Positions 1 to 64,000 of a stretch of DNA of 64,000 nt are shown here, piece by piece. Within the stretch, counting starts at the first letter, position 1. Every line of letters starts with the position of its first letter. A model generated the notes under the pieces. That model had not been told where the DNA came from and did no database searches. It saw nothing but the letters and a program-made list of their open reading frames with translations. The DNA comes from an uncultured Actinomycetota bacterium (GTDB lineage Bacteria > Actinomycetota > Actinomycetes > Propionibacteriales > Nocardioidaceae): contig CAWAGE010000001.1 of the NCBI GenBank assembly GCA_963781695.1, positions 79,127 to 143,126 on the forward strand, given 5' to 3'. The translations under genes and the position numbers were made by a program.

Positions 1-30
1 GGTGCCGGCCACCAGGAGCGAGGCGGTCAC
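1..30 (-). CDS. cobQ: N-terminus of a gene running off the left edge, probably cobyric acid synthase CobQ
   Basis: GTG at 30 overlaps the upstream stop (GTGA). It reads MTASLLVAGT, resembling the actinobacterial CobQ start (..LLVAGT-TSDAGKS), and the cobalamin-operon context fits. Only 10 codons are visible. Confidence 0.5.
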   Translation of the reverse strand, partial: MTASLLVAGT

Positions 31-491
31 GGCACCGGCGTCCCCCGCACGCCACCCACCCGCACGCCACCCACCGGTACGCCGTCGACCGGCACCCGGT
101 CGTCCAGCACCCGGTCGTCCAGCACCCGGTCGCCCAGCACGCCGGGGGTGGTGAGCAGCGCACTCAGGGCGGGGGGCAGCTCGCTGAGCCCCGGCCCACC
201 GGCGTGCAGCCACGACGCGATGGCGTCGACGGCGGCGGTGTCGAGCACCTCCCGCAGCCAGACCGGACGTCCGCCGGCGCGCCGGCCCCGCGCGCCCGGC
301 ACCACGACGACCACGTCGGACTTCTCGCAGGCCAGCAGGCAGCCCGCCACGTCGACGACCGCGGCGCCCCTGGTGGCGACGCGCAGCCGCGAGAGCAGCC
401 CGTCGTGGTCGACGTCGGGATGCTTGTGCGGCGAGCCGCAGCAGCAGTCCCGGCAGACCCGCACCCGGGGTGGGGAGCCCGGCCCGGTCAC
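27..491 (-). CDS. thioredoxin-like (2Fe-2S) ferredoxin domain protein, cob-operon associated
   Basis: GTG at 491 overlaps the cbtA stop. Motifs VCRDCCCG and GCLLACEKSD plus RPVWL; low-complexity repeat tail. Confidence 0.75.
   Translation of the reverse strand: MTGPGSPPRVRVCRDCCCGSPHKHPDVDHDGLLSRLRVATRGAAVVDVAGCLLACEKSDVVVVVPGARGRRAGGRPVWLREVLDTAAVDAIASWLHAGGPGLSELPPALSALLTTPGVLGDRVLDDRVLDDRVPVDGVPVGGVRVGGVRGTPVP
45..140. repeat. 15-bp period coding tandem repeats
   Basis: CCGCACGCCACCCAC x2 (45-74) and GCACCCGGTCGTCCA x3 (92-136, third copy has one mismatch); they encode VLDDR/VRVGG pentapeptides. Confidence 0.85.
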
Positions 492-1282
492 GACGGCGAC
501 GCCGGCCCGGACCCGAGCCGGTCGACGCCCGGGGCGGAGCTCCGGACTGCCGGTGAGACGGTGCCGGCCCCGTGCCCGGCCGATCTCACCAGCAGCCCGA
601 AGACGGTTCCCAGCGTCAGCCACATGGCACCGAGCTGGGCGATCGAGGCGACCCGGAAGTCCCACAGCAGCTCCGCCGGGACGTCGGCGGGGACTCGGTC
701 CTGGGTCGAGGGCAGCGCCCACAGCACCAGGGCGACGAGCACGACGACCACGAGCACGTCCGCGCTGCGGCGTACCGGCCCGGCGCTGCCCCGGGCCGCC
801 AGCCACCGGTCGAGCGAGGCGGTGACCACCACGACGAGCAGCCCGAGCAGCACCACGAGCACGTAGAGGAGCGTCCGGCGGGTGACGGTCCCGGGGTCGC
901 CGACCGCCGGCGGGTTCGCCGGCACCGCGACGGCGGGCAGCAGCGTCAGCGTCGCGAACCCGAGGGCCGCCAGCGCCAGCGACCGAGCGTGGTCACCTCC
1001 GCCGGGGAGGCGGGGCCGGGCGCGGGCGAACACCACCGCGAAGACCACGCCGACCAGCACACCGACGACCGCGGCGGTCGCCGCGCCCACCAGCACCTGG
1101 GCGGTGCGGGAGACCAGCACCTCGCTGTGGTCGTGGCCCGCGGCACCGTCCCGGGCGGCCTCGACCAGCAGCGCACGACGGATCACCGGCTCGGTCACCA
1201 GCAGCATCGTCGCGGTGGCCACCGAACCCGCCGCGGCCCCCGCGAGGGCTCCGGCACGCAGCAGCCGCGACCAGCGGATCAC
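488..1282 (-). CDS. cbtA: cobalt transporter subunit CbtA family
   Basis: Multi-TM protein with EPVIRRALLVE, HDH, PANPPAVGDP and LLWDFRVAS motifs; follows cbtB. Confidence 0.88.
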   Translation of the reverse strand: MIRWSRLLRAGALAGAAAGSVATATMLLVTEPVIRRALLVEAARDGAAGHDHSEVLVSRTAQVLVGAATAAVVGVLVGVVFAVVFARARPRLPGGGDHARSLALAALGFATLTLLPAVAVPANPPAVGDPGTVTRRTLLYVLVVLLGLLVVVVTASLDRWLAARGSAGPVRRSADVLVVVVLVALVLWALPSTQDRVPADVPAELLWDFRVASIAQLGAMWLTLGTVFGLLVRSAGHGAGTVSPAVRSSAPGVDRLGSGPASPS

Positions 1283-1292
1283 CGCGACCCCG

Positions 1293-1508
1293 CTAGTGGC
1301 AGGGGACGCCCAGCGCGTGCCGGGCGTCGTGGGTGAGCTCGTGCAGGTACGCCGCCTGGCCGGCGCTGAGCAGCGCGCCGTTCTCCTGGAGCAGGACGTA
1401 CACCGAGAGCAGGGCCACGGCGACCAGCGCCCACGCCCACAGCGGCACAGCGACCGGAGCGGCGGGACGGAGCGGGGTGACGGGTGCAGCGAACACAGGC
1501 TTGGTCAC
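1293..1508 (-). CDS. cbtB: cobalt transporter subunit CbtB
   Basis: 71 aa, one TM helix, C-terminal LHELTHDARHALGVPCH. Confidence 0.9.
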   Translation of the reverse strand: MTKPVFAAPVTPLRPAAPVAVPLWAWALVAVALLSVYVLLQENGALLSAGQAAYLHELTHDARHALGVPCH

Positions 1509-1549
1509 GACAGGACCATTCCTTCCATACCTCGTGGACAGATCACGCC

Positions 1550-1739
1550 GCAGCCGGTCTCCTGGCTTCCGGATCGATGCCCTCCTCCTGCCTTCCCAGC
1601 GCCTGGACGCCAGTGGCAGATCACCCGTCGCGACCCCACCCGGCAGACCGGGTCGGCTCGTTCCGGGGGAGGGGACTCCCCGGTCACAGTGGCGAGGACC
1701 ACGCCGGAATCACACCGGCTTCCCGAACACTGCGGCTGC
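1550..1739 (-). ncRNA. cobalamin riboswitch
   Basis: Minus strand reads GGGAAGCCGGTGTGATTCCGGCG..GCCACTGTGA..GCCACTG..GGGAAGG..AAGCCAGGAGACC. P1 GCAGCCG/CGGCTGC closes the element; it lies upstream of cbtB. Confidence 0.93.
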
Positions 1740-1820
1740 CGGAACCCTCTCACACCGCTGCGGCCAGCGGGAAGGGCGCAACGGCGCGTGCCGCGCGTCG
1801 GTTGTGGGCAGGAGGGAGCC

Positions 1821-3029
1821 ATGACCGACCTGTTCGACGCCCCCGAGCCCGACGAGACCGACGATCGCAGTCCCGGAGTGGTCGCCGGCGGCACCGGCGA
1901 CGGCCGGCGAGAGCTGCCGCCGTTCCGCGCCGACCACGTCGGCAGCCTGCTGCGGCCGCCCGACCTGCTCCAGGCACGTGCCCGGCACGCCGCCGGCGAG
2001 ATCGACGCCGACGCGCTGCGGGAGGTCGAGGACCGCTCGGTGGCGGAGGCGGTGGCGCTCCAGCGGGACGCCGGGCTGCAGACCGCGACCGACGGCGAGC
2101 TGCGGCGGACGTCGTGGCACATGGACTTCATCTACCAGCTCGACGGGGTCGACCCGACCGACGAGACGCTGGAGGTGCACTTCCGCAACGCCGAGGGCGA
2201 CCTCGACTTCGAGTCGGCGGCGCCCCGGGTGCACGACCGGGTGGGGCTGAGCCGCACGGTCTTCGGTGACGCGTTCGCCTTCCTCGCCGAGACGGTCCGG
2301 CAGACGGCTCCCGGGCTGACCCCGAAGCTGACGATCCCCTCGCCCAGCATGGTCCACTACCGGGGCGGCCGCGCCGCGATCGACGAGAGCGTCTACCCCG
2401 ACCTGGAGCCGTTCTGGGCCGACCTGTCCGCGGCGTACGCCGAGCAGGTGCGTCGCGTGGCCGACCTGGGCTGCAGGTACCTCCAGCTGGACGACACCAG
2501 CCTGGCCTACCTCAACGACCCGGAGCAGCGCGAGCTGATGGCCGCGCAGGGCGCCGACCCCGAGCACCAGCACGAGCAGTACATCCGCACGATCAACGCC
2601 GCCGTCGCGGACCGGCCCGACGGCCTGCGCGTCACCACGCACCTGTGTCGCGGCAACTACCGCTCGTCGTGGGCGGCGCAGGGCGGCTACGACTTCGTCG
2701 CGGAGGCGCTGTTCTCCGAGCTCGCGGTGGACGGCTTCTTCCTGGAGTACGACGACGAGCGATCCGGGGGCTTCGAGCCGTTGCGGTTCGTGCCGAAGGG
2801 CAAGCAGGTGGTGCTCGGCCTGGTCACCACCAAGCACGGGAGGCTGGAGGACAAGGACACCCTGCGTCGACGGATCGACGAGGCAGCGCAGCACGTCGAC
2901 CTCGACCAGCTGTGCCTGTCCCCGCAGTGCGGCTTCTCCTCGACCGTCGAGGGCAACACGCTGACCTTGGCGGAGGAGCAGGCGAAGCTGCGGCTGGTCG
3001 TCGAGGTGGCCGAGGACGTCTGGGGCTGA
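1821..3029 (+). CDS. short single-barrel MetE-like methyltransferase (cobalamin-independent methionine synthase II family, YxjH-like)
   Basis: RADHVGSLLRP, TDGELRR, Zn ligands THLCRG / LEYD / SPQCGF; RBS GGAGGGAG before ATG 1821; 402 aa. Confidence 0.85.
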   Translation: MTDLFDAPEPDETDDRSPGVVAGGTGDGRRELPPFRADHVGSLLRPPDLLQARARHAAGEIDADALREVEDRSVAEAVALQRDAGLQTATDGELRRTSWHMDFIYQLDGVDPTDETLEVHFRNAEGDLDFESAAPRVHDRVGLSRTVFGDAFAFLAETVRQTAPGLTPKLTIPSPSMVHYRGGRAAIDESVYPDLEPFWADLSAAYAEQVRRVADLGCRYLQLDDTSLAYLNDPEQRELMAAQGADPEHQHEQYIRTINAAVADRPDGLRVTTHLCRGNYRSSWAAQGGYDFVAEALFSELAVDGFFLEYDDERSGGFEPLRFVPKGKQVVLGLVTTKHGRLEDKDTLRRRIDEAAQHVDLDQLCLSPQCGFSSTVEGNTLTLAEEQAKLRLVVEVAEDVWG

Positions 3030-3037
3030 CCCCCGAC

Positions 3038-3103
3038 CCGTTGAAGCGTCAGTCGTGGTCCGTCGAAGCGTCAGTCGTGGTCCGTCGACGCGTCAGTCCT
3101 GGC
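3038..3103. repeat. 22-bp tandem array A (3 units)
   Basis: CCGTTGAAGCGTCAGTCGTGGT / CCGTCGAAGCGTCAGTCGTGGT / CCGTCGACGCGTCAGTCCTGGC. Confidence 0.9.
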
Positions 3104-3145
3104 GAACAGCCACCCTCGGCCGTCGACGGCGAGGCCTGACACCGA

Positions 3146-3255
3146 CCACGCCTGACCTCTCAACGAACCACGCCTGACCTCTCAACGAACCAAGCGTGAC
3201 CTCTCAACGAACCACGCGTGACCACTCAATGGACCACGCGTGACCTCTCAACGAG
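3146..3255. repeat. 22-bp tandem array B (5 units), inverted relative to array A
   Basis: Consensus CCACGC(C/G)TGACCTCTCAACGAA at 3146, 3168, 3190, 3212 and 3234; resembles the reverse complement of the array A unit. Confidence 0.9.
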
Positions 3256-3276
3256 GGACGAAGAGGTGGGACGGGG

Positions 3277-3873
3277 TCAGCCGAAGAGGCGTCGCCCGCA
3301 CACCGGCCAGGGGCTGGAGCCGGACCGCGAGAACAGTGCCTGCGCCCGGGCCGTCTGCTCGCCGGCGGAGGCCCGGCTCGGCAGGCCGCGGCCGCCGACG
3401 GAGCGCCAGGTGCTGGGGCTGAACTGGTAGAGCCCGTAGTAGCCGGCCGGGTTGACTGCGCGCGGGTTGCCGCCGGACTCGCAGCGGGCCAGCGCGCCCC
3501 AGTTCAGACCGCCGACGCGACCGCCGGCGCGCGAGGGGCGGTTCGAGCGGCTCGGCGTGGCGCGGCCCTTGACGCTGCGCCACAGCATCTTGCCGACCAG
3601 GCCGGTACGACGGCGCTGGTGGGCGGCCTGCCAGCGGACGACGGCGCGGCGGGTGCTCTTCCCGTAGTAGCCGGAGGCGGGACGCACGTGCAGGTAGCGC
3701 TGCAGCGCGACGACCCGGGCGCCCTGGCTGCCGGGAGTCAGCACGATGTAGGAGCTGCGCCCGGTGCGGGCCTGGGCGGAGCCGGCGACACCGAACGTGC
3801 CGGCGACGACGGCCAGGACGAGAACAAGGGTGGTGAGCAGCCGGTGGCTGCGAGAAGGCAGGCGAAAGCGCAT
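3277..3873 (-). CDS. rpf: resuscitation-promoting factor (Rpf lytic transglycosylase) with signal peptide and peptidoglycan-binding domain
   Basis: Signal peptide; PGSQGARVVALQRYL PG-binding motif; WGALARCESGGN..YYGLYQF..TW Rpf domain. Confidence 0.9.
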   Translation of the reverse strand: MRFRLPSRSHRLLTTLVLVLAVVAGTFGVAGSAQARTGRSSYIVLTPGSQGARVVALQRYLHVRPASGYYGKSTRRAVVRWQAAHQRRRTGLVGKMLWRSVKGRATPSRSNRPSRAGGRVGGLNWGALARCESGGNPRAVNPAGYYGLYQFSPSTWRSVGGRGLPSRASAGEQTARAQALFSRSGSSPWPVCGRRLFG

Positions 3874-3883
3874 CGTGACCTCG

Positions 3884-4050
3884 ACGACGCCTGCGAAGTG
3901 AGCTGTCGGGTTCGGGCCGTAGAGGCTGGCCCGGCCGCTGGTGCGGCTTCACCCCAAGGACGACGTGGTGCCGGTGTCGCCCGGAAGTGGGTCCCCCGCT
4001 CCTGCTCCGGAGGTACGGGACCCGGCCACGGGAGCAGGATTAGGCGTCGC
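3884..4050 (-). ncRNA. cyclic di-AMP (ydaO/yuaA) riboswitch
   Basis: Minus strand reads CGCCTAATCCTGC..GCAGGAGCGGGGGACCC..TTGGGGTGAAGCC..CCGAACCCGACAGCTCACTTCGCAGGCG, directly upstream of rpf (a typical actinobacterial pairing). Confidence 0.92.
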
Positions 4051-4128
4051 GGCACGAGAGCCCGCGGAGCGGGCATGGGTACTACCGTGAGCGAGCTGCC
4101 GGGCCGTGTCAATCACCTGTGGTGTCCC

Positions 4129-5424
4129 TCACATCGTCGCGTCGACGAACGGGATCGTCTGCGGCCCCTCGGGAAGCACGCAGACCCGGGAGTGCGGTCC
4201 GGCCGCGGCCAGCGCGCTCGCCACCGTGGCGGCGACGTCGTCGGTGTGTCCGAGATGGGCAGCGGCCAGGTCGGCGGCATCGAGGTGCGCGGAGTGCACG
4301 ACCACGTCGGCACGCGCCTGCACCCGGGCCTGGACCTGCACCTGCCACTGGTCCGGCACGGTGTGCGCCCGGGCGGCGATCGCCGCCAGCAGCGCCTCCG
4401 GCGACGGGGCTGAGGAGAGCACCTCGCGGTAGGAGCCGTGGTCGGGGAAGCCGTCGCGGCACTCCGCAGCGCACACGATCGTGCCGCCCTGCCGGACCAC
4501 GGTGGCTGCCGCGGACATCCCCTTGACCGCCTGGTAGAGGTTCTGGTCCAACGGGTAGCCGGCGTTGGTGGTGACCACCACGTCGTACTGCTGCGGCACC
4601 GACTGCATCGCCAGCCGCCGCGACGCCTCCCGGGCGGCGGCGTGCATGGGGCCGAGGTCGCCGCCGAACGCCTCGACGACGGCCTGCTCACGGTTGAGCA
4701 CCACGTCGAGTGCGAAGGTGACCCCGCCGACGGCGGCCACGACGGCCCGGATGTCGTCGTGGACCGGGTTCCCCTCGCAGATCCCCCACACCGCCTGGGG
4801 ATGGCCGATCCGGGCGGCGTCGTGCAGCGTCAGCACCGTCTCGAGGCCGGCGAGGCCGGGCGCGACCAGCTTCGGGCCGCCGCTGAAGCCGGCGAAGAAG
4901 TGCGGCTCGACGAAGCCGGTGGTGATCCGCACGTCGGCGGCCACCCAGCGCCGGTTCAGCAGCACCGGTACGTCGAGCCCGTGGCGCCCCAGGTGGACCA
5001 GGGCGCCGTCGTCGCGGGCGTCGTGGTTGACCACCTCGACGCGGTCCACCACCTCGTCGCCCAGCATCGAGCGCAGCTCCGCGTCGGTGTTGCCGCGATG
5101 GGTGCCGGTGGCCACCAGGACGACGACGTCGTCGAGGTCCACGATACCGTCCAGCTGCTCCAGCACAGCCGGGACCATCAGCCGGCGGGGCTGGGGGCGG
5201 GTGCCGTCGCAGACGGCGATCGCCACCTGCTGACCGGGCCGGACCCGGTCCCGCAGCGGCGGCCCGGCGACGGGCTCCAGCAGCGCCCGGCGCAGCAGCC
5301 CCGCCTGGTCGGCGGCGGCTGCGACGTAGGTGGGCTCCACGACCGTCGTCCGGGACGCCGGGAGGTCGACGTCCAGCCCGTGCTCGCCGTAGGCGAGCCG
5401 GACCCGGACGGTGTCGACGCCCAT
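4129..5424 (-). CDS. larA: LarA-family nickel-pincer-dependent alpha-hydroxy-acid racemase/epimerase
   Basis: DGTRPQP, ATGTHRG, EPHFFAGFSGGPK, GYPLDQNLYQAVKG. ATG 5424 overlaps the MMPL stop (TGATG). Confidence 0.88.
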   Translation of the reverse strand: MGVDTVRVRLAYGEHGLDVDLPASRTTVVEPTYVAAAADQAGLLRRALLEPVAGPPLRDRVRPGQQVAIAVCDGTRPQPRRLMVPAVLEQLDGIVDLDDVVVLVATGTHRGNTDAELRSMLGDEVVDRVEVVNHDARDDGALVHLGRHGLDVPVLLNRRWVAADVRITTGFVEPHFFAGFSGGPKLVAPGLAGLETVLTLHDAARIGHPQAVWGICEGNPVHDDIRAVVAAVGGVTFALDVVLNREQAVVEAFGGDLGPMHAAAREASRRLAMQSVPQQYDVVVTTNAGYPLDQNLYQAVKGMSAAATVVRQGGTIVCAAECRDGFPDHGSYREVLSSAPSPEALLAAIAARAHTVPDQWQVQVQARVQARADVVVHSAHLDAADLAAAHLGHTDDVAATVASALAAAGPHSRVCVLPEGPQTIPFVDATM

Positions 5425-7568
5425 CAGCGACCGGCCCGTGCGGGCGCGAGGTGCCGCCCGGGGGCCGGCTCCAGCGGTGAGGGCTCCACCCGCAGGACCC
5501 GGGCCAGACCGTCGGGCAGCCACCAGTTCCACCGCCCCAGCACGCTGACCAGCGACGGCACCAGCAGCGCCCGGACGAGCGTGGCGTCGATGAGGATGCC
5601 GACGCCCAGCGCGGTGCCCAGGACCTTGATGTCGGTGCCCGGGGCCGAGGCCAGCGCGGCGAAGGCGAAGAACAGGATCAGCGCCGCGGAGGTCACCAGC
5701 CGTCCGGTCCGTCCCAGCCCGGTCACCACCGCCCTCGCGGTGGAGCCGACGTCGTCGTACTCCTCGCGCATCCGGGCGAGGATGAACACCTCGTAGTCCA
5801 TCGACAGCCCGAACAGGAACGCGAAGATCACCACCGGCAGCCAGAACGTGATGGCACCGGTTGCCGAGACACCGAACAGCAGGTCCGACCCGTGGCCCTC
5901 CTGCCAGAAGAACACCACCGCGCCGAACACCGCCGACAGCGAGACCAGGTTCAGCAGCACCGCCTTCAGCGGCAGCAGCACCGACCGGAAGGTGCGTACC
6001 AGGAGGAGGTAGGTGACGGCGGCGATGATCAGCAGCACGAACGGGAACTTCTCGTAGACCGCCTTGAAGTAGTCCTGCACGGCGGCGCCGGCGCCGGCGA
6101 CGAGCACCGGTCCGGTGGTCGCCCCCTCCACCGCGTCACGCACCGCGGCGACCACGTCGGTGCCGCGGGAGTCGACGGTCTCCTGCTCGGGAAGCACGTC
6201 GACGACCGTCGTGCCCCGGGCACTGCCGCCGACCGCAGCGGTCCGGACCCCGTCGACCTCGCGTGCCGCCGCGACGGCGGCGTCGGCCTGATCGTCGGGG
6301 ACCAGCACGTCGATGGGGGTGAGCACCCCGGACCCGATGCCGCTGTCGCGCAGCTGCTGCACCGCGGCGAAGGCGGGTCCGTTGCTGGCCAGCGAGTCGA
6401 TGCCGGCCTGCCCGATCCGCAGCCCCAGCACCGGCAGCACCAGCAGCGCCAGCGCGACCAGCGCGACCGCCGTGGCCACGAACCGGTGCGTGACGATGCC
6501 ACGGGCCCAGGCCGACCAGCCCGTCGACGCGGTGCCCTCCTTGCGGATCCGGGGCCAGTCCATGCGGGGGCCGGCCGAGGCCAGCAGCACCGGCAGCAGC
6601 GTCAGCACCACGCTGACGCTCACCAGCGGGATCAGCATGCCGCCGAAGCCCATGCTGCGCAGGAACGGCACCGGCAGCACCACCAGCGCGAGCAGGCTGA
6701 TCGCGACGGTGACCCCGGAGGCCAGCACCGCGTGGCCTGCGGTGCGCACGGCGATGACGACGGCCTCGACGTTCTCGTGGCCGTGCGCCCGCTCCTCGCG
6801 CCAGCGCGAGACCAGCAGCAGCGAGTAGTCGATCGCCACGCCCAGCCCGATCAGCGAGATGAGGAACTGCACGACGAAGCTGACGTCGTAGACGGTGGTG
6901 AGGCCGAGGACGATCAAGAAGGTGGTCAGGATCGACACCGCGGCGATCAGCATCGGCAGCAGCGCCAGGAACGAGGCGAACACGAACAGCAGCACCGCCA
7001 GCGCCCCGGTGGCCCCGATCAGGGTCTCCGCCAGCACGCTGGGCCCCTCGGTGTCGCCGCCGGCCGAGAGCAGGGCGTACGACGTCAGCCCCACGTCGAT
7101 CCCGGTCCCGGCGGCCGCGCTCTGCAGCACCGGCAGGAGCTGCTGTTCCAGACCGGGCCCGAAGCCGGCCGGCGGTGGGCCCTGCACCAGCAGGAAGGTG
7201 GTCCGGCCGTCCTCGGAGACGAACCGGTCGTCCCCGCTGGAGGCCAGGTCGACGACACGGACCGGCGCCCGGGCGCCCACCTGGCTGCGCACCGCCTCGG
7301 AGATGCGACGGACGTCGTCACGGTGGCCGGCGACGGTCTCGCCCTCCGGCACCGTCAGCACCGGCACCAGGGTGTCGGCGGTGCTGACCCCGAAGTCGCT
7401 CATCAGCGCCTTCTCGGCGTTGTCGCCAGGCTGGCCGGGCAGCGAGAAGTCGAAGGTGAGCCGGTCCGAGAGGCGACCCGCCGCGACCCCACCGGCGAGG
7501 AACAGCACCAGCCAGACGGCGACGACGACCCGCCGGTGCCTCAGGACGAGACGGGCGAACTGCTCCAC
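5424..7568 (-). CDS. MMPL-family RND transporter
   Basis: GLGVAIDYSLL and FGLSMDYEVF motifs; two-repeat TM architecture; 714 aa. Confidence 0.9.
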   Translation of the reverse strand: MEQFARLVLRHRRVVVAVWLVLFLAGGVAAGRLSDRLTFDFSLPGQPGDNAEKALMSDFGVSTADTLVPVLTVPEGETVAGHRDDVRRISEAVRSQVGARAPVRVVDLASSGDDRFVSEDGRTTFLLVQGPPPAGFGPGLEQQLLPVLQSAAAGTGIDVGLTSYALLSAGGDTEGPSVLAETLIGATGALAVLLFVFASFLALLPMLIAAVSILTTFLIVLGLTTVYDVSFVVQFLISLIGLGVAIDYSLLLVSRWREERAHGHENVEAVVIAVRTAGHAVLASGVTVAISLLALVVLPVPFLRSMGFGGMLIPLVSVSVVLTLLPVLLASAGPRMDWPRIRKEGTASTGWSAWARGIVTHRFVATAVALVALALLVLPVLGLRIGQAGIDSLASNGPAFAAVQQLRDSGIGSGVLTPIDVLVPDDQADAAVAAAREVDGVRTAAVGGSARGTTVVDVLPEQETVDSRGTDVVAAVRDAVEGATTGPVLVAGAGAAVQDYFKAVYEKFPFVLLIIAAVTYLLLVRTFRSVLLPLKAVLLNLVSLSAVFGAVVFFWQEGHGSDLLFGVSATGAITFWLPVVIFAFLFGLSMDYEVFILARMREEYDDVGSTARAVVTGLGRTGRLVTSAALILFFAFAALASAPGTDIKVLGTALGVGILIDATLVRALLVPSLVSVLGRWNWWLPDGLARVLRVEPSPLEPAPGRHLAPARAGR

Positions 7569-7631
7569 GGGGACCTCCAGGGTCAGGGCGGGATCAGGGC
7601 GGGATCAGGTGGGACGGGCCGGGCGTGCCGC

Positions 7632-8333
7632 TCAGAACAGCATCGGCAGCACCAGCAGCATGGTCGTGGACCAGGTGACGTGGGTCAGCACGGGGGCCAG
7701 CACGCCGCCGGAGGCACGCCGCTCCAGGCCGACGACGAGACCGAGCAGCAGCGCGGCGAACCCGAGCATCACGTTCCCCGTCGCCAGGGTGGCCACGGTG
7801 TAGGCGCCGGCGCTGACCAGGACCGGATGGTGCGGCACGGCGGCGTACAGCGCGCCGCGGAAGAACAGCTCCTCGGCGACGCCGTTGAGCACCGTGATCA
7901 CCACCAGCACCGGGGTCACGCCGGCCGAGGCGTGGTCGAGGACGTGGCTGACCTGCCGGTCCAGGAACGGCACCTCGCGCACCGCGAGCGCGCCCACCAC
8001 GAACGCCCCCGCCAGCACCAGCCCGAGCAGGACGCCGCCGAGCACGGGGCGGCCGAGCTCGTCACGCCCGGGCCGAGCCACCCGGCCCAGGTAGAGCGGT
8101 CCCGACGCGAACGCGCCGACCGTCCACACCGCGGCGAGCAGCAGGGTGGCGCCGTAGAAGGCGGGGTTCCCGGGCTCGATGGCCAGCGACCAGGCCAGCA
8201 CCCCGGCGCCGAGCACGACCACGGCGGCGGTGACGGCCTGCCGGACCCGGAACGGCCGCGGGTCCTGCCGGTGGTTCCGCGGAGCCTTGTCCCACAGCAG
8301 CGTGCGGACGCTGCGCTGGAGCGAGCCGATCAC
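7632..8333 (-). CDS. CPBP/Abi-family intramembrane glutamic endopeptidase
   Basis: AEELFFRG and THVTWS motifs; RBS GGAGG before GTG 8333. Confidence 0.85.
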   Translation of the reverse strand: MIGSLQRSVRTLLWDKAPRNHRQDPRPFRVRQAVTAAVVVLGAGVLAWSLAIEPGNPAFYGATLLLAAVWTVGAFASGPLYLGRVARPGRDELGRPVLGGVLLGLVLAGAFVVGALAVREVPFLDRQVSHVLDHASAGVTPVLVVITVLNGVAEELFFRGALYAAVPHHPVLVSAGAYTVATLATGNVMLGFAALLLGLVVGLERRASGGVLAPVLTHVTWSTTMLLVLPMLF

Positions 8334-8422
8334 AGGACCTCCAGCCGGGTGGTGCGCGCCGGGACGGGGAGCAGGTGAGGAGACGCCCACGGTACCGGGC
8401 CCGGGCAACGCGCCGGTGACGC

Positions 8423-8716
8423 TCAGCGCGAGAGGGTGGAGCGGACCACGGCCAGCGCCGCGAACACCACCAGGCCGGTCAGCGCCATAACGCCCAGCAG
8501 CAGCCGACCGAGCACCAGCGCCACCAGGAGCAGGCCCACGCAGACCATCGCCATCGACGTGCTGGACCGGGCCGCGGCGGCGTGCCGGCGGCGTCGCGCG
8601 GCGGGCGACCGGTCGCGGACCCGTGACCGGGCACCGATCCGGTCGAGGCCGGCCAGCAGTGTCCCCAGTGCGAGCACGGGGAGCACCATCAGCGCGAGGG
8701 TGTCGAGGTCCGGCAT
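8423..8716 (-). CDS. small hypothetical membrane protein
   Basis: 97 aa with hydrophobic N- and C-terminal segments; lies 4 nt after the tag stop on the same strand. Confidence 0.55.
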   Translation of the reverse strand: MPDLDTLALMVLPVLALGTLLAGLDRIGARSRVRDRSPAARRRRHAAAARSSTSMAMVCVGLLLVALVLGRLLLGVMALTGLVVFAALAVVRSTLSR

Positions 8717-8720
8717 CGGG

Positions 8721-9305
8721 TCAGCCCCACACCCCGGAGCTGCCGCGGCGGTGGCTACCCACGAGATGGGTGTCCACGATGCCCACCGCCTCCATCAGCG
8801 CGAACATCGTGGTGGGGCCGACGAAGCGGAAGCCGGCGGCGCGCAGCGCCTTCGCCAGCGCCACGGACTCCGGCGAGGACGTCGGCACCTCGTCGGCGGC
8901 TGCCGGGACGGGGGTGCTCGCCGGGCGGAACGACCACACCAGGTCGACGAGGCCGCCGTCGCCTCGCAGCGCGACCGTGGCGCGGGCATTGGCGATCGTG
9001 GCCTCGATCTTGCGCCGGTTCCTGACGATCCCGGCGTCGGCCAGCAGCCGGAGCACGTCGGGCTCGGTGTAGCCGGCCACGGTGTCGGGGTCGAACCCGG
9101 CGAAGGCCGCCCGGAACCCGGGCCGCTTGCGCAGGATCGTGACCCACGACAGCCCGGACTGGAACGCCTCCAGGCTGATCCGCTCGAACATGCCGCGCTC
9201 GTCGCGGACCGGCAGCCCCCACTCGGTGTCGTAGTAGGTCGCCAGCAGCGGGTCGGCAGCCGCCCAGGCCGGGCGCGCCAGCCCGTCTGGTCCGGTCACC
9301 GTCAC
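8721..9305 (-). CDS. tag: DNA-3-methyladenine glycosylase I
   Basis: YYDTEWG, LEAFQSGLSW, IVRNRRKI, FVGPTT. Confidence 0.93.
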   Translation of the reverse strand: MTVTGPDGLARPAWAAADPLLATYYDTEWGLPVRDERGMFERISLEAFQSGLSWVTILRKRPGFRAAFAGFDPDTVAGYTEPDVLRLLADAGIVRNRRKIEATIANARATVALRGDGGLVDLVWSFRPASTPVPAAADEVPTSSPESVALAKALRAAGFRFVGPTTMFALMEAVGIVDTHLVGSHRRGSSGVWG

Positions 9306-9311
9306 GGCACC

Positions 9312-9321
9312 AGCCTACGAT
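9312..9321. promoter_or_regulatory. overlapping divergent -10 boxes for leaderless tag and FGE genes
   Basis: TAGGCT (minus, 9312-9317) is 6 nt before GTG 9305; TACGAT (plus, 9316-9321) is 7 nt before ATG 9329; neither gene has an SD. Confidence 0.65.
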
Positions 9322-9328
9322 CGCGGCC

Positions 9329-10309
9329 ATGGAGGCTCACGCGTGCTGCGCCCCGGCCCGGCGGTCCGGCCCGGCGGACGCGCCCCCGGCGCCGCCCCCG
9401 GAGCCGCCGCAGCAGCCGACCGGGGCGTCCCGCCAGCGCCGTCCCCGCGGCCAGGTGACGGTGCCCGCCGGCACCTTCGCGATGGGCGACGCGTTCGCGG
9501 AGGGCTACCCCGCGGACGGGGAGACCCCGGTGCACCAGGTCCGGCTGGAGGCGTTCCGGATCGACGCGACCGCGGTGACCAACGCCGCGTTCGCGACGTT
9601 CGTCAAGGAGACCGGGCACCTCACCGGTGCCGAGGTGTTCGGGGTGTCCGCCGTCTTCCACCTCGCCTTCGCCGCCAACCCCGACCGGCGCGACCGCGAC
9701 GTGCTCAACCGCGCGGACCGGACGCCGTGGTGGCTGGCGGTGCGCGGTGCCGACTGGCGCTCCCCCGAGGGCCCCGGCTCCGACGTCTCGACCCGGCAGA
9801 ACCACCCGGTCGTGCACGTGTCCTGGGACGACGCGACGGCGTACGCCGCGTGGGCGGGCAAGCGGCTGCCCACCGAGGCGGAGTGGGAGTACGCCGCCCG
9901 CGGCGGCCTGGCGGGGCGGCGGTTCGCCTGGGGCGACGAGCTGACCCCGCGGCAGCGGTGGATGTGCAACATCTGGCAGGGCGAGTTCCCGACGTCGAAC
10001 ACCGCCGAGGACGGCCACCTGACGACGGCGCCGGTGAAGAGCTACGCCGCCAACGGCTACGGGCTGTGGTGCACCGCCGGCAACGTCTGGGAGTGGTGCG
10101 CCGACTGGTTCGACGCCGGCGCCTACGCGGCCTCGCCGCGGCAGGACCCGCGCGGCCCCGACCGGGGCGAGCAGCGCGTGATGCGCGGCGGCTCCTACCT
10201 GTGCCACCGCTCCTACTGCCATCGCTACCGGGTCGCGGCGCGGTCGAGCAACACCCCGGAGTCCACGGCCGGCAACATCGGCTTCCGCTGCGCGGGTCCG
10301 GCGGGCTGA
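9329..10309 (+). CDS. formylglycine-generating enzyme (SUMF1/FGE family)
   Basis: RLPTEAEWEYAARGG, GNVWEW, RGGSYLCHRSYCHRYR (both catalytic Cys present). Confidence 0.9.
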   Translation: MEAHACCAPARRSGPADAPPAPPPEPPQQPTGASRQRRPRGQVTVPAGTFAMGDAFAEGYPADGETPVHQVRLEAFRIDATAVTNAAFATFVKETGHLTGAEVFGVSAVFHLAFAANPDRRDRDVLNRADRTPWWLAVRGADWRSPEGPGSDVSTRQNHPVVHVSWDDATAYAAWAGKRLPTEAEWEYAARGGLAGRRFAWGDELTPRQRWMCNIWQGEFPTSNTAEDGHLTTAPVKSYAANGYGLWCTAGNVWEWCADWFDAGAYAASPRQDPRGPDRGEQRVMRGGSYLCHRSYCHRYRVAARSSNTPESTAGNIGFRCAGPAG

Positions 10310-10356
10310 GCCGACCGGGGTCGCCGGTGCCGGCGGCGACCTCCTAGGCTCGGGGC

Positions 10357-10749
10357 GTGCCCCGGGTCCGCGAGCTCACCGACGACCTGCTCGCGTTCTG
10401 GCGCGAGCGCCACCTGTGCACGGTGACGACGCTGCGGCGCGACGGCTCGCCGCACGTCGTGCCGATGGGGATCGTGCTGGCGCCCGAGGACGGGCTGGCG
10501 TGGGGGATCACCTCGCGGACGTCGCAGAAGGTGGCGAACCTGCAAGCCGGCACCGACGCCCGGGTGGCGGTCTGCCAGGTCGACGGTCGCCGCTGGTCCA
10601 CCGTCGAGGGGGTCGCCGAGGTCCGCGCCGACGAGGGGTCCGTGCGCGAGGCCGTCGAGCGCTACGCCGGGCGATACCGTCAGCCGCGGGAGAACCCCGA
10701 TCGGGTGGCGCTCCGCATCACGGTCACGTCCGTCATCGGCAACGTCTGA
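10357..10749 (+). CDS. PPOX-class F420-dependent oxidoreductase
   Basis: TLRRDGSPHVVP, QKVANL, WSTVEG; leaderless TAGGCT 6 nt upstream. Confidence 0.85.
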   Translation: MPRVRELTDDLLAFWRERHLCTVTTLRRDGSPHVVPMGIVLAPEDGLAWGITSRTSQKVANLQAGTDARVAVCQVDGRRWSTVEGVAEVRADEGSVREAVERYAGRYRQPRENPDRVALRITVTSVIGNV

Positions 10750-10758
10750 GAGAGGCCC

Positions 10759-12972
10759 ATGCAGCGGCACTTCCGGCTCGACACCAACCCCGGCGCCCTC
10801 CCTGCCAACGTGGTGGCAGGCGACCGCTACCGCATCAGCGTCCTGGACTCCGGCCTGGTGCGCCTCGAGTACAGCGAGAGCGGTCGCTTCGAGGACCGCG
10901 CCTCCCAGCTCGCGGTCGACCGGGCCTTCCCAGCAGCCGACTTCACGGTCCACGAGAGCGACGACGTGCTCGAGATCCACACCGACCGGCTGCACCTGGT
11001 CTACGACAAGGGCCCGTTCACCACGCACGGGCTGTCGGTGCAGGCCAAGGGCGGCTACCACTCCCACGGCTCGGTGTGGCGCTACGGCCTGACCTCCCCG
11101 AACCTCGGCGGCACCGCCCGCACCCTCGACGACGTCGACGGCGCCATGCCCCTGGAGCCCGGGATCCTCGCCTTCGACGGGGTGGCGATGGTCGACGACT
11201 CCGCGACCGTGCTGCTCGGCGACGACGGCTGGATCGACTCGCGGACTCCCGGCAACCTCGACCTGTACGTCTTCGCCTACGGGCACGACTACCGGGGCGC
11301 CCTGCGCGCGCTGTTCCGGCTCGCCGGCCCCGCGCCGCTGCTGCCGCGCTACGCCCTGGGCAACTGGTGGAGCCGGTACTACGCCTACTCCGGCCAGGAG
11401 TACCTCGACCTGCTCGACCGATTCCGCGAGCACCGGGTGCCGCTGTCGGTGGCGGTGCTGGACATGGACTGGCACTGGGTCGACATCGACCCCGCGTACG
11501 GCAGCGGGTGGACCGGCTACACCTGGAACACCGAGCTCTTCCCGGACCCGGCGGCATTCCTGGCCGAGCTGCACCGACGCGGTCTCGCGGTGTCGCTCAA
11601 CGTCCACCCGGCCGAGGGAGTGCACGCCCACGAGGCGGCGTACCCGGCGATCGCGAAGCGCACCGGGCACGACCCCGACGAGAGGCTGCCGGTGGGCTTC
11701 GACCCGACCGACCCGGCATTCCTGGAGGCCTACCTCGAGGAGCTGCACCACCCGCTCGAGGACGAGGGGGTCGACTTCTGGTGGCTGGACTGGCAGCAGG
11801 GCGGGGTCACCAAGGTGCCGGGCCTGGACCCGCTGTGGCTGCTCAACCACTTCCACTACCTCGACTCCGGTCGTGCCGGGCGGCGGCCGCTGACGTTCTC
11901 CCGGTACGCCGGGCTCGGCAGCCACCGCTACCCGGTCGGGTTCTCCGGGGACACCCTCATCAGCTGGGAGTCGCTGGACTTCCAGCCCTACTTCACCGCC
12001 ACCGCCTCCAACGCCGGCTACGGCTGGTGGAGCCACGACATCGGCGGTCACTTCCGTGGCCGGCGCGACGAGGAGCTCACCACCCGCTGGGTGCAGCTCG
12101 GGGTGTTCTCGCCGATCCTGCGGCTGCACTCGGGGAACAACCCGTTCATCGCGAAGGAGCCGTGGCGGTTCTCCCCGGCGGCGGAGCGGGTGCTGACCGA
12201 CCAGCTGCGGCTGCGGCACCGGCTGCTGCCGTACCTCGCGACCATGAACGTGCGCGCCCACCTGGACGGCGCCCCGCTGGTCTCCCCGATGTACTACGAC
12301 CACCCCGAGGAGCCGGCGGCCTACACCGAGCGGAACCAGTTCATGTTCGGCACCGAGCTCCTGGTCGCCCCGATCACCTCACCGGCCGACCCGACCACGG
12401 GTCTCGGCCGGGTCCGCGCCTGGCTGCCCGAGGGCACCTGGCACGACCTGTTCACCGGTGTCGCCTACACCGGGGGGCGCACCGTCCACCTGCACCGCGA
12501 CCTCTCCTCGATCCCGGTGCTGGCGCGGGCCGGAGCGATCGTGCCGATGATCCCCGACGACGAGGTCACCGACGGGACGGAGCTCCCCACGGTCGTGGAG
12601 CTGCGCGTGTTCCCGGGCGCGAACGGCGAGCTGACCCTGGTCGAGGACCGGGACGACGGCCGGTGGGCCCGCACCCGGGTGACCTACGACGACGCCACCG
12701 GGCAGGTGCAGGTCCACGACGCGACCGGCGAGGCCGGCACGCTCCCGGCGGACCGCAGCTATCGCGTCGTGGTCGCTGCCCCGGCCGAGGACCTCGACCG
12801 GCGGGTCTTCGACCTGCTCGACCGGGCCGGCATCGACCACGAGCTCAAGGCCCGGGCCCTGGAGACGGTGCGCACCGCCCATGGTCCCGGTCCCGCTGTG
12901 CTGGCGCTCCAGGCCCTCGACCTGCCGACCTACCTGCTGGGCGCGCTGAGCGAGCAGCTGCTGGCCCGCTGA
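10759..12972 (+). CDS. glycoside hydrolase family 31
   Basis: VAVLDMDWH, DFWWLDWQQG nucleophile region, WSHDIGG, LRLHS. Confidence 0.88.
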   Translation: MQRHFRLDTNPGALPANVVAGDRYRISVLDSGLVRLEYSESGRFEDRASQLAVDRAFPAADFTVHESDDVLEIHTDRLHLVYDKGPFTTHGLSVQAKGGYHSHGSVWRYGLTSPNLGGTARTLDDVDGAMPLEPGILAFDGVAMVDDSATVLLGDDGWIDSRTPGNLDLYVFAYGHDYRGALRALFRLAGPAPLLPRYALGNWWSRYYAYSGQEYLDLLDRFREHRVPLSVAVLDMDWHWVDIDPAYGSGWTGYTWNTELFPDPAAFLAELHRRGLAVSLNVHPAEGVHAHEAAYPAIAKRTGHDPDERLPVGFDPTDPAFLEAYLEELHHPLEDEGVDFWWLDWQQGGVTKVPGLDPLWLLNHFHYLDSGRAGRRPLTFSRYAGLGSHRYPVGFSGDTLISWESLDFQPYFTATASNAGYGWWSHDIGGHFRGRRDEELTTRWVQLGVFSPILRLHSGNNPFIAKEPWRFSPAAERVLTDQLRLRHRLLPYLATMNVRAHLDGAPLVSPMYYDHPEEPAAYTERNQFMFGTELLVAPITSPADPTTGLGRVRAWLPEGTWHDLFTGVAYTGGRTVHLHRDLSSIPVLARAGAIVPMIPDDEVTDGTELPTVVELRVFPGANGELTLVEDRDDGRWARTRVTYDDATGQVQVHDATGEAGTLPADRSYRVVVAAPAEDLDRRVFDLLDRAGIDHELKARALETVRTAHGPGPAVLALQALDLPTYLLGALSEQLLAR

Positions 12973-12991
12973 CGCCAGCGCGGCCGGGCGA

Positions 12992-14008
12992 TCAGGCTCG
13001 GGCCCGGCCTCCGGGGTCGTCACTCAACCCGACGTCCGCGAGCACCTGCGCCCAGAGCAGCCGGACGTCCCTGTCTGCCGCGCGGGTGGTCGGCAGGTAG
13101 TGCTCGGGCCGGGGTGCGCGGTCGTGCCAGAGCTGTCCGCCACCGGGCGCCGGGGTGGTCGCGGCCAGCCAGACCACGGTGTCGGCGCCCTGCTCGGGCG
13201 AGCGCAGCACCGGGCCGACCAGCCGGTGGAACCCCGGCATCGAGGTCGCGATCCCCGGGGTGTCGGCCCAGCCGGGGTGCATCACGTGCACTGCGACGCC
13301 GTCCGCGGCCCAGCGCTCCTGCATCAGCGGGGTCAGCGACACCTGCATCCGCTTGGTCCGGGCGTAGGCGCGGGTGCCGTCGTAGCCGCCCTGCTCGAAC
13401 TCGGGGTCGGAGACGGGCAGCCGTTGGGTGTACATGCCGCCGGAGGAGACCAGCACCACCCGGGCCCCCTGCGCGGCGGCCAGCAGCGGCCGCAGGCGCT
13501 CGGTCATCAGCACGGGGCCGAGCACGTGGGTCGCCAGGCTCAGCTCGTGCCCGTCGGGGCTCTCGGTCCGCTGCGGCGGCATCACCCCGGCGTTGTGGAC
13601 GAGCACGTCGACCCGGTCCACCGGACGGCCACCGGAGCTGATCCCGGTTCCGCGCAGGGCGTCGGTGAAGGACCGCACCGAGGACAGGTCGGAGAGGTCG
13701 CAGTGGTCCAGGACGAGATCGGCCGCGGGCACCTCCGCGTGGATCGCCGCCACCGCCCGGCGGCCCTTGGCCCGGTCCCGGACGACGAGGTGCACCCGGG
13801 CGCCGAGTCGGGCCAGCCCGGTCGCGGTGGCGAGTCCCAGCCCCGAGCCCGCCCCGGTGACCAGCGCCACCCGGCCAACCAGCGATCCGGGTGCCGGGTC
13901 GTCCTCGTCCCAGCCGCGCCGCCGCAGCCGGTAGCCGACCGCGCTGTAGCCCGGCACCACGGCCCGGTCGAGCGCGGCGTCGAGCAGCCGCCCGAGCCGC
14001 CCGGTCAC
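12992..14008 (-). CDS. SDR-family oxidoreductase (DHRS12-like)
   Basis: TGAGSGLG, HNAG, YARTK, HPGWADTPG. GTG 14008 overlaps the upstream stop; the ORF track over-extends the N-terminus. Confidence 0.85.
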   Translation of the reverse strand: MTGRLGRLLDAALDRAVVPGYSAVGYRLRRRGWDEDDPAPGSLVGRVALVTGAGSGLGLATATGLARLGARVHLVVRDRAKGRRAVAAIHAEVPAADLVLDHCDLSDLSSVRSFTDALRGTGISSGGRPVDRVDVLVHNAGVMPPQRTESPDGHELSLATHVLGPVLMTERLRPLLAAAQGARVVLVSSGGMYTQRLPVSDPEFEQGGYDGTRAYARTKRMQVSLTPLMQERWAADGVAVHVMHPGWADTPGIATSMPGFHRLVGPVLRSPEQGADTVVWLAATTPAPGGGQLWHDRAPRPEHYLPTTRAADRDVRLLWAQVLADVGLSDDPGGRARA

Positions 14009-15279
14009 CCGGTCCTCCCCCGGTCGGCCCCCAGGTCGGCGAGCACCGCGGCCGCGGCCCGGCGTCCCGACACCAGAGCACCCTGGATCGAGCTGGTGTC
14101 GCGGTGGTCGCCGGCGACGTAGACGCGCCCGTCGGTCGCGCCCAGTCGCACCGGGCGGCGGGCAGGGTGCGGCGCGGGCATCCCCGGAAGCGCGCGCGGC
14201 AGCTCGTAGCAGGCCACCGCCTCCCACGAGGAGGTGCTGGTCCGGTGCAGCCGGGCCAGCGCCGACCGCACCTCGGGCCCGTCCGGGGCGGGCACCTCCC
14301 CGCCGTGGACCAGTGAGGTGGCCACCAGCACGCGCCCGTCGGGGGCGTACTCCGGCGCCGCCAGCGAGATCGCGATGGTGTTCGCAACCGGCGACGCATC
14401 CGAGTCCAGGATCAGCGTGCCGCTGCCCCCGGGCAGCTGTGTCGCGGCGTGGTAGACCGTCGTGACGCCGCGAGGCGGCGGTGCGGACTGGTCGCCGGCG
14501 GCGCCTAGGAGGTCGTGCGCGGTCCAGGCGTCGGTGGCCACGACCACGGCTCGGGCGGTCAGGGTCCGGTCCGCGGACTCCACGCGGTCGGGGCGGACCC
14601 GGTGGACCGGGCACGAGAGCCGTACCGTCCCGGTCGGCAGGGGCGCGGCCACCGCCTCGGGCAGCCGCTGCATCCCGCCGGCGGGCACCGTCGAGCGGCC
14701 GCGGACGAACATCCGCATCATCAGGTCGGTGAACCGCCGCGAGCTGGTCATCCCCTGCTCCAGCAGGACACCTGCGAAGAACGGTCGGAGCAGTCCGTTG
14801 ACGACGTCGGGCGGGATCCCGGCGCGCCGCCAGGCCTCCGCCGCGGTCACGTCGGGCCGCCGCTTGAGGGTCGCTGCCGGCTCGGCGACGCAGCGGGCCG
14901 CGTACGCCGCGAACGCGAGCTTGCCGCGCACGCCGCCGACGGGCAGCCGGAGCCCGGCGACGAGACCCCGTGGGTCGGTCAGCGGGTTCGCCAGCCTGAC
15001 CTGCTCGCCGTCGATCTGCAGCACCACCCCGGCGTCGAAGGCCCGCAGCGCCAGGGCGTCGAGGTCGACCACGCGCGGCAGCTCGGGGTAGCCGGTGTTC
15101 AGCACCTGGAAGCCGCGGTCCAGGGTGAACCCGTCGACCCGGTCCGTGCGCACCCGGCCGCCGACGGCGTCGCCGGCCTCGAGCACCGCCACCCGCAGCC
15201 CGGAGGGTGCCAGCGCCCGGGCGCACGCCAGCCCGGCGAGCCCGGCGCCCACCACGACCACGTCGGTCTGCTCGCTCAC
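14005..15279 (-). CDS. flavin-dependent oxidoreductase (amine oxidase / phytoene desaturase-like)
   Basis: VVVVGAGLAGL, VGGRVRTD, LDRGFQV, AGDHRDTSSIQGALVSG. Confidence 0.85.
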   Translation of the reverse strand: MSEQTDVVVVGAGLAGLACARALAPSGLRVAVLEAGDAVGGRVRTDRVDGFTLDRGFQVLNTGYPELPRVVDLDALALRAFDAGVVLQIDGEQVRLANPLTDPRGLVAGLRLPVGGVRGKLAFAAYAARCVAEPAATLKRRPDVTAAEAWRRAGIPPDVVNGLLRPFFAGVLLEQGMTSSRRFTDLMMRMFVRGRSTVPAGGMQRLPEAVAAPLPTGTVRLSCPVHRVRPDRVESADRTLTARAVVVATDAWTAHDLLGAAGDQSAPPPRGVTTVYHAATQLPGGSGTLILDSDASPVANTIAISLAAPEYAPDGRVLVATSLVHGGEVPAPDGPEVRSALARLHRTSTSSWEAVACYELPRALPGMPAPHPARRPVRLGATDGRVYVAGDHRDTSSIQGALVSGRRAAAAVLADLGADRGRTG

Positions 15280-16046
15280 CCGATGTCCTCGGCCGAGGGC
15301 GGCTGGCCGTCGTGCGCCTTGCGGAACAGCGGCGGCAGGTAGCGGATCATCAGCGTGGACCAGGTCAGGTGCGTGAGAAGCGGCGCCTGCAGCCCGCCCG
15401 AGGCGCGCCGCTGCAGGGCGAACAGGCCACCCATGACCGTGGCCGCCAGCACCAGGGACGGGTTCCGGGTGGCCACCGTGGTGGCGACGTAGACGCCGGT
15501 CGAGCCGAGCACCGCCCGGTCGTGGGGCAGCGCGGCGTACATCGCTCCGCGGAAGAAGACCTCCTCGCCCAGCCCGTTCGCGCAGGTGCTGAGCAGCACC
15601 AGCGGGCCGCTGCCCTGCTCCGCGAAGGCCAGCACGCGCCCGATGGCCCGGTCGAGGAACGGGATGCGGCGGGCGACCAGCGCGCAGCCGTAGAAGAACG
15701 TGAAGGCGGCGGCGCCCGTGGCGACCGGGACCACCGCCGGCCGCCGGAGCCGCTGGTCACGGCTCTCGATCCAGCCGAGGTGCAGCGGGCCGGAGAGCAC
15801 GCCGCCGACGACCCAGGTGCCGGCGGTGGCGAGAGTGGTCACGTAGAAGCGGGTGGAGCCGGGACGGGCCGACAGCGAGACGCCGAGCAGTCCGGCGCCG
15901 AGCAGGCTGGTGCCCCCCACGACCCAGCGGCGACGTCGCACGACGGCCGCAGACTCCTGGTGCCGCACCGGCACGACATGCGTGATGGGCATCGGCAACC
16001 AGGCCTCGACCGTCGTCCGCAGCCGGTGCCACGCCCTCTCGCTCAT
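15276..16046 (-). CDS. CPBP/Abi-family intramembrane glutamic endopeptidase (paralog of 7632-8333)
   Basis: GEEVFFRG and THLTWS motifs. Confidence 0.85.
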   Translation of the reverse strand: MSERAWHRLRTTVEAWLPMPITHVVPVRHQESAAVVRRRRWVVGGTSLLGAGLLGVSLSARPGSTRFYVTTLATAGTWVVGGVLSGPLHLGWIESRDQRLRRPAVVPVATGAAAFTFFYGCALVARRIPFLDRAIGRVLAFAEQGSGPLVLLSTCANGLGEEVFFRGAMYAALPHDRAVLGSTGVYVATTVATRNPSLVLAATVMGGLFALQRRASGGLQAPLLTHLTWSTLMIRYLPPLFRKAHDGQPPSAEDIG

Positions 16047-16948
16047 CGCTCGGACCGCTCCGCCGCCTCGTGCTCCCGCAGGGCCAGCCGCACCGCCTCG
16101 TCGTACCCCATCGGCTCGAACGGCACCAGCTGCCGGATGCGGTCGTCGCTGACCACGACCTCGTTGGACATCGAGTCGATGAGCGACCGGCCGGCCTGGG
16201 TGTCCACGTCGGTGACCAGGCTGAGCCAGCGCGCCGAGAGCCGGGGGGTGAGCAGCGGGACGGGCACGATCACCAGTCGGCGCCCCTTGATCCGCGCCAC
16301 CCGCTCGAGCATGGAGGTGTACTTCAGCACCTCGGTCCCACCGACCTCGTAGACCTGGCCGAGGGCCTCGGTGCGGCCCAGCACCCCGACGAGGTAGCGG
16401 ACCACGTCGTCGACGGCGATCGGCTGGGTTCGGGTCCGCACCCAGCGGGGACAGATCATGGCGGGCAGGTGCTCGACGAGCTGACGGGTGATCTCCCAGG
16501 AGATGCCGCCCGCGCCGACCAGGATCGCGGCCCGCAGCACGGTGACGGGCACGCCGTCCTGGCCCAGCAGGGCCTCCACCTCCCGACGGCTGCGCAGGTG
16601 ACGGGACAGGTCGTCGCTCTCGCTGCCCAGCCCGCCGAGGTAGACGATCTGCTCCAGGCCCGCCTCCGCCGCCGCCCGGGAGAAGGCCTGCGCGGCCTCA
16701 CGGTCCAGCCGCTCGAAGTCCTTCGAGCCCAGGGCGTGGACGAGGTAGTACGCGGCACCGCAGCCGGCCAGCGCCTCCGTCAGCGTGGCGGGGTCGTTCA
16801 CGTCGCCGTACACCGCCGTGCCGGCCCCCTCGTAGGTGTCCGGGTGACGCGTCATGGCGCGCACCTCGTGACCGGCCTCGGTCAGGGCGGCGCACAGCCG
16901 GCCACCGACGAAGCCGGACGCGCCGGCGACCAGCACGGGACGGTTCAC
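16043..16948 (-). CDS. NAD(P)-binding protein, YbjT-like extended SDR
   Basis: VLVAGASGFVG, YYLVH, SRHLRSR, QPIAVDDV. GTG 16948 overlaps the FHA-gene stop. Confidence 0.85.
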   Translation of the reverse strand: MNRPVLVAGASGFVGGRLCAALTEAGHEVRAMTRHPDTYEGAGTAVYGDVNDPATLTEALAGCGAAYYLVHALGSKDFERLDREAAQAFSRAAAEAGLEQIVYLGGLGSESDDLSRHLRSRREVEALLGQDGVPVTVLRAAILVGAGGISWEITRQLVEHLPAMICPRWVRTRTQPIAVDDVVRYLVGVLGRTEALGQVYEVGGTEVLKYTSMLERVARIKGRRLVIVPVPLLTPRLSARWLSLVTDVDTQAGRSLIDSMSNEVVVSDDRIRQLVPFEPMGYDEAVRLALREHEAAERSER

Positions 16949-17841
16949 GGGCTCTCCTCGGGTCTGCCCGCCGCCGAGGTGGACCACGACGACCGGGACG
17001 GGCGGGGCGGCTGCGGCCGCTGCCGACCCAGCTCGCCCCCGACACGACCGCCGAAGGGACGGCCGTGGTCTGCATACTCCTCGCGGAAGAAGCTCATCGT
17101 CCAGGACCCCAGCTGCACGCGGGAGGCCGTCCGCAGCAGCGCGGTCTCCACCGGGCCGCCGTTGACCCTCGTGTCGCCGACCCGGCTCATGCGCTCCAGC
17201 ACGAACTCGTCCTGCTCGTCGTGGACGACCCGCGCGTGCAGCTCCTCCAGGCCAGGGAGCCGGATGTCGCACTCGACTCCGCTGCCGATCGTGATGACCT
17301 CCCCTCGCAGCGCGAACACCTCCTGGGTGTCGCCGGGCCAGGGGTCCGGTCGTGGCGCCATCACCAGGCGGGGGTTCCCGCCGCGGTTCGGGTCATGCGT
17401 CGTGGTCACGGCCCGCGGACGGCGCAGCAGCGTGGGCAGCGGCGGCCAGAGCGTCGGCGGGGGGGCGAGCCCTGCGGCAGGGAGGGCACCGGCCGTCGCC
17501 CGTGCCCTCCCCCGGGCCAGCGCCCACAGTCCCCCCACGCGCTCGACGCGGATGTGGCGTGACCCAGTCACCCGGCGCTGCCACCAGGGGCAGCGCCGGG
17601 CACCGAGGGTGACCGCGGGGCCGGAGGGCAGAACCAGCCGCACGGTCACGTCATGCGCGGCCAGGACGGCAGCCAGCTGGCGCACCATCCCCGTGTCGCT
17701 TCGGCCGGCCAGCAGCCCGGGGTCGCTCACCTCGAGGTCGAGGGCGCTCTCCGAGCCGCTGAGCCGGCCCTCCACGGTCTCTCCACCCGCCAGAGAGACC
17801 GTGAAGGAGAGGTCGGCCGCGACGACCGTCTCGAGCGACAT
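16945..17841 (-). CDS. FHA-like domain protein with an uncharacterised N-terminal domain
   Basis: C-terminal ITIGS..CDIRL..LHARV..TRVNG..LRTASRVQLG FHA pattern. Confidence 0.75.
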   Translation of the reverse strand: MSLETVVAADLSFTVSLAGGETVEGRLSGSESALDLEVSDPGLLAGRSDTGMVRQLAAVLAAHDVTVRLVLPSGPAVTLGARRCPWWQRRVTGSRHIRVERVGGLWALARGRARATAGALPAAGLAPPPTLWPPLPTLLRRPRAVTTTHDPNRGGNPRLVMAPRPDPWPGDTQEVFALRGEVITIGSGVECDIRLPGLEELHARVVHDEQDEFVLERMSRVGDTRVNGGPVETALLRTASRVQLGSWTMSFFREEYADHGRPFGGRVGGELGRQRPQPPRPSRSSWSTSAAGRPEESP

Positions 17842-17844
17842 GAC

Positions 17845-18081
17845 TCACTCCCCCGCGGGGGTGGAGGCGTTGTCGCGCGTCGTCACCTGGAGCGTGCCGT
17901 TGAGCTTCCAGGTGGCGCGCGGCGCCTCTGCGCCGGTGTCGCGGGGAACCTCGACGGCCATGTCGATGAACCGGTAGTTGATGGCGGCCTGGCGCCCGGT
18001 CAGGAACGACCACATCTCGCGGCCGAGGTCGGTCCAGTCCACGACCTCGTCGGTGCGGTGCTGCAGGGGTGTCTCGCTCAT
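17845..18081 (-). CDS. small hypothetical protein (78 aa), first gene of the operon
   Basis: RBS GAGAGG before ATG 18081; protein-like sequence WTDLGREMWSFLTGR..WKLNGTLQVTT; 3-nt gap to the next gene. Confidence 0.75.
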   Translation of the reverse strand: MSETPLQHRTDEVVDWTDLGREMWSFLTGRQAAINYRFIDMAVEVPRDTGAEAPRATWKLNGTLQVTTRDNASTPAGE

Positions 18082-18110
18082 CGGTTGCCCTCTCTCGGAT
18101 TGGCTGTAAT

Positions 18111-18147
18111 ACCTAGACGCTAGCCTATACATGCTGTGTAGGTCTAC
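18111..18147. promoter_or_regulatory. putative operator of the MerR-DICT regulator
   Basis: AT-rich intergenic with dyad CCTATACA-TGC-TGTGTAGG (18124-18142, 7/8 match) flanked by TAGAC (18114) and GTCTA (18142). Confidence 0.55.
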
Positions 18148-18156
18148 CCTCCTTCT

Positions 18157-19053
18157 GTGACCTTCACCGCTGCGGACGACGATCTGCCCGAGGGCTGGCT
18201 CTCCATCGGCGAGCTCGCCGAGCGCACCGGCCTCGAGCCGGGCACACTGCGTGCCTGGGAGACCCGGCACGGCTTCCCGGCGCCCCGCCGGCTGGCCAGC
18301 GGCCACCGGCGCTACGACGAGCGGGACGTCGCTCGGATCCGCCGGGTGCTGTCGCGCCGCGACGCCGGCGTCCGGCTGTCGACCGCGATCGCCGAGGTGT
18401 CCGGCGCCGCGCCCTGGCACACCCCGACCGAGTCGGTCTTCGCCGAGCTGCGACGACGCCACCCGCTGCTCGTGCCGCAGTCGCTGCAGAAGTCCACGCT
18501 GCTGGCCCTCACCTGGGCCATCGAGGACGAGTGCTGCACCACCCCGTCACGGCCCACCCTCTTCGCGGCGTTCCAGGAGGAGCGGCACTACGTGCGAGCG
18601 CAGGCCCGGTGGAACGAGCTGGCCCGGACCGCGCTGCGGGCGGTGGTCTTCGCCGACTTCGGGGCACCGCTGGCAGCGGCGCCCCAGGGGGCCACCCAAG
18701 GGGCCGTGAGGGTGCACCTGCCGGCAGGGACGCCGATGCGACGGGAGTGGTCGCTGGTGTGCTGGTCGCAGGAGCGGGCGGCGGCCCTGGCCGCGTGGGA
18801 GCTGCCCGGTCAGGCCGGGACCCCCGACCGGGAGCGGATCTTCGAGGCGATGTGGACCGTCGACCGGCCCGAGGTGCTCGACGCCGCCCGTGCGTGCGCG
18901 AGCCTCGCGGGACGGTTCGCGCCCGACCTCCTCGACGGCTTCCCCGAGCTCGACGAGGCACCACGAGCACCGGGCATCGACGACGCGGCCGACGCCACGG
19001 CGTTGTTCAACCGCGTCCTGACCTACCTCGACCGGGGTCGTCGTGCCCGGTAG
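18157..19053 (+). CDS. MerR (CarH/LitR-type HTH) regulator fused to a DICT sensory domain
   Basis: LRAWETRHGFPAPRR..GHRRY head; C-terminal KSTLLALTWAIEDE, AAFQ..H, REWSLV, EAMWT DICT pattern. Confidence 0.85.
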   Translation: MTFTAADDDLPEGWLSIGELAERTGLEPGTLRAWETRHGFPAPRRLASGHRRYDERDVARIRRVLSRRDAGVRLSTAIAEVSGAAPWHTPTESVFAELRRRHPLLVPQSLQKSTLLALTWAIEDECCTTPSRPTLFAAFQEERHYVRAQARWNELARTALRAVVFADFGAPLAAAPQGATQGAVRVHLPAGTPMRREWSLVCWSQERAAALAAWELPGQAGTPDRERIFEAMWTVDRPEVLDAARACASLAGRFAPDLLDGFPELDEAPRAPGIDDAADATALFNRVLTYLDRGRRAR

Positions 19054-19085
19054 CCCGTGTCAGCCCGGCGACGGGCGCGAACAGC

Positions 19086-19298
19086 TCAGCTGGCAGCCTC
19101 GTCCACCCCGGCACCGACCAGGACCGGCGCCGACGCCGACGTGTGCTCGCACACCAGCCGACGCACCGAGAAGACACAGGTCCCGCAGTCCTGGCCAGCT
19201 CCGGTGGACCGGCACACCGCCGCCAGCGACCGGGACCCGGACTCGACCGCCGCGGCCACCTGAGCGTCGCTCACCACGCGACAGTGGCAGATGATCAC
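19086..19298 (-). CDS. bfd: BFD-like (2Fe-2S) ferredoxin
   Basis: MIICHC..GAGQDCGTC; RBS AGGGAG before GTG 19298. Confidence 0.88.
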   Translation of the reverse strand: MIICHCRVVSDAQVAAAVESGSRSLAAVCRSTGAGQDCGTCVFSVRRLVCEHTSASAPVLVGAGVDEAAS

Positions 19299-19318
19299 GG
19301 CGGGCTCCCTCGACTCGG

Positions 19319-19357
19319 TCAGGTAAGGCTCACCTAAATTATGTGAGGCTATCCTCA
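19319..19357. promoter_or_regulatory. tandem IdeR/DmdR1 (DtxR-family) iron boxes
   Basis: TCAGGTAAGGCTCACCTAA (19319-19337, 16/19 to TTAGGTTAGGCTAACCTAA) and TTATGTGAGGCTATCCTCA (19339-19357, 15/19). Confidence 0.85.
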
Positions 19358-20787
19358 CCAGCGCAACCCTGCGTCTCATCGTCGATCCCGGCCGCCTCCA
19401 GCGCGGCCGCCACCCGGAGCAGCAGGTGGTCCGTGCGGGGGCGCCCCATCAGCATCACGCCCACGGGCATCCGGTCGTCGGTGGAGCGGCCCGCGGGCAC
19501 CGAGACCGCCGGCAGCCCGGTCAGGTTGGCCACCACCGTCCAGCAGTCGGTGTACGGCGCTGCCAGCGGGTCGGCGAGGTCCTCCGGGCTGCTGTGCCCC
19601 TCCAGCAGCGGCGCGGTGGTGGGCATCGTCGGCGAGACCAGCAGGTCACAGCCGGCCAGCGCCTCGTGCACCTGTCCGCGCAGGACCTGACGGGCGATCT
19701 GCGCCACCTCCAGCGGACTCGGCCGCTCGCGCAGCAGCTCCAGGCCCCACTCGTAGCGGCGTACCACCTCCGCGCCCGCCAGCCCGGTGCGGACGTACGG
19801 CGCGAGCACCGGGACCGCCGCCGCGGAGGTGACGGTCATGTACGTGGCCAGCGCGCGCCCGGCGGCCGGCGCCGAGACCGCCACCACCGCTGCCCCCAGG
19901 TCGCGCAGCCGCGCCAGCACGACCTCGAGCCGGGCCAGCACCCCGGCCTGGTTGCGCGGCCCGCGGAGCTCGGTCGGCACGCCGATCCGCAGCCCGCTGA
20001 CGTCGAGGTCCGCCACGCTGCCGGCCAGCGCCGGCCGGGCACCCAGCACGGCCAGCAGCAGCGCGGCGTCCGGCACGGTACGCGCCAGCGGCCCGACCCG
20101 GTCCAGGCCGGGGGCGAACGGCACCACCCCGCGCATCGACACCGTCCCCGGCGTCGGCGCCATCCCGACCACGCCGCACTGGGAGGCCGGCTCCCGGACC
20201 GACCCCCCAGTGTCGGTGCCCACCGCGAGCACCGACTCCCCGGCCGCGACCGCCACGGCGCAGCCGCCGCTGCTGCCGCCGCTGCTGCGACGGACGTCGT
20301 GCGGGTTGTGGCTGCGGCCGTACGCCGAGGTCTGGGTGGACGCGCCGAGCGCCAGCTCGTCCATGTTCGCCCGCCCCAGGACGACCGCCCCGGCGCGGCG
20401 CAGCCGTCGGGTGACGTCGGCGTCGACCCGGGCCGTCCTACCGCCGGCCTTCGAGCCGCAGGAGGTCACCTGCCCGTCCACGTCGATGTTGTCCTTGACC
20501 ACGACCGGGACCCCGAGAAGCACGCCGGGCCGCCGGCCTGCGGCCAGCCGGGCGTCCTGCGCGGCGGCCTGCGCCAGCACGTGCTCGCGGTCGACGTGGA
20601 CCAGCGCGCGGGTCCAGCCCTCGACCTGGTCGACCCGGTCCAGGTGGGCCTGCGCCACCTCGACCGCGGTGACCTCCCCAGCGTGCACCATCGCCGACAG
20701 GTCGGCGGCGGACCTACCGGTCAGCCCGTCCCGCACCCGGACGACGTCGTAGGGACCGTCGGGGTCGACCGGGGCGGGCAGCGGCAT
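19339..20787 (-). CDS. amidase-signature family enzyme (GatA-like)
   Basis: PVVVKDNID, GGSSGG, GTDTGGSVREPASQCG; leaderless TACGCT 6 nt upstream. Confidence 0.88.
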   Translation of the reverse strand: MPLPAPVDPDGPYDVVRVRDGLTGRSAADLSAMVHAGEVTAVEVAQAHLDRVDQVEGWTRALVHVDREHVLAQAAAQDARLAAGRRPGVLLGVPVVVKDNIDVDGQVTSCGSKAGGRTARVDADVTRRLRRAGAVVLGRANMDELALGASTQTSAYGRSHNPHDVRRSSGGSSGGCAVAVAAGESVLAVGTDTGGSVREPASQCGVVGMAPTPGTVSMRGVVPFAPGLDRVGPLARTVPDAALLLAVLGARPALAGSVADLDVSGLRIGVPTELRGPRNQAGVLARLEVVLARLRDLGAAVVAVSAPAAGRALATYMTVTSAAAVPVLAPYVRTGLAGAEVVRRYEWGLELLRERPSPLEVAQIARQVLRGQVHEALAGCDLLVSPTMPTTAPLLEGHSSPEDLADPLAAPYTDCWTVVANLTGLPAVSVPAGRSTDDRMPVGVMLMGRPRTDHLLLRVAAALEAAGIDDETQGCAGEDSLT

Positions 20788-20897
20788 GCGGCGAGCGTAG
20801 GGGGCCGTTGTTGCGCGCGTGTGACCCCGCCGGTCGAGACCGCCGCTGGTCCCGTCGCGGACCGCGCCTGTCGGCCGCGGGTCATAGGCTGTCGTCG

Positions 20898-21938
20898 ATG
20901 TCCCACCGCACGCTGCTCGCCGTCGACGGCAACTCGCTGCTGCACCGCAGCTTCCACGCCACCGCGCGGTCCGGCTTCCGCACTCCGGACGGTCGCCCGA
21001 TGTGGGCTGTGCGGGGACTGCTCTCCCAGCTGGTCGCGGCCGTCGACCGCTGCTGCGCCGACGCCGTCGTGGTCGGGTTCGACGACCCGGTCGACAGTGT
21101 GCGTCGCGAGCGTTGGCCGGGCTACAAGGCGCAGCGCGACCCGAAGCCCGCCAGCCTGGAGCAGCAGCTCGACGCCGCGGTCGAGGTGCTGCGGGGCCTC
21201 GGGGTCGTGGTCGCCGTGCCGCCGGGCCTGGAGGCCGACGACGTGCTCGCCTCGGCGGCGGCGTACGCCCGGAGCATCGGTGTACGGGCGGTGCTGGCCA
21301 CCTCCGACCGGGACTCGTTCTCCCTCATCGACGACAACACCCGGATGCTGCGGATCCTCAACGGCGGCGTGGACGCCTCGCCCATGCTCGACCCGCGGCG
21401 ACTCGCGATGGTGACCGGCGTGCGCCCTGAGCAGTATCTCGACCTGGCGGCGCTGCGCGGGGACGCCTCGGACAACCTGCCGGGGGTCCCCGGCATCGGG
21501 CCGAAGACCGCCGCGCGGCTGCTGGCCGAGTTCGGATCGGCGGGCCCCGCCTTCGACGACGCCGCCGGTGAAGGCGCCCGCTGCCGTGCCGCCCTCGGCC
21601 GGTCGGTCACCGCCACGCTCGGTGCCGCCCGCGCCCGCGAGGTGTGGGAGTCGAACCGCGCGGTGATGACCATGCGGTCTGACGCCCACCTCGGCGGGCT
21701 CGACCTCCTCGACGGAGTCGGTCGCCTCCCGCTCGCCGAGGTCGACGTCCGCCGCACGTTCACCCTGCTCGACCTGCACGTGCCGACCGCCGTGCGTGCC
21801 CTGACCGGCCGCGAGCCGACCCCTCCTGCTCCCGGCGACGCCGACGCGTCCTGGCGCCCCCCGCGACAGCGCGCCATGCGGTTCCCGCCGCTGCCGAGAC
21901 CTCCCGAGCCGGTGTCGGTCCAGGACACCCTCTTCTAG
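20898..21938 (+). CDS. stand-alone 5'-3' exonuclease / flap endonuclease
   Basis: DGNSLLHRSFHA, YKAQR, EADD, TSDRD, RGDASDNLPGVPGIGPKTA; leaderless TAGGCT. Confidence 0.9.
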   Translation: MSHRTLLAVDGNSLLHRSFHATARSGFRTPDGRPMWAVRGLLSQLVAAVDRCCADAVVVGFDDPVDSVRRERWPGYKAQRDPKPASLEQQLDAAVEVLRGLGVVVAVPPGLEADDVLASAAAYARSIGVRAVLATSDRDSFSLIDDNTRMLRILNGGVDASPMLDPRRLAMVTGVRPEQYLDLAALRGDASDNLPGVPGIGPKTAARLLAEFGSAGPAFDDAAGEGARCRAALGRSVTATLGAARAREVWESNRAVMTMRSDAHLGGLDLLDGVGRLPLAEVDVRRTFTLLDLHVPTAVRALTGREPTPPAPGDADASWRPPRQRAMRFPPLPRPPEPVSVQDTLF

Positions 21939-22051
21939 CCACCGGTCCCGCCGTCGTAGGTGCGAGGTGTTCCTGGGCCTGTCGAAAGGGCTCGACCAGC
22001 CCTGTGCTCGACCAGCCCTGGGCGCGACCGAGCGTGGGATGGGGCGTCGCC

Positions 22052-22264
22052 TCAGATGCGGGCGCCGGAGTCCGGACCGGGGCAGCCGGGGGTCTGGCAG
22101 GTCAACGACTGCACCATCTGCCCAGGGACGAGCTCGGCTCGCTGATGGTCGGTCACGTCCTCGTCAGGGGTGTCGGCGAGGTCCGACGTCACCACGACGA
22201 GCCGCTCCCCGCACGTCGGGCAGTGGTCCTCGGCGTGCGGGTGGGTCTGCTCGGTTCCAGTCAT
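22052..22264 (-). CDS. small Cys-motif hypothetical protein (possible zinc ribbon)
   Basis: 70 aa with CPTC and CQTPGC; RBS GAAAGAG before ATG 22264. Confidence 0.6.
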   Translation of the reverse strand: MTGTEQTHPHAEDHCPTCGERLVVVTSDLADTPDEDVTDHQRAELVPGQMVQSLTCQTPGCPGPDSGARI

Positions 22265-22341
22265 GAGGCTCTTTCTACCCGACCTGCCGGTGACGACGCC
22301 CCGACCCTCATGCCTCGCACCCACCCCTGCCTCGGTGGGAG

Positions 22342-22872
22342 CTACCAGACGTCCCCGTCCCGCCAGTCACACGTCAGCTCGGCGTCCGGGTCCAGGGGGG
22401 TGCCGGCCGGCAGCACGAAGATGCCGCCGTCCTCCTCGACGGTGCGCCGGACGCCCGTCGGGGTCAGCGCGGACGACGGCCCGCGCCACCGCACCCACCC
22501 CCGAGCGGCGTAGAAGTCCATCGCCTCGTCGGTGGACCCCAGCGCGCCGAGGTCGTAGGCACGGCGCACCACCCCCTCGAGGGCGGCCATCACCGCGGCG
22601 CCGTGGCCGCGCCCGCGTCGGGACGGGTGCACCGCGACGGCCTCGACGTACCCGCATCGCAGCGCTCGGCCGCCGTGCACCAACCGTCGCATCACCACCG
22701 ACCCGTGCCCCACCAGCACGCCGTCCGCCACGACCAGCGCATGGACGCCGCCGAGGGCATGCTCCCAGTCCTCGTCGGTCATGTCCTCGAACGTCGCGGC
22801 GAGCAGCGCCCGCGCCTCGGCCAGCTCGTCGGCGGACAGCGTGGCGGTGTGGGCGGCGCGGACCTCGACCAC
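22342..22872 (-). CDS. aac(2'): aminoglycoside 2'-N-acetyltransferase AAC(2')-I-like GNAT
   Basis: DWEHALGG, HGSVVMRRL, GYVEAVAV, YDLGALG, LTCDWRDGDVW. Confidence 0.88.
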   Translation of the reverse strand: MVEVRAAHTATLSADELAEARALLAATFEDMTDEDWEHALGGVHALVVADGVLVGHGSVVMRRLVHGGRALRCGYVEAVAVHPSRRGRGHGAAVMAALEGVVRRAYDLGALGSTDEAMDFYAARGWVRWRGPSSALTPTGVRRTVEEDGGIFVLPAGTPLDPDAELTCDWRDGDVW

Positions 22873-22875
22873 GGC

Positions 22876-23628
22876 TCAGCCCGCCCCGAACGCGTGACTG
22901 ACCCGCTGCATGGTCGCCACCAGCCTGGCGTCCCGGCTGCCCCGGAACCGCTCCGCCGGGCCCGACAGCGACATCGCGGCCAGCACCCGGCCTCCTGCCC
23001 GGACCGGGACCGCGACGCAGCGCACCCCGAGCTCCTGCTCCTCCTCGTCGCCGGCCCACCCCCGCGCGCGCACCAGCTCGACCTCGACGAGCAGGGTCTG
23101 CGCGTCGGTCACCGTGGCGGGCGTACGCCGTGGCAGGCCCACCCGGGCGAGCAGCGCGGCGGCGCGCCCACGGGGCAGGTCGCTGAGCAGCACCTTGCCG
23201 ACGGCGGTGGAGTGCACCGGCACGTGCGCCCCCACCTCGGCGAACATCCGCAACGTGTAGGGCGAGGGCACCTGGGCGACGTAGACGGCCTCGTCGCCCT
23301 CCAGCACGGCCAGGTTGGCGGTCTCACCGCAGGCCTCGACGAGCTCGGTGAGGAACGGACGGGCCTGGAGTGCCAGCGCGCGGTGCGCGCCGTCGGAGAG
23401 CCGGGCCGCCGCGGTGCCCAGCGAGTACTTCCTGGAGGCGTCCCGACGGACGTACCCGCGCAGCTGCAGCGCCCGCAGCAGCCGGTGGGCAGTGCCCTGA
23501 GGCAGCCCGGTCTGGCCGGCCAGCTCACCCACACCGACGGGCCCCTCGGACGTGGCGAGCGCCTCGAGCAGCGAGAGGGCGCGGTCCACCGACTGCACCG
23601 CTCCCGCCGTCCGAGGCGCTCCGGTCAT
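22876..23628 (-). CDS. IclR-family transcriptional regulator
   Basis: VQSVDRAL, TAHRLL, HSTAVGK, DEEEQELGVRCVA. Confidence 0.9.
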   Translation of the reverse strand: MTGAPRTAGAVQSVDRALSLLEALATSEGPVGVGELAGQTGLPQGTAHRLLRALQLRGYVRRDASRKYSLGTAAARLSDGAHRALALQARPFLTELVEACGETANLAVLEGDEAVYVAQVPSPYTLRMFAEVGAHVPVHSTAVGKVLLSDLPRGRAAALLARVGLPRRTPATVTDAQTLLVEVELVRARGWAGDEEEQELGVRCVAVPVRAGGRVLAAMSLSGPAERFRGSRDARLVATMQRVSHAFGAG

Positions 23629-23636
23629 CGTCGTCC

Positions 23637-25385
23637 CTACGGGACCATCCAGCTCAGCACCGGCGTCGACTGCAGCCCCACGAGCAAGCACATGAACACC
23701 AGCATGCCCAGGCTCCACCCGATCACCTTGCGGAACAGGTCGCCCTCTCGGCCGGCCATCCCGACCGCGGCGGCGGCGATCGCCAGGTTCTGCGGGCTCA
23801 CCATCTTGCCCAGCACACCACCGGAGGAGTTCGCGGCCGCCATCAGCAGCGGGTCGAGCCCGGCCTTGCTCGCGGTCTGCACCTGGAGTGCCCCGAACAG
23901 CGCGTTGGCGGAGGTGTCGGACCCGGTGACCGCGACGCCGAGCCACCCGAGGATCGGGGAGAGCACCGCGAAGGCGGCTCCGGTCCCGGCGAGCCACGCC
24001 CCCAGCGAGCTGGTCTGCCCGGACAGGTTCATCACGAAGGCCAGCGCCAGCACCGCCATCACGGTGACGATGGCAAAGCGCAGCTCGCGGTAGGTGGCTG
24101 CGTAGCTCTTCAGCATCTGGGCGGGCGACACCTTGAGGATCAGGGCCGTGATGATGCCGGAGAAGATCATCAGCGTCCCGGCGGCGGCGAACCAGTTGAA
24201 GTTGAAGGTGGTCGTGGACACCGGGTCGCCGGCGGCGTTCAGGACGTCGAGCCCCGGCCACGCGAAGGAGACCGCGAGCGGCGACTGCGAGAGGAGCTCC
24301 TTGACCGAGGCGATGTTGGTGATGGAGAAGATCGCGATGATCACCAGGTACGGCGCGTAGGCCTTCGCGACCTCGACCGTGCTGTCGTGCTGCACCGCGA
24401 CGGCGCCGGCCGGCGCCGGCCGCGCGGCCGTCCCCGACCCGGCCACGACGTCGCGCCCGGGGCCACCTGCCCGGCCGGCCCCGCGGTCGGCCCCGCGGTC
24501 GTGCCCGGGCTCCTCGGCGTGGTCGGAGGCGTGCATCGTCTCGCTCGGGCTCCAGCCCCGCAGCAGCAGCACGACCGCGGCGGCGGACGCCAGCGACGCC
24601 ACGATGTCGGCCAGCGGCACCGAGATGTAGTTGGCGGCCACGAACTGGGCCACCCCGAAGGTGACGCCGACCACCAGCGCCGGCAGCCAGGTCTGCTTGA
24701 CGCCGCGCTTGCCGTCGACGATGAACACCAGCACCAGCGGGACGACGACCGCCAGGATGGGCGTCTGCCGGCCGACCATCGCGCCGAGGGTGGGCACGTC
24801 CAGGCGGGGGTCGCTGCTGGCGCCCGACGCCACCGCGCCGAGGGTCACGATCGGGGTGGCCAACGCACCGAACGCCACCGGTGCCGTGTTCGCGACCAGC
24901 GCCACGGTGGCCGCCTTGATCGGCGCGAAGCCGAGCGCCAGCAGCATGACCACGGTGATCGCCACCGGCGTGCCGAACCCGGCCAGCGCCTCGAGCAGCG
25001 CGCCGAAGCAGAAGGCGATGATGATGGCCTGGATCCGCTGGTCGGGGCTGACCTTCTCGAAGGACCGCCGCAGCACGTCGAAGTGCCCGGACGCGACCGT
25101 CAGGTTGTAGACCCAGATCGCGTTGATGACGATCCACAGGATCGGGAAGAAGCCGAACGCCGCACCCTCGGTGCCGGCCAGCACGGCCTGGCCCACCGGC
25201 ATGCCGAACAGCACGACGGCCACCAGCAGCGACACCAGGAGCGAGATCAGGCCCGCGATCCAGGCGGCCACCCGCAGGGCGCCGAGCAGGACGAAGAGCG
25301 TGAGCAGGGGGACGGCGGCGACCAGCGCGCTGAGCGCCAACGACCCGCCGACCGGGTCGAGGCTCTGTTGGAACTGCGAGAACAT
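23637..25385 (-). CDS. lctP: L-lactate/glycolate permease (LctP/GlcA family)
   Basis: EALAGFGTP, NTAPVAFG, TGSDTSANALF, GKMVSPQ. Confidence 0.9.
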   Translation of the reverse strand: MFSQFQQSLDPVGGSLALSALVAAVPLLTLFVLLGALRVAAWIAGLISLLVSLLVAVVLFGMPVGQAVLAGTEGAAFGFFPILWIVINAIWVYNLTVASGHFDVLRRSFEKVSPDQRIQAIIIAFCFGALLEALAGFGTPVAITVVMLLALGFAPIKAATVALVANTAPVAFGALATPIVTLGAVASGASSDPRLDVPTLGAMVGRQTPILAVVVPLVLVFIVDGKRGVKQTWLPALVVGVTFGVAQFVAANYISVPLADIVASLASAAAVVLLLRGWSPSETMHASDHAEEPGHDRGADRGAGRAGGPGRDVVAGSGTAARPAPAGAVAVQHDSTVEVAKAYAPYLVIIAIFSITNIASVKELLSQSPLAVSFAWPGLDVLNAAGDPVSTTTFNFNWFAAAGTLMIFSGIITALILKVSPAQMLKSYAATYRELRFAIVTVMAVLALAFVMNLSGQTSSLGAWLAGTGAAFAVLSPILGWLGVAVTGSDTSANALFGALQVQTASKAGLDPLLMAAANSSGGVLGKMVSPQNLAIAAAAVGMAGREGDLFRKVIGWSLGMLVFMCLLVGLQSTPVLSWMVP

Positions 25386-25419
25386 GACGGCTTCTTCCTT
25401 CGAGCGGAGAGGGGACTGA

Positions 25420-26823
25420 TCAGGCGGGGTCGAGCGCGGAGCCGGGCAGGCCGCGGATGGAGGCGTCGAGGACCTCGATGGTGTGGGCCATGCCCATGGG
25501 GTGACCGGACCGCTGGATCGCGGAGGTCACCTGCATCAGGCACCCGGGGTTGGCGGTGACCAGCACCTTCGCCCCGGTGGCGACGATGTTCGCCGCCTTG
25601 CGGTCCCCCAGCTCACGGGCAGGCACCGGGTTGAGGATGTTGTAGATGCCGGCGGACCCGCAGCACAGCTCGGGCTCGGCGATCTCCTTCAGCTCCAGCC
25701 CCGGGATGGCGGTGAGCAGCCGCCGCGGCTGCGCCCGCACCCCCTGGGCGTGGGCCAGGTGGCAGGCGTCGTGGTAGGCGACGGTCGTCTCGAGCGGGTG
25801 CCGGACCGCTACCGGGCCCAGCTCGTCGAGGATCTCCGAGACGTCACGGACCCGCTCGCTGAAGCTCCTGGCACGCTCGGCGTACGCCGGGTCGTCGGCC
25901 AGCAGCACGGCGTACTCCTTCATGGTGGAGCCGCAGCCGGCCGCGTTGACCACGACCCAGTCGACCCCGGCCGCCTCGAACGTGTCGACGATCCCCCGGG
26001 CGAACTGCTGGGCCTCCTGCTCGCGCCCGTTGTGCGTGGACAGCGCCCCGCAGCAACCCTGCCGCCGTGGCGTGACCACGTCGCAGCCCTCGGCCTGCAG
26101 CACCCTGGCGGTGGCGGCGTTCACTCCGGGGAAGAACGCTCCCTGGACGCACCCGGTGAGCAGCCCGACCACGGCTCGGCGCTGGCCCGTGGCGGGCACT
26201 CGCTCCGGGATCGGCTCGGGCCGGTCGAGCCGCGGTGCGAGGCTCTCCATCGCGGCCAGCTGCGGGGACAGCCGCTCCAGCAGCCCGGTCCGTCGCAGCG
26301 CCCGGTCCAGGCCGGTGCGCTGCACTGCGCGCAGCGGCCCGCGCAGCAGCCGGAGCCGTCGGGGGTGCGGGAACAGCGAGAAGATCAGCGCACGCAGCGC
26401 CCGGTCGGAGGGCTCCCGGTCGTGGCGCCGCTCCACCTGCGCACGGGTCTGCTCGATGAGCCGGTCGTACTGCACCCCGGACGGGCACGCGGTGACGCAG
26501 GCCATGCAGCCCAGACAGGCGTCGAAGTGGGAGACCATCGAGTCGGTCATCGGCTCGCCCTCGAGCCCCTCCTTCATGAGGTAGATCCGACCGCGCGGGG
26601 AGTCCATCTCCTCGCCCCACAGCACGTACGTCGGGCAGGTGGGCAGGCAGAAGCCGCAGTGCACGCAGTCGCCGATGAGCGCCGCGTCCGGCGGGTGGTG
26701 CTCGTCGAAGGCGCCGCCGGCCACGGGCATCCCGAGGTCGATGATGCTGCCGGTCTCACCGAGGGCCGCGCCCGCGTCGGCCTCCTCGGCGGACCGGTCG
26801 GGGGTGCTGGTCGGGGTGCTCAT
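25420..26823 (-). CDS. glcF: glycolate oxidase Fe-S subunit
   Basis: CVHCGFCLPTCPT, DSPRGRI, CLGCMACVTACPSGV, two CCG domains. Confidence 0.88.
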   Translation of the reverse strand: MSTPTSTPDRSAEEADAGAALGETGSIIDLGMPVAGGAFDEHHPPDAALIGDCVHCGFCLPTCPTYVLWGEEMDSPRGRIYLMKEGLEGEPMTDSMVSHFDACLGCMACVTACPSGVQYDRLIEQTRAQVERRHDREPSDRALRALIFSLFPHPRRLRLLRGPLRAVQRTGLDRALRRTGLLERLSPQLAAMESLAPRLDRPEPIPERVPATGQRRAVVGLLTGCVQGAFFPGVNAATARVLQAEGCDVVTPRRQGCCGALSTHNGREQEAQQFARGIVDTFEAAGVDWVVVNAAGCGSTMKEYAVLLADDPAYAERARSFSERVRDVSEILDELGPVAVRHPLETTVAYHDACHLAHAQGVRAQPRRLLTAIPGLELKEIAEPELCCGSAGIYNILNPVPARELGDRKAANIVATGAKVLVTANPGCLMQVTSAIQRSGHPMGMAHTIEVLDASIRGLPGSALDPA

Positions 26824-28127
26824 CAGATTCCTCCCACGAAGCGGCCCGGCGAGAGCCGGTGGTCCGGGTCGAACTGGTCCTTGACGCGGCGCATCAGGTC
26901 GAGCGCGGGCACCGGGCCCCACAGGTCCACGGCCTGCTTCACCGCCGGTGGCGCGTCCACGACGACCGCGTGGCCCTCGTGCCGGCGGGCGGCGGCCCGC
27001 AGCCGGTGGACGGCCGTGACCACCTCCTCGGTCGGCATCCCGGCGGGCAGCGCCGCATGCACGACCCCGCTCCCGGCCGAGCCGCGCACGTGCGCGCCGA
27101 CCGAGCCGGCGACGCCCAGCACGTGGGCCAGCCCCGACAGCACGAAGGTGAGCCTCAGGCCGGTGTCGCGCTCGCCGTCCCGGCCGAACGGGTACGCCCC
27201 CCACCCCTCGGGCGCGGTCTCGCCCACGGCAACGGTGTCGCTGCCGGTCGCGGCGGCGCCGAGCAGCGTGGCGAGGGTTCTCGCGCGCCCGTCGACGGCG
27301 TCCTGGCGGCCCTCGAGCAGCACGCTCACCGAGCCGCTGACCGAGTCGGCTCCCCGGCCGGCTGCCGGACGGCCACCGACCACCGGCCACTCGACCTCGA
27401 CGGCGCCGGGCACCACCTGGGAGTGCACCGCCGCCTGGACGACGGCGGCAGCCCGGTCCGGGCCGCCGACCTCGACGGTGACCCAGCGCCGCGCCTGCGG
27501 CAGCGGGTGCAGCCGGAACAGCGCCTCGGTGACCACGGCCAGGGTGCCGGCCGAGCCGATCAGCAGCTTGCCCAGGTCGTAGCCGGCCACGTTCTTCACC
27601 ACGCGGCCGCCGGCCTTGGCCACCACGCCGTCGGCGCGGACGACGGTGAGCCCGATCAACAGGTCCCGCGCGGTCCCGGCTGTCAGCCGGGCCGGTCCCG
27701 AGGCGTTGGCGGCCAGCGTCCCGCCGACGCTGGCCCCGGGCACCGTCTCGTCGAGGTGCAGCCGCTGGCCCCCGCGGGCGACGACGTCTTGGAGGTCGCG
27801 CAGACGGGTGCCTGCCTGCGTGGCCACGATCAGGTCACCGGCGGCATGCTCGAGGACCTGGTCCATCGCGGACAGGTCGACGACGAGGTCGGCCGAGCGC
27901 GGCGGCATCCCCCACGACAGCTTGGTGCCGTGACCTCGCGGCACCACGGTGAGCCCGTGGCCGGCAGCGGCCCGCAGCACCTCGGCGACCTGCTCGGTGG
28001 TGGCGGGCCTGGCCACGACGGCCGGGGCGACGCCGTCGACCAGGTCCGACTCGCCGGCGTCGCGGACGTCGGCGCAGGCCGAGCCGACGGCCTCGCGGGC
28101 CGAGGTCGAGACGGTGGTGGTGCTCAT
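26823..28127 (-). CDS. glcE: glycolate oxidase FAD-binding subunit
   Basis: HAAGDL, GGRVVKNVAGYDL, VKDQFDP; lies between glcD and glcF. Confidence 0.88.
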   Translation of the reverse strand: MSTTTVSTSAREAVGSACADVRDAGESDLVDGVAPAVVARPATTEQVAEVLRAAAGHGLTVVPRGHGTKLSWGMPPRSADLVVDLSAMDQVLEHAAGDLIVATQAGTRLRDLQDVVARGGQRLHLDETVPGASVGGTLAANASGPARLTAGTARDLLIGLTVVRADGVVAKAGGRVVKNVAGYDLGKLLIGSAGTLAVVTEALFRLHPLPQARRWVTVEVGGPDRAAAVVQAAVHSQVVPGAVEVEWPVVGGRPAAGRGADSVSGSVSVLLEGRQDAVDGRARTLATLLGAAATGSDTVAVGETAPEGWGAYPFGRDGERDTGLRLTFVLSGLAHVLGVAGSVGAHVRGSAGSGVVHAALPAGMPTEEVVTAVHRLRAAARRHEGHAVVVDAPPAVKQAVDLWGPVPALDLMRRVKDQFDPDHRLSPGRFVGGI

Positions 28128-29668
28128 CAGAACACCTCCGCCAGGCCGGCTTCCTGCAGCGGGTGGGCCCCCTGGTGCCGACCCGGCACCTCACCGCACA
28201 GCCGTGGGGTCGGGAACACCTTGCCGGGGTTCGAGAGGTGGCGCGGGTCGAAGGCGCACCGGACCAGCTGCATGGTGTCGAGATCCTCCTCGCTGTACAT
28301 GCGCGGCATGTACTTCGCCTTGTCCATGCCGACCCCGTGCTCGCCGGTGATCGACCCGCCGTGCTCGATGCAGAGGTCGAGGATCGCGCCGCTGACCCTC
28401 TCGGCGGCCTCCCCCTCGCCCTCCTTGGAGTCGTCGAAGAGCACCAGCGGGTGCAGGTTGCCGTCGCCCGCGTGGAACACGTTGGCGACCCGCACCCCGG
28501 ACGTCCCGGACAGCTCCGCGATCGCGGTCAGCACCTCGGGCAGCGCGGTCCGCGGGATCACGCCGTCCTGGACGATGTAGTCGGGGCTGATCCGGCCCAC
28601 CGCGGCGAACGCGGACTTGCGGCCCTTCCAGATCAGCGCACGCTCGGTCGGGTCGGTGGCCAGCCGCAGCTCGAAGGAGCCGTTCTCCCGGCACAGCCGC
28701 TCGACCTCGTCGTACTCCGCGGCCACCTCGGCGGCCGCGCCGTCGAGCTCGATGACCAGGACGGCGCCGGCTCCCTGGGGGTAGCCGCACTGCACCGCGG
28801 CCTCGGCGGCCTCGATGGCCAGGGCGTCCATCATCTCGATGGCGGCCGGGACGATGCCGGCGGCGATGATCGCCGAGGTGGCCGCTCCGGCCTGGTCCGT
28901 GCTCGCGAAGCCCACGAGCAGGGTGCGGACCTCCTCCGGGAGGCGGGTCAGCCGGACGGTGACGCTGGTCACCACCCCAAGGGTCCCCTCCGAGCCCACC
29001 ACGGCGCCGAGCAGGTCGTAGCCGGGGGCGTCCGGGGCCGCGCCGCCGAGCTGGACGACGTCTCCCTGCGGGCTGACGAACTCGGCACCGAGGACGTGGT
29101 TGGTGGTGAAGCCGTACTTCAGGCAGTGCGCGCCGCCGGAGTTCTCCGCGACGTTCCCGCCGATCGAGCAGATCTGCTGGCTGGAGGGGTCCGGCGCGTA
29201 GTAGTAGCCCTGTGGCGCGACCGCCTTGGTCACGTCGAGGTTGATGACCCCGGGCTCGACCACCGCGCGCTGGTCCTCGATCCGCACCTGGCGGATGGCG
29301 CGCATCCGCGAGGTGACCACGAGCACGCCCTCGGCGTGCGGGAGGGCACCGCCCGAGAGCCCCGTCCCGGCTCCACGGGCGACGAACGGGACGCCGTGCT
29401 CGGCACAGGCCCGGACGACGGCTGCCAGCTGGCGGGTGTCCTCGGGCAGCACGACGAGGGCCGGGGTCACCCGGTAGTGGGCCAGCCCGTCGCACTCGTA
29501 CGTGCGCAGCCGGGTGTGGTCGTCGATCACACCTGCCGCCGGGAGCAGCTCCCGGGCGAGGGCGGCCACGGCCGCGATCCCCGGCGCCGTGCCGACGGCC
29601 GCGGTAGTCGTCGGGCTGCTCGTCGGGGCGGTCGTGCCGCGTGCCTCGGGCTGCCGGTCGGTGACCAT
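28127..29668 (-). CDS. glcD: glycolate oxidase subunit GlcD (FAD-linked oxidase)
   Basis: YECDG, PDPSSQQICSIGGN, HCLKYG, HAGDGNLHP, GEHGVG. Confidence 0.9.
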   Translation of the reverse strand: MVTDRQPEARGTTAPTSSPTTTAAVGTAPGIAAVAALARELLPAAGVIDDHTRLRTYECDGLAHYRVTPALVVLPEDTRQLAAVVRACAEHGVPFVARGAGTGLSGGALPHAEGVLVVTSRMRAIRQVRIEDQRAVVEPGVINLDVTKAVAPQGYYYAPDPSSQQICSIGGNVAENSGGAHCLKYGFTTNHVLGAEFVSPQGDVVQLGGAAPDAPGYDLLGAVVGSEGTLGVVTSVTVRLTRLPEEVRTLLVGFASTDQAGAATSAIIAAGIVPAAIEMMDALAIEAAEAAVQCGYPQGAGAVLVIELDGAAAEVAAEYDEVERLCRENGSFELRLATDPTERALIWKGRKSAFAAVGRISPDYIVQDGVIPRTALPEVLTAIAELSGTSGVRVANVFHAGDGNLHPLVLFDDSKEGEGEAAERVSGAILDLCIEHGGSITGEHGVGMDKAKYMPRMYSEEDLDTMQLVRCAFDPRHLSNPGKVFPTPRLCGEVPGRHQGAHPLQEAGLAEVF

Positions 29669-29693
29669 GCCGAGCGCCTCACTTTCGTCCACA

Positions 29694-29708
29694 TTCCACA
29701 TGGCAGAA
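29694..29708. promoter_or_regulatory. putative IclR operator upstream of glcD
   Basis: TTCCACATGGCAGAA matches the TTC-N9-GAA dyads upstream of glcB. Confidence 0.55.
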
Positions 29709-29790
29709 GAAGATTTCCGCAACCGCACCTTAGGGTGTGCTCCGCGTCACCTCCAAACCGGTGCGTGCCGGAGCGACCCGTCGTCCCGGC

Positions 29791-30219
29791 TCAGTCGGGC
29801 TGGGCGACCAGCCCGGCGCGCCCGATCCCCGCGACGGCGGCCGCCTCGTCGTTGTCCGAGGTGTCCCCGGTGACGCCGACCGCACCCAGCAGGGCGCCGT
29901 CCGCGTCGCGGACCAGCACCCCTCCGGGCACCGGGACCAGCGACCCGCCGACGGCCGAGGTCACCGCGGCGACGAAGTACGGCTGCTGCTCGGCGCGGGC
30001 CATGATCGAGCGCGACCCCATCCCCAGCGACAGGGCCCCGGACGCCTTGCCGACGGCGATCTCGAACCGGCTCATCGACGACCCGTCCTCGCGCTCGGCG
30101 GCCACGACGTGGCCTCCCGGGTCGAGGACGACCACGGTCAGCGGCTTCAGGCCCGCGTCGGCCGCGTGCTCGCGGGCACCGGCGACGATGCTCCGGGCGG
30201 TGTCCAGGTCGATGCTCAT
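29791..30219 (-). CDS. glcG: GlcG/HbpS-family heme-binding protein
   Basis: VVLDPGGH, IAVGKA, GGVLV..GAVGVTG; ATG overlaps the glcB stop. Confidence 0.88.
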   Translation of the reverse strand: MSIDLDTARSIVAGAREHAADAGLKPLTVVVLDPGGHVVAAEREDGSSMSRFEIAVGKASGALSLGMGSRSIMARAEQQPYFVAAVTSAVGGSLVPVPGGVLVRDADGALLGAVGVTGDTSDNDEAAAVAGIGRAGLVAQPD

Positions 30220-32396
30220 CACGAGGCCTTCCGCTCGGTGGTCTTCCGGCTGGCCCGCCGGCGGTGGAGGATCGGCTCGGTGTAGCCGCTCGGCTGGCGC
30301 AGGCCCTCGAGGACCAGCTCCCGAGCCGCCAGGAACGCCTCGCCGTCGAAGCCTGGCGCCATCGCCTGGTAGGTCGGGTCGGCGGCGTTCTGCTCGTCGA
30401 CCACCGACGCCATCCGGCGCAGCGTCTCCTCGACCTGGTCGGTGCTGACGACGCCGTGGTGCAGCCAGTTCGCCACGTGCTGGGCGGAGATCCGGCAGGT
30501 CGCGCGGTCCTCCATCAGCGGCTCGCCGGTGATGTCGGGGACCTTGGAGCACCCGATGCCGGCGTCGACCCAGCGGACGACGTACCCGAGCAGGCTCTGG
30601 AGGTTGTTGTCGATCTCGGCCTGACGGTCCTGCTCGGACCAGGTGGCCGGGTCCCCCAGCGGGATGGCCAGCAGGTCGGACCGCCGCGCCCGACGTCCAC
30701 CGGCCCGCAGCTCCTCCTGGCGCGCTCGCACGTCGACCTGGTGGTAGTGGGTCGCGTGGATCGTGGCCGCGGTCGGCGACGGCACCCAGGCGCAGCTCGC
30801 ACCGGCCCGCGGATGCCCGATCTTGGCCTCCAGCATGTCGGCCAGGCTGTCGGGCGCTGCCCACATCCCCTTGCCGATCTGGGCGCGACCGAGCAGTCCG
30901 CACTCCAGGCCGATGTCGACGTTGGAGTCCTCGTAGGTCTTGATCCAGGTCTCGCCCTTCATGTCGTTCTTGCGGACGACTGGCCCGGCCAGCATCGAGG
31001 TGTGGATCTCGTCTCCGGTGCGGTCCAGGAAGCCGGTGTTGATGAACACGACCCGATCCCGGGCGGCCTCGATGCAGGCCTTCAGGTTGAGGCTCGTGCG
31101 ACGCTCCTCGTCCATGATGCCGACCTTGACGGTCAGCGGCGGCAGCCCGAGGACCTGCTCGACCCGGCCGAAGAGCTCGACGGCGAAGGCGACCTCCTCG
31201 GGACCGTGCATCTTCGGCTTCACGACGTACATCGAGCCGGTGCGCGAGTTCGCCAGCTCCGACTCGCCTCGCAGGTCCCGCATGCTGCCGAGCGCGGTGA
31301 CCAGGGCGTCGAGGATGCCCTCGGGCACCTCGTTGCCGTCGCGGTCGAGCACCGCGTCGGTGGTCATCAGGTGGCCGACCTGGCGGATGAACAGCAGGGA
31401 CCGGCCCCGCAGCGCGACCTCGCCACCGCCCGGTGCGGTGTAGCGGCGATCCGGGTTCATCGCCCGGGTGAAGGTCCTGCCGTTCTTGGTGACCTCCTCC
31501 GCGAGCGTGCCGCCCATCAGCTGCAGCCAGTTGCGGTACCCGACGACCTTGTCCTCGGCGTCCACCGCGGCCACGGAGTCCTCGAGGTCCATGATCGTGG
31601 ACACCGCGGACTCCAGCACCAGGTCCTTCACGCCGGCGGCGTCGGTGGAGCCGATCGGGTCGGAGCGGTCGACCGCGATCTCGACGTGCAGGTGGTGGTG
31701 CACCAGCACCACAGCCTCCGGCGCGCTCGCCTCGCCCCGGTAGCCCACCAGCTGCGAGGGGTCGGCGAGCCGGACCACGCCCTCCTTGAGGGTGACGGCC
31801 AGCCCCTCGTCGTCCACGGCGTACGACGTGGCGTCGGCGTGGGAGCCGCTCGCCAGCGCGAAGCCCTCGTCGAGCAGCGCCCGCCCGCGGGCGATGACCT
31901 CGGCGCCGCGGACGGCGTTGTAGGTGTCGGCCGGCGCCAGGTCGCCCTCACGGGGGATCACGTCGGACCCGTAGAGCGCGTCGTAGAGCGAGCCCCAGCG
32001 GGCGTTCACTGCGTTCGTGGCGAAGCGCGCGTTCAGCAGCGGGACCACCAGCTGCGGGCCGGCGACCAGGGCCACCTCGTCGTCGACGTTCTCGGTGCCG
32101 ACCGTGACCTCGGCGGGCTCCTCGAGCAGGTAGCCGATCTCGGTGAGGAACGCGGCGTAGGCCTCCGGGTCCGGAATGCCGGGCCGCTCGGCGTGGAAGG
32201 CGTCGATCCGGGTCTGCAGCTCGTCGCGACGGGCGAGCAGCTCGCGGTTACGCGGCGCCAGGTCGTGGATCAGCGCGTCGGCACCGTCCCAGAACACCTG
32301 GGGGTCCACACCCGAGCCGGGCAGGGCCTCCTCGGTGATGAAGCGGTGAAGGCTGTCAGCGACGCTGAGGCCGCCGGTCTGCACGCGGTTGTCCAT
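30219..32396 (-). CDS. glcB: malate synthase G
   Basis: [43 protein letters not shown]. Confidence 0.95.
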
Positions 32397-32415
32397 GCCA
32401 GTCCCTTGCATCGAA

Positions 32416-32478
32416 TTCCGTCACGTGGAAGTTATATTCTCACTGACGGAAACTAGGCACCCAACGCCCCGTTGTCAA
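32416..32478 (-). promoter_or_regulatory. sigma-A promoter of glcB with two putative IclR operators
   Basis: Minus strand TTGACA (32473-32478), N17, TAGTTT (32450-32455); dyads TTCCGTCACGTGGAA (32416-32430) and TTCTCACTGACGGAA (32437-32451). Confidence 0.75.
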
Positions 32479-32580
32479 CCGGCTCGTCACGTCCTACCGG
32501 ATGGAACCGTCCGAGGCATGCCCCCTCGACGGCCGGGGTAACGCCACCGTCCACCCCCTTCCCGGACAGGAGACCAGGAC

Positions 32581-33588
32581 ATGCGCTGCCCCGCTGCCCG
32601 TGGCGACCTCGGCTCGATGCTGCGCAGCGCGCTGCTCGGTCGCACCGAGCTCGAGACCAGCCCCTTCGCCGAGATCGCCGCAGCCGTCCCCGACGACCGG
32701 CTGCTCTCCGACGACGACGCCCAGCTCACGCTGTGGACGCTCTACGAGCTGCACTACCGCGGCTTCAGCGACGTCTCGGCCGACCGGGAGTGGGACCCAT
32801 CGCTGCTGGCGGCCCGTCGGGTGCTGGAGACGGCCTTCGAGCGGGCGCTGCGGGCCCGGACCGGGACGGTGGTAACCCGGGCGCTCGCCGCGCCCGGCAC
32901 CCTGGCGGAGCGGGTCTTCGCCATGGTCGCCGCCGACGACGGCCCCGCCCTCGCGGCCTACCTGCACCGCCGGGCCACCCGGGAGCAGGTCGTGGAGTTC
33001 CTGCGCGAGCGCAGCGTCTTCCACCTCAAGGAGTCCGACCCGCAGACGTTCGTGCTGGCCCGGCTGGACGGACCGGCCAAGACCGCGCTCGCGGAGCTGC
33101 TGTACGACGAGTTCGGGGGCGGACGGCCCGAGCGGCTGCACGCCACGATGTTCGCCGACACCCTGCGGGCGGCAGGGCTGGACGCCCGCTACGGCACCTA
33201 CGTGGAGGAGGTCGACGCGACGACCCTGGCGGTCAACAACGCCATGTCGCTGTTCGGCCTGCACCGCCGGCTCCGTGGGGCCGCGATGGGACACCTGGCC
33301 GCGTTCGAGGCGACCAGCTCGGTGCCGTCGCGCAAGATCGCGGCCGGCCTGCGCCGGGTCGGCCTCCCCGAGGCGGCCGCGCTGTACTTCGACGAGCACG
33401 TGGAGGCCGACTCCGTCCACGAGCAGCTCGCGGTGCGCTCCATCTGCGAGTCGCTGGTGGCGGCCGACCCTGCGCTGGAGCGCGACGTGCTGTTCGGGGT
33501 CGCCACCTGCCTGGACCTCGACGCCCTGGCCGGCGCCGTCCAGCTGTCCCGGTGGCAGGACGCCCCGGCCGTCGCGGTGGCATCGTGA
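32581..33588 (+). CDS. heme-oxygenase-like diiron enzyme (iron-containing redox enzyme family)
   Basis: HLKESDP, YDEFGGG..RLH, AFEATS, FDEHVEADSVH metal-ligand pattern. Confidence 0.85.
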   Translation: MRCPAARGDLGSMLRSALLGRTELETSPFAEIAAAVPDDRLLSDDDAQLTLWTLYELHYRGFSDVSADREWDPSLLAARRVLETAFERALRARTGTVVTRALAAPGTLAERVFAMVAADDGPALAAYLHRRATREQVVEFLRERSVFHLKESDPQTFVLARLDGPAKTALAELLYDEFGGGRPERLHATMFADTLRAAGLDARYGTYVEEVDATTLAVNNAMSLFGLHRRLRGAAMGHLAAFEATSSVPSRKIAAGLRRVGLPEAAALYFDEHVEADSVHEQLAVRSICESLVAADPALERDVLFGVATCLDLDALAGAVQLSRWQDAPAVAVAS

Positions 33589-33824
33589 CCGGCCACTGGC
33601 GTCACGAGCCCGACGTCACCCCGGTGGCCGACCCCGAGAACGCACCGATGGTGGTCGAGGAGTGCCCGGACGGCCCGCTCCTGCTGCGCGGCGCCGCGGG
33701 CGTGCTCGACCAGGACGGCGTCCTGCACGAGGCCGCCCGCCCGGTGGTGGCGGTCTGCCGGTGCGGCCGCTCCCAGCGCCGCCCGTGGTGCGACGGCACC
33801 CACAAGGCGGTGCGTCGTGACTGA
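33585..33824 (+). CDS. CDGSH (2Fe-2S) domain protein
   Basis: CPDGPLLLRG and CRCGRS..PWCDGTH; GTG overlaps the upstream stop. Confidence 0.88.
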   Translation: MTGHWRHEPDVTPVADPENAPMVVEECPDGPLLLRGAAGVLDQDGVLHEAARPVVAVCRCGRSQRRPWCDGTHKAVRRD

Positions 33825-34431
33825 GACGATGGGCTTCGGCGGGCTCGCCATCGCCTTCGACGACCGGGTGCTGCGTCCCCGACCCTGGACGCTCGCGCAG
33901 TCGGCGTGGGCCGCGGAGCTGGCAGCCACCGTCCCTGCCGGGCCCGCGCTCGAGCTGTGCTCCGGCGCCGGGCACATCGGGCTCGCGTTCGCGGCCACCT
34001 CCGGGCGGCGCCTCGTCATGGTGGATGCCGACCCGACGGCCTGCCGGTTCGCCCGCGGCAACGTCGCGTCCGCCGGGCTGTCGGCACGGGTCGAGGTCCG
34101 CACCGGCGACCTCGCCCGGGCACTGGCCACCGACGAGCGGTTCGCCGTCGCCATCGCCGACCCGCCCTACCTCCCCTCCGCCGAGACCTCCCGCTTCCCC
34201 GAGGACCCGCTGGCCGCCGTCGACGGCGGCCGGGACGGCCTCGCCGTCGCCCGCGCGTGCCTGGAGGTGCTCGAGGCGCACCTGGCCGACGGTGGCGTCG
34301 CGGTCCTGCAGCTGCGCGACGCGAGCCAGGCGGCCGCGGTCACCGACCATCTCGCCCGGAGCACCGGCCGACTCCGGGCGGTGGAGAGCCGCGTCGTCGG
34401 AGACGGCGCGCTGGTGCAGCTGCGCTGCTGA
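33817..34431 (+). CDS. HemK/MTQ2-like class I SAM methyltransferase
   Basis: LELCSGAG, ADPPY, VDGGRDG. Confidence 0.85.
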   Translation: MTETMGFGGLAIAFDDRVLRPRPWTLAQSAWAAELAATVPAGPALELCSGAGHIGLAFAATSGRRLVMVDADPTACRFARGNVASAGLSARVEVRTGDLARALATDERFAVAIADPPYLPSAETSRFPEDPLAAVDGGRDGLAVARACLEVLEAHLADGGVAVLQLRDASQAAAVTDHLARSTGRLRAVESRVVGDGALVQLRC

Positions 34432-34519
34432 GCCCGGGCGCGTCCCTACGGGGCCACCGCGACGCCCGGGATCCTGACCCCGGAGGACCTCGTCCCTGAC
34501 GTCCGCCCAGAATCCCGTC

Positions 34520-36772
34520 ATGACCTCCGGTACCGACCCCGTCCGCACGATCCACCTCCGGCGCGGCGGGACCAGTCTCGTGCTCCGTCTCGATGAGCAC
34601 TGGCTGCCCTGCGTCCTGCACTGGGGCCCCGACCTCGGCGAGCTGACGGCCGACGAGCTGGCGAGCCTGCTGCGGTCGACGCGGATGCCCTTCGTGGACA
34701 GCCACCTGAACTCCCAGGAGGCCGTGGCCGTGCTGCCGCAGCACTCCTCGGGTTGGCTCGGGCGCCCCGGGCTGCTCGGCAGCCGTGACGGGCGTGCGTG
34801 GTCGGTGGACTTCGACCAGGTGACCCACCTGGTCCAGGAGCGGGGTGACCGGCAGTGGCCCGACGGTCCGGTCGGGGCGGTGCGGCTGCTCAGCACCGGG
34901 GTCGACCGCCGCTGCGGCGTGAGCGTGGCGACCGAGCTGGAGCTGGGCGAGTCGGGCCTGGTGCGGCTGCGCGCCTCGGTGACCAACGACGGCGACGAAA
35001 CCTACGAGGTCGTCCACCTCGAGCCCGCCCTCCCCGTCCCGGCCGACGCCACCGAGGTCCTCGACATGGGCGGCCGCCACACGCACGAGCGGACCCCGCA
35101 ACGCCGCACGCTGGGGATCGGGCAGTGGACCCGCGAGGCGTGGGGCGGAAGGCCCGGTCACGACGCCGCGACCGTGCTGTGCGCCGGCGAGCCCGGCTTC
35201 GCGTTCCGGTCCGGCCGGGTCTGGGGCGTGCACCTCGCCTGCAGCGGCAACCAGGTGGTGACCGCCGAGAGCACCAACGGCGGCTGGCGGCTGCTGCGAG
35301 GCGGGGAGCGGCTGCTGCCCCGCGAGGGCACGCTGGCCCCCGGTGGCACGTACACCTCGCCGTGGCTGCTCGGCTCCTGGGGCGAGGGGCTCGACGAGTT
35401 CTCTCACCGCTTCCACCGGTTCCTGCGCTCCCGGCCGCAGCACCCGTCTCGGCCCCGGCCGGTGCTGCTCAACACCTGGGAGGCGGTGTACTTCGACCAC
35501 GACCTCGACACGCTGCTCGAGCTGGCGGACCGGGCCGCGGAGATCGGCATCGAGCGGTTCGTGCTCGACGACGGTTGGTTCCGGGGCCGCCGCGACGACC
35601 ACGCCGGCCTCGGCGACTGGTACGTCGACGAGTCGGTGTGGCCCATGGGCCTGCATCCGCTCGTGGACCGGGTCCACACCCACGGCATGGAGTTCGGCCT
35701 CTGGTTCGAGCCCGAGATGGTCAACCTCGACTCCGACCTCGCGCGCGACCACCCCGAGTGGCTGTTCGCGACCGAGCACGGGCCCGGGATCTCCTCCCGC
35801 TTCCAGCACGTGCTCGACCTGGGCCACCCCGAGGCCTACGACTACGTCCGCGACCGGGTCTCGAGCCTGGTCGAGGAGTACGGCATCGCCTACCTCAAGT
35901 GGGACCACAACCGGCCACTGGTCGACGCCGGTCACTCCCCGACCTTCGAGCCCGGCGTCCACGTCCACACCGAGGCTCTGTACCGGCTGCTGGCCGAGCT
36001 GCGGCGCGCCCATCCCGGCCTGGAGATCGAGTCCTGCTGCGGTGGCGGCGGCCGAATCGACCTCGGCATCCTGGAGCACACCGACCGGGTGTGGGTCTCG
36101 GACTGCATCGACGCCCACGAGCGGCACCGGCTGGTGAGGTGGACCGGCCTGACGCTGCCGCCGGAGCTGATGGGGACCCACGTCGGGTCAGGGCAGGACC
36201 ACAGCACCGGTCGCCTGCTGGGGCTGGACTTCCGCGCCGGAACCGCGATGTGGGGCCACCTCGGTGTGGAGTGGGACCTGACCACCGCCGAGGAGGGCCA
36301 GCGGGCGCGGCTCGCGGAGTGGATCGCGTTCCACAAGGAGCACCGTTCGCTGCTGCACACCGGCACGGTGGTCCACGCCGACCTGGCCAACGACGCCCTG
36401 GCTCTGGAGGGCGTGGTGGCCGCCGACGGCAGCCGGGCACTGTACCGACTCTCGGCCCTGGACCACTCCGCGGTGTGGCCGCCCGGCCGCGTCCCCCTGC
36501 CCGGCCTCGACCCGCAGCGGACCTACGAGGTCTCGATCGCCCCCCCGGGCGGCACGGCGCTCGCCGACCAGCCGCCGGCCTGGCGGGGGCAGCCCCTGGT
36601 GCAGCGTGGGAGGCTGCTCGACGAGGTCGGGGTCCAGGCGCCGCTCGTCCAGACCGACCAGCTCGTGCTGATCAGCGCGCAGGCGGTCGCAGCGAAGCCC
36701 GCCGGCCCGGCGACCCGGTCCGCCGACCAAGATCGGGCTCAGCGGCTCGACGGCCCGGCGGCTCGGCGTTGA
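34520..36772 (+). CDS. alpha-galactosidase, GH36
   Basis: LLNTWEAVYF, FVLDDGWF, FGLWFEPEM, YLKWDHN, RVWVSD. Confidence 0.92.
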   Translation: MTSGTDPVRTIHLRRGGTSLVLRLDEHWLPCVLHWGPDLGELTADELASLLRSTRMPFVDSHLNSQEAVAVLPQHSSGWLGRPGLLGSRDGRAWSVDFDQVTHLVQERGDRQWPDGPVGAVRLLSTGVDRRCGVSVATELELGESGLVRLRASVTNDGDETYEVVHLEPALPVPADATEVLDMGGRHTHERTPQRRTLGIGQWTREAWGGRPGHDAATVLCAGEPGFAFRSGRVWGVHLACSGNQVVTAESTNGGWRLLRGGERLLPREGTLAPGGTYTSPWLLGSWGEGLDEFSHRFHRFLRSRPQHPSRPRPVLLNTWEAVYFDHDLDTLLELADRAAEIGIERFVLDDGWFRGRRDDHAGLGDWYVDESVWPMGLHPLVDRVHTHGMEFGLWFEPEMVNLDSDLARDHPEWLFATEHGPGISSRFQHVLDLGHPEAYDYVRDRVSSLVEEYGIAYLKWDHNRPLVDAGHSPTFEPGVHVHTEALYRLLAELRRAHPGLEIESCCGGGGRIDLGILEHTDRVWVSDCIDAHERHRLVRWTGLTLPPELMGTHVGSGQDHSTGRLLGLDFRAGTAMWGHLGVEWDLTTAEEGQRARLAEWIAFHKEHRSLLHTGTVVHADLANDALALEGVVAADGSRALYRLSALDHSAVWPPGRVPLPGLDPQRTYEVSIAPPGGTALADQPPAWRGQPLVQRGRLLDEVGVQAPLVQTDQLVLISAQAVAAKPAGPATRSADQDRAQRLDGPAARR

Positions 36773-36843
36773 CCGGCACCACCGGTCGCGGAACGCTGTC
36801 CTCGCCACCTCCGCAACAGCCGGACCAGAACAAGGGCAGTCCC

Positions 36844-37026
36844 GTGACCCACTCCACGACCCAGGACAGCCTCACCGCTCTCAGCCGGGCGTCGGCTGCC
36901 ACCGGACAGCTCATCGACGGCATCCGCGCCGACCAGTGGGGCGTCGCGACCGGCTGTCCCGGCTGGACCGTGCGGGACCTGGCCCGACGGCTCGCGGCAC
37001 TCCTCGGTCGCTCGCCGCAGCCCTGA
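36844..37026 (+). pseudogene. truncated TIGR03086/MDMPI N-terminal-domain protein
   Basis: DQWGVATGCPGWTVRDL motif, then the resemblance is lost and a stop follows at 60 aa. Confidence 0.65.
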
Positions 37027-37095
37027 GCACCCCGCCCGGGCACCCCGCTCCGGGCGCACGCCGCCTGACGCGGCGGCGCGTCCCGGGCTACCGCG

Positions 37096-38106
37096 TCACT
37101 GCGAGATGCCGGCCAGCTCGGCGGCCGCGAGCAGGTTGCCGGCGGCGAACTCGAGACCACGGACCTGGTCGAAGGAAGCGTCCTCGTGCTCGATGTTGAC
37201 CGCGAGCGAGGGGTTGACCTTCTCCAGGGCAGTGAGGAAGCGGGACCAGAAGTCGACGTCGTGGCCCCGTCCCACCGCCACGAACGACCAGCCGGGGACC
37301 GCCGGCCAGCGGGTCACGGTGTAGTGGCCACCCAGCCCGACCGGGTTCTCCTCGGCGGGGATCCACTCGAACCGGTCGTCCAGCACGCCGTTGACGGCCG
37401 CGGTCTCGTGGATCAGCGTGTCCTTGGCCGCCGCGAAGAACACCAACGGGCCCAGGTCCTCGATGGCGCGCACGGGGTCGATGTGCTGCCAGAACAGGTG
37501 GCTGGGGTCCATCTCCGCACCCACGTGGCTCGCAGCGCCGTCGGAGGTGGTGGCCTCGACCAGGCGCTTGAGCGTGGCGGGGTTGAAGACGAGGTTGTGC
37601 GGGTGCATCTCGATGGCGACGCGGACGTCGCTCTCCGCCGCCAGCTGCTGGATGTCCTTCCAGAACGGTATCGCCACCTCGTTCCACTGGTAGTCCAGCG
37701 TCTCCTTGTAGACCGAGTCCCACGGGATGACCGTCCAGGAGGGCCGGCTGCCGCCGGGGTCGGTCGCCGGCAGCCCCGACATCGTGATGACGGTGTCGAT
37801 GCCGAGCAGGCCGGCCAGCTTGATCGTGCGCTTGAGGTCCTCGGCGTGGGTGATCTCCGGGTCCGGGTGCAGCGGGTTGCCGTTGCAGTTCAAGGCGGTG
37901 AGCTCGATGCCGTGGTCGGCGAAGGTAGCGAGGTAGCGCTCGCGGGCCTCGGCGCTCTCGAGGAGCTCCTCGACCGGGAGGTGGGGGGTGCCGATGAAGC
38001 CACCGGCGTTGATCTCGGCGCTGGTCAGACCGAGGTCGCGAAGGATCTCCAGTGCCTTCTCCAGGGGCTTGTCGTGCAGGCAGGCGGTGTAGGCGCCGAG
38101 CTTCAT
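37096..38106 (-). CDS. sugar phosphate isomerase/epimerase (xylose-isomerase-like TIM barrel)
   Basis: MKLGAYTACL, IEMHP, EMDPSHL, AAKD, NIEHED. Confidence 0.85.
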   Translation of the reverse strand: MKLGAYTACLHDKPLEKALEILRDLGLTSAEINAGGFIGTPHLPVEELLESAEARERYLATFADHGIELTALNCNGNPLHPDPEITHAEDLKRTIKLAGLLGIDTVITMSGLPATDPGGSRPSWTVIPWDSVYKETLDYQWNEVAIPFWKDIQQLAAESDVRVAIEMHPHNLVFNPATLKRLVEATTSDGAASHVGAEMDPSHLFWQHIDPVRAIEDLGPLVFFAAAKDTLIHETAAVNGVLDDRFEWIPAEENPVGLGGHYTVTRWPAVPGWSFVAVGRGHDVDFWSRFLTALEKVNPSLAVNIEHEDASFDQVRGLEFAAGNLLAAAELAGISQ

Positions 38107-38213
38107 GGTGGTCACTCTCTCTGTGGGGGCCGTGGGGGTCGCGGGACTGTGTTGCTGTGGGGCTGCGGTGAACGTGGAACGCGGATGGTGACGAGTGGCG
38201 CCTGACCGGAGGG

Positions 38214-39392
38214 TCAGATGAGGGCGACCGCCCGGCCGCCGTCGAGCGCGCTGCGCGTGATGGCGGCCTGCACCTCCATGTTGTGCAGACCGGCAGCCAG
38301 CGTCGGCAGCGGGGCCAGCTTGCCCAGGCCGGCGACCTGGTCGAGGAAGGCCCGCGCCTGCCAGGCGAAGAGGTCGTTCTGGCCGTGGCCGACCGAGGGG
38401 AAGTCCATCGCAAGGCCCTTCTCGAGGCCGGGGTGCGCAGGGCCGACCAGCACCGTGCGGGTCCCGTTGGTCGCCGCGTCGGGACCGTGGTCGGCGAAGG
38501 TGAACTCGCTGGGCCGGTTGAGGTCGAAGGACGCGGCACCGTCGGCGGCGTAGAGCTCGAAGCCGAGCCCGTTGGGCAGCCCGTGGGAGATGCGGCTGAT
38601 CGAGAAGGTCCCGACGGCGCCGTTGGCGAAGCGGGCCGTGAACGTGGCGATGTCCTCGTTCTCGACCGGCTCGGTCTTGTCACCGACCGCACCGGCGGCG
38701 TGGCCGACCGTCGCACCCAACGGCACCGGGCGCTGGGTCGTGAACGTCTCGAAGACCGCGCCGCTGACGCTGGCGATGGGACCGCACAGGTACTCCCCCA
38801 GGTCGATCACGTGGCTGCCGATGTCGGCCAGCGCCCCGGTGCCCGGCCCGCCGCGGTAGCGCCAGCTGATCGGGTTGCTCGGGTTCTGGGCGTAGTCGCA
38901 CCAGTAGTGACCGTTGAAGTGGCGGGGCGCGCCGATGGCTCCGGCCTCGAGCCGGTCGCGGATGGCGTTGATGGCCGGCGTACGGCGGAACGAGAAGCCG
39001 ACCCCGGACTGGGACTCGGCGGCCTCGGCGGCGGCGACCATGGCGGTGGCGTCCTCGACGGTCGGCGCGAGCGGCTTCTCGCACAGGACGTGCTTGCCGG
39101 CGGCCAGCAGCGCCTCGACGACGGGCCGGTGCAGCTCGTTGGCGATGGCCACGGAGACGACGTCGATGTCGGGCGCGTCCACGATCGCCTGCCACGACGT
39201 CTCGGGGCGCTCGTAGCCGAACCGGGCGGCAGCGTCGGTGGCGAACGGCTCGTGGGCGTCGGCGACCGCGACCAGGCGGATCTCGGGCAGGTCGAGGTCG
39301 TAGAGCTGCGAGGCCACCCGGTACCCGGCGGCGTGGGCGCGACCGACCATGCCTGCGCCGATGACGGCAACGCCCAGTGATGATCTCGTCAT
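38214..39392 (-). CDS. Gfo/Idh/MocA oxidoreductase
   Basis: VIGAGMVG, CEKP, FRRTPA, GALADIGSH. Confidence 0.9.
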   Translation of the reverse strand: MTRSSLGVAVIGAGMVGRAHAAGYRVASQLYDLDLPEIRLVAVADAHEPFATDAAARFGYERPETSWQAIVDAPDIDVVSVAIANELHRPVVEALLAAGKHVLCEKPLAPTVEDATAMVAAAEAAESQSGVGFSFRRTPAINAIRDRLEAGAIGAPRHFNGHYWCDYAQNPSNPISWRYRGGPGTGALADIGSHVIDLGEYLCGPIASVSGAVFETFTTQRPVPLGATVGHAAGAVGDKTEPVENEDIATFTARFANGAVGTFSISRISHGLPNGLGFELYAADGAASFDLNRPSEFTFADHGPDAATNGTRTVLVGPAHPGLEKGLAMDFPSVGHGQNDLFAWQARAFLDQVAGLGKLAPLPTLAAGLHNMEVQAAITRSALDGGRAVALI

Positions 39393-39460
39393 GTCCTTGC
39401 TTCCTGTGAGGGTGGGCCGGGGCTCGACGTCCACGCTGGGGCGACATCGACGACGACGAG

Positions 39461-39499
39461 ACTAGCGCGCTCTAGTTCTATAGTCTAGAGCGCGCTAGT
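39461..39499. promoter_or_regulatory. paired LacI-type operators forming a perfect 15-bp inverted repeat
   Basis: ACTAGCGCGCTCTAG-N9-CTAGAGCGCGCTAGT, between the divergent gfo and lacI genes. Confidence 0.8.
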
Positions 39500-39559
39500 A
39501 TTTTCCCGTGCCGGCCTCGACCCACCCCGGGAACCGCGAGCCGAGAAGGGTCGGGACAG

Positions 39560-40570
39560 ATGCACCAGCACCGCGGCGCCGGGCACGTGACGCTGACCGA
39601 CGTGGCCAGAGAGGCCGGGGTTTCCCGGGCCTTGGCCTCGATCGTCTTGCGCGAGGCTCCCGGCGCGAGCGAGCAGAGCCGTGCGCGCGTCCTCGCGGTG
39701 GTCGAGCGGCTGGGCTACCGGCCGGACCTCCGAGCCAGGTCGCTGGCCAGCCTGCAGGCCCATGTCGTCGGCGTCCTGTTCGGCCGGGCGGGTCGGTTCC
39801 ATCTCGACCTCATCGACGGCCCGTACGCCGCGGTCGAGGCCCAAGGCTGGGACCTGGTGCTGAGCGCCCTGACGGCCAGCCGCAACGAGGAGCAGGCCCT
39901 CGGGTCGCTGCACGACCTGCGGTTCGACGCCTTGGTCATGCTGGGACCCGAGGTGGCCCGACCGCTGCTCGCCGGTGACGTGCCACTGGTGACGATGGGC
40001 TGGCAGGTCGACCATCCGCAGGTCGACAGCGTCCGCACCGACGACGACCACGGCATGCAGCTCGCGGTCGGCCACCTGACCGGGCTGGGCCACCGCCGCA
40101 TCGCCCATCTCCAGGGAGGCTCGGGTCTGATCGCGATCGCCCGCCGCGACGCGTACCTCCGGGCCATGCGCTCGGCGGGACTGCAGAGGCGGACGCGCGT
40201 CGTCGCATGCGACGGCGAGGACCAGATCGACGGGCAGCGGGCGGCGCGCGCGCTCGTGCAGGCCCGGGGGCTGCCGAGCGCCCTCATCGCGTTCAACGAC
40301 GACATCGCTGCCGCGGCGATGAGCGTGCTCGCCCAGGAGGGCGTCGGTGTCCCGGAGCGGGTCTCGGTCATCGGCGTCGACGACAGCGAGCTGGCGCGGA
40401 CACCCGGGATCGACCTCACCAGCATCCAGCAGCGTCCGCGGGAGATGGCGCGGCTCGCCGTGGAGCGTGCCATCGCGCGCAGCGCCACGCCCGACCTCCC
40501 GGCAGCCGACCTGGTGCTGCGACCGGAGCTCGTCATCCGGTCCACCACCGGACCCGTGGCAGCGCCATGA
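39560..40570 (+). CDS. LacI-family transcriptional regulator
   Basis: TLTDVAREAGVSRA..LGYRP, FNDDIA, VSVIGVDD. Confidence 0.92.
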   Translation: MHQHRGAGHVTLTDVAREAGVSRALASIVLREAPGASEQSRARVLAVVERLGYRPDLRARSLASLQAHVVGVLFGRAGRFHLDLIDGPYAAVEAQGWDLVLSALTASRNEEQALGSLHDLRFDALVMLGPEVARPLLAGDVPLVTMGWQVDHPQVDSVRTDDDHGMQLAVGHLTGLGHRRIAHLQGGSGLIAIARRDAYLRAMRSAGLQRRTRVVACDGEDQIDGQRAARALVQARGLPSALIAFNDDIAAAAMSVLAQEGVGVPERVSVIGVDDSELARTPGIDLTSIQQRPREMARLAVERAIARSATPDLPAADLVLRPELVIRSTTGPVAAP

Positions 40571-40637
40571 CCCGCCGGCGCCGACCCCTGCCGCTGCCGC
40601 CGGGCCGGCCGGCCTCGCCCCCTCCACCCCGCACGTC

Positions 40638-40680
40638 GAAGGGCCCCCGACCCGGCGTTCTGGCTGGTCAGGGGCCCTTC
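40638..40680. terminator. GC-rich hairpin between the convergent lacI and tRNA-Tyr genes
   Basis: GAAGGGCCCCCGACC..GGTCAGGGGCCCTTC (14/15 complementary). Confidence 0.6.
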
Positions 40681-40689
40681 GCGCAACAG

Positions 40690-40771
40690 TGGCAGGTGAA
40701 GGATTCGAACCTTCGAAGGCTAAGCCGACGGATTTACAGTCCGCTCCCATTGGCCACTCGGGCAACCTGCC
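40690..40771 (-). tRNA. tRNA-Tyr (GTA)
   Basis: GGCAGGTTGCCCGAGTGGCCAATGGGAGCGGACTGTAAATCCG..GGTTCGAATCCTTCACCTGCCA; long variable arm; full CCA not encoded. Confidence 0.97.
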
Positions 40772-40857
40772 GCAGCGGCCGGATTGTCTCCGGCGCGCCG
40801 GGAGGAAACAATAGCGCAGCACCGATCCCCCACCGAAATCCGGGAGGCACCCGACCC

Positions 40858-41349
40858 ATGGCCGACTCGTCGTTCGACATCGTCAGCAAGCTGGACCAGC
40901 AGGAGATCGACAACGCCATCAACCAGGCGCAGCGCGAGATCAGCCAGCGCTTCGACTTCAAGAACACGGGCGCGACCATCGAGCGGTCCGGCGAGCACGC
41001 GGTCGAGATCTCCGCGAACGCCGACGACCGGGCGAGCGCGGTGCTCGACGTGTTCAAGGACAAGCTCATCAAGCGCAGCCAGTCGCTGAAGGTGCTCGAG
41101 GCGGGCGAGCCCCGCCAGTCGGGGCGGGAGTCGAAGATCGCGGTCGAGCTCAAGGAGGGCATCTCCCAGGAGCAGGCCAAGAAGGTCGGCAAGCTGATCC
41201 GCGACGAGGGACCGAAGGGCGTCAAGGTGCAGGTCCAGGGTGAGGAGCTGCGCGTCTCCAGCAAGAAGCGCGACGACCTCCAGTCGGTGATCGCGCTCGT
41301 CAAGGGACAGGACTACGACTTCCCGGTGCAGTTCACCAACTACCGCTGA
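40858..41349 (+). CDS. yajQ: YajQ-family (cyclic di-GMP-binding) protein
   Basis: MADSSFDIVSK, QRFDFK, LRVSSKKRDDLQ, QFTNYR. Confidence 0.95.
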   Translation: MADSSFDIVSKLDQQEIDNAINQAQREISQRFDFKNTGATIERSGEHAVEISANADDRASAVLDVFKDKLIKRSQSLKVLEAGEPRQSGRESKIAVELKEGISQEQAKKVGKLIRDEGPKGVKVQVQGEELRVSSKKRDDLQSVIALVKGQDYDFPVQFTNYR

Positions 41350-41520
41350 CCCGGCATCGTTCTCGGCAGGACACAGCGGTGCAGGCGCGGTTGCAGTCCG
41401 CACCTGGACCGCAGAGCCTTCGTCGGGTCCGGCTTCTTCGAGTCTGACGTGCTGCATCCATGGCACCGCGAAGGCGGCTACCGGCTGAGCCGAGCGGACC
41501 CTGGCCTCCAGCACGGCCGC

Positions 41521-41823
41521 CTAGGCGAGCCGGCGCAGCCGGCGCACGACGAGCGGCTCGGCGAGAAGCTCGTCGAAGCGCGCCACGAACGTGGCCACGT
41601 GCCGGGTGCGGTCGTGAGCGTCGATGGCCGCCGTGTCGGCCCACCGTTCGTAGATCGAGAGCCGTGCCGGGTCGTCGTGGTCCTCGAGCAGGGTGTACTC
41701 CAGGCAGCCCGCCTCCTCGCGGCTCTGTCTGGTCAGCAGGGTCAGCGCTTCCTTGAGCACTGACTCCTGCCCTGCCCGGGCCACGAAGCTCGGCTGGAGG
41801 TGGACCACCCGGTCGGCGATCAA
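41521..41823 (-). CDS. ABM-family putative quinol monooxygenase
   Basis: SREEAGCLEYTL, IYERW, HDRTRH. Confidence 0.85.
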   Translation of the reverse strand: MIADRVVHLQPSFVARAGQESVLKEALTLLTRQSREEAGCLEYTLLEDHDDPARLSIYERWADTAAIDAHDRTRHVATFVARFDELLAEPLVVRRLRRLA

Positions 41824-43451
41824 CGGGTCCCCCTGCTCGTGGCGATGAACTCGGCGACCCGCCAGGCGTTCGCCATGATCGTCAGCGTCGGGTTGGCCCC
41901 GGTGGCCGTGGGGAACGGGCTGCCGTCCACGACGAAGAGGTTGTCCACCTCGTGCGCCCGGCAGTTGCGGTCGGTCACCGACGTGTCGGGGTCGTCACCC
42001 ATCCGGGCGGTGCCGTGCTGGTGCGAGCAGTTCCCGGTGACCTTCTCCGCGTACACCTTGGTCACGTCGTTGCCGCCGGCCGCCTCCAGGATCTCCCCGC
42101 AGCGGTCGACCAGGAAGCGACCCTGGGCGAGGTCGTTCTCGTGCGGGGTCAGCGTGATCCGGGCAACGGGCAGCCCCCAGGCATCCACGACCTTGTCGTC
42201 GAGGTCCACGCGGTTCTCGTGCTGCGGCATGTCGTGCAGAACCATGGCGACCGCCATCGAGTGGTTGAAGTAGTCGCGATCGACCTGCTTGGCCTCCGCG
42301 CCCCAGGTCGGCTTGCCGGGCAGGCCCCAGTTGATGGGGAGCGGGATGCCGACCCCGGCGGCCGCGATGTGGCCGCCGCTGACGAAGCCTCGCGATGCGT
42401 CGTGCTCGTAGAACTGGAAGCTGCTCGCCGAGACGTAGCCTCCACCCGCCCACGCGTTGATCGGGTCGTCGAAGGTGGCCACCGAGGCGCTGTACTCGTG
42501 GAAGGTCACGTTCCGCCCGACCAGGTCGTTGCTGTTGGCCAACCCGTGGGGGAAACGGGCGGAGGTCGACATCAGCATCAGCCGAGCCGTCTCCACCGCG
42601 CCGCACGCCAGCAGGAACACGTCGGCCTGCTGCTCGACCACGACACCGGCGGCGTCCTCGTAGACTGCGGCCTTGATCTGGCCGCGCTCGTCGAGCACCA
42701 GCTCTCGGACGTAGCAATCGGGGCGCAGCTCGTAGCGGCCCGTAGCCATGGCGTCCGGGATGAACACGTTCAGTGCGCTGGAACGGGTGCCGGTCGGGTC
42801 GCCGTGCTGCTGGGCGAACGCGCTGACCACGGTCGCCGGTCGCCCGTTGAACGGCCGGGAGAGTGCCGCCTGCGGTGTGGGGAAGGAGTTCCACCCGAGC
42901 TTCGCGCACCCGTCGTGGAACTTCTCCGCGTAGCGCGACTGCGGCATCGGCGGGCAGGGGTAGCCCCGGCGGCGCGGGCCCTCGACATGGTTCGCCCCCG
43001 CCTGCCCGGAGACCCCGAAGGCCCACTCGACCGCGTCGTAGTAGGGCTCGAGCTCCGCGTAGGTGATCGGCCAGTCCGCCAGCGTGGTGCCGGGAAGGTC
43101 ACCCGCCACGGTGCGCAGCCGGAAGTCGTTGGGAGTGAACCGGGGCAGCCAGCCCTGCCAGTGCACCGTTCCCCCGCCGACCATCTGAGGCACCGGACAG
43201 AACGGGTCGACCTCGCCGTCGGCGTCGGGCGAGGTCCGCGAGGTGCGCGGGTTCAGGATCGGGTCCGGCCACAGGTTGTACCGGTTGACGTTGGCGAGCT
43301 CGTCGCCGCCGAAGCTCTCCTTCGTTCGCCAGGGGCCCTTCTCCAGCGCGACGACGCGCAGGCCTCGCTCCGTCAGCACCTTGGCGGCGGCGGCGCCGGA
43401 GGCCCCGGCACCGATGATGACCGCGTCGACGCGCTCAGGCTTGGTGGTCAT
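41820..43451 (-). CDS. GMC-family flavoprotein dehydrogenase (keto-sugar/glycoside-3-dehydrogenase type)
   Basis: IIGAGASG, VGGGTVHW, HQHGTARMG, VVDGSPFPT..NPTLTI. Confidence 0.88.
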   Translation of the reverse strand: MTTKPERVDAVIIGAGASGAAAAKVLTERGLRVVALEKGPWRTKESFGGDELANVNRYNLWPDPILNPRTSRTSPDADGEVDPFCPVPQMVGGGTVHWQGWLPRFTPNDFRLRTVAGDLPGTTLADWPITYAELEPYYDAVEWAFGVSGQAGANHVEGPRRRGYPCPPMPQSRYAEKFHDGCAKLGWNSFPTPQAALSRPFNGRPATVVSAFAQQHGDPTGTRSSALNVFIPDAMATGRYELRPDCYVRELVLDERGQIKAAVYEDAAGVVVEQQADVFLLACGAVETARLMLMSTSARFPHGLANSNDLVGRNVTFHEYSASVATFDDPINAWAGGGYVSASSFQFYEHDASRGFVSGGHIAAAGVGIPLPINWGLPGKPTWGAEAKQVDRDYFNHSMAVAMVLHDMPQHENRVDLDDKVVDAWGLPVARITLTPHENDLAQGRFLVDRCGEILEAAGGNDVTKVYAEKVTGNCSHQHGTARMGDDPDTSVTDRNCRAHEVDNLFVVDGSPFPTATGANPTLTIMANAWRVAEFIATSRGTR

Positions 43452-44109
43452 GGTGGTCCTCCTGTCCGCGGTGCGCGCGGCTGTCGGCGAAGTAGTCGAG
43501 GGTGCTGTAGCGGCCGGTGTGGACCTCGGCGAGGTTGGCGGGACCGGGAAAGCCGATCACCTGCCAGCCGATCTGGTCCCTGTTGCCGCCGTAGATCGGG
43601 TCCGCCAGGAACCCCTGGCGAGTGTGGGTGACGAGCAGGTTGAAGAAGTCCATGTCCGCCTCGGCGTTGGTCTGCTGGAGTGCAGGCTCCACCGGTCCGC
43701 CGTACGCGATGGCCGGGGTGTCGCGCCAGGCGCGTTCCGCCTCGGGGCTGCCTGCCCGCTCGATGCGGCGCAGCATCTCGTCCTGCCGAGCGGCGTCGAG
43801 GTCGACGAACTCGACCTGGTGATGCTCGAGACAGAGCCGGTCCAGCTGCGCGATGCCGGCGACGTACTTGGACCGGGCAAGGTCGACCCGCTGCTGCCAC
43901 GCGTCGGCCCGGCGGCCCTGGAGTCGCTCGAAGCCGCTGCCGTCGGGAAGGGCGTAGATGTAGTCGATCCCCGAGAGGTAGCGATCGACGAAGTCGACGG
44001 TCCCGGCCTCCCGGGCCCCGGGGGTGTCGTCCGTCGGGATGATGCGCGCCATCGCCGCCTCGACGGTGGCGCGTTGGTGAGGGTCGAAGAAGGTCGCGTG
44101 AGTGGTCAT
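43435..44109 (-). CDS. gluconate-2-dehydrogenase subunit 3 family protein
   Basis: RIIPTDDTPGAREAG, GFLADPIYGGN, GFPG; no twin-arginine signal. Confidence 0.88.
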   Translation of the reverse strand: MTTHATFFDPHQRATVEAAMARIIPTDDTPGAREAGTVDFVDRYLSGIDYIYALPDGSGFERLQGRRADAWQQRVDLARSKYVAGIAQLDRLCLEHHQVEFVDLDAARQDEMLRRIERAGSPEAERAWRDTPAIAYGGPVEPALQQTNAEADMDFFNLLVTHTRQGFLADPIYGGNRDQIGWQVIGFPGPANLAEVHTGRYSTLDYFADSRAHRGQEDHHDHQA

Positions 44110-44139
44110 GGGTCCTCCGGAGGTGTCGGGAGTGCGGGA

Positions 44140-45060
44140 TCAGGCCACGATGAGCGGCCGGAGCGTTCGGTGGGCGACCGTCAGGCCGGTCTCGATCCGT
44201 TCCTCGGTGCCGCCCCAGACCGGGTCCTCGTGCTCCACGGAGAGCACACCGTCGAACCCGCCCTCGTAGAGCGCGTCGACCACCCTGACCCAGTCGACCT
44301 GGCCCAGCCCGGGAACGCGGTAGCGCCACCAGCCGACGTCCCAGGGGTCCTCACGCCCCACCGCCACGCCCGGCCAGCCGTAGTGGTTGCGCTTCTCCGG
44401 GAAGAGCTCGATGTCCTTCGCCTGGGCGTGCGCGACCTTGTCGACGTACGGCCGGACGGCCGCGACCGGGTCGATGCCCATCCACATCAGGTGGGACGGG
44501 TCGAAGTTGAGGTAGAGCCCGAGATCGAACATCCACTCCCACAGCTCGGGACTGTAGGCGAGGTTGCCCGGGTAGCCGTCGGGGTGCCAACCCTCCATGA
44601 CGCAGTTCTCGATGACGAGCTTGACGCCCTTCTCGCCCGCGTGGTCGACCAGGCGAGGGAACACCTGCTCGGCCATCCGCAGGTTCTCCGCCACCGACTT
44701 GCCCGGGTCTCGGCCCACGAACGTGCCGACGGTGGGGCAGCCGAGCAGGGCCGCGGCGTCCACGAGCGCCATCACGTGGTCGTTGACGGCGCGACGCTCG
44801 GCCTCGTCCGGGTGCAGGTTGTTGTCGTAGAACGCCAACGAGGACAGCGCGAGCCCGTGCTCGTCGAACAGCGACGAGACCCGCTCTGCCTCACCCGCGC
44901 CGAAGCCCTGGGCGTCGAGGTGGGTGGCGGTGAACGGTCGGTCGCCCAGGTCCGGCCAGGCCGCCACCTCCAGTGCCTCGTAGTGGTGCCTGGCCGCCCA
45001 CGTGACGATGTCCTCCAGGGACCGGTCAGGCAGGCAGGCGGTCAGGAATCCGAGCTTCAT
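44140..45060 (-). CDS. sugar phosphate isomerase/epimerase (TIM barrel)
   Basis: MKLGFLTACL, IENC, NFDPSHL, HAQAKD, SVEHED. Confidence 0.85.
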   Translation of the reverse strand: MKLGFLTACLPDRSLEDIVTWAARHHYEALEVAAWPDLGDRPFTATHLDAQGFGAGEAERVSSLFDEHGLALSSLAFYDNNLHPDEAERRAVNDHVMALVDAAALLGCPTVGTFVGRDPGKSVAENLRMAEQVFPRLVDHAGEKGVKLVIENCVMEGWHPDGYPGNLAYSPELWEWMFDLGLYLNFDPSHLMWMGIDPVAAVRPYVDKVAHAQAKDIELFPEKRNHYGWPGVAVGREDPWDVGWWRYRVPGLGQVDWVRVVDALYEGGFDGVLSVEHEDPVWGGTEERIETGLTVAHRTLRPLIVA

Positions 45061-46157
45061 GCGGGTACCTCGATCCAGGAGTCGGTCTTGGCAGAGTCGA
45101 GCACGGCCGCCGTGATGAGCGCGGCGCGGTGTCCGTCGGCGAAGGTCGGCAGCCCGGGGGCGACTCGTCCCGTCACTGCCGCGTAGGTGTCGGCCACGAA
45201 GGCGTTGAAGCAGTCCTGGTAGCCCTGCGGATGTCCGGCCGGAAGGAAGGAGAGGCTTCGCCCCTCCTCCGAGCCGAGGGTCTGCGGACCCCGGGGGACC
45301 ACCCGGTTCTCGGAGACACCACCGATCCACAGCGTGTCGGGCTGCTCCTGGTCGAACACGTAGGAGGACTCGGTGCCGTCGAAGGAGAACCACAGCTTGT
45401 TCTTGCGCCCCAGCGAGACCTGGCTGGCGACCACGGACCCGGTCGCCCCCTGGTCGGTCTCGAAGACCAGCGTTGCCCCGTCCTCCGTTCCCACCGGGCG
45501 GAGGCCGGCCGAGGTGACGCGTTCCGCGTGGGCGTTCGACAGCCGCGCCAGCAACCGGGTGATCCGATGACCGGTGACGAACTCCATCAGGTCGCACCAG
45601 TGCACCCCGATGTCGCCGAACGCCCGGGAGCCGCCACCGCGGCTCGGGTCCAGCCGCCAGTTGGTCTCGCTCCGGCCGGCGAGCCAGTCCTGCAGGTAGG
45701 AACCGTGCAGCAGCCAGAGCCTGCCTGCCTCGCCGGCGGCGATGCGGGAGCGGGCCTCCCGCACGGTCGGGTAGTAGCGGTAGACGAACGGTACGGCGTT
45801 CACGACGCCGGCCTGCCGGGCAGCGGAGACCAGCCGCTCGGCGTCGCCGACCGAGGTGGCGAGCGGCTTCTCGCAGACGACGGACTTGCCGTGCGCGATG
45901 GCCAGCTCGGCGAGCTCGACGTGGGTCGAGTTGGGCGTGCAGATGTGCACGACGTCCACGTCGTCGGAGGAGACCAGCGCCAGGGCCGACTCCGCCCCCG
46001 CCACAGCGCCCAGCCGTCGGGCTGCCTGCGCTGCCTGCTCGGGAGTCGAGTCCGCGACCCGGGTGAGGATGCCGCCGGCCGAGCGGATGGCGTGGGCGTG
46101 CACCCCGCCGATGAAGCCGGCGCCGATGAGGCCGGCACGAACAGGTGTGGTCGACAT
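45057..46157 (-). CDS. Gfo/Idh/MocA oxidoreductase
   Basis: LIGAGFIG, CEKP, HGSYLQDWL, GDIGVHW. Confidence 0.9.
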   Translation of the reverse strand: MSTTPVRAGLIGAGFIGGVHAHAIRSAGGILTRVADSTPEQAAQAARRLGAVAGAESALALVSSDDVDVVHICTPNSTHVELAELAIAHGKSVVCEKPLATSVGDAERLVSAARQAGVVNAVPFVYRYYPTVREARSRIAAGEAGRLWLLHGSYLQDWLAGRSETNWRLDPSRGGGSRAFGDIGVHWCDLMEFVTGHRITRLLARLSNAHAERVTSAGLRPVGTEDGATLVFETDQGATGSVVASQVSLGRKNKLWFSFDGTESSYVFDQEQPDTLWIGGVSENRVVPRGPQTLGSEEGRSLSFLPAGHPQGYQDCFNAFVADTYAAVTGRVAPGLPTFADGHRAALITAAVLDSAKTDSWIEVPA

Positions 46158-46161
46158 CAGG

Positions 46162-47157
46162 TCACTTCTTCCGTGCCAGCGCGACGGCCAGGATGATGAT
46201 CACGCCGCGGACGACCTGCTGCTGCGAGCTGTCCAGCCCCGCCAGGATCAGGCCGTTGTTGATCAGTCCGATCAGCAGCGCGCCGAACATCGTGCCGATG
46301 ACGGCGCCGCTTCCGCCGAAGAGGCTCGTCCCGCCCAGGATGACCGCCGCGATCGCCGAGAGCTCGTCACCGGCCCCCCACTGGAACCGACCCGACTGCA
46401 GGCGTCCGGCGTACAGCATCCCGGCGATCGAGGCGACGGTCGCGGAGATCAGCAGCACCTGGAACTTGATCCGACGCGTCTTGATGCCGGTGAACTCCGC
46501 TGCCGTTCGGTTGCCGCCGGTGGCCAGCACCTGGCGCCCGAAGCGGGTCTTGTTCAGCACCACCGCCCCGAGGGCCACGAAGACCCCGCCCCAGACGATC
46601 AGTCCGGGGATGGGCCCGAAGTCACCGCCACCGAAGGTCAGGTTGAAGGCGTCGTTGAGGATCGGCTGCGGTGCCGAGCTGGTGATCCACTGCGCCACGC
46701 CCGCGGCGATGCCGAGCATGCCCAGCGTGACCAGGAACGAGGGGATTCCCAGCATGCTGACCAGGCCCCCGTTGATGGTTCCGACCACGAGGCCGACCGC
46801 CAGGCCCGCCAGGATGCCGGGGACCAGTCCCCAGCTCGAGATCGCCATCGCGCACGAGACGCTGGCCAGGCCGGCCACCGACCCGACCGACAGGTCGATC
46901 TCCGCGCACGCGATCACATAGGTCATCCCGACGGCGATCACCGTGATCGTGGCGGTCTGGCGCAGGATGTTGAGCAGGTTGTTCGAGCTGAGGAATCCTT
47001 GGTCACCGAGAAGCACCGCGAAGAAGAGGAAGACCACGACGAACGCGATGTAGATGACGTAGCGGTGCCAGTCGACCCGCTTGAGGACGTCCAGCAAGGA
47101 CGTCGACGTGGTGGCGGCACCGGCATCTGCCGGGGCGGTACGGACGCTGTTGCTCAT
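46162..47157 (-). CDS. sugar ABC transporter permease (RbsC-like)
   Basis: IDLSVGS, IPSFLVTLG, TRFGR..ATGGN, AAVILGGTSL. Confidence 0.9.
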   Translation of the reverse strand: MSNSVRTAPADAGAATTSTSLLDVLKRVDWHRYVIYIAFVVVFLFFAVLLGDQGFLSSNNLLNILRQTATITVIAVGMTYVIACAEIDLSVGSVAGLASVSCAMAISSWGLVPGILAGLAVGLVVGTINGGLVSMLGIPSFLVTLGMLGIAAGVAQWITSSAPQPILNDAFNLTFGGGDFGPIPGLIVWGGVFVALGAVVLNKTRFGRQVLATGGNRTAAEFTGIKTRRIKFQVLLISATVASIAGMLYAGRLQSGRFQWGAGDELSAIAAVILGGTSLFGGSGAVIGTMFGALLIGLINNGLILAGLDSSQQQVVRGVIIILAVALARKK

Positions 47158-48662
47158 GAGTGCACTCCTTGCACAGCCAGTTGAAGGGTTTCCTCGTCCG
47201 CGATGTCGTGACGGGGCAGATCTGCTGAGACGGCCCCGTCGCGCAGGACCAGGATGCGGTCGCTGACCGCAAGGAGCTCGGGGTACTCCGACGAGATGAC
47301 GATGATCGCCTTGCCGTCGTCGGCCAGGTCGCGGATCATCTCGAGGATCTCGCTCTTGGTGCCGATGTCGACCCCGGCGGTCGGCTCGTCGAGGATGAGG
47401 ATGTCGGGCTCGGTGCCGAGCCACTTGGCCAGGACGACCTTCTGCTGGTTGCCTCCCGAGAGCAGCCGCACCGGCCGTCCCGGGTTGTCGGCCTTCACGG
47501 CGAACCGCGAGATCAGCCTGTCGGAGAGCTCCCGCGCGGCCGTCGCGCTCAGGAAGGGGCCCTTGCGGGTCCGGTCCAGGAGCGGCAGCAGCAGGTTGTC
47601 GCGCACCGAGTGCTCCAGCACCAGCCCCTGGGCCCGGCGGTCCTCGGGGATGAGGGCCAGACCGTGGGAGATGGCCTGGTGCGGGTTCGAGATCGTCACG
47701 ACCTTCCCGTGCAGCTTCAGCTCGCCGCTGTCGAGCTTGTCGATGCCGAACAGGGCTCGGGCGAGCTCGGTCCTGCCGCTGCCCATCAACCCCGCCAACC
47801 CGACGATCTCGCCAGGTCGCACCGAGAACGACACTCCGTTGACCCGCCTCCCGGCGCGCAGGTCGGTAGCCTCCAGCAGCGGGGCGGCCTCGGTGTCGTG
47901 ACCGCGGTGGCGATAGCTCAGCCCTTCGATCTTCTTGCCGACGATGCCCTCGACGATCTGCTCGGGGGTGACGTCGGCGACGTTCTCGGTGAGCAGCCGT
48001 CTTCCGTCGCGCAGGATGGTGATCCGGTCGGCGATGCGATAGACCTCGTCCATCCGGTGGGAGATGTAGATGATCGAGATCCCGCGGGCCTTGAGCCGCT
48101 CGACGAGGTCGAAGAGCGCCTCGGTCTCATGCTTGGCGAGGCTGGCGGTCGGCTCGTCCATGATCAGGACGCGGGCGTTCTGGCCGAGGGCCTTGGCGAT
48201 CTCGGTCAGCTGCCAGTACGCGGTGCCGAGGTCGGCGACGGTCGCCCTCGGGTCGACCTCGACCTCCATGTCCGCGAAGACCGCGCGTGCCCGGTGCACG
48301 GCCTCGCGGTCACTGATCAGTCCGCCTCTGCCCAGCGGCTCGGCGGTGAGGAAGACGTTCTGGGCGACGGTCAAGGTCGGCACCAGGCTGAACTCCTGGA
48401 ACACCATGCCGATCCCGGCTGCGCGAGCCTCGTGGATCGACCTGATCCGCACCGGCTGACCGCCGACCGAGATGTCCCCGCGGTCCATCGAGTACACCCC
48501 CTGGAGGATCTTCATCAGGGTCGACTTGCCGGCGCCGTTGCCTCCGGCCAGGGCGTGCACCTCCCCGGGCATGACCTCGAAGTCGACGTCGTCGAGGACG
48601 GTGGTGCCGTAGAACGCCTTGTGGATGCCGGTCATCTGCACGGCAGGAGTGGGGTGGGTCAT
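47154..48662 (-). CDS. sugar ABC transporter ATP-binding protein (RbsA-like)
   Basis: GNGAGKS, MDEPT, LSGGNQQK; two ABC domains. Confidence 0.92.
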   Translation of the reverse strand: MTHPTPAVQMTGIHKAFYGTTVLDDVDFEVMPGEVHALAGGNGAGKSTLMKILQGVYSMDRGDISVGGQPVRIRSIHEARAAGIGMVFQEFSLVPTLTVAQNVFLTAEPLGRGGLISDREAVHRARAVFADMEVEVDPRATVADLGTAYWQLTEIAKALGQNARVLIMDEPTASLAKHETEALFDLVERLKARGISIIYISHRMDEVYRIADRITILRDGRRLLTENVADVTPEQIVEGIVGKKIEGLSYRHRGHDTEAAPLLEATDLRAGRRVNGVSFSVRPGEIVGLAGLMGSGRTELARALFGIDKLDSGELKLHGKVVTISNPHQAISHGLALIPEDRRAQGLVLEHSVRDNLLLPLLDRTRKGPFLSATAARELSDRLISRFAVKADNPGRPVRLLSGGNQQKVVLAKWLGTEPDILILDEPTAGVDIGTKSEILEMIRDLADDGKAIIVISSEYPELLAVSDRILVLRDGAVSADLPRHDIADEETLQLAVQGVHS

Positions 48663-48729
48663 CACGAGCTCCTTCGGTCTTCCTGGGTGGCCGGCGGGGA
48701 GTGGGCCCCGCCGGCCACGTCCGGTGGTC

Positions 48730-49884
48730 CTACTTCTTGAAGGAGTCCACGAGGTCCTGTGGCGCGTCTGACTGGTAGACCTGCTTCCAGGCGTCCAGCA
48801 CGTTCGCGTGCTCGACCGGCAGCGCGCTCAGGGCGACGTAGGGCGGCGCCTTCTTGCCGATCAGCGCGCCCGCACCGAGCAGAGCCTCGGTGACGCCCTG
48901 GTCATAGGGGCGCTGGGCGCCGAGCCCGATCACGAGCTCGTCCTTGGCCAGGGCGATCGCCACGTTGGTGCCGAGGTCCTGAGTCGCGATCTTGAGGTCC
49001 GAGCGACCCGAGGCGCGGGCTGCCGCCATCACACCCTCGGCGGGAACGTCCCAGACCGCCCAGACACCGGCCAGGTTGGGGTTCTCGGTGAGCATGGCGT
49101 TGGCGGCACCCTGCGCGTCACCGGCGAAGTCCGGCCCGGCGATGCCCTTCTCGTCGGCGATCTTGATGTCGGGGTAGTCCGACTCGATCGTCTTCTTGAA
49201 TCCCTCGTAGCGCTGCTTGGTCACGAAGAAGTCGGCCTCGTGGTAGATGAGGCCGATCTCGCCCTGGCCGCCGAGGGCCTTGGCCATCAGGTGCGCCGAG
49301 GTCACGCCGTTGCCGTAGTTGTCCGCGGACACGACGGAGACGTAGTCCTTGCCGGCCTCGAGCCCCTGCGGGACGTTGTCCATGAAGACGAGCTTGGTGC
49401 CGGCGTCGGCCACCTTCTTGTACGCCGAGGCGGTCGCGACGGGGTCGGTGGGGATCGACACGATGATGTCCGGCTTCTTGACCATCACGGTCTCGAGGTC
49501 GGAGACCTGCTTGTCGGGCTTGAAGTTCGCATCGGTGACGGCCACGACCTTGATGCCGAGATCGGCGAACTGAGTCCTGAGCCCGTCGACCTGGGCGTTG
49601 GCCCAGTCGTTGCCGCCGTAGTGCATCACGATCGCGGCAGTAGCACCGAGGTCCTTGACCTGGGCGATCTCCTCGTCGGTGAGCTTCGCGGCCTCGGCCG
49701 GCTCGGGCTTCTCACCGTGGGGGCCCTTGCTCAGTACCTGGCCCTGGATCGCGGCGAGGGCCTTGTCGACCTTCTTCGCGACGCCGGGGTCCTGCTCGAC
49801 CGAGGACGTGTTGGCCGAGCTGCACCCGCTCAGGGCCAGCGCGAAGGCCGCGGCCGCGGTCGCGTAGCGGATCCGTGTGTTCAT
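48730..49884 (-). CDS. sugar ABC substrate-binding lipoprotein
   Basis: Lipobox LSGC; RbsB-like KQVSDLE, VSADNYGNG. Confidence 0.9.
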   Translation of the reverse strand: MNTRIRYATAAAAFALALSGCSSANTSSVEQDPGVAKKVDKALAAIQGQVLSKGPHGEKPEPAEAAKLTDEEIAQVKDLGATAAIVMHYGGNDWANAQVDGLRTQFADLGIKVVAVTDANFKPDKQVSDLETVMVKKPDIIVSIPTDPVATASAYKKVADAGTKLVFMDNVPQGLEAGKDYVSVVSADNYGNGVTSAHLMAKALGGQGEIGLIYHEADFFVTKQRYEGFKKTIESDYPDIKIADEKGIAGPDFAGDAQGAANAMLTENPNLAGVWAVWDVPAEGVMAAARASGRSDLKIATQDLGTNVAIALAKDELVIGLGAQRPYDQGVTEALLGAGALIGKKAPPYVALSALPVEHANVLDAWKQVYQSDAPQDLVDSFKK

Positions 49885-50744
49885 CGTGATTCTCCATCGG
49901 TGGTGGGGGCGGTGGTCGCGCCGGTCGTGGTCAGGAGCCGGTCGAGGTAGGTCTTGCTCTGGGCGGCGGCCTCTCGGGGATCGCCGTCGTAGGCGTCGAG
50001 CTCGACGATCAGCCAGCCGTCGTACCCGGTCTCGCGCAGCGCGTCGAGGACGCCTGCGAAGTCGATCTCCCCTGCACCCAGCGGCAGGAACTCCAGGGGC
50101 GACACCCGGGCGTCCTTCAGGTGGACATGACGGACGCGGTCCGGGTAGCGGCGGATCAGCTCGGCGGGGTCGCCGCCGCCGGCCGCGAGGTGCGCGGTGT
50201 CGGGGCAGAAGCCGATCCGGGTGTGGGGCAGCAGCAGGTCGAGCTCCTCGGGGCTCTCGACGATCGTCGTGAGGTGCGGGTGGTAGCACGCCTCGAGGCC
50301 GTGGTCCGACGCGATGTCGGTGACCTGGTCGAGGGCGGCGGCCAGGCGCTCGTAGTCCTCGGCCCGGGTGCCCGACGCTCGCCGGGCGCCCCCACCGACA
50401 ACGAGGTTGGAGGCCCCGAACCGCGCGGCGAGCTCGGCAGCCCGCGTCACCCGGCTGAGCTCCTCCGGGAGGATCTCGTCGTAGATGAAGTTGCCGCCGG
50501 TGTAGACGCCGACGAGCTCGACACCAGCCGACTCCAGCAGCGCGATGAGCTCCTCGGGGCGCTCGGCGAAGTCAGCGACGTTGCCGTCGAACATCTCGAT
50601 GCCCTCGTAGCCGAGGGAGCCGATCTCGGTGATGGCGCGGTCCATCGGACCGTTCACCCGGTACTGCAGGTCCTTGACGCTGGTGACCCCCACGGGGTCA
50701 CCTACGACGCCTCCCCAGGTGATCGTGTGGTGACCGACTCGCAC
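49881..50744 (-). CDS. IolE-like TIM-barrel sugar isomerase/dehydratase
   Basis: GHHTITWG, YHPH, CPDTAH, HVHLKD, IVELD; RBS AGGAGG. Confidence 0.85.
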   Translation of the reverse strand: MRVGHHTITWGGVVGDPVGVTSVKDLQYRVNGPMDRAITEIGSLGYEGIEMFDGNVADFAERPEELIALLESAGVELVGVYTGGNFIYDEILPEELSRVTRAAELAARFGASNLVVGGGARRASGTRAEDYERLAAALDQVTDIASDHGLEACYHPHLTTIVESPEELDLLLPHTRIGFCPDTAHLAAGGGDPAELIRRYPDRVRHVHLKDARVSPLEFLPLGAGEIDFAGVLDALRETGYDGWLIVELDAYDGDPREAAAQSKTYLDRLLTTTGATTAPTTDGESR

Positions 50745-50785
50745 GGTTGCCTCCTGTCTTATGTCCCTTCAGTGGGATTGGGCTC

Positions 50786-50827
50786 ATCTTAAGCACGTGT
50801 TGTGCAGAAGTCAACACCCACTAAACT
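50786..50827. promoter_or_regulatory. overlapping divergent promoters with a putative ROK operator
   Basis: Minus strand TTGACT (50809-50814), N17, TAAGAT (50786-50791); plus strand TAAACT at 50822; dyad CTTAAGCAC-N5-GTGCAGAAG (50788-50810). Confidence 0.65.
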
Positions 50828-50835
50828 TATGTACG

Positions 50836-52113
50836 ATGCGCCTCGACGAAAGGCAGGCAGATCCGATGGAACGAGCGCACGCGGTCTCCGTCCTGGCAGG
50901 CGAGAGCATCGAGTCCGTGGTGTCCGTGCTCGACGCCGTGCGCGTCTCCGGCGCGACGACCCGTCCCGAGATCGCACGGTTGACCGGACTCGGACGCAAC
51001 GTCGTCACGGACCGGGCGGGCCAGCTGATCGCCGCCGGTCTGCTCATCGAGGGTGCGCTGGGCCGCTCGACCGGCGGCCGGGCCCCGCGCGAGCTGCGCT
51101 TCAACGCCGCCGCCGGGGTGATCCTGGTGGCCGAGCTCGGGGCCACCGGCATCGAGGTAGCCGCTGCCGACCTGGCCGGCAGCATCTCGATGGCGCGGGG
51201 CGAGGCCGCGGACGTCACCCGGGGTCCGACTCACATCCTGGGGCGCGTGGCCGAGCTGTTCGACGAGCTCGTCGCCTCCCTCCCCGGGGACGCGCAGGTG
51301 TGGGGGGTCGGCGTGGGACTTCCCGGACCGGTCGAGTTCGACACCGGCACGCCGGTCTCTCCCCCCATCATGCCGGGCTGGGACGGCTTCGACGTCAGGT
51401 CGTTCTTCGCCACCCGCTACGGCGCACCTGCCTGGGTGGACAACGACGTGAACGTGATGGCTCTCGGAGAGCTCCGCGGCGGCCTCGCCACGGGGCACCG
51501 GGACGTCGTGCTCGTCAAGGTCGGCACCGGGATCGGGGCCGGACTCGTCTCCAGGGGCCAGCTGCACCGCGGCGCACAGGGTTGCGCCGGGGACATCGGC
51601 CACATGGCCGTGGGCGAGAGCACCGCGCAGTGCCGCTGTGGCCAGCTGGGGTGCCTCGAGGCGCTGGCCGGCGGGTATGCGCTGGGCCGCGACGGCCTCG
51701 ACCTGGCGCGCTCCGGGGAGAGTCCAGCCCTGGCCAAGGAGCTTGCCGCAGGACACGACATCACCGCGCAGTCGGTGGTCGACGCCGCGCTGGGTGGCGA
51801 CCCCGCCGCTCGCAGACTGGTCACAGAGTCTGCTCGGCTGCTCGGGGAGGCCCTGGCCCGGGTCGTGAACTTCTTCAACCCGTCGCTGGTCCTCATCGGT
51901 GGCAGGGTGGCCTCGGCCGGAGACCTCTACCTGAGGCAGGTGCGGCTCGCGGTCCTCGACCGATCGCTGCCGCTGGCCACTCGGTCCCTGGAGATTCTCC
52001 AGTCCCCGCTGGCCGACCGCGCCGGGCTCCGCGGCGCCGCGTTCATGGTGGTCGACGAGCTGCTCTCCTCGGTTGGCCTGTCCGGGCCTCCTGCGCAGGT
52101 GCAGGCCCGGTAG
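50836..52113 (+). CDS. ROK-family transcriptional regulator (alternative start 50866)
   Basis: N-terminal HTH, STGGRAP, DNDVN, GDIGH, CRCGQLGCLE. Confidence 0.9.
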   Translation: MRLDERQADPMERAHAVSVLAGESIESVVSVLDAVRVSGATTRPEIARLTGLGRNVVTDRAGQLIAAGLLIEGALGRSTGGRAPRELRFNAAAGVILVAELGATGIEVAAADLAGSISMARGEAADVTRGPTHILGRVAELFDELVASLPGDAQVWGVGVGLPGPVEFDTGTPVSPPIMPGWDGFDVRSFFATRYGAPAWVDNDVNVMALGELRGGLATGHRDVVLVKVGTGIGAGLVSRGQLHRGAQGCAGDIGHMAVGESTAQCRCGQLGCLEALAGGYALGRDGLDLARSGESPALAKELAAGHDITAQSVVDAALGGDPAARRLVTESARLLGEALARVVNFFNPSLVLIGGRVASAGDLYLRQVRLAVLDRSLPLATRSLEILQSPLADRAGLRGAAFMVVDELLSSVGLSGPPAQVQAR

Positions 52114-52742
52114 CGCTCGCGCGGGGTCAGCACGGCTGGGCGGACCGATGAACCGCCCGGGTTCGGCCCCGCTCCTTGTCTGGGTCCAGGAGGATGAACG
52201 CGATGCCGAAGGGCTCGACGACGAGTTGAGGACCAGAGCCGTCCGGCGGGCCCGAGCACGCCGTCTCGACATGGTGTGGGAGGTGGGCGCGTCAGGGCGC
52301 CGCTTGCCGACCGGCGCTCAGGCCATCTCGGGTGGTTGTCACTGTCAGAGTCGAAGCTGCCCGCACCGAGGAGTCGCTCGTGGCGCCTGATCGACACCAC
52401 CTCACGAGAGGCTGCGCACCGCGCCGGTCGACGAGTCGAGCCTAGGGCGGGCACGTTGCGCTCCTGCCATGCATCACCGTTCCACCTGATGATCAAGCGC
52501 GAGCAGCACAGCGGCTGGACGCGCCGCAAGCCGCCGCCGCGCCAGGCAACCAGCATGAGGGAGGAACCGCTCACGACCTACGAACCCTCGCGGGTATCCG
52601 AGTGAGCGTGCTCGCCTGCCTCGCTGGAGGTGCGTCTCGCGATGAGCCTCGTCGCCGCGCGTCGAGCCGGACATCCCGTCGATCCCCACAACCGGATGGT
52701 GACGCGGACGCGCGCGCCGGTGCGGGATCCTCGAGTGGCGGG

Positions 52743-53039
52743 TCAGTCATCCTCCGCCAGCGACCGCAGCGCCCGGTCCCAGCGCTCCCGGCGCTGCTCG
52801 AGGGTCTGCTCCCACCACGGCTCGCCCCGCTCCCCGAGACCGTGCTTGGCCAGGTCCACCCGGCGTCGTGCCGGCGCGGGGTCCTCGCCGGCACGGGTGA
52901 GGCGGCCCACCTGGGAGCGGGCGCCGAGCGCCGAGCGCAGCGCGGCGGCGACGTCCGCCGGCAGCGCCGGGTCCTCCCGCCGCCAGCGCCGACCGTCGAC
53001 CACCAGGTAGCGCGTGCCGTCGTCGCTCTCGTCGGCCAC
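52743..53039 (-). CDS. small hypothetical protein, copy 1 (98 aa)
   Basis: YLVVDGRRWRREDP..KHGLGERGEPWW; near-identical to 57146-57454. Confidence 0.75.
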   Translation of the reverse strand: MADESDDGTRYLVVDGRRWRREDPALPADVAAALRSALGARSQVGRLTRAGEDPAPARRRVDLAKHGLGERGEPWWEQTLEQRRERWDRALRSLAEDD

Positions 53040-53074
53040 GCGGATCCGCCCGCCGATCAGGACACGTGGGTCGG
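52753..53074. repeat. direct repeat, left copy (322 bp)
   Basis: Aligns to 57165-57489 with 4 substitutions and one 3-bp indel (compared by eye). Confidence 0.95.
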
Positions 53075-53113
53075 AGCGTGTCCACTCGCGCCGTCCCTTG
53101 CGCTTGAACGGAC

Positions 53114-53430
53114 GTGGACGAAACGGAACAGGTCAAGGCCGCTGTCGCGGCCAGGGAGTCGGATGGCAGCGTGCTATCGCGAGGTGCGGCGCCGAGTCGA
53201 CCGGGTAGCTCGCGAGGCCGAACGCTCGTCTCCCAAGCAGCCCAGCGCCGCGAACTCATCCGCGCCGCAACCCGATCAGGTCGCGCGGCTGTCAAAGGCA
53301 AGAGACGCCGCCGAGCTACGGCTGGTCGACGCGCTCAAACCGAATGCTCGGCGCCGGTCTCGATGTCCGAGAAGCAAGCGAGCGGGTCGGCGTCAGCTAT
53401 GCCCAGGCGCAACGACGCCTTCGCCATTCG
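53114..53430 (+). pseudogene. possible frameshifted HTH protein remnant
   Basis: Helical fragments in different frames: QVARLSKARDAAELRLVDAL, then MLGAGLDVREASERVGVSYAQAQRRL. Confidence 0.3.
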
Positions 53431-53472
53431 CGTTCCTCGGCATACGGACATGCCGAAGAGCGAGCGGTCGTA

Positions 53473-53787
53473 TCAGTGGGCCAGCTTGAGGCCGACCACG
53501 CAACCGATCAGGCCGACGATGAGCGCTACCTTCACAAGGCTCACCGACTCCGACCCGGTGACCATCCCGAACGCGACTGTCAGAGCCGCACCAATCCCGA
53601 CCCACACGGCATACGCGGTCCCGACAGGGAGACTTCGCATCGCGTGAGCCAGGCCGCCCATGCTGAGCACCAGTCCGACCAAGAAGACTAGGGACGGTGT
53701 GAGCCGCGAGAACCCTTCCGACTTGCCTAGGGCTACCGCCCACACGGCTTCGAGAACACCAGAGACAACGATAATCAACCACGCCAT
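53473..53787 (-). CDS. sugE: SMR-family guanidinium exporter Gdx (SugE)
   Basis: 104 aa, 4 TM, LEAVWA (conserved Glu), PVGTAYAVWVGIG. Confidence 0.92.
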   Translation of the reverse strand: MAWLIIVVSGVLEAVWAVALGKSEGFSRLTPSLVFLVGLVLSMGGLAHAMRSLPVGTAYAVWVGIGAALTVAFGMVTGSESVSLVKVALIVGLIGCVVGLKLAH

Positions 53788-53801
53788 GACGGACTCCTGT
53801 C

Positions 53802-53840
53802 GGCCGTCTTGTCGTGTCCGGGTACGGCTCCGTCGTCCGG
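53802..53840 (-). ncRNA. guanidine-III (ykkC-III) riboswitch
   Basis: Minus strand CCGGACGACGGAGCCGTACCCGGACACGACAAGACGGCC fits the ykkC-III pattern CCGGACGA..GCCGTACCCGG..GACAAGACGGC; immediately precedes the sugE SD. Confidence 0.88.
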
Positions 53841-54121
53841 CGAGCCTCATCGGCTCGTAGGCCGAGGATCTCACACGCCCATACGAGAGCACATTCGCGG
53901 ATACCCACTCTTGCCGCGTAGCGTGCGCTCGCAGACGCACAAACCGGACCCCAGCTGAGCAGACTGCTGAGTACAAGTAGCGACGGTCACCGCAGATCGT
54001 CCACGACACCGCCACCGACGATCTGCCACTCATGATCCAGTCGCTCGGGTGCGGTTCTCTGCGGTAGGCCATGTGAAAGCCGTCCCCCGGACACTCTCAT
54101 AACATTGGCCATATCGGTGGC

Positions 54122-54589
54122 ATGTCCACGCTCGCCCAGATTGCTCGCCGCTCCGACGCGGCGATCGGACAGGCACGCCGCGAATTGGTTGCCGCAGTGC
54201 GCGCAGCAGACGCTGCCGGCAGGACTCAGGCCGAGATCGCCCACGAGATCGGCCGCAGTCAACCGGCGGTCTCGCGGCTGCTTCGCTTCCACGGCACCGG
54301 CCCGCGGGCCCTGGCGCTGCGTAAGCACCGCGCCGAGGTCATCGGCCTGGTCGCGGAGGCCGGCGGTTCCAACGTGCGCGTCTTCGGCTCAGCTGCAACT
54401 GGCCGCGATCACGACGGATCCGACATCGACCTACTCATCGACCTCCCGCCGGCGATGGGGTTCCTCGAGGTCGCCCGACTCGAGCGACTTGTGTCGGAGG
54501 TCGTCGGCATACCTGTCGACATCGTGCCGACGGACGACCTTCGGCCGGACTTCGAGGATCGATTTCTCGGGGAGGCTGTGGCGCTATGA
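54122..54589 (+). CDS. HTH-fused minimal nucleotidyltransferase (MNT) antitoxin
   Basis: TQAEIAHEIGRSQPAVSRLL HTH plus FGSAATG..SDIDLLID. Confidence 0.88.
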   Translation: MSTLAQIARRSDAAIGQARRELVAAVRAADAAGRTQAEIAHEIGRSQPAVSRLLRFHGTGPRALALRKHRAEVIGLVAEAGGSNVRVFGSAATGRDHDGSDIDLLIDLPPAMGFLEVARLERLVSEVVGIPVDIVPTDDLRPDFEDRFLGEAVAL

Positions 54590-54936
54590 GCAGGACGATC
54601 GATGAGCTGCTCACTGAGGCGCTCGCCCACTTCGACGCGGCTACCAAGTACGCCCAGGTGACCGACCGGGACCCGCGGATGATCCTGGATGCCATGTCGA
54701 TCAGACTCGTCACGTCTTGGCCGACACCGGCTACGTCATCTGACGGGCTGCTCAGTTCAGAGGTCGTGTCGCACCCGCAGTGGCCAACGCGTCCTGGCGC
54801 AACCGGTCGAGCGCAGATCCGTTTCGCCCCGCACGTCATTGCACCATCGGGACAGAGTGGCGGCACAGCCGCCGCCATGGCGCGACAGCAACCCTCCCAC
54901 CCGCGGATCAAACTTCAGCCGATCAAGCCCAGTTGA
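54586..54936 (+). pseudogene. probable truncated HEPN/DUF86 toxin
   Basis: ATGA overlap with MNT. The first ~40 aa (LLTEALAHF..ILDAMSIRL) fit the DUF86 N-terminal helices; the remainder looks non-coding and runs into the convergent gene. Confidence 0.6.
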
Positions 54937-56254
54937 ACATCGGACCCCACGCGACGACCACGACGGCAGCCCACGCGGCGTACATGGGGAGATAGTCCGT
55001 CTGCCAACGCTCTAGTGCTGCGACCGGACACCTGTCTCGCACGAACGCCAGGCCGAGCGAAGCCGAGACCGCGAGGTTGACCAGGAGAAGGATGTTGAGG
55101 CCGAGCGCTGCCGCGCGGTTCGGAGTCAACCCAAGCTCTGCGATGCGGCTAGCCATGGCAACCAGCACCACGAGGTCGACAACGATCGCTGCGACCGCTA
55201 GCAGCACTTGCAGCCAGTCGGCGAGACCAGCCGGCGCCTGAGGTGGCCTCGCCGACAGTGCGTACAACTCCAGCGCCAGCACGAGCAGCAGGATCACGCT
55301 CATCAAGATGAGCAGCTCTCGCTCGACGTCGATGACGTTCGGGTCGATGGCGAACGCGACCAGCAGTGAGCCCAACAGCAAGATGGTCAGCGGCGAGAAG
55401 ACCCGCGCCAACACGGGGGCGATGTTCTCGATGACGTTCTGCTTTGACTCCACCAGCCAAGCCGCGATCAGCGCCACCCCAGCCGCGCCCATCGGCAGCA
55501 CCCACCCGAACAAGAACACTTCTGCGTCGACATCGATGGCGTTGAAGGTCCCGGCTGTCAGTGCCAGCAGGAGACCGCCACCGGCAGCGAGCAGGAAGTA
55601 GTACACCCCCCATTCGCCGGTGAAGCGGATGAAGTCCATGCGCCGACGTCCTGATCGCCAGTCGCCCCCAACATAGGCCACTCCGGTGAGGAGCCACAGC
55701 AGGATCGGGGCGTGGAGGGACGCCAGCAGCAGCGTGTCACCTTGCCCGTCGTCGAAGGGATAGATGACGAGCAGCGCACCGACGGCCCCGAATCCGGCCG
55801 CCACCGCGCTTAGCCGCAGGGGCGAGAGCCGTCGCTTCCACGCGAAGTAGGCAGCCATCCAGGGCAGCACAAGCACGGAGGCGAGTCGAACGAACAACTC
55901 CTCGTCCAACCAAGCCACGCCGGCCCGGATCGAGAGGGCTGCCCCGGCTCCGAGGGCGATGGCAGACCACAGGTCACGACCCCACGCGAGTGCCTCGCTG
56001 GGCTCGTCGGCGGTGAGGACAAGCTGTTTCCACAACCGCTCGGAGTGCTCGCGAGCGAACTCACGCGAAAGATCGTCGATGCTGCCCATCCGCTTGACAG
56101 CAATCAGGAAGGCCTCGTCGTCGGAGAGGCCGGTGGCGACGAGGTCGTCGACCTGACCGCGCAGGTGCTCTTCGAGCTCGGCCACGTCGTCCGTCGTCAA
56201 GGCGGCCCGGCGTTGGACGTAGACCCGCCACTGCTCGACCTGTCGCTCGCTCAT
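54923..56254 (-). CDS. permease-prefix-domain-1 membrane protein (PadR partner)
   Basis: ELEEHLRGQVDDL..DEAFLIAVKRMGS N-terminus followed by many TM helices. Confidence 0.85.
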   Translation of the reverse strand: MSERQVEQWRVYVQRRAALTTDDVAELEEHLRGQVDDLVATGLSDDEAFLIAVKRMGSIDDLSREFAREHSERLWKQLVLTADEPSEALAWGRDLWSAIALGAGAALSIRAGVAWLDEELFVRLASVLVLPWMAAYFAWKRRLSPLRLSAVAAGFGAVGALLVIYPFDDGQGDTLLLASLHAPILLWLLTGVAYVGGDWRSGRRRMDFIRFTGEWGVYYFLLAAGGGLLLALTAGTFNAIDVDAEVFLFGWVLPMGAAGVALIAAWLVESKQNVIENIAPVLARVFSPLTILLLGSLLVAFAIDPNVIDVERELLILMSVILLLVLALELYALSARPPQAPAGLADWLQVLLAVAAIVVDLVVLVAMASRIAELGLTPNRAAALGLNILLLVNLAVSASLGLAFVRDRCPVAALERWQTDYLPMYAAWAAVVVVAWGPMFNWA

Positions 56255-56616
56255 GGGCCGACCACCTGTGGCGCCGCGACCGGCATCCGGGCCTGCCAGA
56301 TGCGATCAAGCGCCTCGCTGACTACGGCCCATTGGCTTTGCCGATCGGCGAGCGCCGCGCGACCCGCTCTGGTGAGTGAGTAGTGCCTTCGGCGCCGACC
56401 CTCGTCCGATGTCTGCCAGGACGACTCCACCTGCCCTAGCCGCTCAAGCCGATGCAGCAGCGGATACAGCATCCCATCGGTCCACTCCATGTTCCCGTCG
56501 GACAGCTCTCGGATGCGCTTGAGAATCGCGTACCCGTAGGACGACTCATCGTCGGCGAGGATGCCCAACACCAGCGGGGTAGCCGAAGCCGCCACGAGGT
56601 CCTTGTCGATGCGCAT
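56251..56616 (-). CDS. PadR-family transcriptional regulator
   Basis: SYGYAI, DGMLYPLLHRLE, RRRRHYSLT. Confidence 0.92.
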   Translation of the reverse strand: MRIDKDLVAASATPLVLGILADDESSYGYAILKRIRELSDGNMEWTDGMLYPLLHRLERLGQVESSWQTSDEGRRRRHYSLTRAGRAALADRQSQWAVVSEALDRIWQARMPVAAPQVVGP

Positions 56617-56628
56617 GTTCACGCCCCT

Positions 56629-56671
56629 ATACCTAGAGCTGCAAGGTAACATACCTGGCGCTTCTAGGTAT
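56629..56671. promoter_or_regulatory. tandem putative PadR operators
   Basis: ATACCT-N9-AGGTAA (56629-56649) and ATACCT-N9-AGGTAT (56651-56671). Confidence 0.7.
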
Positions 56672-56799
56672 CGCACGAGCCAGCGCCTGTGCGGGTACAC
56701 CAGGACCTCCGACACCGGATCCTGGCTCCCCCACGCGAAGGCACCAGACGGTTCGCCCAGGGGCTCCGACCACGGCCTGCCCCCGGCGCAGGCCGAAGT

Positions 56800-57050
56800 G
56801 ACCGGCATCCTGCAGGATCTCGAATCACTGAGCCTCAACCGCTTCAGTGACCCTCTCGTGTGCGAAGCGGACACAGCCCGAGCCGCCCGGTCGACCGCAT
56901 GGTCAAGGCCTGCCTCGTCGAGCGCCGCCGCTCCGTTCGAGACCGAAGGGACGTCGAACTGACTAGCACCAGCACAGGCATCGTTCTGTCGACGCAGGTC
57001 ACCAGGATCGAGGCGCACCTGTACGCCCTGCTCGCAGCCAGCCGGGTTGA
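56800..57050 (+). pseudogene. possible MarR-family remnant
   Basis: Fragment VDRMVKACLVERRRSVRDRRDVELT resembles the MarR wing; upstream frames are disrupted. Confidence 0.45.
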
Positions 57051-57145
57051 GCAACCTGGAGTCGGCGAGCCGCCACGGGCGGTCCGTCAGGTCCTCGACC
57101 AGAGGCCAGCGGCTACCCAGCCAGTGGTGCTTCTCCGTTCACCGA

Positions 57146-57454
57146 CTACCGCTGGCCCGACTCGTCCGCCAGCGACCGCAGCGCCCGGTCCCAGCGCTCC
57201 CGGCGCTGCTCGAGCGTCTGCTCCCACCACGGCTCGCCCCGCTCCCCGAGACCGTGCTTGGCCAGGTCCACCCGGCGTCGTGCCGGCGCGGGGTCCTCGC
57301 CGGCACGGGTGAGGCGGCCCACCTGGGAGCGGGCGCTGCCGAGCGCCGAGCGCAGCGCGGCGGCGACGTCCGCCGGCAGCGCCGGGTCCTCCCGCCGCCA
57401 GCGCCGGCCGTCGACCACCAGGTAGCGCGTGCCGTCGTCGCTCTCGTCGGCCAC
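57146..57454 (-). CDS. small hypothetical protein, copy 2 (102 aa), directly after fdhF
   Basis: GTG 57454; same protein as 52743-53039 with an extra Ser and a different C-terminus (DESGQR). Confidence 0.78.
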   Translation of the reverse strand: MADESDDGTRYLVVDGRRWRREDPALPADVAAALRSALGSARSQVGRLTRAGEDPAPARRRVDLAKHGLGERGEPWWEQTLEQRRERWDRALRSLADESGQR

Positions 57455-57489
57455 GCGGATCCGCCCGCCGGTCAGGACAGGTGGGTCGG
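57165..57489. repeat. direct repeat, right copy (325 bp)
   Basis: Partner of 52753-53074; includes the last codons of the fdhF-like gene. Confidence 0.95.
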
Positions 57490-59838
57490 CTGCGGACGCG
57501 ACTTGTGACCCTCGTCCTCGCCGGTGGCACCGCCGTGCCCGTTCCCCGAGGAGCCGCCTCCGGCCGCCGGCTCCAGCCGGACCACCACTGCCTTCGACGT
57601 CGGGCAGTTGCTGGACTCCGCCGTCGAGTCCAGGGGCACCAGCGGGTTGGTCTCCGGGTAGTACGCCGCCGCGCAGCCTCGGGGCTGCTCGTAGGGCACC
57701 ACCCGGAACGCCGGGGCGGAGCGTTCGGAGCCGTCCGTCCACTCGCTCACCAGGTCGACCATCTGGTCCGGCCGCAGGCCCAGCGCGACGATGTCGTCGG
57801 GGTGCACGAACACCACCCGGCGGCCGCCGCTGACCCCGCGGTAGCGGTCGTCGAGCCCGTAGATCGTGGTGTTGAACTGGTCGTGCGAGCGCATCGTCTG
57901 CAGCAGCAGTCGTCCCTCGGGCACGTGCAGCACGTCGATCGGGCTCACCGTGAAGGCCGCACGGCCCGAGTCCGTGTCGAAGGAGCGGCTGTCCCGCGGG
58001 GGGTGCGGCATGGTGAACCCGCCGGGCCGGTCGACCTTCTCGTCATAGGCTTCGCAGCCGGGCACGACCCGCGCGATCCGGCGCCGGATCTCGGTGTAGT
58101 CGGAGCGGAAGGCCTCCCACGGCAGCCCGTACCGGTCCCCGAGCGTCGCGGCCGCGATCGAGCAGACGATGTCCACCTCGGAGCGCAGCGCCGGGCCGGC
58201 CGGCTCCAGGGGCCCCTGGGAGGCGTGGACCACGCACAGCGAGTCCTCGACGGTGACCCGCTGCGGACGGCCGCCGGTCCGGTCCTTCTCGGTGCGACCC
58301 AGCGTCGGCAGGATCAGGGCGGTGCGGCCGTGCACCACGTGCGAGCGGTTCAGCTTCGTGGAGATCTGCACGGTCAGGTCGGCGTTGCGCATGGCCTGCT
58401 CGGTGACGGTGGTGTCCGGAGCGGCCTGGACGAAGTTGCCGCCCAGCCCGACGAACACCGACGCCGTGCCGTCCCGCAGCGCTCGGATGGCGTTCACGGT
58501 GTCCAGGCCGTGCTCGCGGGGCGGGTCGAAGCCGAACTCCGCCTGCAGCCGGTCCAGGAAGTGGGCCGGCGGGCGTTCCCAGATGCCCATGGTGCGGTCG
58601 CCCTGCACGTTCGAGTGGCCCCGCACCGGGAACAGCCCCGCGCCCGGCCGGCCGATGCCGCCCTGCAGGAGTGCGACGTTGACGATCTCCTTGACCGTCG
58701 CGACCGCGTTGCGGTGCTGGGTGATGCCCATCGCCCAGCAGATGACCGTGGCCGAGGAGTCCCGGAACATCCGCGCGGCCTCCTCGATCTGCTCGCGGCT
58801 CAGCGACGTGGCCCGCTCCACGGCAGCCCAGTCGACGGCGCCCACGTGCCGGGCCCACTCCTCGAAGCCGACGGTGTGCCGCTCGATGAAGTCCGGGTCG
58901 GCGCAGCCCCACTCCAGCAGCAGCGAGCCGATCGCCTGGAGCAGCGCCAGGTCGCCGTTGATCCGCACCGGCAGGTGCAGGTCCGCAAGCTCGGTGCCCA
59001 CCCCGGCGATGCCGCGGGCGTTCTGCGGGTTGCGGAAGCGCACGAAGCCGGCCTCCCGCAGCGGGTTGACCGCGAGGATCTTGGCACCGTTGCGCTTCGC
59101 CTGCTCCAGTGCGGTCAGCATCCGCGGGTGGTTCGTCCCCGGGTTCTGCCCCATGATCACGATCAGCTTCGCGTCGTAGACGTCCTGGATGGTGACGCTG
59201 GCCTTGCCGATCCCGATGGCCTCGGCCAACCCGATCGAGGTCGACTCGTGGCACATGTTCGAGCAGTCGGGCAGGTTGTTCGTGCCGAAGGCCCGGGCGA
59301 AGAGCTGGTAGGAGAACGCGGCCTCGTTCGAGGCCCGGCCCGAGGTGTAGAACAGCGCCTGGTCGGGGTCGGCCAGCCCGCGCAGCCGGTCGCCGACCAG
59401 GGCGAACGCCTCGTCCCAGTCGATCGGGGTGTAGTGGGTGGCGCCCTCCCGCAGCACCATCGGCTCGACGATGCGGCCCTGCTTGCCCAGCCAGTAGTCC
59501 GTGTGCTGCTCGAGCTCGGCGACGGGGTGCTCCGCGAAGAAGCGGCGGTCGACCCGCTCGGTGGTCGCCTCCTCCGCGACCGCCTTGGCGCCGTTCTCGC
59601 AGAACTCGGCGGTGTGGCGGTGATCGGGCTCCGGGTCGGGCCACGCGCAGGACATGCAGTCGAAGCCGTCGGTCTGGTTGAGCTTCAGCAGCGTCCGGGC
59701 AGTGCGGACCGGCCCCATCTGCTGCAGCGACCGCTTCATGGACACCGCGACGGCGGTCAGCCCGGCGGCCGCGTCCTTGGGCGCGTGGACCTCGATCTCG
59801 CTCTCGTCGATCTCGCGGGTCGTGGGGCGACGGGTCAT
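57472..59838 (-). CDS. FdhF/YdeP-family molybdopterin oxidoreductase
   Basis: GFDCMSCAWP, FCENGAK, PDCSNMCHES, RGHSNVQGDRTMG, RSHDQFNTT; RBS AAGGAG. Confidence 0.92.
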   Translation of the reverse strand: MTRRPTTREIDESEIEVHAPKDAAAGLTAVAVSMKRSLQQMGPVRTARTLLKLNQTDGFDCMSCAWPDPEPDHRHTAEFCENGAKAVAEEATTERVDRRFFAEHPVAELEQHTDYWLGKQGRIVEPMVLREGATHYTPIDWDEAFALVGDRLRGLADPDQALFYTSGRASNEAAFSYQLFARAFGTNNLPDCSNMCHESTSIGLAEAIGIGKASVTIQDVYDAKLIVIMGQNPGTNHPRMLTALEQAKRNGAKILAVNPLREAGFVRFRNPQNARGIAGVGTELADLHLPVRINGDLALLQAIGSLLLEWGCADPDFIERHTVGFEEWARHVGAVDWAAVERATSLSREQIEEAARMFRDSSATVICWAMGITQHRNAVATVKEIVNVALLQGGIGRPGAGLFPVRGHSNVQGDRTMGIWERPPAHFLDRLQAEFGFDPPREHGLDTVNAIRALRDGTASVFVGLGGNFVQAAPDTTVTEQAMRNADLTVQISTKLNRSHVVHGRTALILPTLGRTEKDRTGGRPQRVTVEDSLCVVHASQGPLEPAGPALRSEVDIVCSIAAATLGDRYGLPWEAFRSDYTEIRRRIARVVPGCEAYDEKVDRPGGFTMPHPPRDSRSFDTDSGRAAFTVSPIDVLHVPEGRLLLQTMRSHDQFNTTIYGLDDRYRGVSGGRRVVFVHPDDIVALGLRPDQMVDLVSEWTDGSERSAPAFRVVPYEQPRGCAAAYYPETNPLVPLDSTAESSNCPTSKAVVVRLEPAAGGGSSGNGHGGATGEDEGHKSRPQPTHLS

Positions 59839-59911
59839 CGGTGTCTCCTTCTCACGCGGGGGGCGGGCCGGGCCAGCATCCTCCAACCTCCCAAACCAGG
59901 CGGACGGGGGG

Positions 59912-60364
59912 TCAGCTGAGCCGCCGGGCCGCCGCCCGCTCGGCGGCCGCCAGCTCCGCGGAGCCGGCGGCGCGCTCGTCGAGGGCGACGGGAGGCGGGA
60001 CCGTCGCGACCCAGTCCTTGAGCCGGTCCCGCTCGTGGGTCAGCTCGCGGATGTCGCGCTCGGCGTAGGCGAACTCCGGGCTCCAGAACAGCGCCTCGAA
60101 GGGGCACACCTCGACGCAGATCGAGCAGTACATGCACAGCGACCAGTCGATCGCGAACCGGTCGAGCACGTTGCGGGTCCGCTCCCGGCCGCCGCCCGGA
60201 CCGGCGGCGGGCGGCACGGCCTCCTGGTGGGAGTCGATGTGGATGCACCACGCCGGGCACTCGCGCGCGCACAGCATGCAGGACGTGCAATTCTCCTCGA
60301 TCAGCGCGATGACCCCCCGCGAGCGGGCGGGCAGCGCGGCGGACCGGTCCGGCCGCTCAGCCAT
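59912..60364 (-). CDS. nuoI: NuoI-like 2x[4Fe-4S] subunit
   Basis: [12 protein letters not shown] and [12 protein letters not shown]. Confidence 0.85.
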
Positions 60365-60977
60365 CGCCGTCCTCCCGCCGGGGTCCCCACACGGCCGGGT
60401 CCGGCACGCCGGGCGGCCGCGCCCGGCGCCGGGAGGTGGTGCGGGTCGCGTCGGACTCGCCCGGCTCCTTGGCGCCCGGCCACGGCCGCACCACCCGCGA
60501 GACGAGCACGAAGTCCTTGCGCAGCGGGTGCCCGGCGAACTCGTCGGGCAGCAGCAGCGGCGCCAGGTCGAGCACCCGGCCGTCACGACTGAAGTCCACG
60601 CCGAACATCTCGTGGGTCTCGCGCTCGTGCCAGCCGGCGCCGGCGTACACCTCGACGACGGAGCCGACCACGGGGGCGGCGGCCGGCAGCAGGGTCCGCT
60701 GCAGGAGGTGCTCGACGGCGCCGGGGCGGTGTCGCGCCAGGTGGGCTACGACCCGGATCCCGTCCTCGCCCTCGTCGACCGCGGACAGCCAGTCGAAGTA
60801 CGACAGCCCGAGCGTGTCGCGGGCGAGGGCCGCGGCGGCCGGCCAGTCCTCGGCGACGACGTCGACGCCGAGCGGACCGAAGCCCGGCTCCACCGTGCCC
60901 CCGCCCGGCAGGCAGGCGTACGCCGACCGCACCCGCTCCGCCCACTCCTCGCGGTGCCCGGCACCCGGCTCGCTCAC
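60357..60977 (-). CDS. nuoC: NuoC-like subunit
   Basis: [26 protein letters not shown]. Confidence 0.85.
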
Positions 60978-61447
60978 GACGTGACCCGGGGGTCGTCGAG
61001 GAGGGTTCGCAGGCCGTGGAGCAGCGCCTCCGGCCGGGGCGGGCACCCGGGGACGTAGACGTCGACCGGCACCAGCTGGTCGATGCCCTTGGTCACGCTG
61101 TAGGAGTCCCAGTACGGGCCGCCGGAGTTCGAGCACGACCCGAACGACACCACGTACCTCGGCTCGGGAAGCTGCTGGAACAGCCGGTGCACCGCGGGCG
61201 CCATCTTGTCGGTCACCGTGCCCGAGACCACCATGACCGCCGGGCCGGCGACCGCGTCGCCGGGAGGCACGGGCCGGAAGGTCTCGGGGTGGCCGGCCAC
61301 CGCGGCGTCGAGCTCGACGGCACAGCAGGCCAGCCCGACGTCGAAGGCCCACAGCGACACCGGGCCGCCCACGTCGACCTGGTAGCGCGTCGCACTCGTG
61401 GCCGGCCGCGGCCCGGCCCGGCCCGGCATCGGCAGGTCCACGTCCAT
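60974..61447 (-). CDS. nuoB: NuoB-like subunit
   Basis: [34 protein letters not shown]; leaderless TACAGT 6 nt upstream. Confidence 0.85.
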
Positions 61448-61480
61448 CCGGCCACTGTAGGAGGCCGGGACCGGAGGGGG

Positions 61481-62509
61481 TCAGGCCGTGCCCGTCGAGA
61501 CCGGCGGGTCGGCCATCGAGGTCGACCCGGGGTTCGCCGCCAGCCACACCCGGCTGCCCACCTCGAGCCCGAGCTCGCGGGCGTGCGAGCGGGTGAGCGT
61601 GACGTCCACCTCGGGGTCGGCCGCCGTGGCAGGGCCGCCGGCCTCGACCCGGTGCGGGCCCAGGGTGGGCCGCACCGTCAACCGGACCTCGAAGCCGACG
61701 CGCAGCATCCGCACCACCTCGCCCGGCATCGTGCCGTGCACGTCGCCGGACCTGCGCACGTCGATGTCGTGCGGCCGGATCAGCGACCCGGCCAGCCGGG
61801 TGACCGGCCCGAGGAAGCTCATCACGAAGTCGTTGGCCGGTGTGTCGTAGAGCTCGTCGGGGGACCCGACCTGCTCGACCCGGCCGTCGTTGACCACCAC
61901 GATCTCGTCGGCGACCTCCAGGGCCTCCTCCTGGTCGTGGGTCACGAAGACCGTGGTCACGTGGACCTCGTCGTGCAGCCGTCGCAGCCAGTCCCGCAGC
62001 TCCTTGCGGACCTTGGCGTCCAGCGCCCCGAACGGCTCGTCGAGCAGCAGCACGCTCGGCTCGACCGCTAGGGCCCGGGCCAGCGCCATCCGCTGCCGCT
62101 GCCCTCCGGACAGCTGGGCCGGCAGCCGGTGGGCGAACTGCGAGAGGTGGACCAGGTCGAGCAGCTCCGCGACCCGGCGGGCGGTCTCCTGCTTCGGCCG
62201 CCTGCGGATCTCCAGGCCGAAGGCCACGTTCTTGGCCACGCTCATGTGCTTGAAGGCGGCGTAGTGCTGGAACACGAAGCCGACGTTGCGCCGCTGCGGT
62301 GGCAGGTGGGTGGCCTCCCGACCCTCGATGCGCACGGTCCCCTCGTCGGCGGACTCCAGGCCCGCGACGATGCGCAGCAGCGTCGACTTGCCGCCGCCGG
62401 AGGGCCCGAGCAGGGCCGTGAGCTGGCCGCTGGGGATGGCCAGCGACACGTCCTGCAGGGCGACGAAGTCGCCGAAGCGCTTGGTGACGTGGTCGATCTC
62501 GATGCTCAT
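61481..62509 (-). CDS. cysA: sulfate/thiosulfate ABC ATP-binding protein
   Basis: [26 protein letters not shown]. Confidence 0.9.
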
Positions 62510-63336
62510 CGGCTGTCCCGACTCTCGGAGGGGCGGAGGATGCTGACCAGCACGATGCAGACGACCGAGGCGAGGGCCAGCAGGAAGGCGGTGGAGTAGG
62601 CGGTGGCCTGGTCGAATCCCTGGTACCTCGACTCGACGACCAGCGTGGCGGTCTGGGTCTGGGACACGATGTTCCCGGAGACGACCTTGACCGCGCCGTA
62701 CTCGCCCAGCGACCTGGCCAGGCTGAGCACGACGCCGTACACGACGGCCCACTTGATGCTGGGCAGCGTGACGCGGCGGAAGGTGGCGACGGCGTTGGCG
62801 CCCAGGCTGCGGGCTGCCTGCTCCTGCTCGTCCCCGATCTCCTGCAGCACCGGAACGACCTCGCGGATGACCAGCGGGAGCGCGACGAAGACGGTGGCGA
62901 GCACCATCCCCGGCGTCGCGAAGACCACGTCGATCCCGGCCCGCGACAGCCCGGGGCCGAACAGGCCGGTTCGTGGGCTGAAGACCAGCAGCAGTGCCAG
63001 GCCGACCACCACCGGGGAGACCGACAGCGGCAGGTCCAGCAGGGCCGACAGCAGCCGCTTGCCCCGGAACCGGTGGCGGACCAGGAGCAGCGAGACGCCG
63101 ACGCCGAAGACCAGGTTGACCGCGACCGAGACGACCGCGACCAGCACGGTCAACCGCAGTGCGTGGGTGACGGCCGGGTCGCCGAGCGCCGTCGCCAGGG
63201 CGGTCGTGCCGTCCGCGAAGGTGTACTTGACCACCAGAGAGACCGGCCACACCACCAGCGCCGCCACGTAGCCGAGGACCACGGTCCGCAGCCCCCACCG
63301 CACCGCTCGGGGCTCGCGCAGCCGGGCGCTAGCCAC
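62506..63336 (-). CDS. cysW: sulfate ABC permease
   Basis: [28 protein letters not shown]. Confidence 0.88.
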
Positions 63337-64000
63337 GACGGGCCACCCGCCGCGAGACGAGGTCGAGGGCGACGATGACGGCCAGCGCCACCACGAGCAT
63401 CAGCGTGGCCACGGTCGCCGCCGACGTGGTGTCGCCGCTCTCGATGTAGGTCAGCACCCGCACCGAGGCGACCTCGGTGCGGTGGGGCAGGTTTCCCGAC
63501 AGCAGCACCAGCGAGCCGTACTCGCTGATGCCGCGGGCGAACGACAGCGCCGCGCCCGCCGTCACCGCCGGGACGAGGCTCGGCACGATGATCCGCCGGA
63601 AGGTGGTCAGCGTGCCCGCGCCCAGCGAGGCCGACGCCTCCTCGACGTCGGCGTCGAGCTCCTCGAGCACCGGCTGGACCGTCCGCACGACGAAGGGCAG
63701 CGTGACGAACGCCAGCGCCAGGAACACCGCCGCGCGCGTGTTCGCGACGTCGATGCCCAGCGGGCCGCTCGGCCCGTAGAGCGAGAGCAGCACCAGCCCG
63801 GCCACGATCGTCGGGAGCGCGAACGGGACGTCGATGACCACGTCGAGGACGGCTCGGCCGGGGAACCGGTCGCGGACCAGGACCCAGGCGATGGCCGTGC
63901 CCATGACCACGTTCAGCCCGGTCACCAGCAGCGCCTGCACGACGGTGAGCGAGACCGCCGACAGCGTCTGCGGGTCGGTCAGGGTGGCCACGAAGCCGGC
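63329..64000 (-). CDS. cysT: sulfate ABC permease (5' end outside the window)
   Basis: DVPFALPTIVAG, EEASASLGA, SEYGSLV. Confidence 0.88.
   Translation of the reverse strand, partial: AGFVATLTDPQTLSAVSLTVVQALLVTGLNVVMGTAIAWVLVRDRFPGRAVLDVVIDVPFALPTIVAGLVLLSLYGPSGPLGIDVANTRAAVFLALAFVTLPFVVRTVQPVLEELDADVEEASASLGAGTLTTFRRIIVPSLVPAVTAGAALSFARGISEYGSLVLLSGNLPHRTEVASVRVLTYIESGDTTSAATVATLMLVVALAVIVALDLVSRRVARRG

Follow-up and report, generated by a model that had tools for sequence, protein, structure and literature searches.

A LitR/CarH-type regulator with a DICT domain in place of the B12 module, and the operon that it faces, in a soil actinobacterium

What does a CarH-type regulator respond to when another domain stands where cobalamin would be bound? 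CarH and the class I LitR proteins (Thermus thermophilus CarH 5C8D, Myxococcus CarH/CarA, Streptomyces LitR) are AdoB12-dependent photoreceptor repressors. In the 64,000-nucleotide stretch of DNA analyzed here (the window), we found an uncharacterized LitR/CarH variant, a one-protein switch of a soil actinobacterium, encoded divergently from six coupled genes. The genes were called in window coordinates from a third-position GC frame plot and a start scan (Table 1), and an independent public gene call on an identical contig gave identical gene lengths.

Table 1. Features of the regulator locus, in window coordinates.
Feature	Position	Strand	Basis
Regulator gene, 298 aa, GTG start	18157..19053	+	Third-position GC frame plot and start scan
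HTH, residues 16–76, motif LRAWETRHGFPAPRRLASGHRRY	18202..18384	+	Pfam MerR_1; family profile against PDB
DICT sensor domain, residues 93–215	18433..18801	+	Pfam PF10069, E = 8e-18, 65 bits
C-terminal helical extension, residues 224–294	18826..19038	+	Weak Pfam CHASE6_C match; models
Gene 1, orphan small protein, 78 aa	17845..18081	-	No match in Pfam, NCBIfam or PDB
Gene 2, FHA-like protein, 298 aa	16945..17841	-	Family-level FHA profile
Gene 3, NmrA/NAD_binding_10-type NAD(P)-binding protein, 301 aa	16043..16948	-	Pfam NAD_binding_10, 7e-17
Gene 4, CPBP/Rce1-like intramembrane protease family protein, 256 aa	15276..16046	-	Pfam Rce1-like, 1e-9
Gene 5 (AOX), FAD-dependent amine-oxidase/desaturase-family oxidoreductase, 424 aa	14005..15279	-	Pfam Amino_oxidase, 4e-46
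Gene 6, classical SDR, PRK06197/PRK05854 type, 338 aa	12992..14008	-	Pfam adh_short, 1e-22
Operator, inverted repeat CCTATACA-TGC-TGTGTAGG	18124..18142	.	Conserved in related loci
Upstream extra half-site CTAGACGC	18113..18120	.	Position-wise information content, 47 aligned intergenic regions
-10-like hexamer TACCCT (family TAnnnT), 6 nt before the regulator GTG	18145..18150	+	Position and spacing conserved in aligned loci

The regulator and its sensor domain

In the regulator, a CarH/CarA/LitR-subfamily winged HTH is connected by a flexible linker to a DICT domain, the alpha/beta sensor, which is extended by helices at the C-terminus. The head matches Pfam MerR_1 (3.5e-14), and a search of the PDB with the profile of the regulator family placed CarA (2jml, 5.7e-14), TtCarH (5c8d, 1.8e-13) and TtLitR (3whp, 2e-13) ahead of TipA, the next MerR protein (3.9e-7), with other MerR proteins at 4e-7 or weaker. 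Similarly, the NCBIfam HTH models ranked CarH first and MlrA second (1e-9), and all of the top nine Foldseek matches of the full-length regulator were TtCarH. In the AlphaFold2 model (mean pLDDT 87), the head ends in a helix of residues 74–82 only, without the long MerR coiled-coil, and a low-confidence linker (residues 85–89) comes next.

The original prediction had read a CarH/LitR signature in the head and a DICT domain in place of the cobalamin-binding domain, and both parts held. The DICT score lies far above the Pfam cut-off of 23.8 bits; Pfam detected no B12-binding domain in the regulator, and a fold search of the PDB with the sensor domain alone returned no B12/Rossmann match and only weak PLD-fold matches. 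The domain-only model of the sensor has a pLDDT of 89 and a pTM of 0.86. Among 784 cluster representatives, the complete sensor module is almost confined to proteins of ~290 aa, in which it begins near residue 80–100.

Across 94 cluster representatives of the family (35–57% identity), the sensor residues A121, E123, D124, E125, F139, Q140, R151, W152, E197 and W198 are invariant and E215 is conserved at 93%. The extension, with helices at 237–254 and 274–297 in the models, contains W233 (91% conserved) and the invariant R286; its CHASE6_C match (E = 3.7e-4) is under the Pfam cut-off, and the same family is precomputed for several homologues. In 31 close relatives, the cysteines C127 and C202 never vary and C247 rarely does, but conservation is lost across the wider family (34, 64 and 33 of the 94 representatives, respectively), which disfavors thiol sensing.

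The divergent operon and its conserved core

The six minus-strand genes (12992–18081) are translationally coupled through a 3-nt gap (17842–17844) and 4-bp start/stop overlaps at 16945–16948, 16043–16046, 15276–15279 and 14005–14008; this coupling is exactly that of the original prediction, and the divergent layout held as well. A GH31 gene ending at 12972 is convergent with the SDR gene.

Gene 1, preceded by the SD-like GAGAGAGGG, has 1496 homologues, every one labelled 'hypothetical', and a nearly invariant core of ~55 aa, DWTDLGREMWSFLTGR.AAINY.F.DM.VE.PRDTG..APRATW.L.GTLQ.T. For the other five genes, Pfam upheld the predicted domains, that of the FHA-like protein only at the family level: the window protein scores 20.1 bits, below the threshold of 20.7, Pfam FHA is found in 20 of 22 family members, and the family profile matches OdhI/GarA (E = 2e-8). 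Aligned to OdhI, the non-canonical FHA domain of this protein (~174–253) lacks the phosphothreonine-contacting Arg (GR to GS) and Ser (SxxH); an uncharacterized N-terminal region precedes the domain, and the C-terminus bears the invariant motif REEYADHGRP(Y/F)GGRxGGExG(H/R)QRPQ. The best PDB matches of the NAD(P)-binding protein are atypical SDR/epimerase and NDUFA9-like proteins, and the CPBP protein conserves the EEVFFR motif. AOX has weak NCBIfam matches to the HpnE and CrtI families, far under their cut-offs, and the SDR, which carries an N-terminal extension of ~45 aa, matches PRK06197 (6e-43), also below its cut-off.

Is this operon a conserved unit? Relatives of the regulator are carried by 472 species, the named members belonging to the Nocardioidaceae and Thermoleophilia, and we compared 80 related loci from Nocardioidaceae and allies. 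The small protein adjoins the regulator in 73 of these and has a median identity of 84%, versus 53% for the regulator; the FHA gene is present at 72. The remaining genes are found less often: the NAD(P)-binding gene in 44 (median identity 75%, always paired with CPBP), CPBP in 41, AOX in 22, where relocated with its own operator copy, and the SDR in 19, with all six together in 12. The six-gene redox/membrane operon of the original prediction is coupled in the window, but the conserved unit is the near-constant pair of small protein and FHA protein, to which NAD-binding plus CPBP, AOX and SDR are added as optional modules. Furthermore, a few family members (L086, L069, L080 and L082) have unrelated neighbors, which indicates a variable regulon. 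The small and FHA proteins are missing in P. simplex, Nocardioides sp. MH1 and L033, where the operon starts with a sigma-region-2-like mini-protein instead.

The operator and a proposed switch

The operator has the family consensus CCTnAACA-N3-TGTTnAGG, an 8-3-8 inverted repeat with half-site centers 11 bp apart, and occurs once per related locus, upstream of the regulator, including the distant members P. simplex, Nocardioides sp. MH1 and L087. It is the sole site scoring at least 12 bits within the window, where its own score of 16 bits falls short of the family median of 31. In 1.34 Mb of related loci, strong extra copies were found only directly upstream of relocated AOX genes. The extra half-site (family consensus TTnAACAC, to which the window is a weaker match) repeats the left half-site in direct orientation ~12 bp upstream, and the three half-sites are spaced by about one helical turn. 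Together, the sites of the predicted operator occupy the larger part of the 75 bp that separate the regulator from the divergent operon. These results indicate that the regulator very probably controls the facing operon, as originally predicted, given the conserved operator between them and its reappearance in front of relocated AOX genes.

The -10-like hexamer so close to the GTG predicts that the regulator mRNA is leaderless and that its promoter overlaps the operator. A search for E. coli-type (sigma-70-type) promoters gave no match, so the promoter positions are taken from conservation alone.

On balance, we favor a one-component, autoregulated switch that belongs to the LitR/CarH lineage and has exchanged the cobalamin module for a DICT sensor. 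At least two subunits would sit on the operator, joined via their sensor domains as in CarH, and would block two promoters, the divergent one and the probably leaderless one of the regulator itself. The signal would enter a pocket formed by the invariant E123, D124, E125, F139, Q140, R151, W152, E197, W198 and R286 and also lined by the highly conserved E215 and W233; it would alter oligomerization or head geometry, leading to release of the DNA and derepression of the operon. The core output would be the ultra-conserved 78-aa protein and a phospho-independent FHA adaptor, probably a protein–protein signaling or feedback pair, and the optional cargo may serve repair or remodeling of membrane-associated or redox-active compounds. 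As candidates for the signal, we would place a small ligand or cofactor ahead of light or photo-oxidative cues, and a partner protein last.

The signal, and relation to known systems

Could the DICT regulator itself be a B12-independent photoreceptor, or a direct sensor of singlet oxygen or photo-oxidative stress, with the operon as a light-stress regulon? The original prediction, in which a new sensing chemistry serves a response to light or photo-oxidative stress, gained no support here and appears rather unlikely. It draws on the head, as characterized members of its subfamily are mostly light-linked, as are the non-B12 LitR classes II and III where characterized (PMC9758184), and on the two invariant and one 91%-conserved tryptophans of the sensor, paired with invariant Arg/Glu. 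However, the regulator has no recognizable chromophore-binding motif, and a fold search gave no sensor match to photoreceptor structures above noise (RsLOV only at E = 0.33, probability 0.08). Photolyase, carotenoid, LOV/BLUF and B12 families, some of which the original prediction proposed to survey, are not recurrent within ~9 kb in the 80 loci and are absent within 0–32 kb of the window. Some members are labelled 'light-induced transcriptional regulator' (IMG, KEGG-based pipelines), but these labels stem from HTH similarity rather than experiments, and a link of DICT to light has been predicted, never shown (PMC8612252). Similarly, the flavin oxidoreductase-family desaturase UfaD, a putative counterpart of AOX, belongs to a singlet-oxygen-linked operon in Rhodobacter (PMC7380195), but the operon here has none of the CFA-synthase/UfaO partners that the furan fatty acid pathway uses.

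Could the regulator be only the effector, with the 78-aa protein and/or the FHA protein as the sensor that binds it and frees the DNA? MlrA with DgcM/PdeR offers a parallel for a partner-controlled regulator. Both proteins are constant neighbors, and the small protein is conserved far beyond the regulator, as is typical where a protein has several fixed interaction surfaces; the FHA domain without phosphothreonine-binding residues is followed by a C-terminal peptide, invariant and rich in Arg/Gly, an invariant acidic patch is present in the sensor (E123-D124-E125, E197, E215), and PmlR2 with PmSB-LOV is a precedent (PMC9758184). We nevertheless consider partner sensing quite improbable: the partners are encoded inside the regulated operon, for which feedback fits better than primary sensing, and the DICT pocket residues are still conserved where both partners are missing (P. 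simplex, Nocardioides sp. MH1, L033). That the regulator is a canonical MerR activator, sensing thiol oxidation or metal through C126/C127, C202 and C247 and distorting DNA at a sub-optimally spaced promoter, is very improbable, since the redox enzymes among the cargo genes, the cysteines of close relatives and a possible TTGAAC...TAGGTT pair (20-bp spacer), read off the sequences around the consensus operator of the family, are set against cysteines that vary in the wider family, a model without the long antiparallel coiled-coil needed for MerR-type distortion, a head that groups with CarH/CarA and not with SoxR, CueR or MerR, and a degenerate putative -35 element in the window (CTAGAC).

The regulator shares with CarH and class I LitR the winged-HTH subfamily (PDB E ~1e-13), a flexible linker to a C-terminal sensor/oligomerization module in place of the MerR coiled-coil, and a predicted promoter-overlapping operator of half-sites ~11–12 bp apart. 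Unlike CarH, it lacks the B12-binding_2 four-helix bundle and the Rossmann B12 domain (HMM, fold), its alpha/beta sensor precedes the helices, its operator combines an inverted repeat with one direct copy instead of three direct repeats, and carotenoid/photolyase families do not recur among its neighbors. MlrA of E. coli, also a CarH-like head without B12, shows that this head type can work without light; its activity is set by partner proteins, its C-terminal domain is a relic of the B12 domain, and it activates csgD. On the other hand, MlrA has no DICT domain, and its targets are not encoded divergently from it.

Among solved structures, the actinobacterial regulators GarA and OdhI are closest to the gene 2 FHA domain; unlike these, the gene 2 protein lacks the phosphothreonine-binding Arg/Ser and the N-terminal phospho-acceptor ETTS motif and has an extra N-terminal region of ~170 aa and the invariant C-terminal motif. 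Elsewhere, DICT (PF10069) serves as an input domain, N-terminal or central in position, in diguanylate cyclases, phosphodiesterases, STAS proteins and histidine kinases, whereas here it is fused to a DNA-binding head and a CHASE6_C-like helical extension; PDB profile and fold searches and the literature yielded no DICT protein with a solved structure or known signal.

The non-B12 LitR homologues comprise class II (PplR1/PmlR2 of Pseudomonas), class III (Burkholderia) and classes IV and V (PMC9758184). Class II proteins keep the four-helix bundle and rely on a neighboring short-LOV protein, those of class III show a light-dependent spectral change of their own, and the genes of both adjoin phrB/folE/cfa-type genes (PMC9758184); in contrast, the sensor here is DICT and the neighbors are the small and FHA proteins. 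Class V is reported mainly from Micrococcales, whereas the named members of the present family are Nocardioidaceae and Thermoleophilia, which leaves the two as candidate equivalents at best. Like classes II–V, the regulator pairs a CarH-type head with a divergent, non-B12 C-terminus.

Architecture of the regulator

We observed that the head of the regulator carries the winged helix-turn-helix (HTH) pattern of the CarH/CarA subfamily, W-E-x-R-(Y/H)-G-x-P...R...G-x-R-x-Y. When a profile of 31 family members was compared with the PDB, it matched the heads of CarA, CarH and LitR at 6e-14 to 2e-13, with TipA as the next-best MerR protein at 4e-7, and the NCBIfam ranking for the head placed CarH first and MlrA second. 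Pfam finds MerR_1 and, behind it, DICT (PF10069; E = 8e-18) at 65 bits against a gathering cut-off of 23.8, with 127 of the 129 model positions covered; DICT is likewise assigned to all listed homologues. In the AlphaFold2 model of the full-length protein (pLDDT 87), the winged HTH is followed by a nine-residue helix (residues 74-82), a low-confidence, disordered linker (85-89), a compact alpha/beta domain and further helices. This model has none of the long antiparallel coiled-coil found in classical MerR activators.

Could the C-terminal domain be a divergent B12-binding domain? Neither PF02310 nor PF02607, the Pfam models for B12 binding, matches the regulator, and the sensor folded alone (residues 90-298; pLDDT 89, pTM 0.86) retrieved neither CarH nor a cobalamin-binding domain from the PDB, so this candidate was excluded. 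The long CarH alignments of the full-length model (TM about 0.25) rest on the head. Because the sensor-only search finds no cobalamin or CarH match, DICT is a replacement for the B12 module and not a disguised one. The original prediction had described a CarH/LitR-type head with a DICT domain in place of the cobalamin-binding domain, and it was borne out by the PDB profile and NCBIfam searches for the head, by the above-threshold Pfam match for DICT, and by Pfam and the fold search for the exchange.

The best structural neighbours of the sensor are weak and have the PLD fold: SauUSI (E = 5e-3, TM 0.42), PPK, Tdp1 and NgoAVII. The SauUSI match is to its N-terminal domain, and PLD-fold modules are the sole above-noise neighbours of DICT with its helical extension. 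Judging from the model, DICT may adopt a non-catalytic PLD-like fold that lacks the HKD motif. We know of no signal for DICT, though many signalling proteins of bacteria use it as their input domain. We found no solved DICT structure, and in the searched literature the domain receives passing mentions in two papers, both of which repeat the prediction of a possible link to light (PMC8612252).

Conservation of the sensor was measured over 94 cluster representatives at 35-57% identity. At least 96% of them keep A121, E123, D124, E125, F139, Q140, R151, W152, E197, W198 and R286, while E215 is kept in 93% and W233 in 91%; this set of acidic, aromatic and arginine residues would fit a binding pocket or an interface. 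Two cysteines are invariant in close relatives of the regulator. In the wider family, C127 is found in 34, C202 in 64 and C247 in 33 of the 94 representatives, which speaks against a family-wide mechanism based on thiols or a metal cluster. Among 784 representatives (E <= 1e-3), the sensor module is confined almost wholly to proteins of ~290 aa, in which it starts at residue ~80-100, so that this type of regulator has a DICT subfamily dedicated to it.

The divergent operon and its modules

Because the window has a G+C content of ~74%, frames were called by third-position G+C, and start codons by scanning each frame. The resulting layout, with four 4-bp start/stop overlaps and one 3-nt gap at the operon junctions, exactly reproduces the six-gene arrangement that had been proposed, and gene lengths are identical in an independent public annotation of an identical contig. 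With one genome scanned per species, relatives turned up in 472 species. The counts below come from the best 80 loci, almost all from Nocardioidaceae or allied MAGs; more distant named members belong to Thermoleophilaceae/Solirubrobacterales, Pimelobacter, Marmoricola and Nocardioides.

Features of the locus and its surroundings in window coordinates, with presence of each protein by tblastn in the best 80 loci (lower bounds, as some loci end at a contig edge) and median identity to the window protein
Feature	Position	Strand	Description	Loci	Median identity
Regulator	18157-19053	+	298 aa	80/80	53%
Sensor model span	18424-19050	+	part of regulator		
Small protein	17845-18081	-	78 aa	73/80	84%
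FHA-like	16945-17841	-	298 aa; Pfam FHA marginal	72/80	56%
FHA C-terminal motif	16945-17100	-	C-terminal 50 codons		
NAD(P)-binding	16043-16948	-	301 aa; Pfam NAD_binding_10/NmrA	44/80	75%
CPBP	15276-16046	-	256 aa; Pfam Rce1-like	41/80	70%
AOX	14005-15279	-	424 aa; flavin amine-oxidase family, Pfam Amino_oxidase	22/80	58%
SDR	12992-14008	-	338 aa; Pfam adh_short	19/80	61%
Operator inverted repeat	18124-18142		CCTATACA TGC TGTGTAGG; family alignment		
Extra direct half-site	18113-18120		family alignment		
TAnnnT hexamer	18145-18150		family alignment		
Second CPBP/Rce1-like	7632-8333	-			
Tag	8721-9305	-	3-methyladenine glycosylase, adjoins second CPBP		
PNPOx-like	10357-10749	+	130 aa; FMN-binding split-barrel, opposite strand, past operon's far end		
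BFD-like ferredoxin	19086-19298	-	70 aa; [2Fe-2S], convergent, 32 nt past regulator stop		
IclR to malate synthase G	22876-32411	-	glycolate/lactate utilisation cluster		

The table shows a constant part and an optional part. The small and FHA genes are divergent from the regulator in every case; they stand alone in at least 25 loci and together with the NAD-binding and CPBP genes in at least 20. All six genes were found in at least 12 of the 80 loci. The proposed six-gene operon holds as a coupled unit in the window but is not the unit that the family conserves.

About 1500 homologues of the small protein, none of them named, share an almost invariant 55-residue core, and it found no relative in Pfam (E <= 10), in NCBIfam or, by sequence and profile, in the PDB; the locus exposes a family far more conserved than its regulator and undescribed by domain libraries. 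The Pfam FHA score of the window protein falls just under the cut-off. The fold is secure at the family level: the family profile matches OdhI/GarA at 2e-8, Pfam FHA picks up 20 of 22 members, and the fold markers G, H and NG are retained. In canonical FHA domains, a conserved Arg (G-R) and Ser (S-x-x-H) contact the phosphothreonine; in the alignment to OdhI, both are missing from this family, which has G-S instead (TIGS...LPGL..xHA). Behind the FHA domain, all 62 homologues carry an invariant REEYADHGRP(Y/F)GGRxGGExG(H/R)QRPQ, which is better conserved than the domain itself and for which we know of no described counterpart. The small and FHA proteins look like protein-interaction components and not enzymes.

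The NAD-binding, CPBP, AOX and SDR products are enzymes or membrane proteins from broad families. CPBP scores 39 bits against a Pfam cut-off of 22.4 and contains the EExxxR motif, with GEEVFFRG kept in 40 homologues. The nearest solved or curated relatives of the optional genes are monoamine and putrescine oxidases, HpnE/CrtI-like proteins, PRK06197-type SDRs and NDUFA9/NmrA-like proteins, a range that does not fix the substrates.

A 92-99-aa sigma-70 region 2-like protein opens the operon in Pimelobacter simplex, Nocardioides sp. MH1 and N. silvaticus, with NAD-binding and CPBP or AOX and SDR behind it. The sigma-like gene, first in these three, also lies in the divergent operon of one MAG (related loci L088:7670-7948, L085:9642-9941, L033:8662-8955 and L081:7362-7763, all on the minus strand); the mini-protein consists of region 2 without region 4, and it replaces or accompanies the small and FHA proteins. 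This neighbour is reminiscent of the Streptomyces LitR-LitS pairing, although the protein here is truncated.

The sequence was traced to four or five soil-metagenome DNA runs; no RNA run contained it. A comparison of the locus with plasmids gave zero matches, and a mobile or plasmid origin was dropped for this reason. An anti-phage defence system was rejected on a negative PADLOC result, in which the only matches were to a generic MerR-HTH model (mad1) and a generic desaturase model.

Operator, proposed repression and the possible signal

Intergenic regions between the regulator and the small gene were aligned across related loci, which revealed a conserved inverted repeat, CCTnAACA-N3-TGTTnAGG, whose left half-site is repeated directly (TTnAACAC) ~12 bp upstream, so that three half-sites are spaced about one helical turn. 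A TAnnnT hexamer follows 2 bp after the end of the dyad and lies 6-7 nt ahead of the regulator start codon, a GTG at 18157 in the window; this spacing implies that the regulator mRNA is leaderless and that its predicted promoter overlaps the operator. Canonical MerR activators (MerR, CueR, SoxR, BmrR) bind a dyad whose centre falls in the 19-20 bp that separate the -35 element from the -10. No convincing -35 was found at 17-20 bp within the window, and an alternative reading with a 20-bp spacer is possible in the family consensus alone. A scan for E. coli-type promoters and terminators was empty, which is no surprise with 74% G+C.

When 61 sites were combined into a weight matrix, no second site of at least 12 bits was found in the 64-kb window. 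Related loci totalling 1.34 Mb contain strong extra sites just ahead of AOX genes relocated across the regulator to its other side (32.5 bits in locus L042, 21.5 bits in L062); the others are solely duplicate sites where the regulator itself starts, in two loci. A second operator copy ~33 bp downstream of the first, over the start codon, is seen at L034:8922-8973, L067:8922-8973 and L046:2494-2544, and in L034 and L067 AOX is downstream of the regulator on the same strand. The motif is retained in distant family members. Control of these genes by the regulator has its best available evidence in this distribution of sites, and because operator copies sit upstream of relocated AOX genes, AOX is probably part of the regulon despite being optional.

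A further motif, (C/A)GCAA(G/C), usually TGCGCAAG, lies within the regulator gene near its 5' end in related loci (L009 at about 9020-9030, L036 at about 9035) and is absent from the window. In about 50 of 73 loci its distance to the right operator half-site is fixed at 42-45 nt, mostly 44, and six further loci have it at 35 nt. The Gln codon in the motif is CAA, a rare choice where third-position G+C is about 95%. Because the surrounding N-terminal peptide is otherwise variable, a constraint at the DNA or RNA level is suggested.

The best-supported model is that of an oligomeric repressor. A CarH-like oligomer, held through the sensor, would sit on the three-part operator and repress the divergent operon along with its own leaderless promoter, and a signal in the DICT pocket would release it. 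Of this model, the domain architecture, the operator and the linkage are demonstrated, while repression, oligomerisation and the signal are inferred.

Does the regulator sense light or photo-oxidation directly, as the original prediction proposed? The pedigree of the CarH-type head makes this plausible, but the gene context gives it no support. We clustered the neighbours in 80 loci and profiled the recurrent families, together with the genes at 0-32 kb of the window. No carotenoid, photolyase or LitS-type gene was present in either set, and nothing light-related was found there. Outside the operon modules, no family recurs in more than 15 loci; the recurrent ones are PNPOx-like (the commonest, in a comparable position in 15 loci), 5'-3' exonuclease, Tag glycosylase (near the cluster in 7 loci), amidase and ABC ATPase. 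The window at 0-32 kb encodes ordinary metabolism: MMPL, LarA, a second CPBP 7 kb from that of the operon, Tag, FGE-sulfatase, PNPOx-like, GH31, Fer2_BFD, amidase, 5'-3' exonuclease, GNAT, IclR, lactate permease, a GlcDEF-like oxidase and malate synthase G. The BFD-like ferredoxin gene, followed by the amidase, is limited to near-identical contigs and is not kept in the family. The run from IclR through lactate permease, a GlcF-like Fe-S/CCG protein and two GlcE/GlcD-like FAD-linked oxidase subunits to malate synthase G is a typical glycolate/lactate utilisation cluster.

Control of the regulator by its small or FHA partner has a precedent in class II LitR, which acts with a short-LOV protein (PMC9758184). 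A more elaborate reading, in which DICT is a new sensor of light or photo-oxidation, the regulator an additional class of LitR that has a photochemistry of its own, and the small and FHA proteins dedicated signalling partners, strikes us as improbable. Its photochemistry could be a UVR8-like, chromophore-free Trp/Arg-Glu switch, for which W152, W198 and W233 with R151, R286, E197 and E215 might serve, or it could involve a bound chromophore yet to be identified. So far, there is no indication of an unusual sensing chemistry. A classical MerR redox activator is disfavoured, as the model lacks the long coiled-coil and the cysteines are not kept across the family.

Significance and relation to known regulators

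With one protein, one 19-bp operator and one divergent operon, the family is the simplest read-out for DICT and a clean, testable way into what an orphan sensor domain does; its cultured carriers include Nocardioides, Marmoricola and Pimelobacter simplex. If the signal is light or singlet oxygen, the mechanism would be a new photosensory one, and a light-sensing DICT would give a function to the domain wherever it is found, including cyanobacterial and actinobacterial diguanylate cyclases and histidine kinases. If the signal is not light, a CarH-type head would be an unreliable predictor of light regulation, which bears on automatic annotation: existing database labels are "DICT sensory domain-containing protein" and, via KEGG, "light-induced transcriptional regulator".

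CarH and LitR of class I, AdoB12 photoreceptor repressors that let go of DNA in the light, combine the HTH head with a B12-binding_2 helix bundle and a Rossmann-type B12 domain that has a His lower ligand. In its workings the system resembles the regulators of the LitR/CarH family, and the head is common to both, whereas the bundle and the B12 domain are absent here, and the regulator is therefore not a class I LitR. The half-site spacing recalls the 11-bp register of CarH operators in the TtCarH-DNA structure, but the orientation differs. New, to judge from the literature that could be searched, are the operator, the modular regulon, the pairing of small and FHA proteins as constant partners, and a sensor fold unrelated to the B12 module, and the family lengthens the list of sensor modules joined to the CarH/LitR head in evolution. 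LitR classes II-V, which do not bind B12, have already been recognised by Takano and colleagues, with class V of unknown function and reported mostly from Micrococcales (PMC9758184). The named relatives of our regulator, on the other hand, come from Nocardioidaceae and Thermoleophilia.

Follow-up and report, generated by a model that had tools for sequence, protein, structure and literature searches.

A heme-oxygenase-like diiron protein (HDO), a single-domain CDGSH iron-sulfur protein, and a HemK-like methyltransferase are encoded by three consecutive genes in the window, that is, the whole 64-kb stretch of DNA that was analyzed. The genes and the sequence elements in front of them are as follows.

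32516..32521, forward strand: -35-like element GCATGC of a putative SigB/SigF-type promoter (read from the sequence and from orthologous upstream regions)
32536..32541, forward strand: putative -10 element GGGTAA, 40 to 45 nt 5' of the HDO start codon
32568..32572, forward strand: ribosome-binding site AGGAG, 8 nt 5' of the HDO ATG (read from the sequence)
32581..33588, forward strand: HDO, 335 aa, matching PF14518
33585..33824, forward strand: single-domain CDGSH [2Fe-2S] protein, 79 aa, GTG start, matching PF09360
33817..34431, forward strand: HemK-like class I SAM-dependent amino-methyltransferase, 204 aa, with DPPY as motif IV

The first-pass annotation had described three overlapping genes with diiron ligands, a CDGSH motif, and a DPPY motif, and a check of the reading frames and sequence of the window recovered the gene calls, overlaps, and motifs as first described. 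The HDO stop codon and the CDGSH start codon share a 4-nt GTGA overlap, which is also found in loci L081, L085, and L088, and the CDGSH and methyltransferase genes overlap by 8 nt. The trio is translationally coupled. A conserved N-terminal sequence, M-x-L-P-x-x-R-G, fixes the HDO start codon. The trio is flanked by glycolate oxidase/malate synthase G genes and by a GH36 alpha-galactosidase gene; among the loci compared, only the closest MAG (L001) also has malate synthase G beside the module, and none has the alpha-galactosidase flank. An Rfam search of positions 32350 to 34600 returned no known RNA element, and scans for sigma-70 promoters and terminators gave no match at the locus.

Ligands and fold of the HDO

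The HDO matched PF14518 (Haem_oxygenas_2) in a Pfam profile search with 195.6 bits (gathering cutoff, 28.9; E = 8e-58). Its AlphaFold2 model (pLDDT 95.3, pTM 0.93) is all-helical, with the predicted seven-helix heme-oxygenase-like fold, and Foldseek searches with this model gave TM scores of 0.69 to 0.77 to HrmI, SznF, FlcD, and RohS. Sequence-profile searches also matched HrmI, RohS (1.5e-12), and SznF (9e-11); identity to the nearest solved relatives was only 18 to 20%. The seven diiron ligands, E151, E177, H187, E243, H273, D277, and H280, are invariant in an alignment of 50 homologues and pair one-to-one, in the same order, with SznF E189, E215, H225, E281, H311, D315, and H318. Six of them (E177, H187, E243, H273, D277, and H280) make up the 3-His/3-carboxylate set of core helices 1 to 3. 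The extra Glu, E151, lies in L-K-E-S-D-P, aligned with SznF E189 in S-E-A-S-P, and the model has a helix break at this place (residues 149 to 152). As read from the alignment, the HDO carries the 3-His/4-carboxylate ligand signature of the SznF type. Many residues besides the ligands are invariant among the homologues, which suggests that the pocket is well defined.

The HDO domain of SznF (streptozotocin pathway, PDB 6VZY) has the same heme-oxygenase-like fold (TM 0.73) and the same seven ligands, with the extra Glu on an auxiliary helix interrupted by a beta turn with E-x-x-P. Unlike SznF, the window HDO, which is about 20% identical to it, has no cupin domain, lies outside any biosynthetic cluster, and is accompanied by a CDGSH partner, a stress-type promoter, and a HemK-like methyltransferase. 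The best match by both profile (8.8e-17) and full-length fold (TM 0.77) was the lysine N6-oxygenase HrmI/BelK (PDB 9N1A, 9NH9), described as a 3-His/3-carboxylate enzyme (PMC13108848). The extra Glu is absent from HrmI, which has no carboxylate at the aligned position and differs further from the window HDO in having no dedicated partner and in belonging to a natural-product pathway.

These comparisons are best read as placing the HDO in the SznF/HrmI/RohS-like branch as an oxygen-activating diiron enzyme. By analogy with this branch, it is probably a heteroatom (N-) oxygenase, an assignment that draws on the ligand signature and on relatives of 18 to 20% identity. FlcD, also a near neighbor by fold, is not a simple N-oxygenase. 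To our knowledge, the characterized HDOs of the SznF/HrmI/RohS branch all have free amino acids or small amines as substrates. In the main text of McBride et al. 2021 (PMC7848743), sequence similarity network (SSN) clusters that retain the extra Glu are predicted to be heteroatom oxygenases, and "SznF-like" cluster 1 comprises 1,780 sequences from Streptomyces and Mycobacterium. Like the window HDO, the members of these clusters are actinobacterial HDOs with the extra-Glu/beta-turn motif, and the window family plausibly belongs to or overlaps one of them. A term search of that main text found no mention of CDGSH, a methyltransferase, or a stress promoter.

The HDO-CDGSH pair and its neighborhood

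The CDGSH protein matched PF09360 with 54.9 bits (gathering cutoff, 29.5; E = 1e-14). Its motif, CRCGRSQRRPWCDGTH, occupies residues 58 to 73 of the 79-aa protein and follows the pattern C-X-C-X2-(S/T)-X3-P-X-C-D-G-(S/A/T)-H, with three Cys and one His; C58, C60, C69, and H73 are the predicted [2Fe-2S] ligands. The closest solved structures are the bacterial CDGSH proteins 3TBM and 3TBN, which, together with mitoNEET-type proteins, have the same C-X-C-X2-S-X3-P-X-C-D-G-T-H motif and size. We know of no assigned physiological partner for the single-domain proteins 3TBM and 3TBN, the structures of which are known; the window protein differs from these and from the mitoNEET type in having a partner that is defined genetically.

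A CDGSH gene lies within 6 kb of the HDO gene in 78 of 80 related loci, directly downstream of it in 56 and on the opposite strand in 18; none was found within 6 kb in Arthrobacter pigmenti. The 78 HDO-neighboring CDGSH proteins retain the cluster ligands in 77 cases and the strict motif in 74. Natural in-frame HDO-CDGSH fusions form six protein clusters from two lineages, with different linkers. The earlier claim that the CDGSH protein partners the HDO is thus borne out as a genetic link by adjacency and natural fusions, and the HDO-CDGSH pair is the conserved core of the module. When one natural fusion, P0143, was modeled with AlphaFold2 (36 sequences), the HDO part was well folded; the model yields no interface or Fe-Fe distance because pLDDT fell below 50 in the linker and in the CDGSH part.

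The CDGSH protein probably supplies electrons to the HDO. Generic reductants suffice for turnover of most characterized HDOs. We found only one published precedent for an HDO with a redox partner of its own, the mangotoxin acetylenase MboA, which needs the dedicated, genetically linked Fe2S2 protein MboB for multiple turnovers (PMC13185094). The window pair resembles MboA/MboB as an HDO with a genetically linked iron-sulfur partner, and by this analogy the CDGSH protein may work like MboB. It is not of the MboB type, since MboB is a phthalate-dioxygenase-reductase-like flavin/Fe2S2 NADH reductase; domain and structure searches found no flavin or NAD domain in the 79-aa partner. MboA also differs from the window HDO as a 3-His/3-carboxylate desaturase that belongs to a biosynthetic cluster and has a tripeptide as its substrate. 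The trio had been called a self-contained oxidase-reductant-methylase unit. The linkage stands, while self-containment is not established because no reductase gene for the CDGSH protein lies within the operon. Literature searches found no paper connecting HDOs with CDGSH proteins and no characterized ortholog that would already account for the genes.

We consider it very unlikely that the CDGSH protein instead loads a labile HDO cofactor as a donor of iron or of its cluster, or that it is a redox or iron sensor that signals into SigB/F partner switching. NEET-type clusters can be transferred and are labile to redox and pH changes, which would suit such roles; the HDO cofactor, against this, requires Fe(II) and not a 2Fe-2S cluster. 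Sigma factor, RsbW-like, and STAS genes adjoin the pair in about 10 to 15% of loci, and the Micromonospora CDGSH gene and a sigma factor gene point away from each other, but in most loci no regulatory gene is adjacent to the pair. HDO cofactors are labile (PMC13108848), as the donor role would have it, yet the complete catalytic ligand set and conserved pocket point to an enzyme.

The HDO family comprises thousands of actinobacterial proteins, and the module is found in thousands of genomes. The nearest genes in the 80 loci fall into about 145 Pfam families and are otherwise unrelated; no nonribosomal peptide synthetase (NRPS), polyketide synthase (PKS), RiPP precursor, or other biosynthetic core gene was found among them, in agreement with the first-pass annotation, which had seen no precursor peptide or biosynthetic genes adjacent. 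On this census, a biosynthetic-cluster reading of the loci was rejected. A single Kitasatospora locus has the HDO gene after carboxylate-amine ligase and dimethylargininase genes in the same operon, and because dimethylargininase occurs in only 1 of 99 loci, the methyl-arginine link is kept as a hint. That locus, and the fact that the closest characterized relatives all belong to natural-product pathways, would fit an ordinary specialized-metabolite step, with the trio as a fragment of a biosynthetic cluster that makes a nitro, N-hydroxy, or N-nitroso natural product, in the manner of SznF, HrmI, and RohS. Given the rarity of dimethylargininase, the spread of the module among unrelated neighbors, and the glycolate/malate synthase and alpha-galactosidase genes on either side of the window module, we regard this as extremely improbable. 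Recurrent neighbors include small-molecule oxidoreductases, namely FAD amine-oxidase/DAO types, Zn-ADH, SDR, and SRPBCC proteins. Formaldehyde-dehydrogenase-like Zn-ADH genes lie inside the operon in some loci, and DAO-type FAD/Rieske oxidoreductases lie near the pair in a subset.

The accessory methyltransferase

The methyltransferase has LCSGAGHIG as motif I and, at residues 115 to 118, DPPY as motif IV; its relatives carry DPPW. It has in common with the glutamine-N5 methyltransferases PrmC/HemK and HemK2/MTQ2, its best NCBIfam matches, a class I fold with PRP-x-T and (D/N)PP(Y/W) motifs. Matches to PF05175 and to HemK/PrmC-type (TIGR03534-type) profiles all fell under the curated cutoffs, with 89.9 bits against an equivalog cutoff of 199.1 for TIGR03534 (PrmC/HemK) and 50 bits against a cutoff of 87 for TIGR00537 (HemK2/MTQ2). 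The protein aligns with TIGR03534 only from profile position 50 and with HemK structures from residue ~88; unlike PrmC/HemK, it has no N-terminal release-factor-binding domain and carries DPPY/DPPW, not NPPY. PrmC or HemK2 identity was ruled out by the cutoffs and the missing N-terminal domain. Among solved structures, RsmD-like 1WS6 and HemK came closest.

The methyltransferase gene adjoins the HDO-CDGSH pair in 26 of 80 loci and is thus missing beside it in roughly two thirds of these closest loci. All comparisons taken together, it recurs next to the pair in at least four orders of Actinomycetes, with the genes permuted into four arrangements. When methyltransferase homologues were chosen independently, three of three adjoined an HDO-CDGSH pair. 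A HemK2/MTQ2-type counterpart is present in all eight Streptomycetaceae and Nocardia loci, and the Streptomyces and Kitasatospora counterparts, named HemK2/MTQ2 family in RefSeq, are 31 to 36% identical to the window protein. Conservation of the trio therefore holds for the pair and, as far as the methyltransferase is concerned, for part of the loci: the methyltransferase is a frequent third, accessory member of the module.

The usual targets of (D/N)PP(Y/W) methyltransferases are proteins or nucleic acids. The enzyme might methylate an amide or amino nitrogen in a protein or RNA, for example in a translation factor or the ribosome, and HDO-CDGSH might hydroxylate this mark or remove it by oxidation under stress. 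Three observations are in line with such a role: the nearest families (PrmC/HemK, HemK2/MTQ2, and RsmD) are protein or rRNA amino-methyltransferases, adjacent biosynthetic genes are absent, and the module is spread as widely as would be expected of a housekeeping function. We nevertheless find it improbable, because the methyltransferase lies under every curated family cutoff and is without the substrate-recognition domain of PrmC, because the characterized HDOs of the branch known to us use free amino acids or small amines, and because small-molecule oxidoreductases recur nearby.

A putative stress-type promoter and a proposed function

A possible stress-sigma promoter, GCATGC-N14-GGGTAA (equivalently GCAT-N16-GGGTAA, positions 32516 to 32541), had been noted in the window. 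Of 57 orthologous HDO starts, 35 (61%) have GGGTA in the 120 nt before them, compared with 54 of 456 other genes of the same loci (11.8%; Fisher p = 8e-16). The element falls into two position classes, at about -40 and -15. GCAT-N13-18-GGGTA was found in 11 of the 57 HDO upstream regions versus 0.13 expected from shuffles, and the GGGTA element also precedes Streptomyces operons of the order MT-CDGSH-HDO and VOC-HDO. The -10 consensus of SigB homologues is GGG(T/A)A(T/C), in which the first three G residues and the A at the fifth position are nearly invariant (PMC8346170), and the window GGGTAA fits the SigB/SigF/SigG-type -10 consensus. For the -35 element of this type, the criterion was GTTT or GNNT 12 to 16 nt upstream of the -10 element; the window GCATGC, with its 14-nt spacer, is of the loose GNNT class, not the canonical GTTT. 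A validated Streptomyces coelicolor SigB-homologue promoter, SCO0566p, reads GCATAA-N14-GGGTAT (PMC8346170). The suspected promoter thus proved to be conserved at orthologues beyond chance and, most clearly in its -10 element, to fit published SigB-homologue promoters, and we infer from these sequences that the module is under a SigB/SigF-type general-stress promoter and depends on such a sigma factor.

Group-3 sigma factor, STAS, RsbW-like, GAF-ANTAR, Hsp20, CsbD, and YdaD-like SDR genes recur among the neighbors. The supplement listing the Mycobacterium smegmatis SigF regulon names neither a CDGSH protein nor an HDO among its entries. In public sequencing runs, the window sequence was matched only in soil-metagenome DNA, a Micrococcus locus was matched by one metatranscriptome with 5% of words, and the contigs from Clavibacter RNA runs were long and flat and showed no start sites that could be used.

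Apparent membership in a stress regulon, and the presence of Mn-catalase, Dps/ferritin, OsmC, and hemerythrin genes in some loci, are what would be expected if the HDO and CDGSH protein reduced H2O2, O2, or NO under stress in the manner of rubrerythrin or flavodiiron proteins, a detoxification that needs no organic substrate. Like rubrerythrin, the pair combines a diiron domain with a small Fe-S domain, in some cases within one fused protein, and some HDOs form a peroxo intermediate without substrate (PMC13108848). Such a function is unlikely, however, as it hardly accounts for the conserved methyltransferase partner, the invariant residues beyond the ligands suggest a defined pocket, and the nearest HDO relatives are substrate-specific N-oxygenases.

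We propose, and give an even chance to, a stress-regulon two-component diiron oxygenase with a dedicated [2Fe-2S] CDGSH reductant and an accessory N-methyltransferase. The three genes would form a single operon, transcribed from the SigB/SigF-type general-stress promoter and translated by coupling through the 4-nt and 8-nt overlaps. The CDGSH protein would be a dedicated one-electron carrier, the 3Cys-1His [2Fe-2S] cluster of which re-reduces the diferric HDO once a turnover is complete. The O2-reactive diferrous HDO would then bind O2 to form a peroxo-diferric species that oxidizes a small molecule, probably one containing nitrogen. The HemK-like enzyme may N-methylate the same HDO substrate or product, by analogy with SznE, which makes the N-methylated substrate ahead of N-oxygenation by SznF. 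All parts of the first-pass interpretation that are open to comparative-genomic testing came out positive.

A more speculative and decidedly unlikely version is a stress-induced switch, in which the HemK-like enzyme would methylate a protein (a translation factor, for instance) or a free methyl-arginine-like metabolite at an amide or guanidino nitrogen, and the CDGSH-powered HDO would N-hydroxylate the methylated nitrogen or remove it by oxidation. Hints in this direction come from single loci or small subsets: dimethylargininase with carboxylate-amine ligase, the formaldehyde-dehydrogenase-like Zn-ADH, and the DAO-type FAD/Rieske proteins. If true, the switch would place a reversible mark or a small N-oxy/NO-type signal under SigB/F control and would be the first physiological role for bacterial CDGSH proteins.

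Reactions are known for only about a dozen HDOs, and none had a dedicated redox partner until 2026 (PMC13108848; PMC13185094). The family described here is a large actinobacterial one with N-oxygenase-type ligands, tied genetically and sometimes fused to CDGSH. If the CDGSH protein is the physiological reductant, as in our preferred reading, the pair would represent a second and very different electron-delivery system for HDOs, give bacterial CDGSH/NEET proteins a concrete function, and provide two proteins ready to be used for turnover in vitro, the usual obstacle in de-orphanizing HDOs. The conserved SigB/SigF-type promoter would make two enzymes, a diiron oxygenase that depends on O2 and a methyltransferase, part of the general stress response of actinobacteria, which suggests osmotic, oxidative, and stationary-phase conditions for seeking the product.

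The trio and its diiron oxygenase

Three overlapping same-strand genes, recognized in the first-pass annotation, encode a heme-oxygenase-like diiron oxidase/oxygenase (HDO), a CDGSH [2Fe-2S] protein, and a HemK-like methyltransferase.

32516-32541, plus strand, putative promoter GCAT-N16-GGGTAA, read from the sequence
before the HDO gene, plus strand, ribosome-binding site AGGAG, read from the sequence
32581-33588, plus strand, HDO, 335 aa
33585-33824, plus strand, CDGSH protein, 79 aa; its GTG start and the HDO stop share GTGA
33817-34431, plus strand, methyltransferase, 204 aa; 8-nt overlap with the CDGSH gene
26823-28127 and 28127-29728, minus strand, putative FAD-linked oxidase subunits
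inside ORF 29791-30903, minus strand, putative GlcG/DUF336-like protein
30219-32411, minus strand, malate synthase G
1535-1744, minus strand, cobalamin riboswitch, 70.9 bits
3277-3873, minus strand, 198-aa ORF with a signal-peptide-like N terminus
3873-4037, minus strand, c-di-AMP (ydaO-type) riboswitch, 63.5 bits, abutting the start of ORF 3277-3873
40690-40771, minus strand, tRNA gene, Rfam 55.2 bits
53473-53790, minus strand, SugE/Gdx-type small multidrug resistance protein, ~105 aa, MAWLIIVVSGVLEAVWAVALGK...
53799-53861, minus strand, guanidine-III riboswitch, 48.7 bits

The window is ~72% G+C, has its closest relatives in the Nocardioidaceae, and matched only soil metagenomes in a search of sequencing runs. 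Malate synthase G and glycolate-oxidase-like genes lie upstream of the trio on the opposite strand, and a GH36 alpha-galactosidase lies downstream. Among the loci compared, these flanks are not conserved: malate synthase is shared with the closest MAG only, and alpha-galactosidase with none. The upstream genes resemble a glycolate utilization cluster (26823-32411, minus strand), divergent from the HDO operon, of which malate synthase G was checked against Pfam. Elsewhere, the guanidine-III riboswitch directly upstream of the SugE/Gdx gene is, as judged from sequence, the usual guanidinium export arrangement. The cobalamin riboswitch lies inside plus-strand ORF 882-3029 from a crude gene caller, which is therefore probably spurious.

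The HDO matches PF14518 (E = 8e-58) and belongs to a family with >5,700 matches among the candidates scored; grouping at 50% identity gives 481 clusters that have E ≤ 1e-30. The predicted full diiron ligand set was borne out: E151, E177, H187, E243, H273, D277, and H280 are invariant in 50 homologs (42 to 70% identity to the window protein) and match SznF E189, E215, H225, E281, H311, D315, and H318 one-to-one in a PDB profile search. This 3His/4carboxylate set was first found in SznF and is proposed to mark heteroatom oxygenases (PMC7848743; PMC13108848), and HDO clusters with the extra Glu are already flagged as uncharacterized, predicted N-oxygenases (PMC7848743). The extra Glu of the window HDO lies in L-K-E-S-D-P, resembling S-E-A-S-P in SznF, and an AlphaFold2 model (pLDDT 95.3, pTM 0.93) has the helix broken at this point. 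The top PDB sequence-profile matches were the characterized N-oxygenases HrmI (8.8e-17), RohS (1.5e-12), and SznF (9e-11), with BesC at only 0.015. Foldseek likewise ranked HrmI (TM 0.77) and SznF (0.73) first, followed by FlcD and RohS, with CADD and BesC at ~0.5. Because identity to these characterized or solved relatives is 16 to 21%, we infer the chemistry rather than show it; the HDO would be SznF/HrmI-like and probably a heteroatom oxygenase.

Linkage of the CDGSH protein to the HDO

The CDGSH protein matches PF09360 and carries a complete cluster motif, CRCGRSQRRPWCDGTH, in agreement with the first-pass annotation. It most closely resembles the bacterial CDGSH proteins 3TBM and 3TBN, whose structures are known and which are functionally unassigned. 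Across 80 loci containing the closest HDO relatives (one genome per species), a CDGSH gene lies ≤6 kb from the HDO gene in 78. In 56 of these it immediately follows the HDO gene on the same strand, and in 4 it lies farther downstream; 11 loci have it downstream but on the other strand, and 7 have it upstream in divergent orientation. The cluster ligands are intact in 77 of these 78 neighbors, and one of the two loci lacking the gene ends 86 nt past the HDO. In-frame HDO-CDGSH fusions make up six protein clusters, which belong to two lineages (Dermatophilaceae and relatives) and have differing Pro-rich linkers, and a Curtobacterium plasmid also carries the pair. Such varied adjacency together with natural fusion is a classic signature of proteins that work together, and the proposed functional pairing, taken alone, is probable. 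Most simply, the 3Cys-1His [2Fe-2S] protein would be the electron donor of the O2-activating enzyme, re-reducing the diferric HDO. The pair could also be a substrate-free H2O2, O2, or NO reductase, like rubrerythrin or flavodiiron proteins, but we consider this unlikely. For the donor role there is a precedent in MboB, a flavin/Fe2S2 reductase dedicated to the HDO MboA; a 2026 paper presents the two as perhaps the first pair of this kind (PMC13185094). It was the sole published dedicated HDO redox partner found in the literature searched, where no mention of CDGSH proteins together with HDOs was found.

Individual loci vary in arrangement. The fusion proteins (P0143 and P0271-P0275) have 427 to 517 aa, and their Pro/Val-rich linkers are unlike between the two lineages. 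One fusion, in a Dermatophilaceae MAG (L087, 6001-7518), lies near ferritin/Dps-like (PF00210), DUF2277, DUF808, and MscS-like genes. Arthrobacter pigmenti (L089, 6001-7892) has no CDGSH gene within 6 kb; in its place, the gene for a 282-aa GT2-like membrane protein follows the HDO gene with a 4-nt overlap, and the upstream side holds Mn-catalase, SDR, and luciferase-like genes. In four Micromonospora loci (L041, L047, L050, and L080), an ORF of ~600 aa separates the HDO gene from the CDGSH gene. The latter is on the opposite strand and diverges from the gene for a group-3 sigma factor, an arrangement that might tie its expression to that of the sigma factor.

The methyltransferase and other neighbors

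The methyltransferase belongs to class I and contains motif I as well as the DPPY motif first noted for it (DPPW in relatives). Its best profile matches are PrmC/HemK, L3-glutamine, and HemK2/MTQ2 methyltransferases, all far under curated cutoffs, and its closest structures are RsmD-like 1WS6 and HemK (~1e-7). Identity as PrmC was rejected on below-cutoff scores and the lack of the PrmC N-terminal domain. These protein- and RNA-directed likenesses bear on a reading of the trio as a protein- or RNA-modifying system, which we regard as improbable. In the preferred reading, the enzyme would act as an N-methyltransferase on the substrate of the HDO, probably small and nitrogen containing.

The gene was found in 26 of the 80 loci (24 of them with ≤ ~1 kb to the HDO-CDGSH pair), in convergent (16), codirectional downstream (6), codirectional upstream (1), or divergent (3) orientation. 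Three of three methyltransferase homologs picked independently of the HDO (Arsenicicoccus, Aeromicrobium, and a JGI genome) adjoin HDO-CDGSH, one of them repeating the 4-nt and 8-nt overlaps seen in the window. In a distant clade (eight loci in Streptomyces, Kitasatospora, Embleya, Streptantibioticus cattleyicolor, and Nocardia farcinica; HDO 39 to 46% identical), a HemK2/MTQ2-type methyltransferase with an NPPY motif, 31 to 36% identical to that of the window, adjoins the HDO in all eight and a CDGSH gene is also present in seven, in the order MT-CDGSH-HDO or with the HDO convergent with MT-CDGSH. The trio thus spans Propionibacteriales, Micrococcales, Kitasatosporales, and Mycobacteriales in shuffled gene order, which argues for selection on proximity, not inherited synteny. 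The methyltransferase is not a universal partner of HDO-CDGSH.

Methyltransferase aside, any other gene joins the pair in ~15% of loci at most. Taking the two closest genes per side in the 80 loci gave 281 proteins, scanned against Pfam in two batches (~145 families matched per batch). Commonest were FAD-dependent DAO/amine-oxidase-type oxidoreductases (some with a Rieske domain, some CrtI/CrtO-like, all under curated cutoffs), SDRs, formaldehyde-dehydrogenase-like Zn-ADHs, and SRPBCC proteins, which sometimes share an operon with the HDO or methyltransferase. NRPS, PKS, and precursor peptide genes were not found among these neighbors, the last as initially remarked for the window, and we hold it to be highly improbable that the trio is a fragment of a natural product pathway. 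On a Kitasatospora sp. NBC_00039 plasmid (L094, 1884-5942), closely spaced codirectional genes for a YbdK-family carboxylate-amine ligase, a dimethylargininase, and the HDO are convergent with HemK2/MTQ2 methyltransferase and CDGSH genes, with STAS, RsbW-like, SRPBCC, and CsbD genes adjacent. This is suggestive of methylated guanidines, an isolated hint since dimethylargininase occurs in 1 of 99 loci.

Proposed stress-type promoter and function

The stress sigma promoter proposed upstream of the trio was supported by comparison of 57 orthologous HDO genes with starts fixed by the conserved N terminus. GGGTA lies upstream of 37 (shuffles: mean, 9.1; maximum, 20), either at ~-40 with a ribosome-binding site or at ~-15, as expected for leaderless transcripts, and GCAT-N13-18-GGGTA occurs in 11 versus 0.13 expected. 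By frequency, GGGTA marks 61% of HDO genes versus 11.8% of other genes of the same loci with ≥60 nt of upstream spacer (P = 8e-16). It also precedes Streptomyces MT-CDGSH-HDO and VOC-HDO operons and an SRPBCC-FAD oxidoreductase-MT operon. Mapped promoters of nine Streptomyces coelicolor SigB homologs have a -10 element with nearly invariant GGG and A at position 5 and a loose -35 element, GTTT or GNNT, as in GCATAA-N14-GGGTAT (PMC8346170). The HDO-upstream element, known here from sequence, matches these experimentally mapped promoters.

In 9 of 80 loci, one of the two nearest genes encodes a group-3 sigma factor, and STAS, RsbW-like, GAF-ANTAR, Hsp20, CsbD, hemerythrin, DUF2267, SRPBCC, and YdaD-like SDR genes recur, consistent with a SigB-type promoter. 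The window itself contains no such regulator gene. The CDGSH protein might instead be a metal donor or a sensor tied to sigma factor control, but we think this very unlikely. GAF-ANTAR RNA-binding regulator genes lie beside the module in 7 of 80 loci and in four extra loci (L083 and L084, Aeromicrobium fastidiosum; L085, JGI genome; L092, Streptomyces sp. CA-256286).

Taken whole, we give an even chance to a two-component diiron oxygenase, with a SznF/HrmI-like HDO reduced by the CDGSH protein and an accessory methyltransferase acting on the same substrate, expressed within a SigB/SigF-type stress regulon. All of its parts belong to known families. The searched literature yielded no description of a conserved, sometimes fused CDGSH partner of HDOs, a recurrent HemK-like third gene beside HDO-CDGSH, or a conserved stress promoter of HDO genes. 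The module merits attention: it is widespread, and two small soluble proteins make direct tests of it feasible.

Follow-up and report, generated by a model that had tools for sequence, protein, structure and literature searches.

A predicted levoglucosan operon of an uncultured actinobacterium in which a GMC flavoenzyme pair would replace the NAD-dependent dehydrogenase LgdA

The window analyzed here (64,000 nucleotides of an uncultured actinobacterium of the Nocardioidaceae) contains nine minus-strand genes in a tight operon running from 50744 to 41521, in the order TIM1, SBP, ATPase, permease, Gfo, TIM2, SUB3, GMC and ABM, together with a divergent ROK regulator gene (Table 1). Genes were called by a GC3-based choice of reading frame together with a listing of open reading frames, and families were assigned with Pfam, which confirmed every family named in a first-pass annotation of this DNA and agreed with it that no classical glycosidase (glycoside hydrolase) or sugar kinase gene lies inside the operon. 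The tight coupling of the nine genes described in that annotation is borne out by 4-bp overlaps between TIM1 and SBP, ATPase and permease, Gfo and TIM2, and GMC and ABM, and by a 17-bp overlap between SUB3 and GMC. Translational coupling within the operon is real, and the gene arrangement, with a matching gene set in more than 60 loci of other genomes, is far beyond chance.

Table 1 Features of the operon and its neighborhood, in coordinates of the window
Feature	Position	Strand	Description
TIM1	49881-50744	-	287 aa; PF01261 6.5e-39
SBP	48730-49884	-	384 aa; lipoprotein signal LSGC; Peripla_BP_4 4.1e-42
ATPase	47154-48665	-	503 aa; ABC_tran in two stretches
Permease	46162-47157	-	331 aa; BPD_transp_2, PF02653 1e-36
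Gfo/Idh/MocA oxidoreductase	45057-46157	-	366 aa; PF01408 + PF22725
TIM2	44140-45060	-	306 aa; PF01261 9.3e-31
SUB3 (Gluconate_2-dh3 subunit)	43435-44109	-	224 aa; PF13618 1.2e-31
GMC large subunit	41820-43451	-	543 aa; GMC_oxred_N + GMC_oxred_C; GxGxxG at residue 14
ABM-fold protein	41521-41823	-	100 aa; TTG start; PF03992 1e-14
ROK regulator	50866..52113	+	alternative starts 50836, 50761; likely 50866 or 50836
Divergent intergenic control region	50745..50865	.	AT-richer than flanks, read directly
37-40 kb module: TIM	37096-38115
37-40 kb module: Gfo (LGDH-like)	38214-39434
37-40 kb module: LacI	39560-40570
tRNA-Tyr	40689-40771
Convergent gene	~40.8-41.35 kb		YajQ-like by eye

Levoglucosan (1,6-anhydro-β-D-glucopyranose) is a sugar formed in wood burning. 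Five genomes encode a levoglucosan dehydrogenase (LgdA, also LGDH) that scores 702–750 bits against an NCBIfam equivalog cut-off of 650, one of them ~96% identical to the crystallized P. phenanthrenivorans enzyme (PDB 6A3F), and in all five lgdA is embedded among window-gene orthologues within one operon. These five loci make up our LGDH-type comparison, and percentages below are identities to the window proteins. The L086 operon comprises SBP (75%), ATPase (74%), permease (82%), Gfo (66%), TIM1 (64%), LGDH and ABM (41%); L088, with a divergent ROK gene (60%), comprises TIM2 (82%), TIM1 (71%), SBP (75%), LGDH, ATPase (73%), permease (78%), Gfo (66%) and ABM (40%); and L087, also with a divergent ROK gene, comprises TIM1 (55%), SBP, LGDH, ATPase, permease, Gfo (56%), TIM2 (66%) and ABM (25%), the Gfo compared being in each case the second Gfo gene of the operon. 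The alphaproteobacterial operons L090 and L091 consist of TIM1 (54%), SBP (64–69%), LGDH, ATPase and permease, and of these two a divergent ROK gene was detected in L091 only. Across the LGDH-type operons the ranges are thus 54–71% for TIM1, 56–66% for Gfo, 66–82% for TIM2, 25–41% for ABM, 60–75% for the SBP and 61–82% for the permease.

The SBP, whose signal is MNTRIRYATAAAAFALALSGC, belongs to a CUT2 ABC importer and is predicted to bind levoglucosan. Of the 68 residues that are invariant in 45 SBPs from loci of the window's own, GMC-containing type (GMC-type), four LGDH-type SBPs retain 66–68, with conservative changes only, and the fifth, from the divergent, low-GC L087, retains 59. The ATPase is a fused two-domain protein of the CUT2 type that scores 465–515 bits with the AraG, XylG and RbsA models, each below its cut-off, and the L086 and L088 permeases keep 102–103 of 103 invariant residues.

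TIM1, a xylose-isomerase-like protein of the IolE-like branch, is a predicted orthologue of LgdB1, the 3-keto-levoglucosan β-eliminase; as for Gfo below, orthology to the tested B. smithii enzyme is indirect, drawn from the Pseudarthrobacter-type cluster and from what PMC10066097 describes. The LGDH-type TIM1 proteins keep 61–65 of 65 family-invariant residues, the family length of 272–287 aa agrees with the about 275 aa of the LgdB1 cluster (PMC10066097), and the sequence MR(V/L)G(H/Y)H at the N-terminus is similar to the MKFGY of B. smithii LgdB1 (primer sequence, PMC11116085). The nearest solved relatives of TIM1 are IolE proteins (1e-22 by profile), and TIM1 reaches 132 bits on the IolE model, not far below the 152–156 bits of the proteins from this genome's two iol clusters; moreover, among NCBIfam models the SBP matches a rhizopine SBP best (46 bits), and IolD is encoded in 22 of 25 module-bearing genomes. 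Such features could point to a cyclitol pathway, in which GMC/SUB3 would convert an inositol isomer or O-methyl-inositol to an inosose that TIM1 dehydrates, the product then joining the iol pathway, whose genes lie elsewhere. We consider this very improbable. TIM1 is only 26–30% identical to the IolE-like proteins of those iol clusters, compared with 54–71% to the LgdB1 adjoining bona fide LGDH, and the module is linked with orthologues of 3-keto-glucose reductase and glucal hydratase. IolD is common among soil bacteria, so its frequency here carries little weight, and it is absent from three module-bearing genomes, two of them among the closest relatives. The TIM1 identities and these three genomes also speak against action on inositols or aldonates only, the contrary case named in the first-pass annotation.

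Gfo is similarly a putative orthologue of LgdC, the NADH-dependent 3-keto-D-glucose reductase, and its E96 and H186 line up with E95 and H185, the residues suggested for LgdC (PMC10066097). Gfo is not itself an LGDH, as it scores 180 bits with NF052479, whose cut-off is 650, and the genome around the window lacks an LGDH (best match 265 bits, same cut-off). A second, LGDH-like Gfo (247 bits on the LGDH model, below cut-off) lies 2.4 kb past the operon end in the 37–40 kb module, which is separated from the operon by a tRNA gene and a convergent gene. The TIM, Gfo and LacI genes of this module are present as first described, but their membership of the system is not demonstrable; in none of the relatives does the module occupy the same position. 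One might suppose that a Gfo performs the first step, either LgdC working in both directions or the nearby LGDH-like protein, with GMC/SUB3 as an auxiliary that would further oxidize glucose or 3-keto-glucose or clear a reactive side product such as glucal. An LgdC-type Gfo is indeed kept in 20 of 24 actinobacterial GMC-type loci, and a dual oxidizing and reducing role has been proposed, although for LgdA and not LgdC (Arya et al., as cited in PMC10066097). However, many proteobacterial modules (Aureimonas L020, L033, L035 and L037; Mesorhizobium sp. L039) lack a local Gfo gene and yet retain TIM1, the transporter and GMC/SUB3, and the absence of the 37–40 kb module from relatives weighs against its Gfo. 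An auxiliary enzyme would, in addition, be expected to accompany LgdA sometimes, whereas the two co-occur in none of 30 genomes. We therefore think it improbable that a Gfo takes the first step.

TIM2 is an accessory xylose-isomerase-like TIM barrel and a candidate for the hydratase of 2-hydroxy-3-keto-D-glucal. Of the 24 actinobacterial GMC-type loci, 14 contain an orthologue, and none was found in genome G232; the top Foldseek matches of its AF2 model (pLDDT 78), namely SCO6571, Art22 and the hydratase AtHYD (8ro4), have TM scores of 0.67–0.73 that are not diagnostic. Among GMC-type loci, ABM occurs in the closest relatives only, but because ABM homologues end the L086, L087 and L088 operons, this accessory protein is associated with the pathway in Actinobacteria and not with the flavoenzyme.

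The nearest solved relatives of GMC are the large subunits of fructose dehydrogenase and FAD-GDH (about 1e-48, about 30% identity). Two-subunit GMC enzymes include glycoside 3-dehydrogenases such as Rhizobium GlycDH (PMC10628242), to which GMC is 26.6% identical; the Cys cluster of GlycDH is absent from GMC, and the His479/Asn520 pair is kept. By its sequence, GMC/SUB3 is cytoplasmic and free of Fe-S clusters: the flavoenzyme lacks a Tat signal, 3Fe-4S cysteines and a cytochrome, the PF13618 domain of SUB3 begins at residue 10 and therefore leaves no room for a signal peptide, and the RR motif is absent from the N-terminus of SUB3 and of its Mesorhizobium orthologue. SUB3 adjoins the GMC gene in 59 loci, and GMC orthologues are 75–96% identical over at least six phyla, the next paralogues reaching ≤38%. 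At such distances from GlycDH and from the fructose and glucose dehydrogenases, homology does not give the regiochemistry of GMC; we infer it, and the substrate, from the association with known genes and from the logic of replacement.

No LGDH exceeds the cut-off in any of 25 GMC-type genomes, and none of the five LGDH-type genomes has a GMC orthologue (best paralogue 36–38% identical); LgdA and the operon-type GMC are mutually exclusive over the 30 genomes. In a tree of concatenated SBP, TIM1 and permease, which tracks taxonomy, the LGDH-type loci branch from within the GMC-type loci, and the well-supported nodes require at least 3 switches between LgdA and GMC. Isolates that carry the module include Phycicoccus sp. 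Root101, Modestobacter marinus, Aureimonas spp. and Mesorhizobium jarvisii. The minimal module found across phyla consists of TIM1, SBP, ATPase, permease, SUB3 and GMC, with GMC as its sole oxidoreductase; in other lineages it is followed by orthologues of characterized downstream enzymes, the 3-keto-glucose reductase AtGfoOxo and a glucal hydratase (reference sequences from the SI of PMC10628242). GMC is accordingly predicted to be an FAD-dependent levoglucosan 3-dehydrogenase in the place of LgdA.

Mannosan and galactosan are the remaining 1,6-anhydro-hexoses of smoke. The same scaffold might serve some compound related to levoglucosan, such as one of these, a small alkyl glucoside or 1,5-anhydro-D-glucitol, that is poorly handled by LgdA and for which GMC/SUB3 would be specific. 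The dehydrogenase is the single component that differs, and specificity is usually set by the first enzyme; the conservation of GMC across phyla is unusual and suggests a tightly defined substrate; some alphaproteobacterial loci have an SBP just 42–45% identical to that of the window; and glycoside 3-dehydrogenases of the GMC superfamily are broad (PMC10628242). Nevertheless, SBPs from GMC-type and LGDH-type operons are interspersed on the tree and share nearly all family-invariant residues, as does LgdB1, which must accept the oxidized substrate. The 3-keto products of mannosan and galactosan, moreover, differ in configuration, and the glucose-forming LgdC and AtGfoOxo orthologues are not obviously suited to them. 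A different substrate thus seems unlikely.

We therefore favor, with a probability of roughly 0.7, an operon for Lgd-type levoglucosan uptake and catabolism in which a cytoplasmic GMC plus Gluconate_2-dh3 flavoprotein replaces the NAD-dependent LgdA. Levoglucosan would be imported by the lipoprotein SBP and the CUT2 transporter, and GMC/SUB3 would oxidize the C3 hydroxyl with FAD to give 3-keto-levoglucosan, passing electrons presumably to O2 or quinone (no acceptor is encoded in the operon). TIM1 would then open the 1,6-anhydro ring by β-elimination to 2-hydroxy-3-keto-D-glucal, TIM2 would probably add water to yield 3-keto-D-glucose, and Gfo would reduce this with NADH to D-glucose. The genes for import, β-elimination and reduction are orthologous to, and syntenic with, those of the operons around bona fide LgdA; the activity of the flavoenzyme, as a non-orthologous replacement, is what we infer. 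The LgdA reaction runs preferentially in reverse and needs LgdC as a pull (PMC7676230), which offers a rationale for the swap. Transfer of electrons to O2 or quinone would render C3 oxidation effectively irreversible. The pathway would then no longer be redox-neutral, and LgdC would have to take NADH from elsewhere. Going by its title, Kitaoka 2017 (PMC8056934, cited in PMC12149734) employed a fungal GMC enzyme, pyranose oxidase, in the synthesis of 3-keto-levoglucosan.

ROK, which may repress the operon until substrate or product appears, has its Pfam domain (7.7e-54) at residues 90–396 behind an N-terminal extension of ~89 aa, and its best full-length regulator models are NagC and Mlc. No inverted repeat was found in the control region at a seed of 6. 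ROK orthologues lie divergent from the L087 and L088 operons (49–60% identity) and also stand beside GMC-type loci, in 13 of 24 cases in Actinobacteria and 11 of 20 in Proteobacteria.

The non-hydrolytic route of C3 oxidation and β-elimination, for which the first-pass annotation named Lgd as one of several models, is supported by the orthologues around LgdA in five genomes; the GMC pair as a substitute for LgdA had gone unrecognized there. Of the "unknown glycoside or anhydro-sugar" it proposed, the anhydro-sugar stands, almost certainly levoglucosan, and the aglycone-bearing glycoside and the open-ended substrate do not. E. coli YcjQRS and Caulobacter LacABC, cited there as comparable routes, have no orthologues among the operon enzymes, nor does the Agrobacterium glucoside locus. 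The Lgd-type levoglucosan pathway itself is already known; the exchange of LgdA for a two-subunit flavoenzyme, recurrent in soil bacteria of several phyla, is previously undescribed.

At a window GC content of ~70%, coding frames were picked by third-position GC and ORFs were listed afterwards, which gave nine minus-strand genes running head to tail from 50744 to 41521. Genes of the operon overlap by 4 bp at four junctions and by 17 bp at one, and Pfam recognized every family; the ROK-linked, tightly coupled operon described in the first-pass annotation is thus borne out. The fused ATPase and the single permease gene follow the pattern of monosaccharide (CUT2) importers. None of the operon's genes reached an NCBIfam equivalog cut-off, and neither an operator-like inverted repeat between ROK and TIM1 nor a terminator downstream of ABM was found when we looked for these elements.

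Features of the window operon and of the loci compared with it (values after gene names are % identity to the window protein)
Feature	Coordinates	Strand	Remarks
ROK	ends 52113	opposite to operon	divergent gene
TIM1	49881-50744	-	Pfam family as first annotated
SBP	48730-49884	-	lipoprotein signal
ATPase	47154-48665	-	fused two-domain type
Permease	46162-47157	-	sole permease gene of the operon
Gfo	45057-46157	-	Pfam family as first annotated
TIM2	44140-45060	-	Pfam family as first annotated
SUB3	43435-44109	-	PF13618 small subunit
GMC	41820-43451	-	GMC large subunit
ABM	41521-41823	-	ABM fold; last operon gene
37-40 kb unit	37096-40771		339-aa TIM barrel, 406-aa LGDH-like Gfo, divergent LacI
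tRNA-Tyr	40689-40771		adjoins the 37-40 kb unit
LGDH-type operon L086	11232-11510 (ABM homologue, last gene)		LacI; SBP 75, ATPase 74, permease 82, Gfo 66, TIM1 64, LGDH, ABM 41
LGDH-type operon L088	14881-15141 (ABM homologue, last gene)		ROK 60; TIM2 82, TIM1 71, SBP 75, LGDH, ATPase 73, permease 78, Gfo 66, ABM 40
LGDH-type operon L087	15577-15876 (ABM homologue, last gene)		ROK 49; TIM1 55, SBP 60, LGDH, ATPase 53, permease 65, Gfo 56, TIM2 66, ABM 25
LGDH-type operons L090, L091			ROK detected in L091 only; TIM1 54, SBP 64-69, LGDH, ATPase 50, permease 61-66
Inositol-type cluster	C7:813787-820582		window genome
Inositol-type cluster	C1:155763-163650		window genome, ~12 kb past the window end
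Module of L081	5006-14864		Mesorhizobium sp. 131-2-5 plasmid MesoLj131b4
Gfo Oxo remnant of L057	11684-11881		Mesorhizobium jarvisii, after GMC
TIM1 frame of L018	~2045-2926		metagenome-assembled genome

Published levoglucosan clusters contain one family each of SBP, ATPase and permease, together with ROK regulators; they also encode LgdB1, a ~275-aa TIM barrel, and LgdC, a further Gfo enzyme (PMC10066097). We therefore searched for genomes with a bona fide LgdA, the NAD-dependent levoglucosan dehydrogenase (LGDH), taking as our criterion the NCBIfam equivalog NF052479 with its cut-off of 650 bits. Matches over the cut-off occurred in three genomes out of 401 from the class to which the window belongs and in two out of 401 from Alphaproteobacteria; these true LgdA proteins score 702-750 bits, and one of the five is ~96% identical to the crystallized enzyme of Pseudarthrobacter phenanthrenivorans Sphe3 (6A3F). 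In all five genomes, lgdA is embedded among orthologues of the window operon genes. The dedicated ABC importer of Lgd operons has its counterpart in the window, with SBP 60-75%, ATPase 50-74% and permease 61-82% identical to the LGDH-operon proteins. Likewise, TIM1 is 54-71% identical to the LGDH-adjacent TIM barrel across the five loci and corresponds to LgdB1 (tied only indirectly to the B. smithii enzyme that was assayed), and the window Gfo, at 56-66% identity to the non-LGDH Gfo of L086, L087 and L088, corresponds to LgdC. Indeed, its Glu96 and His186 match the E95 and H185 put forward for LgdC (PMC10066097). The window Gfo falls in the clade of levoglucosan, scyllo-inositol and L-glucose dehydrogenases and scores 180 bits with NF052479, and hence is not an LGDH. 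Because the five LGDH operons that make up our comparison set (n = 5 loci) are built of orthologues of the window genes, we read the window operon as a levoglucosan operon that lacks lgdA and has gained GMC/SUB3. One of the five, L087, is a complete LGDH-type levoglucosan operon in a low-GC (46%) actinobacterium with a 1.4-Mb genome (G375).

The nearest solved relatives of TIM1 are IolE proteins, a resemblance that prompted an inositol or cyclitol reading of the operon. We rejected a cyclitol pathway, above all on the orthology with the LGDH operons. In addition, TIM1 scores 132 bits with the IolE equivalog (TIGR04379, cut-off 290 bits) and is only 26-30% identical to the IolE-like proteins of the genome's own iol clusters, and IolD is missing from three of the 25 genomes with the module, which accordingly shows no dependence on IolD. 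On the latter two grounds, the enzymes do not appear to be specific to inositol, the outcome that the first-pass annotation had set against its own prediction. The window genome has two inositol-type clusters, both of which encode an IolE-like TIM barrel and an IolD that passes the cut-off; the most LGDH-like Gfo of the genome (265 bits) lies in one of them.

The first-pass annotation had also counted the neighboring 37-40 kb unit as part of the locus. The TIM barrel of this unit has SCO6571 as its nearest solved relative, and its Gfo is 35-37% identical to true LGDH and scores 247 bits, below the cut-off. As no relative has the unit beside the operon, we leave it out of the proposed system.

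Replacement of LgdA by GMC/SUB3 would make the two mutually exclusive, and this is what we found. The window genome contains no LgdA, its highest-scoring Gfo anywhere reaching 265 bits; none of the 25 GMC-module genomes has an LGDH over the cut-off (top score 383 bits), and none of the five LGDH genomes has an orthologue of the GMC. In a maximum-likelihood tree from a concatenation of SBP, TIM1 and permease, the branching agrees with taxonomy and the LGDH-type loci fall among the GMC-type loci; its well-supported branches force at least three switches between LGDH and GMC. In 45 GMC-type SBPs, 68 residues never vary; LGDH-type SBPs share 66-68 of these, except in a divergent low-GC genome whose SBP shares 59, and the substitutions are conservative. 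LgdB1/TIM1 has 65 such invariant residues, of which 61-65 are kept in LGDH-type loci. That GMC/SUB3 acts on a related anhydro-sugar is disfavored by these SBP and LgdB1 residues, which are common to both operon types. Similarly, we disfavor a Gfo enzyme as the true oxidizer, both because modules without a Gfo exist and because the exclusivity with LgdA is strict; in minimal proteobacterial modules the GMC is the sole oxidoreductase.

Homologues of the GMC number in the thousands, the best 120 all being at least 79% identical. A scan of one genome per species gave 144 relatives, and the best 80, which we kept, are 75-96% identical and come from Actinomycetota, Alphaproteobacteria, Chloroflexota, Thermomicrobiota, Gemmatimonadota and Verrucomicrobiota; identity falls sharply to at most 38% among GMC paralogues. 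Among the proteobacterial hosts, association with lichens or plants is frequent. The lichen-associated hosts had suggested lichen polyols or 1,5-anhydroglucitol as substrates, ideas that were left unsupported once the link to LGDH emerged. Synteny and clustering of neighboring ORFs define a cross-phylum core of TIM1, SBP, ATPase, permease, SUB3 and GMC, frequently accompanied by a divergent ROK; Gfo and TIM2 are additional in most Actinobacteria and, among GMC-type loci, ABM is restricted to close relatives. When all ORFs of the 80 loci were clustered, no conserved neighbor was found besides the operon's own families. Sporadic neighbors gave no lead: in four Chloroflexota loci (L025, L036, L040 and L047) a CE7 acetyl-xylan-esterase gene (Pfam 3e-107) lies directly 3' of GMC, and two Geodermatophilaceae loci (L023 and L038) contain an ORF that by eye is alpha/beta-hydrolase-like and, in common with L044 of Lichenihabitans, a gene for a 360-456-aa protein that matches no Pfam family.

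The L081 locus lies on a plasmid of 237 kb and is complete, with ROK, TIM1, SBP, ATPase, permease, SUB3, GMC and Gfo, all of which have generic RefSeq names. Directly after this module come small DUF2285, DUF6499 and DUF736 genes; genes of this type are common on conjugative elements, and their presence would fit horizontal spread. A 66-aa remnant of Gfo Oxo (76% identity) in L057 is a sign of decay, and the TIM1 frame of L018 is apparently frameshifted, perhaps through pseudogene formation or faulty assembly. A 52%-identical GMC with SUB3 in the 1.3-Mb genome of a congener of G375 (L089, G240) was rejected as a module member; it is a paralogue that sits beside a different ABC transporter, without LgdB1.

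The GMC and SUB3 belong to the branch of the large and small subunits, respectively, of fructose dehydrogenase and FAD-glucose dehydrogenase, with the best solved relatives of the GMC at ~1e-48. The operon thus has the pair of GMC and PF13618 proteins that is a feature of DET-type FAD dehydrogenase complexes; the Tat export, 3Fe-4S cluster and cytochrome c subunit of such complexes are missing from the window enzyme. In particular, neither subunit has a signal peptide: the N terminus of the GMC is the FAD motif itself, and SUB3 starts straight with its PF13618 domain and therefore has no Tat signal. The Cys cluster of the Rhizobium glycoside 3-dehydrogenase, at the position where direct-electron-transfer relatives bear their 3Fe-4S ligands (PMC6719666), aligns to a shorter, Cys-free stretch in the window GMC, and the operon contains neither a cytochrome gene nor any additional ORF. 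These features together indicate that the flavoenzyme is cytoplasmic and that its electron acceptor is not encoded in the operon. Between the window and Mesorhizobium, the GMC (78% identity) evolves far more slowly than its partners (SUB3 63%, SBP 62%, permease 60%, ATPase 50% and TIM1 49%); since the tree of partner genes follows taxonomy, recent transfer alone does not explain this.

Taken together, we put a probability of roughly 0.65 on the reading that GMC/SUB3 is the first FAD-dependent levoglucosan 3-dehydrogenase, a cytoplasmic offshoot of periplasmic sugar dehydrogenase complexes, devoid of Tat signal, Fe-S cluster and cytochrome, that has repeatedly taken the place of LgdA while the remainder of the operon stayed conserved. 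With it, the thermodynamically unfavorable first step would become irreversible, favoring the scavenging of trace levoglucosan, and it would have spread, partly on plasmids, across the phyla and classes in which we find it at 75% identity or more. The route itself is already known, as are most of the genes involved; what would be new are the first enzyme, with a function predicted from gene context, and, among two-subunit GMC dehydrogenases, a branch that is cytoplasmic and lacks Fe-S. NAD-dependent LgdA (EC 1.1.1.425) is the sole known entry enzyme for bacterial levoglucosan oxidation (PMC7676230, PMC10066097, PMC11116085), and a literature search, limited mostly to journals outside subscription, found no report that ties a GMC enzyme or a two-subunit flavoprotein dehydrogenase to levoglucosan in bacteria.

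We also compared the window proteins with characterized Agrobacterium and Rhizobium enzymes, whose sequences were taken from the supplementary information of PMC10628242 (as OCR text with small errors, adequate for BLAST). Orthology with the Agrobacterium glucoside locus was rejected, the window proteins being merely distant relatives: TIM1 is 32% identical to AtOGE over 117 aa, TIM2 is 28% identical to AtHYD over 86 aa, Gfo is 28% identical to Gfo Oxo, and the GMC is 26.6% identical to GlycDH, which has a Tat-signal small subunit and a Cys-rich motif. Orthologues of these downstream enzymes occur only in modules of other lineages (L074, L081 and others). An orthologue of Gfo Oxo, the 3-keto-glucose reductase, follows GMC in eight such loci (59-64% identity), in Lichenibacterium the gene after GMC encodes an orthologue (68%) of AtHYD, which hydrates 2-hydroxy-3-keto-glucal, and AtHYD-like barrels at 30-33% are found in several further loci. 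The position of these orthologues behind GMC therefore argues that the module feeds intermediates of an oxidation-elimination-hydration-reduction route.

Orthologues of TIM2 occur in two of the five LGDH operons, and TIM2 is not in genome G232; among solved structures, none is closer to it than SCO6571. A TIM2 model of moderate confidence (pLDDT 78) was placed by Foldseek near AtHYD and equally near other folds (TM 0.67-0.73), and did not discriminate between a hydratase, an isomerase and an epimerase. ABM closes the window operon and all three actinobacterial LGDH-type operons at 25-41% identity, and goes unmentioned as part of Lgd clusters in PMC10066097. It may be an unrecognized accessory of the pathway; a tautomerase- or mutarotase-like role is pure speculation.

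In the route we propose, levoglucosan would be imported, oxidized at C3 by GMC/SUB3 and ring-opened by TIM1 (LgdB1), after which water would be added, probably by TIM2, and the product would be reduced to glucose by Gfo (LgdC). Import, ring opening and reduction are most likely, given the orthology with the known Lgd system, and we infer C3 oxidation and hydration. The reverse direction of the NAD-linked LgdA reaction is favored, and LgdC is needed to draw it forward (PMC7676230). The swap could plausibly be explained by a flavin-linked step, which would be irreversible at a cost of one NADH.

Levoglucosan is a widely used tracer for biomass burning. As the main sugar product of cellulose pyrolysis, it is deposited over the earth's surface (PMC10066097). 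If a flavoprotein does the job of LgdA in many bacteria from soil or associated with lichens, levoglucosan degraders are undercounted wherever lgdA serves as the survey marker. An irreversible O2- or quinone-linked dehydrogenase would also bypass the unfavorable LgdA equilibrium (PMC7676230), which would be useful for the conversion of pyrolysis sugars, and might find use in levoglucosan biosensors of the FAD-GDH type. The reading also indicates that the class of two-subunit GMC dehydrogenases has soluble cytoplasmic members, and gives a testable function to a large, highly conserved and unnamed family, annotated as 'GMC family oxidoreductase' with 'gluconate 2-dehydrogenase subunit 3 family protein'.

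Going by the title of a 2017 study by Kitaoka, cited in PMC12149734, the fungal GMC enzyme pyranose oxidase has reportedly been used to synthesize 3-keto-levoglucosan, and the chemistry would therefore be feasible for the GMC superfamily. Pyranose oxidase belongs to another branch, however, and only its C-terminal domain aligns with the window GMC (1e-10 to 1e-13); unlike the window GMC/SUB3, it is a single-subunit, extracellular enzyme without a physiological tie to levoglucosan catabolism. Closer are the fructose dehydrogenase of Gluconobacter (PDB 7W2J), the FAD-glucose dehydrogenase of Burkholderia (PDB 6A2U; PMC6719666) and LacABC of Caulobacter (PMC9007349), which share the GMC branch and the PF13618 partner. 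These enzymes are periplasmic or membrane-bound, whereas the window enzyme, without their Tat signal, 3Fe-4S cysteine motif and cytochrome c gene, is predicted to be cytoplasmic.

The glucoside operon of Agrobacterium tumefaciens, with GlycDH and its Tat small subunit, AtOGE, AtHYD (PDB 8RO4) and Gfo Oxo (PMC10628242), resembles the window operon in its two-subunit GMC 3-dehydrogenase, its two xylose-isomerase-like TIM barrels (lyase and hydratase), its Gfo reductase and its four-step logic. However, GlycDH depends on a small subunit whose annotation is Tat signal protein, and it bears a Cys cluster, whereas the window enzyme is cluster-free and cytoplasmic; and the Agrobacterium system has broad glycoside specificity, whereas the monosaccharide-type importer of the window goes with a predicted single small substrate. 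The nearest system is the LGDH pathway of Bacillus smithii S-2701M (PMC7676230), Sphe3 (PDB 6A3F) and Paenarthrobacter LG01/LG02 (PMC10066097), which consists of lgdA-lgdB1-(lgdB2/B3)-lgdC and an ABC importer. Importer, LgdB1-type TIM barrel, LgdC-type Gfo, accessory TIM barrel, ABM and ROK control are orthologous and syntenic, and the window operon is predicted to share the pathway's sequence of oxidation, beta-elimination, hydration and reduction to glucose. Unlike that pathway, the window operon has a GMC and a Gluconate_2-dh3 subunit in place of LgdA, an NAD-dependent enzyme of the Gfo/Idh/MocA fold, and its route would lose internal redox balance.
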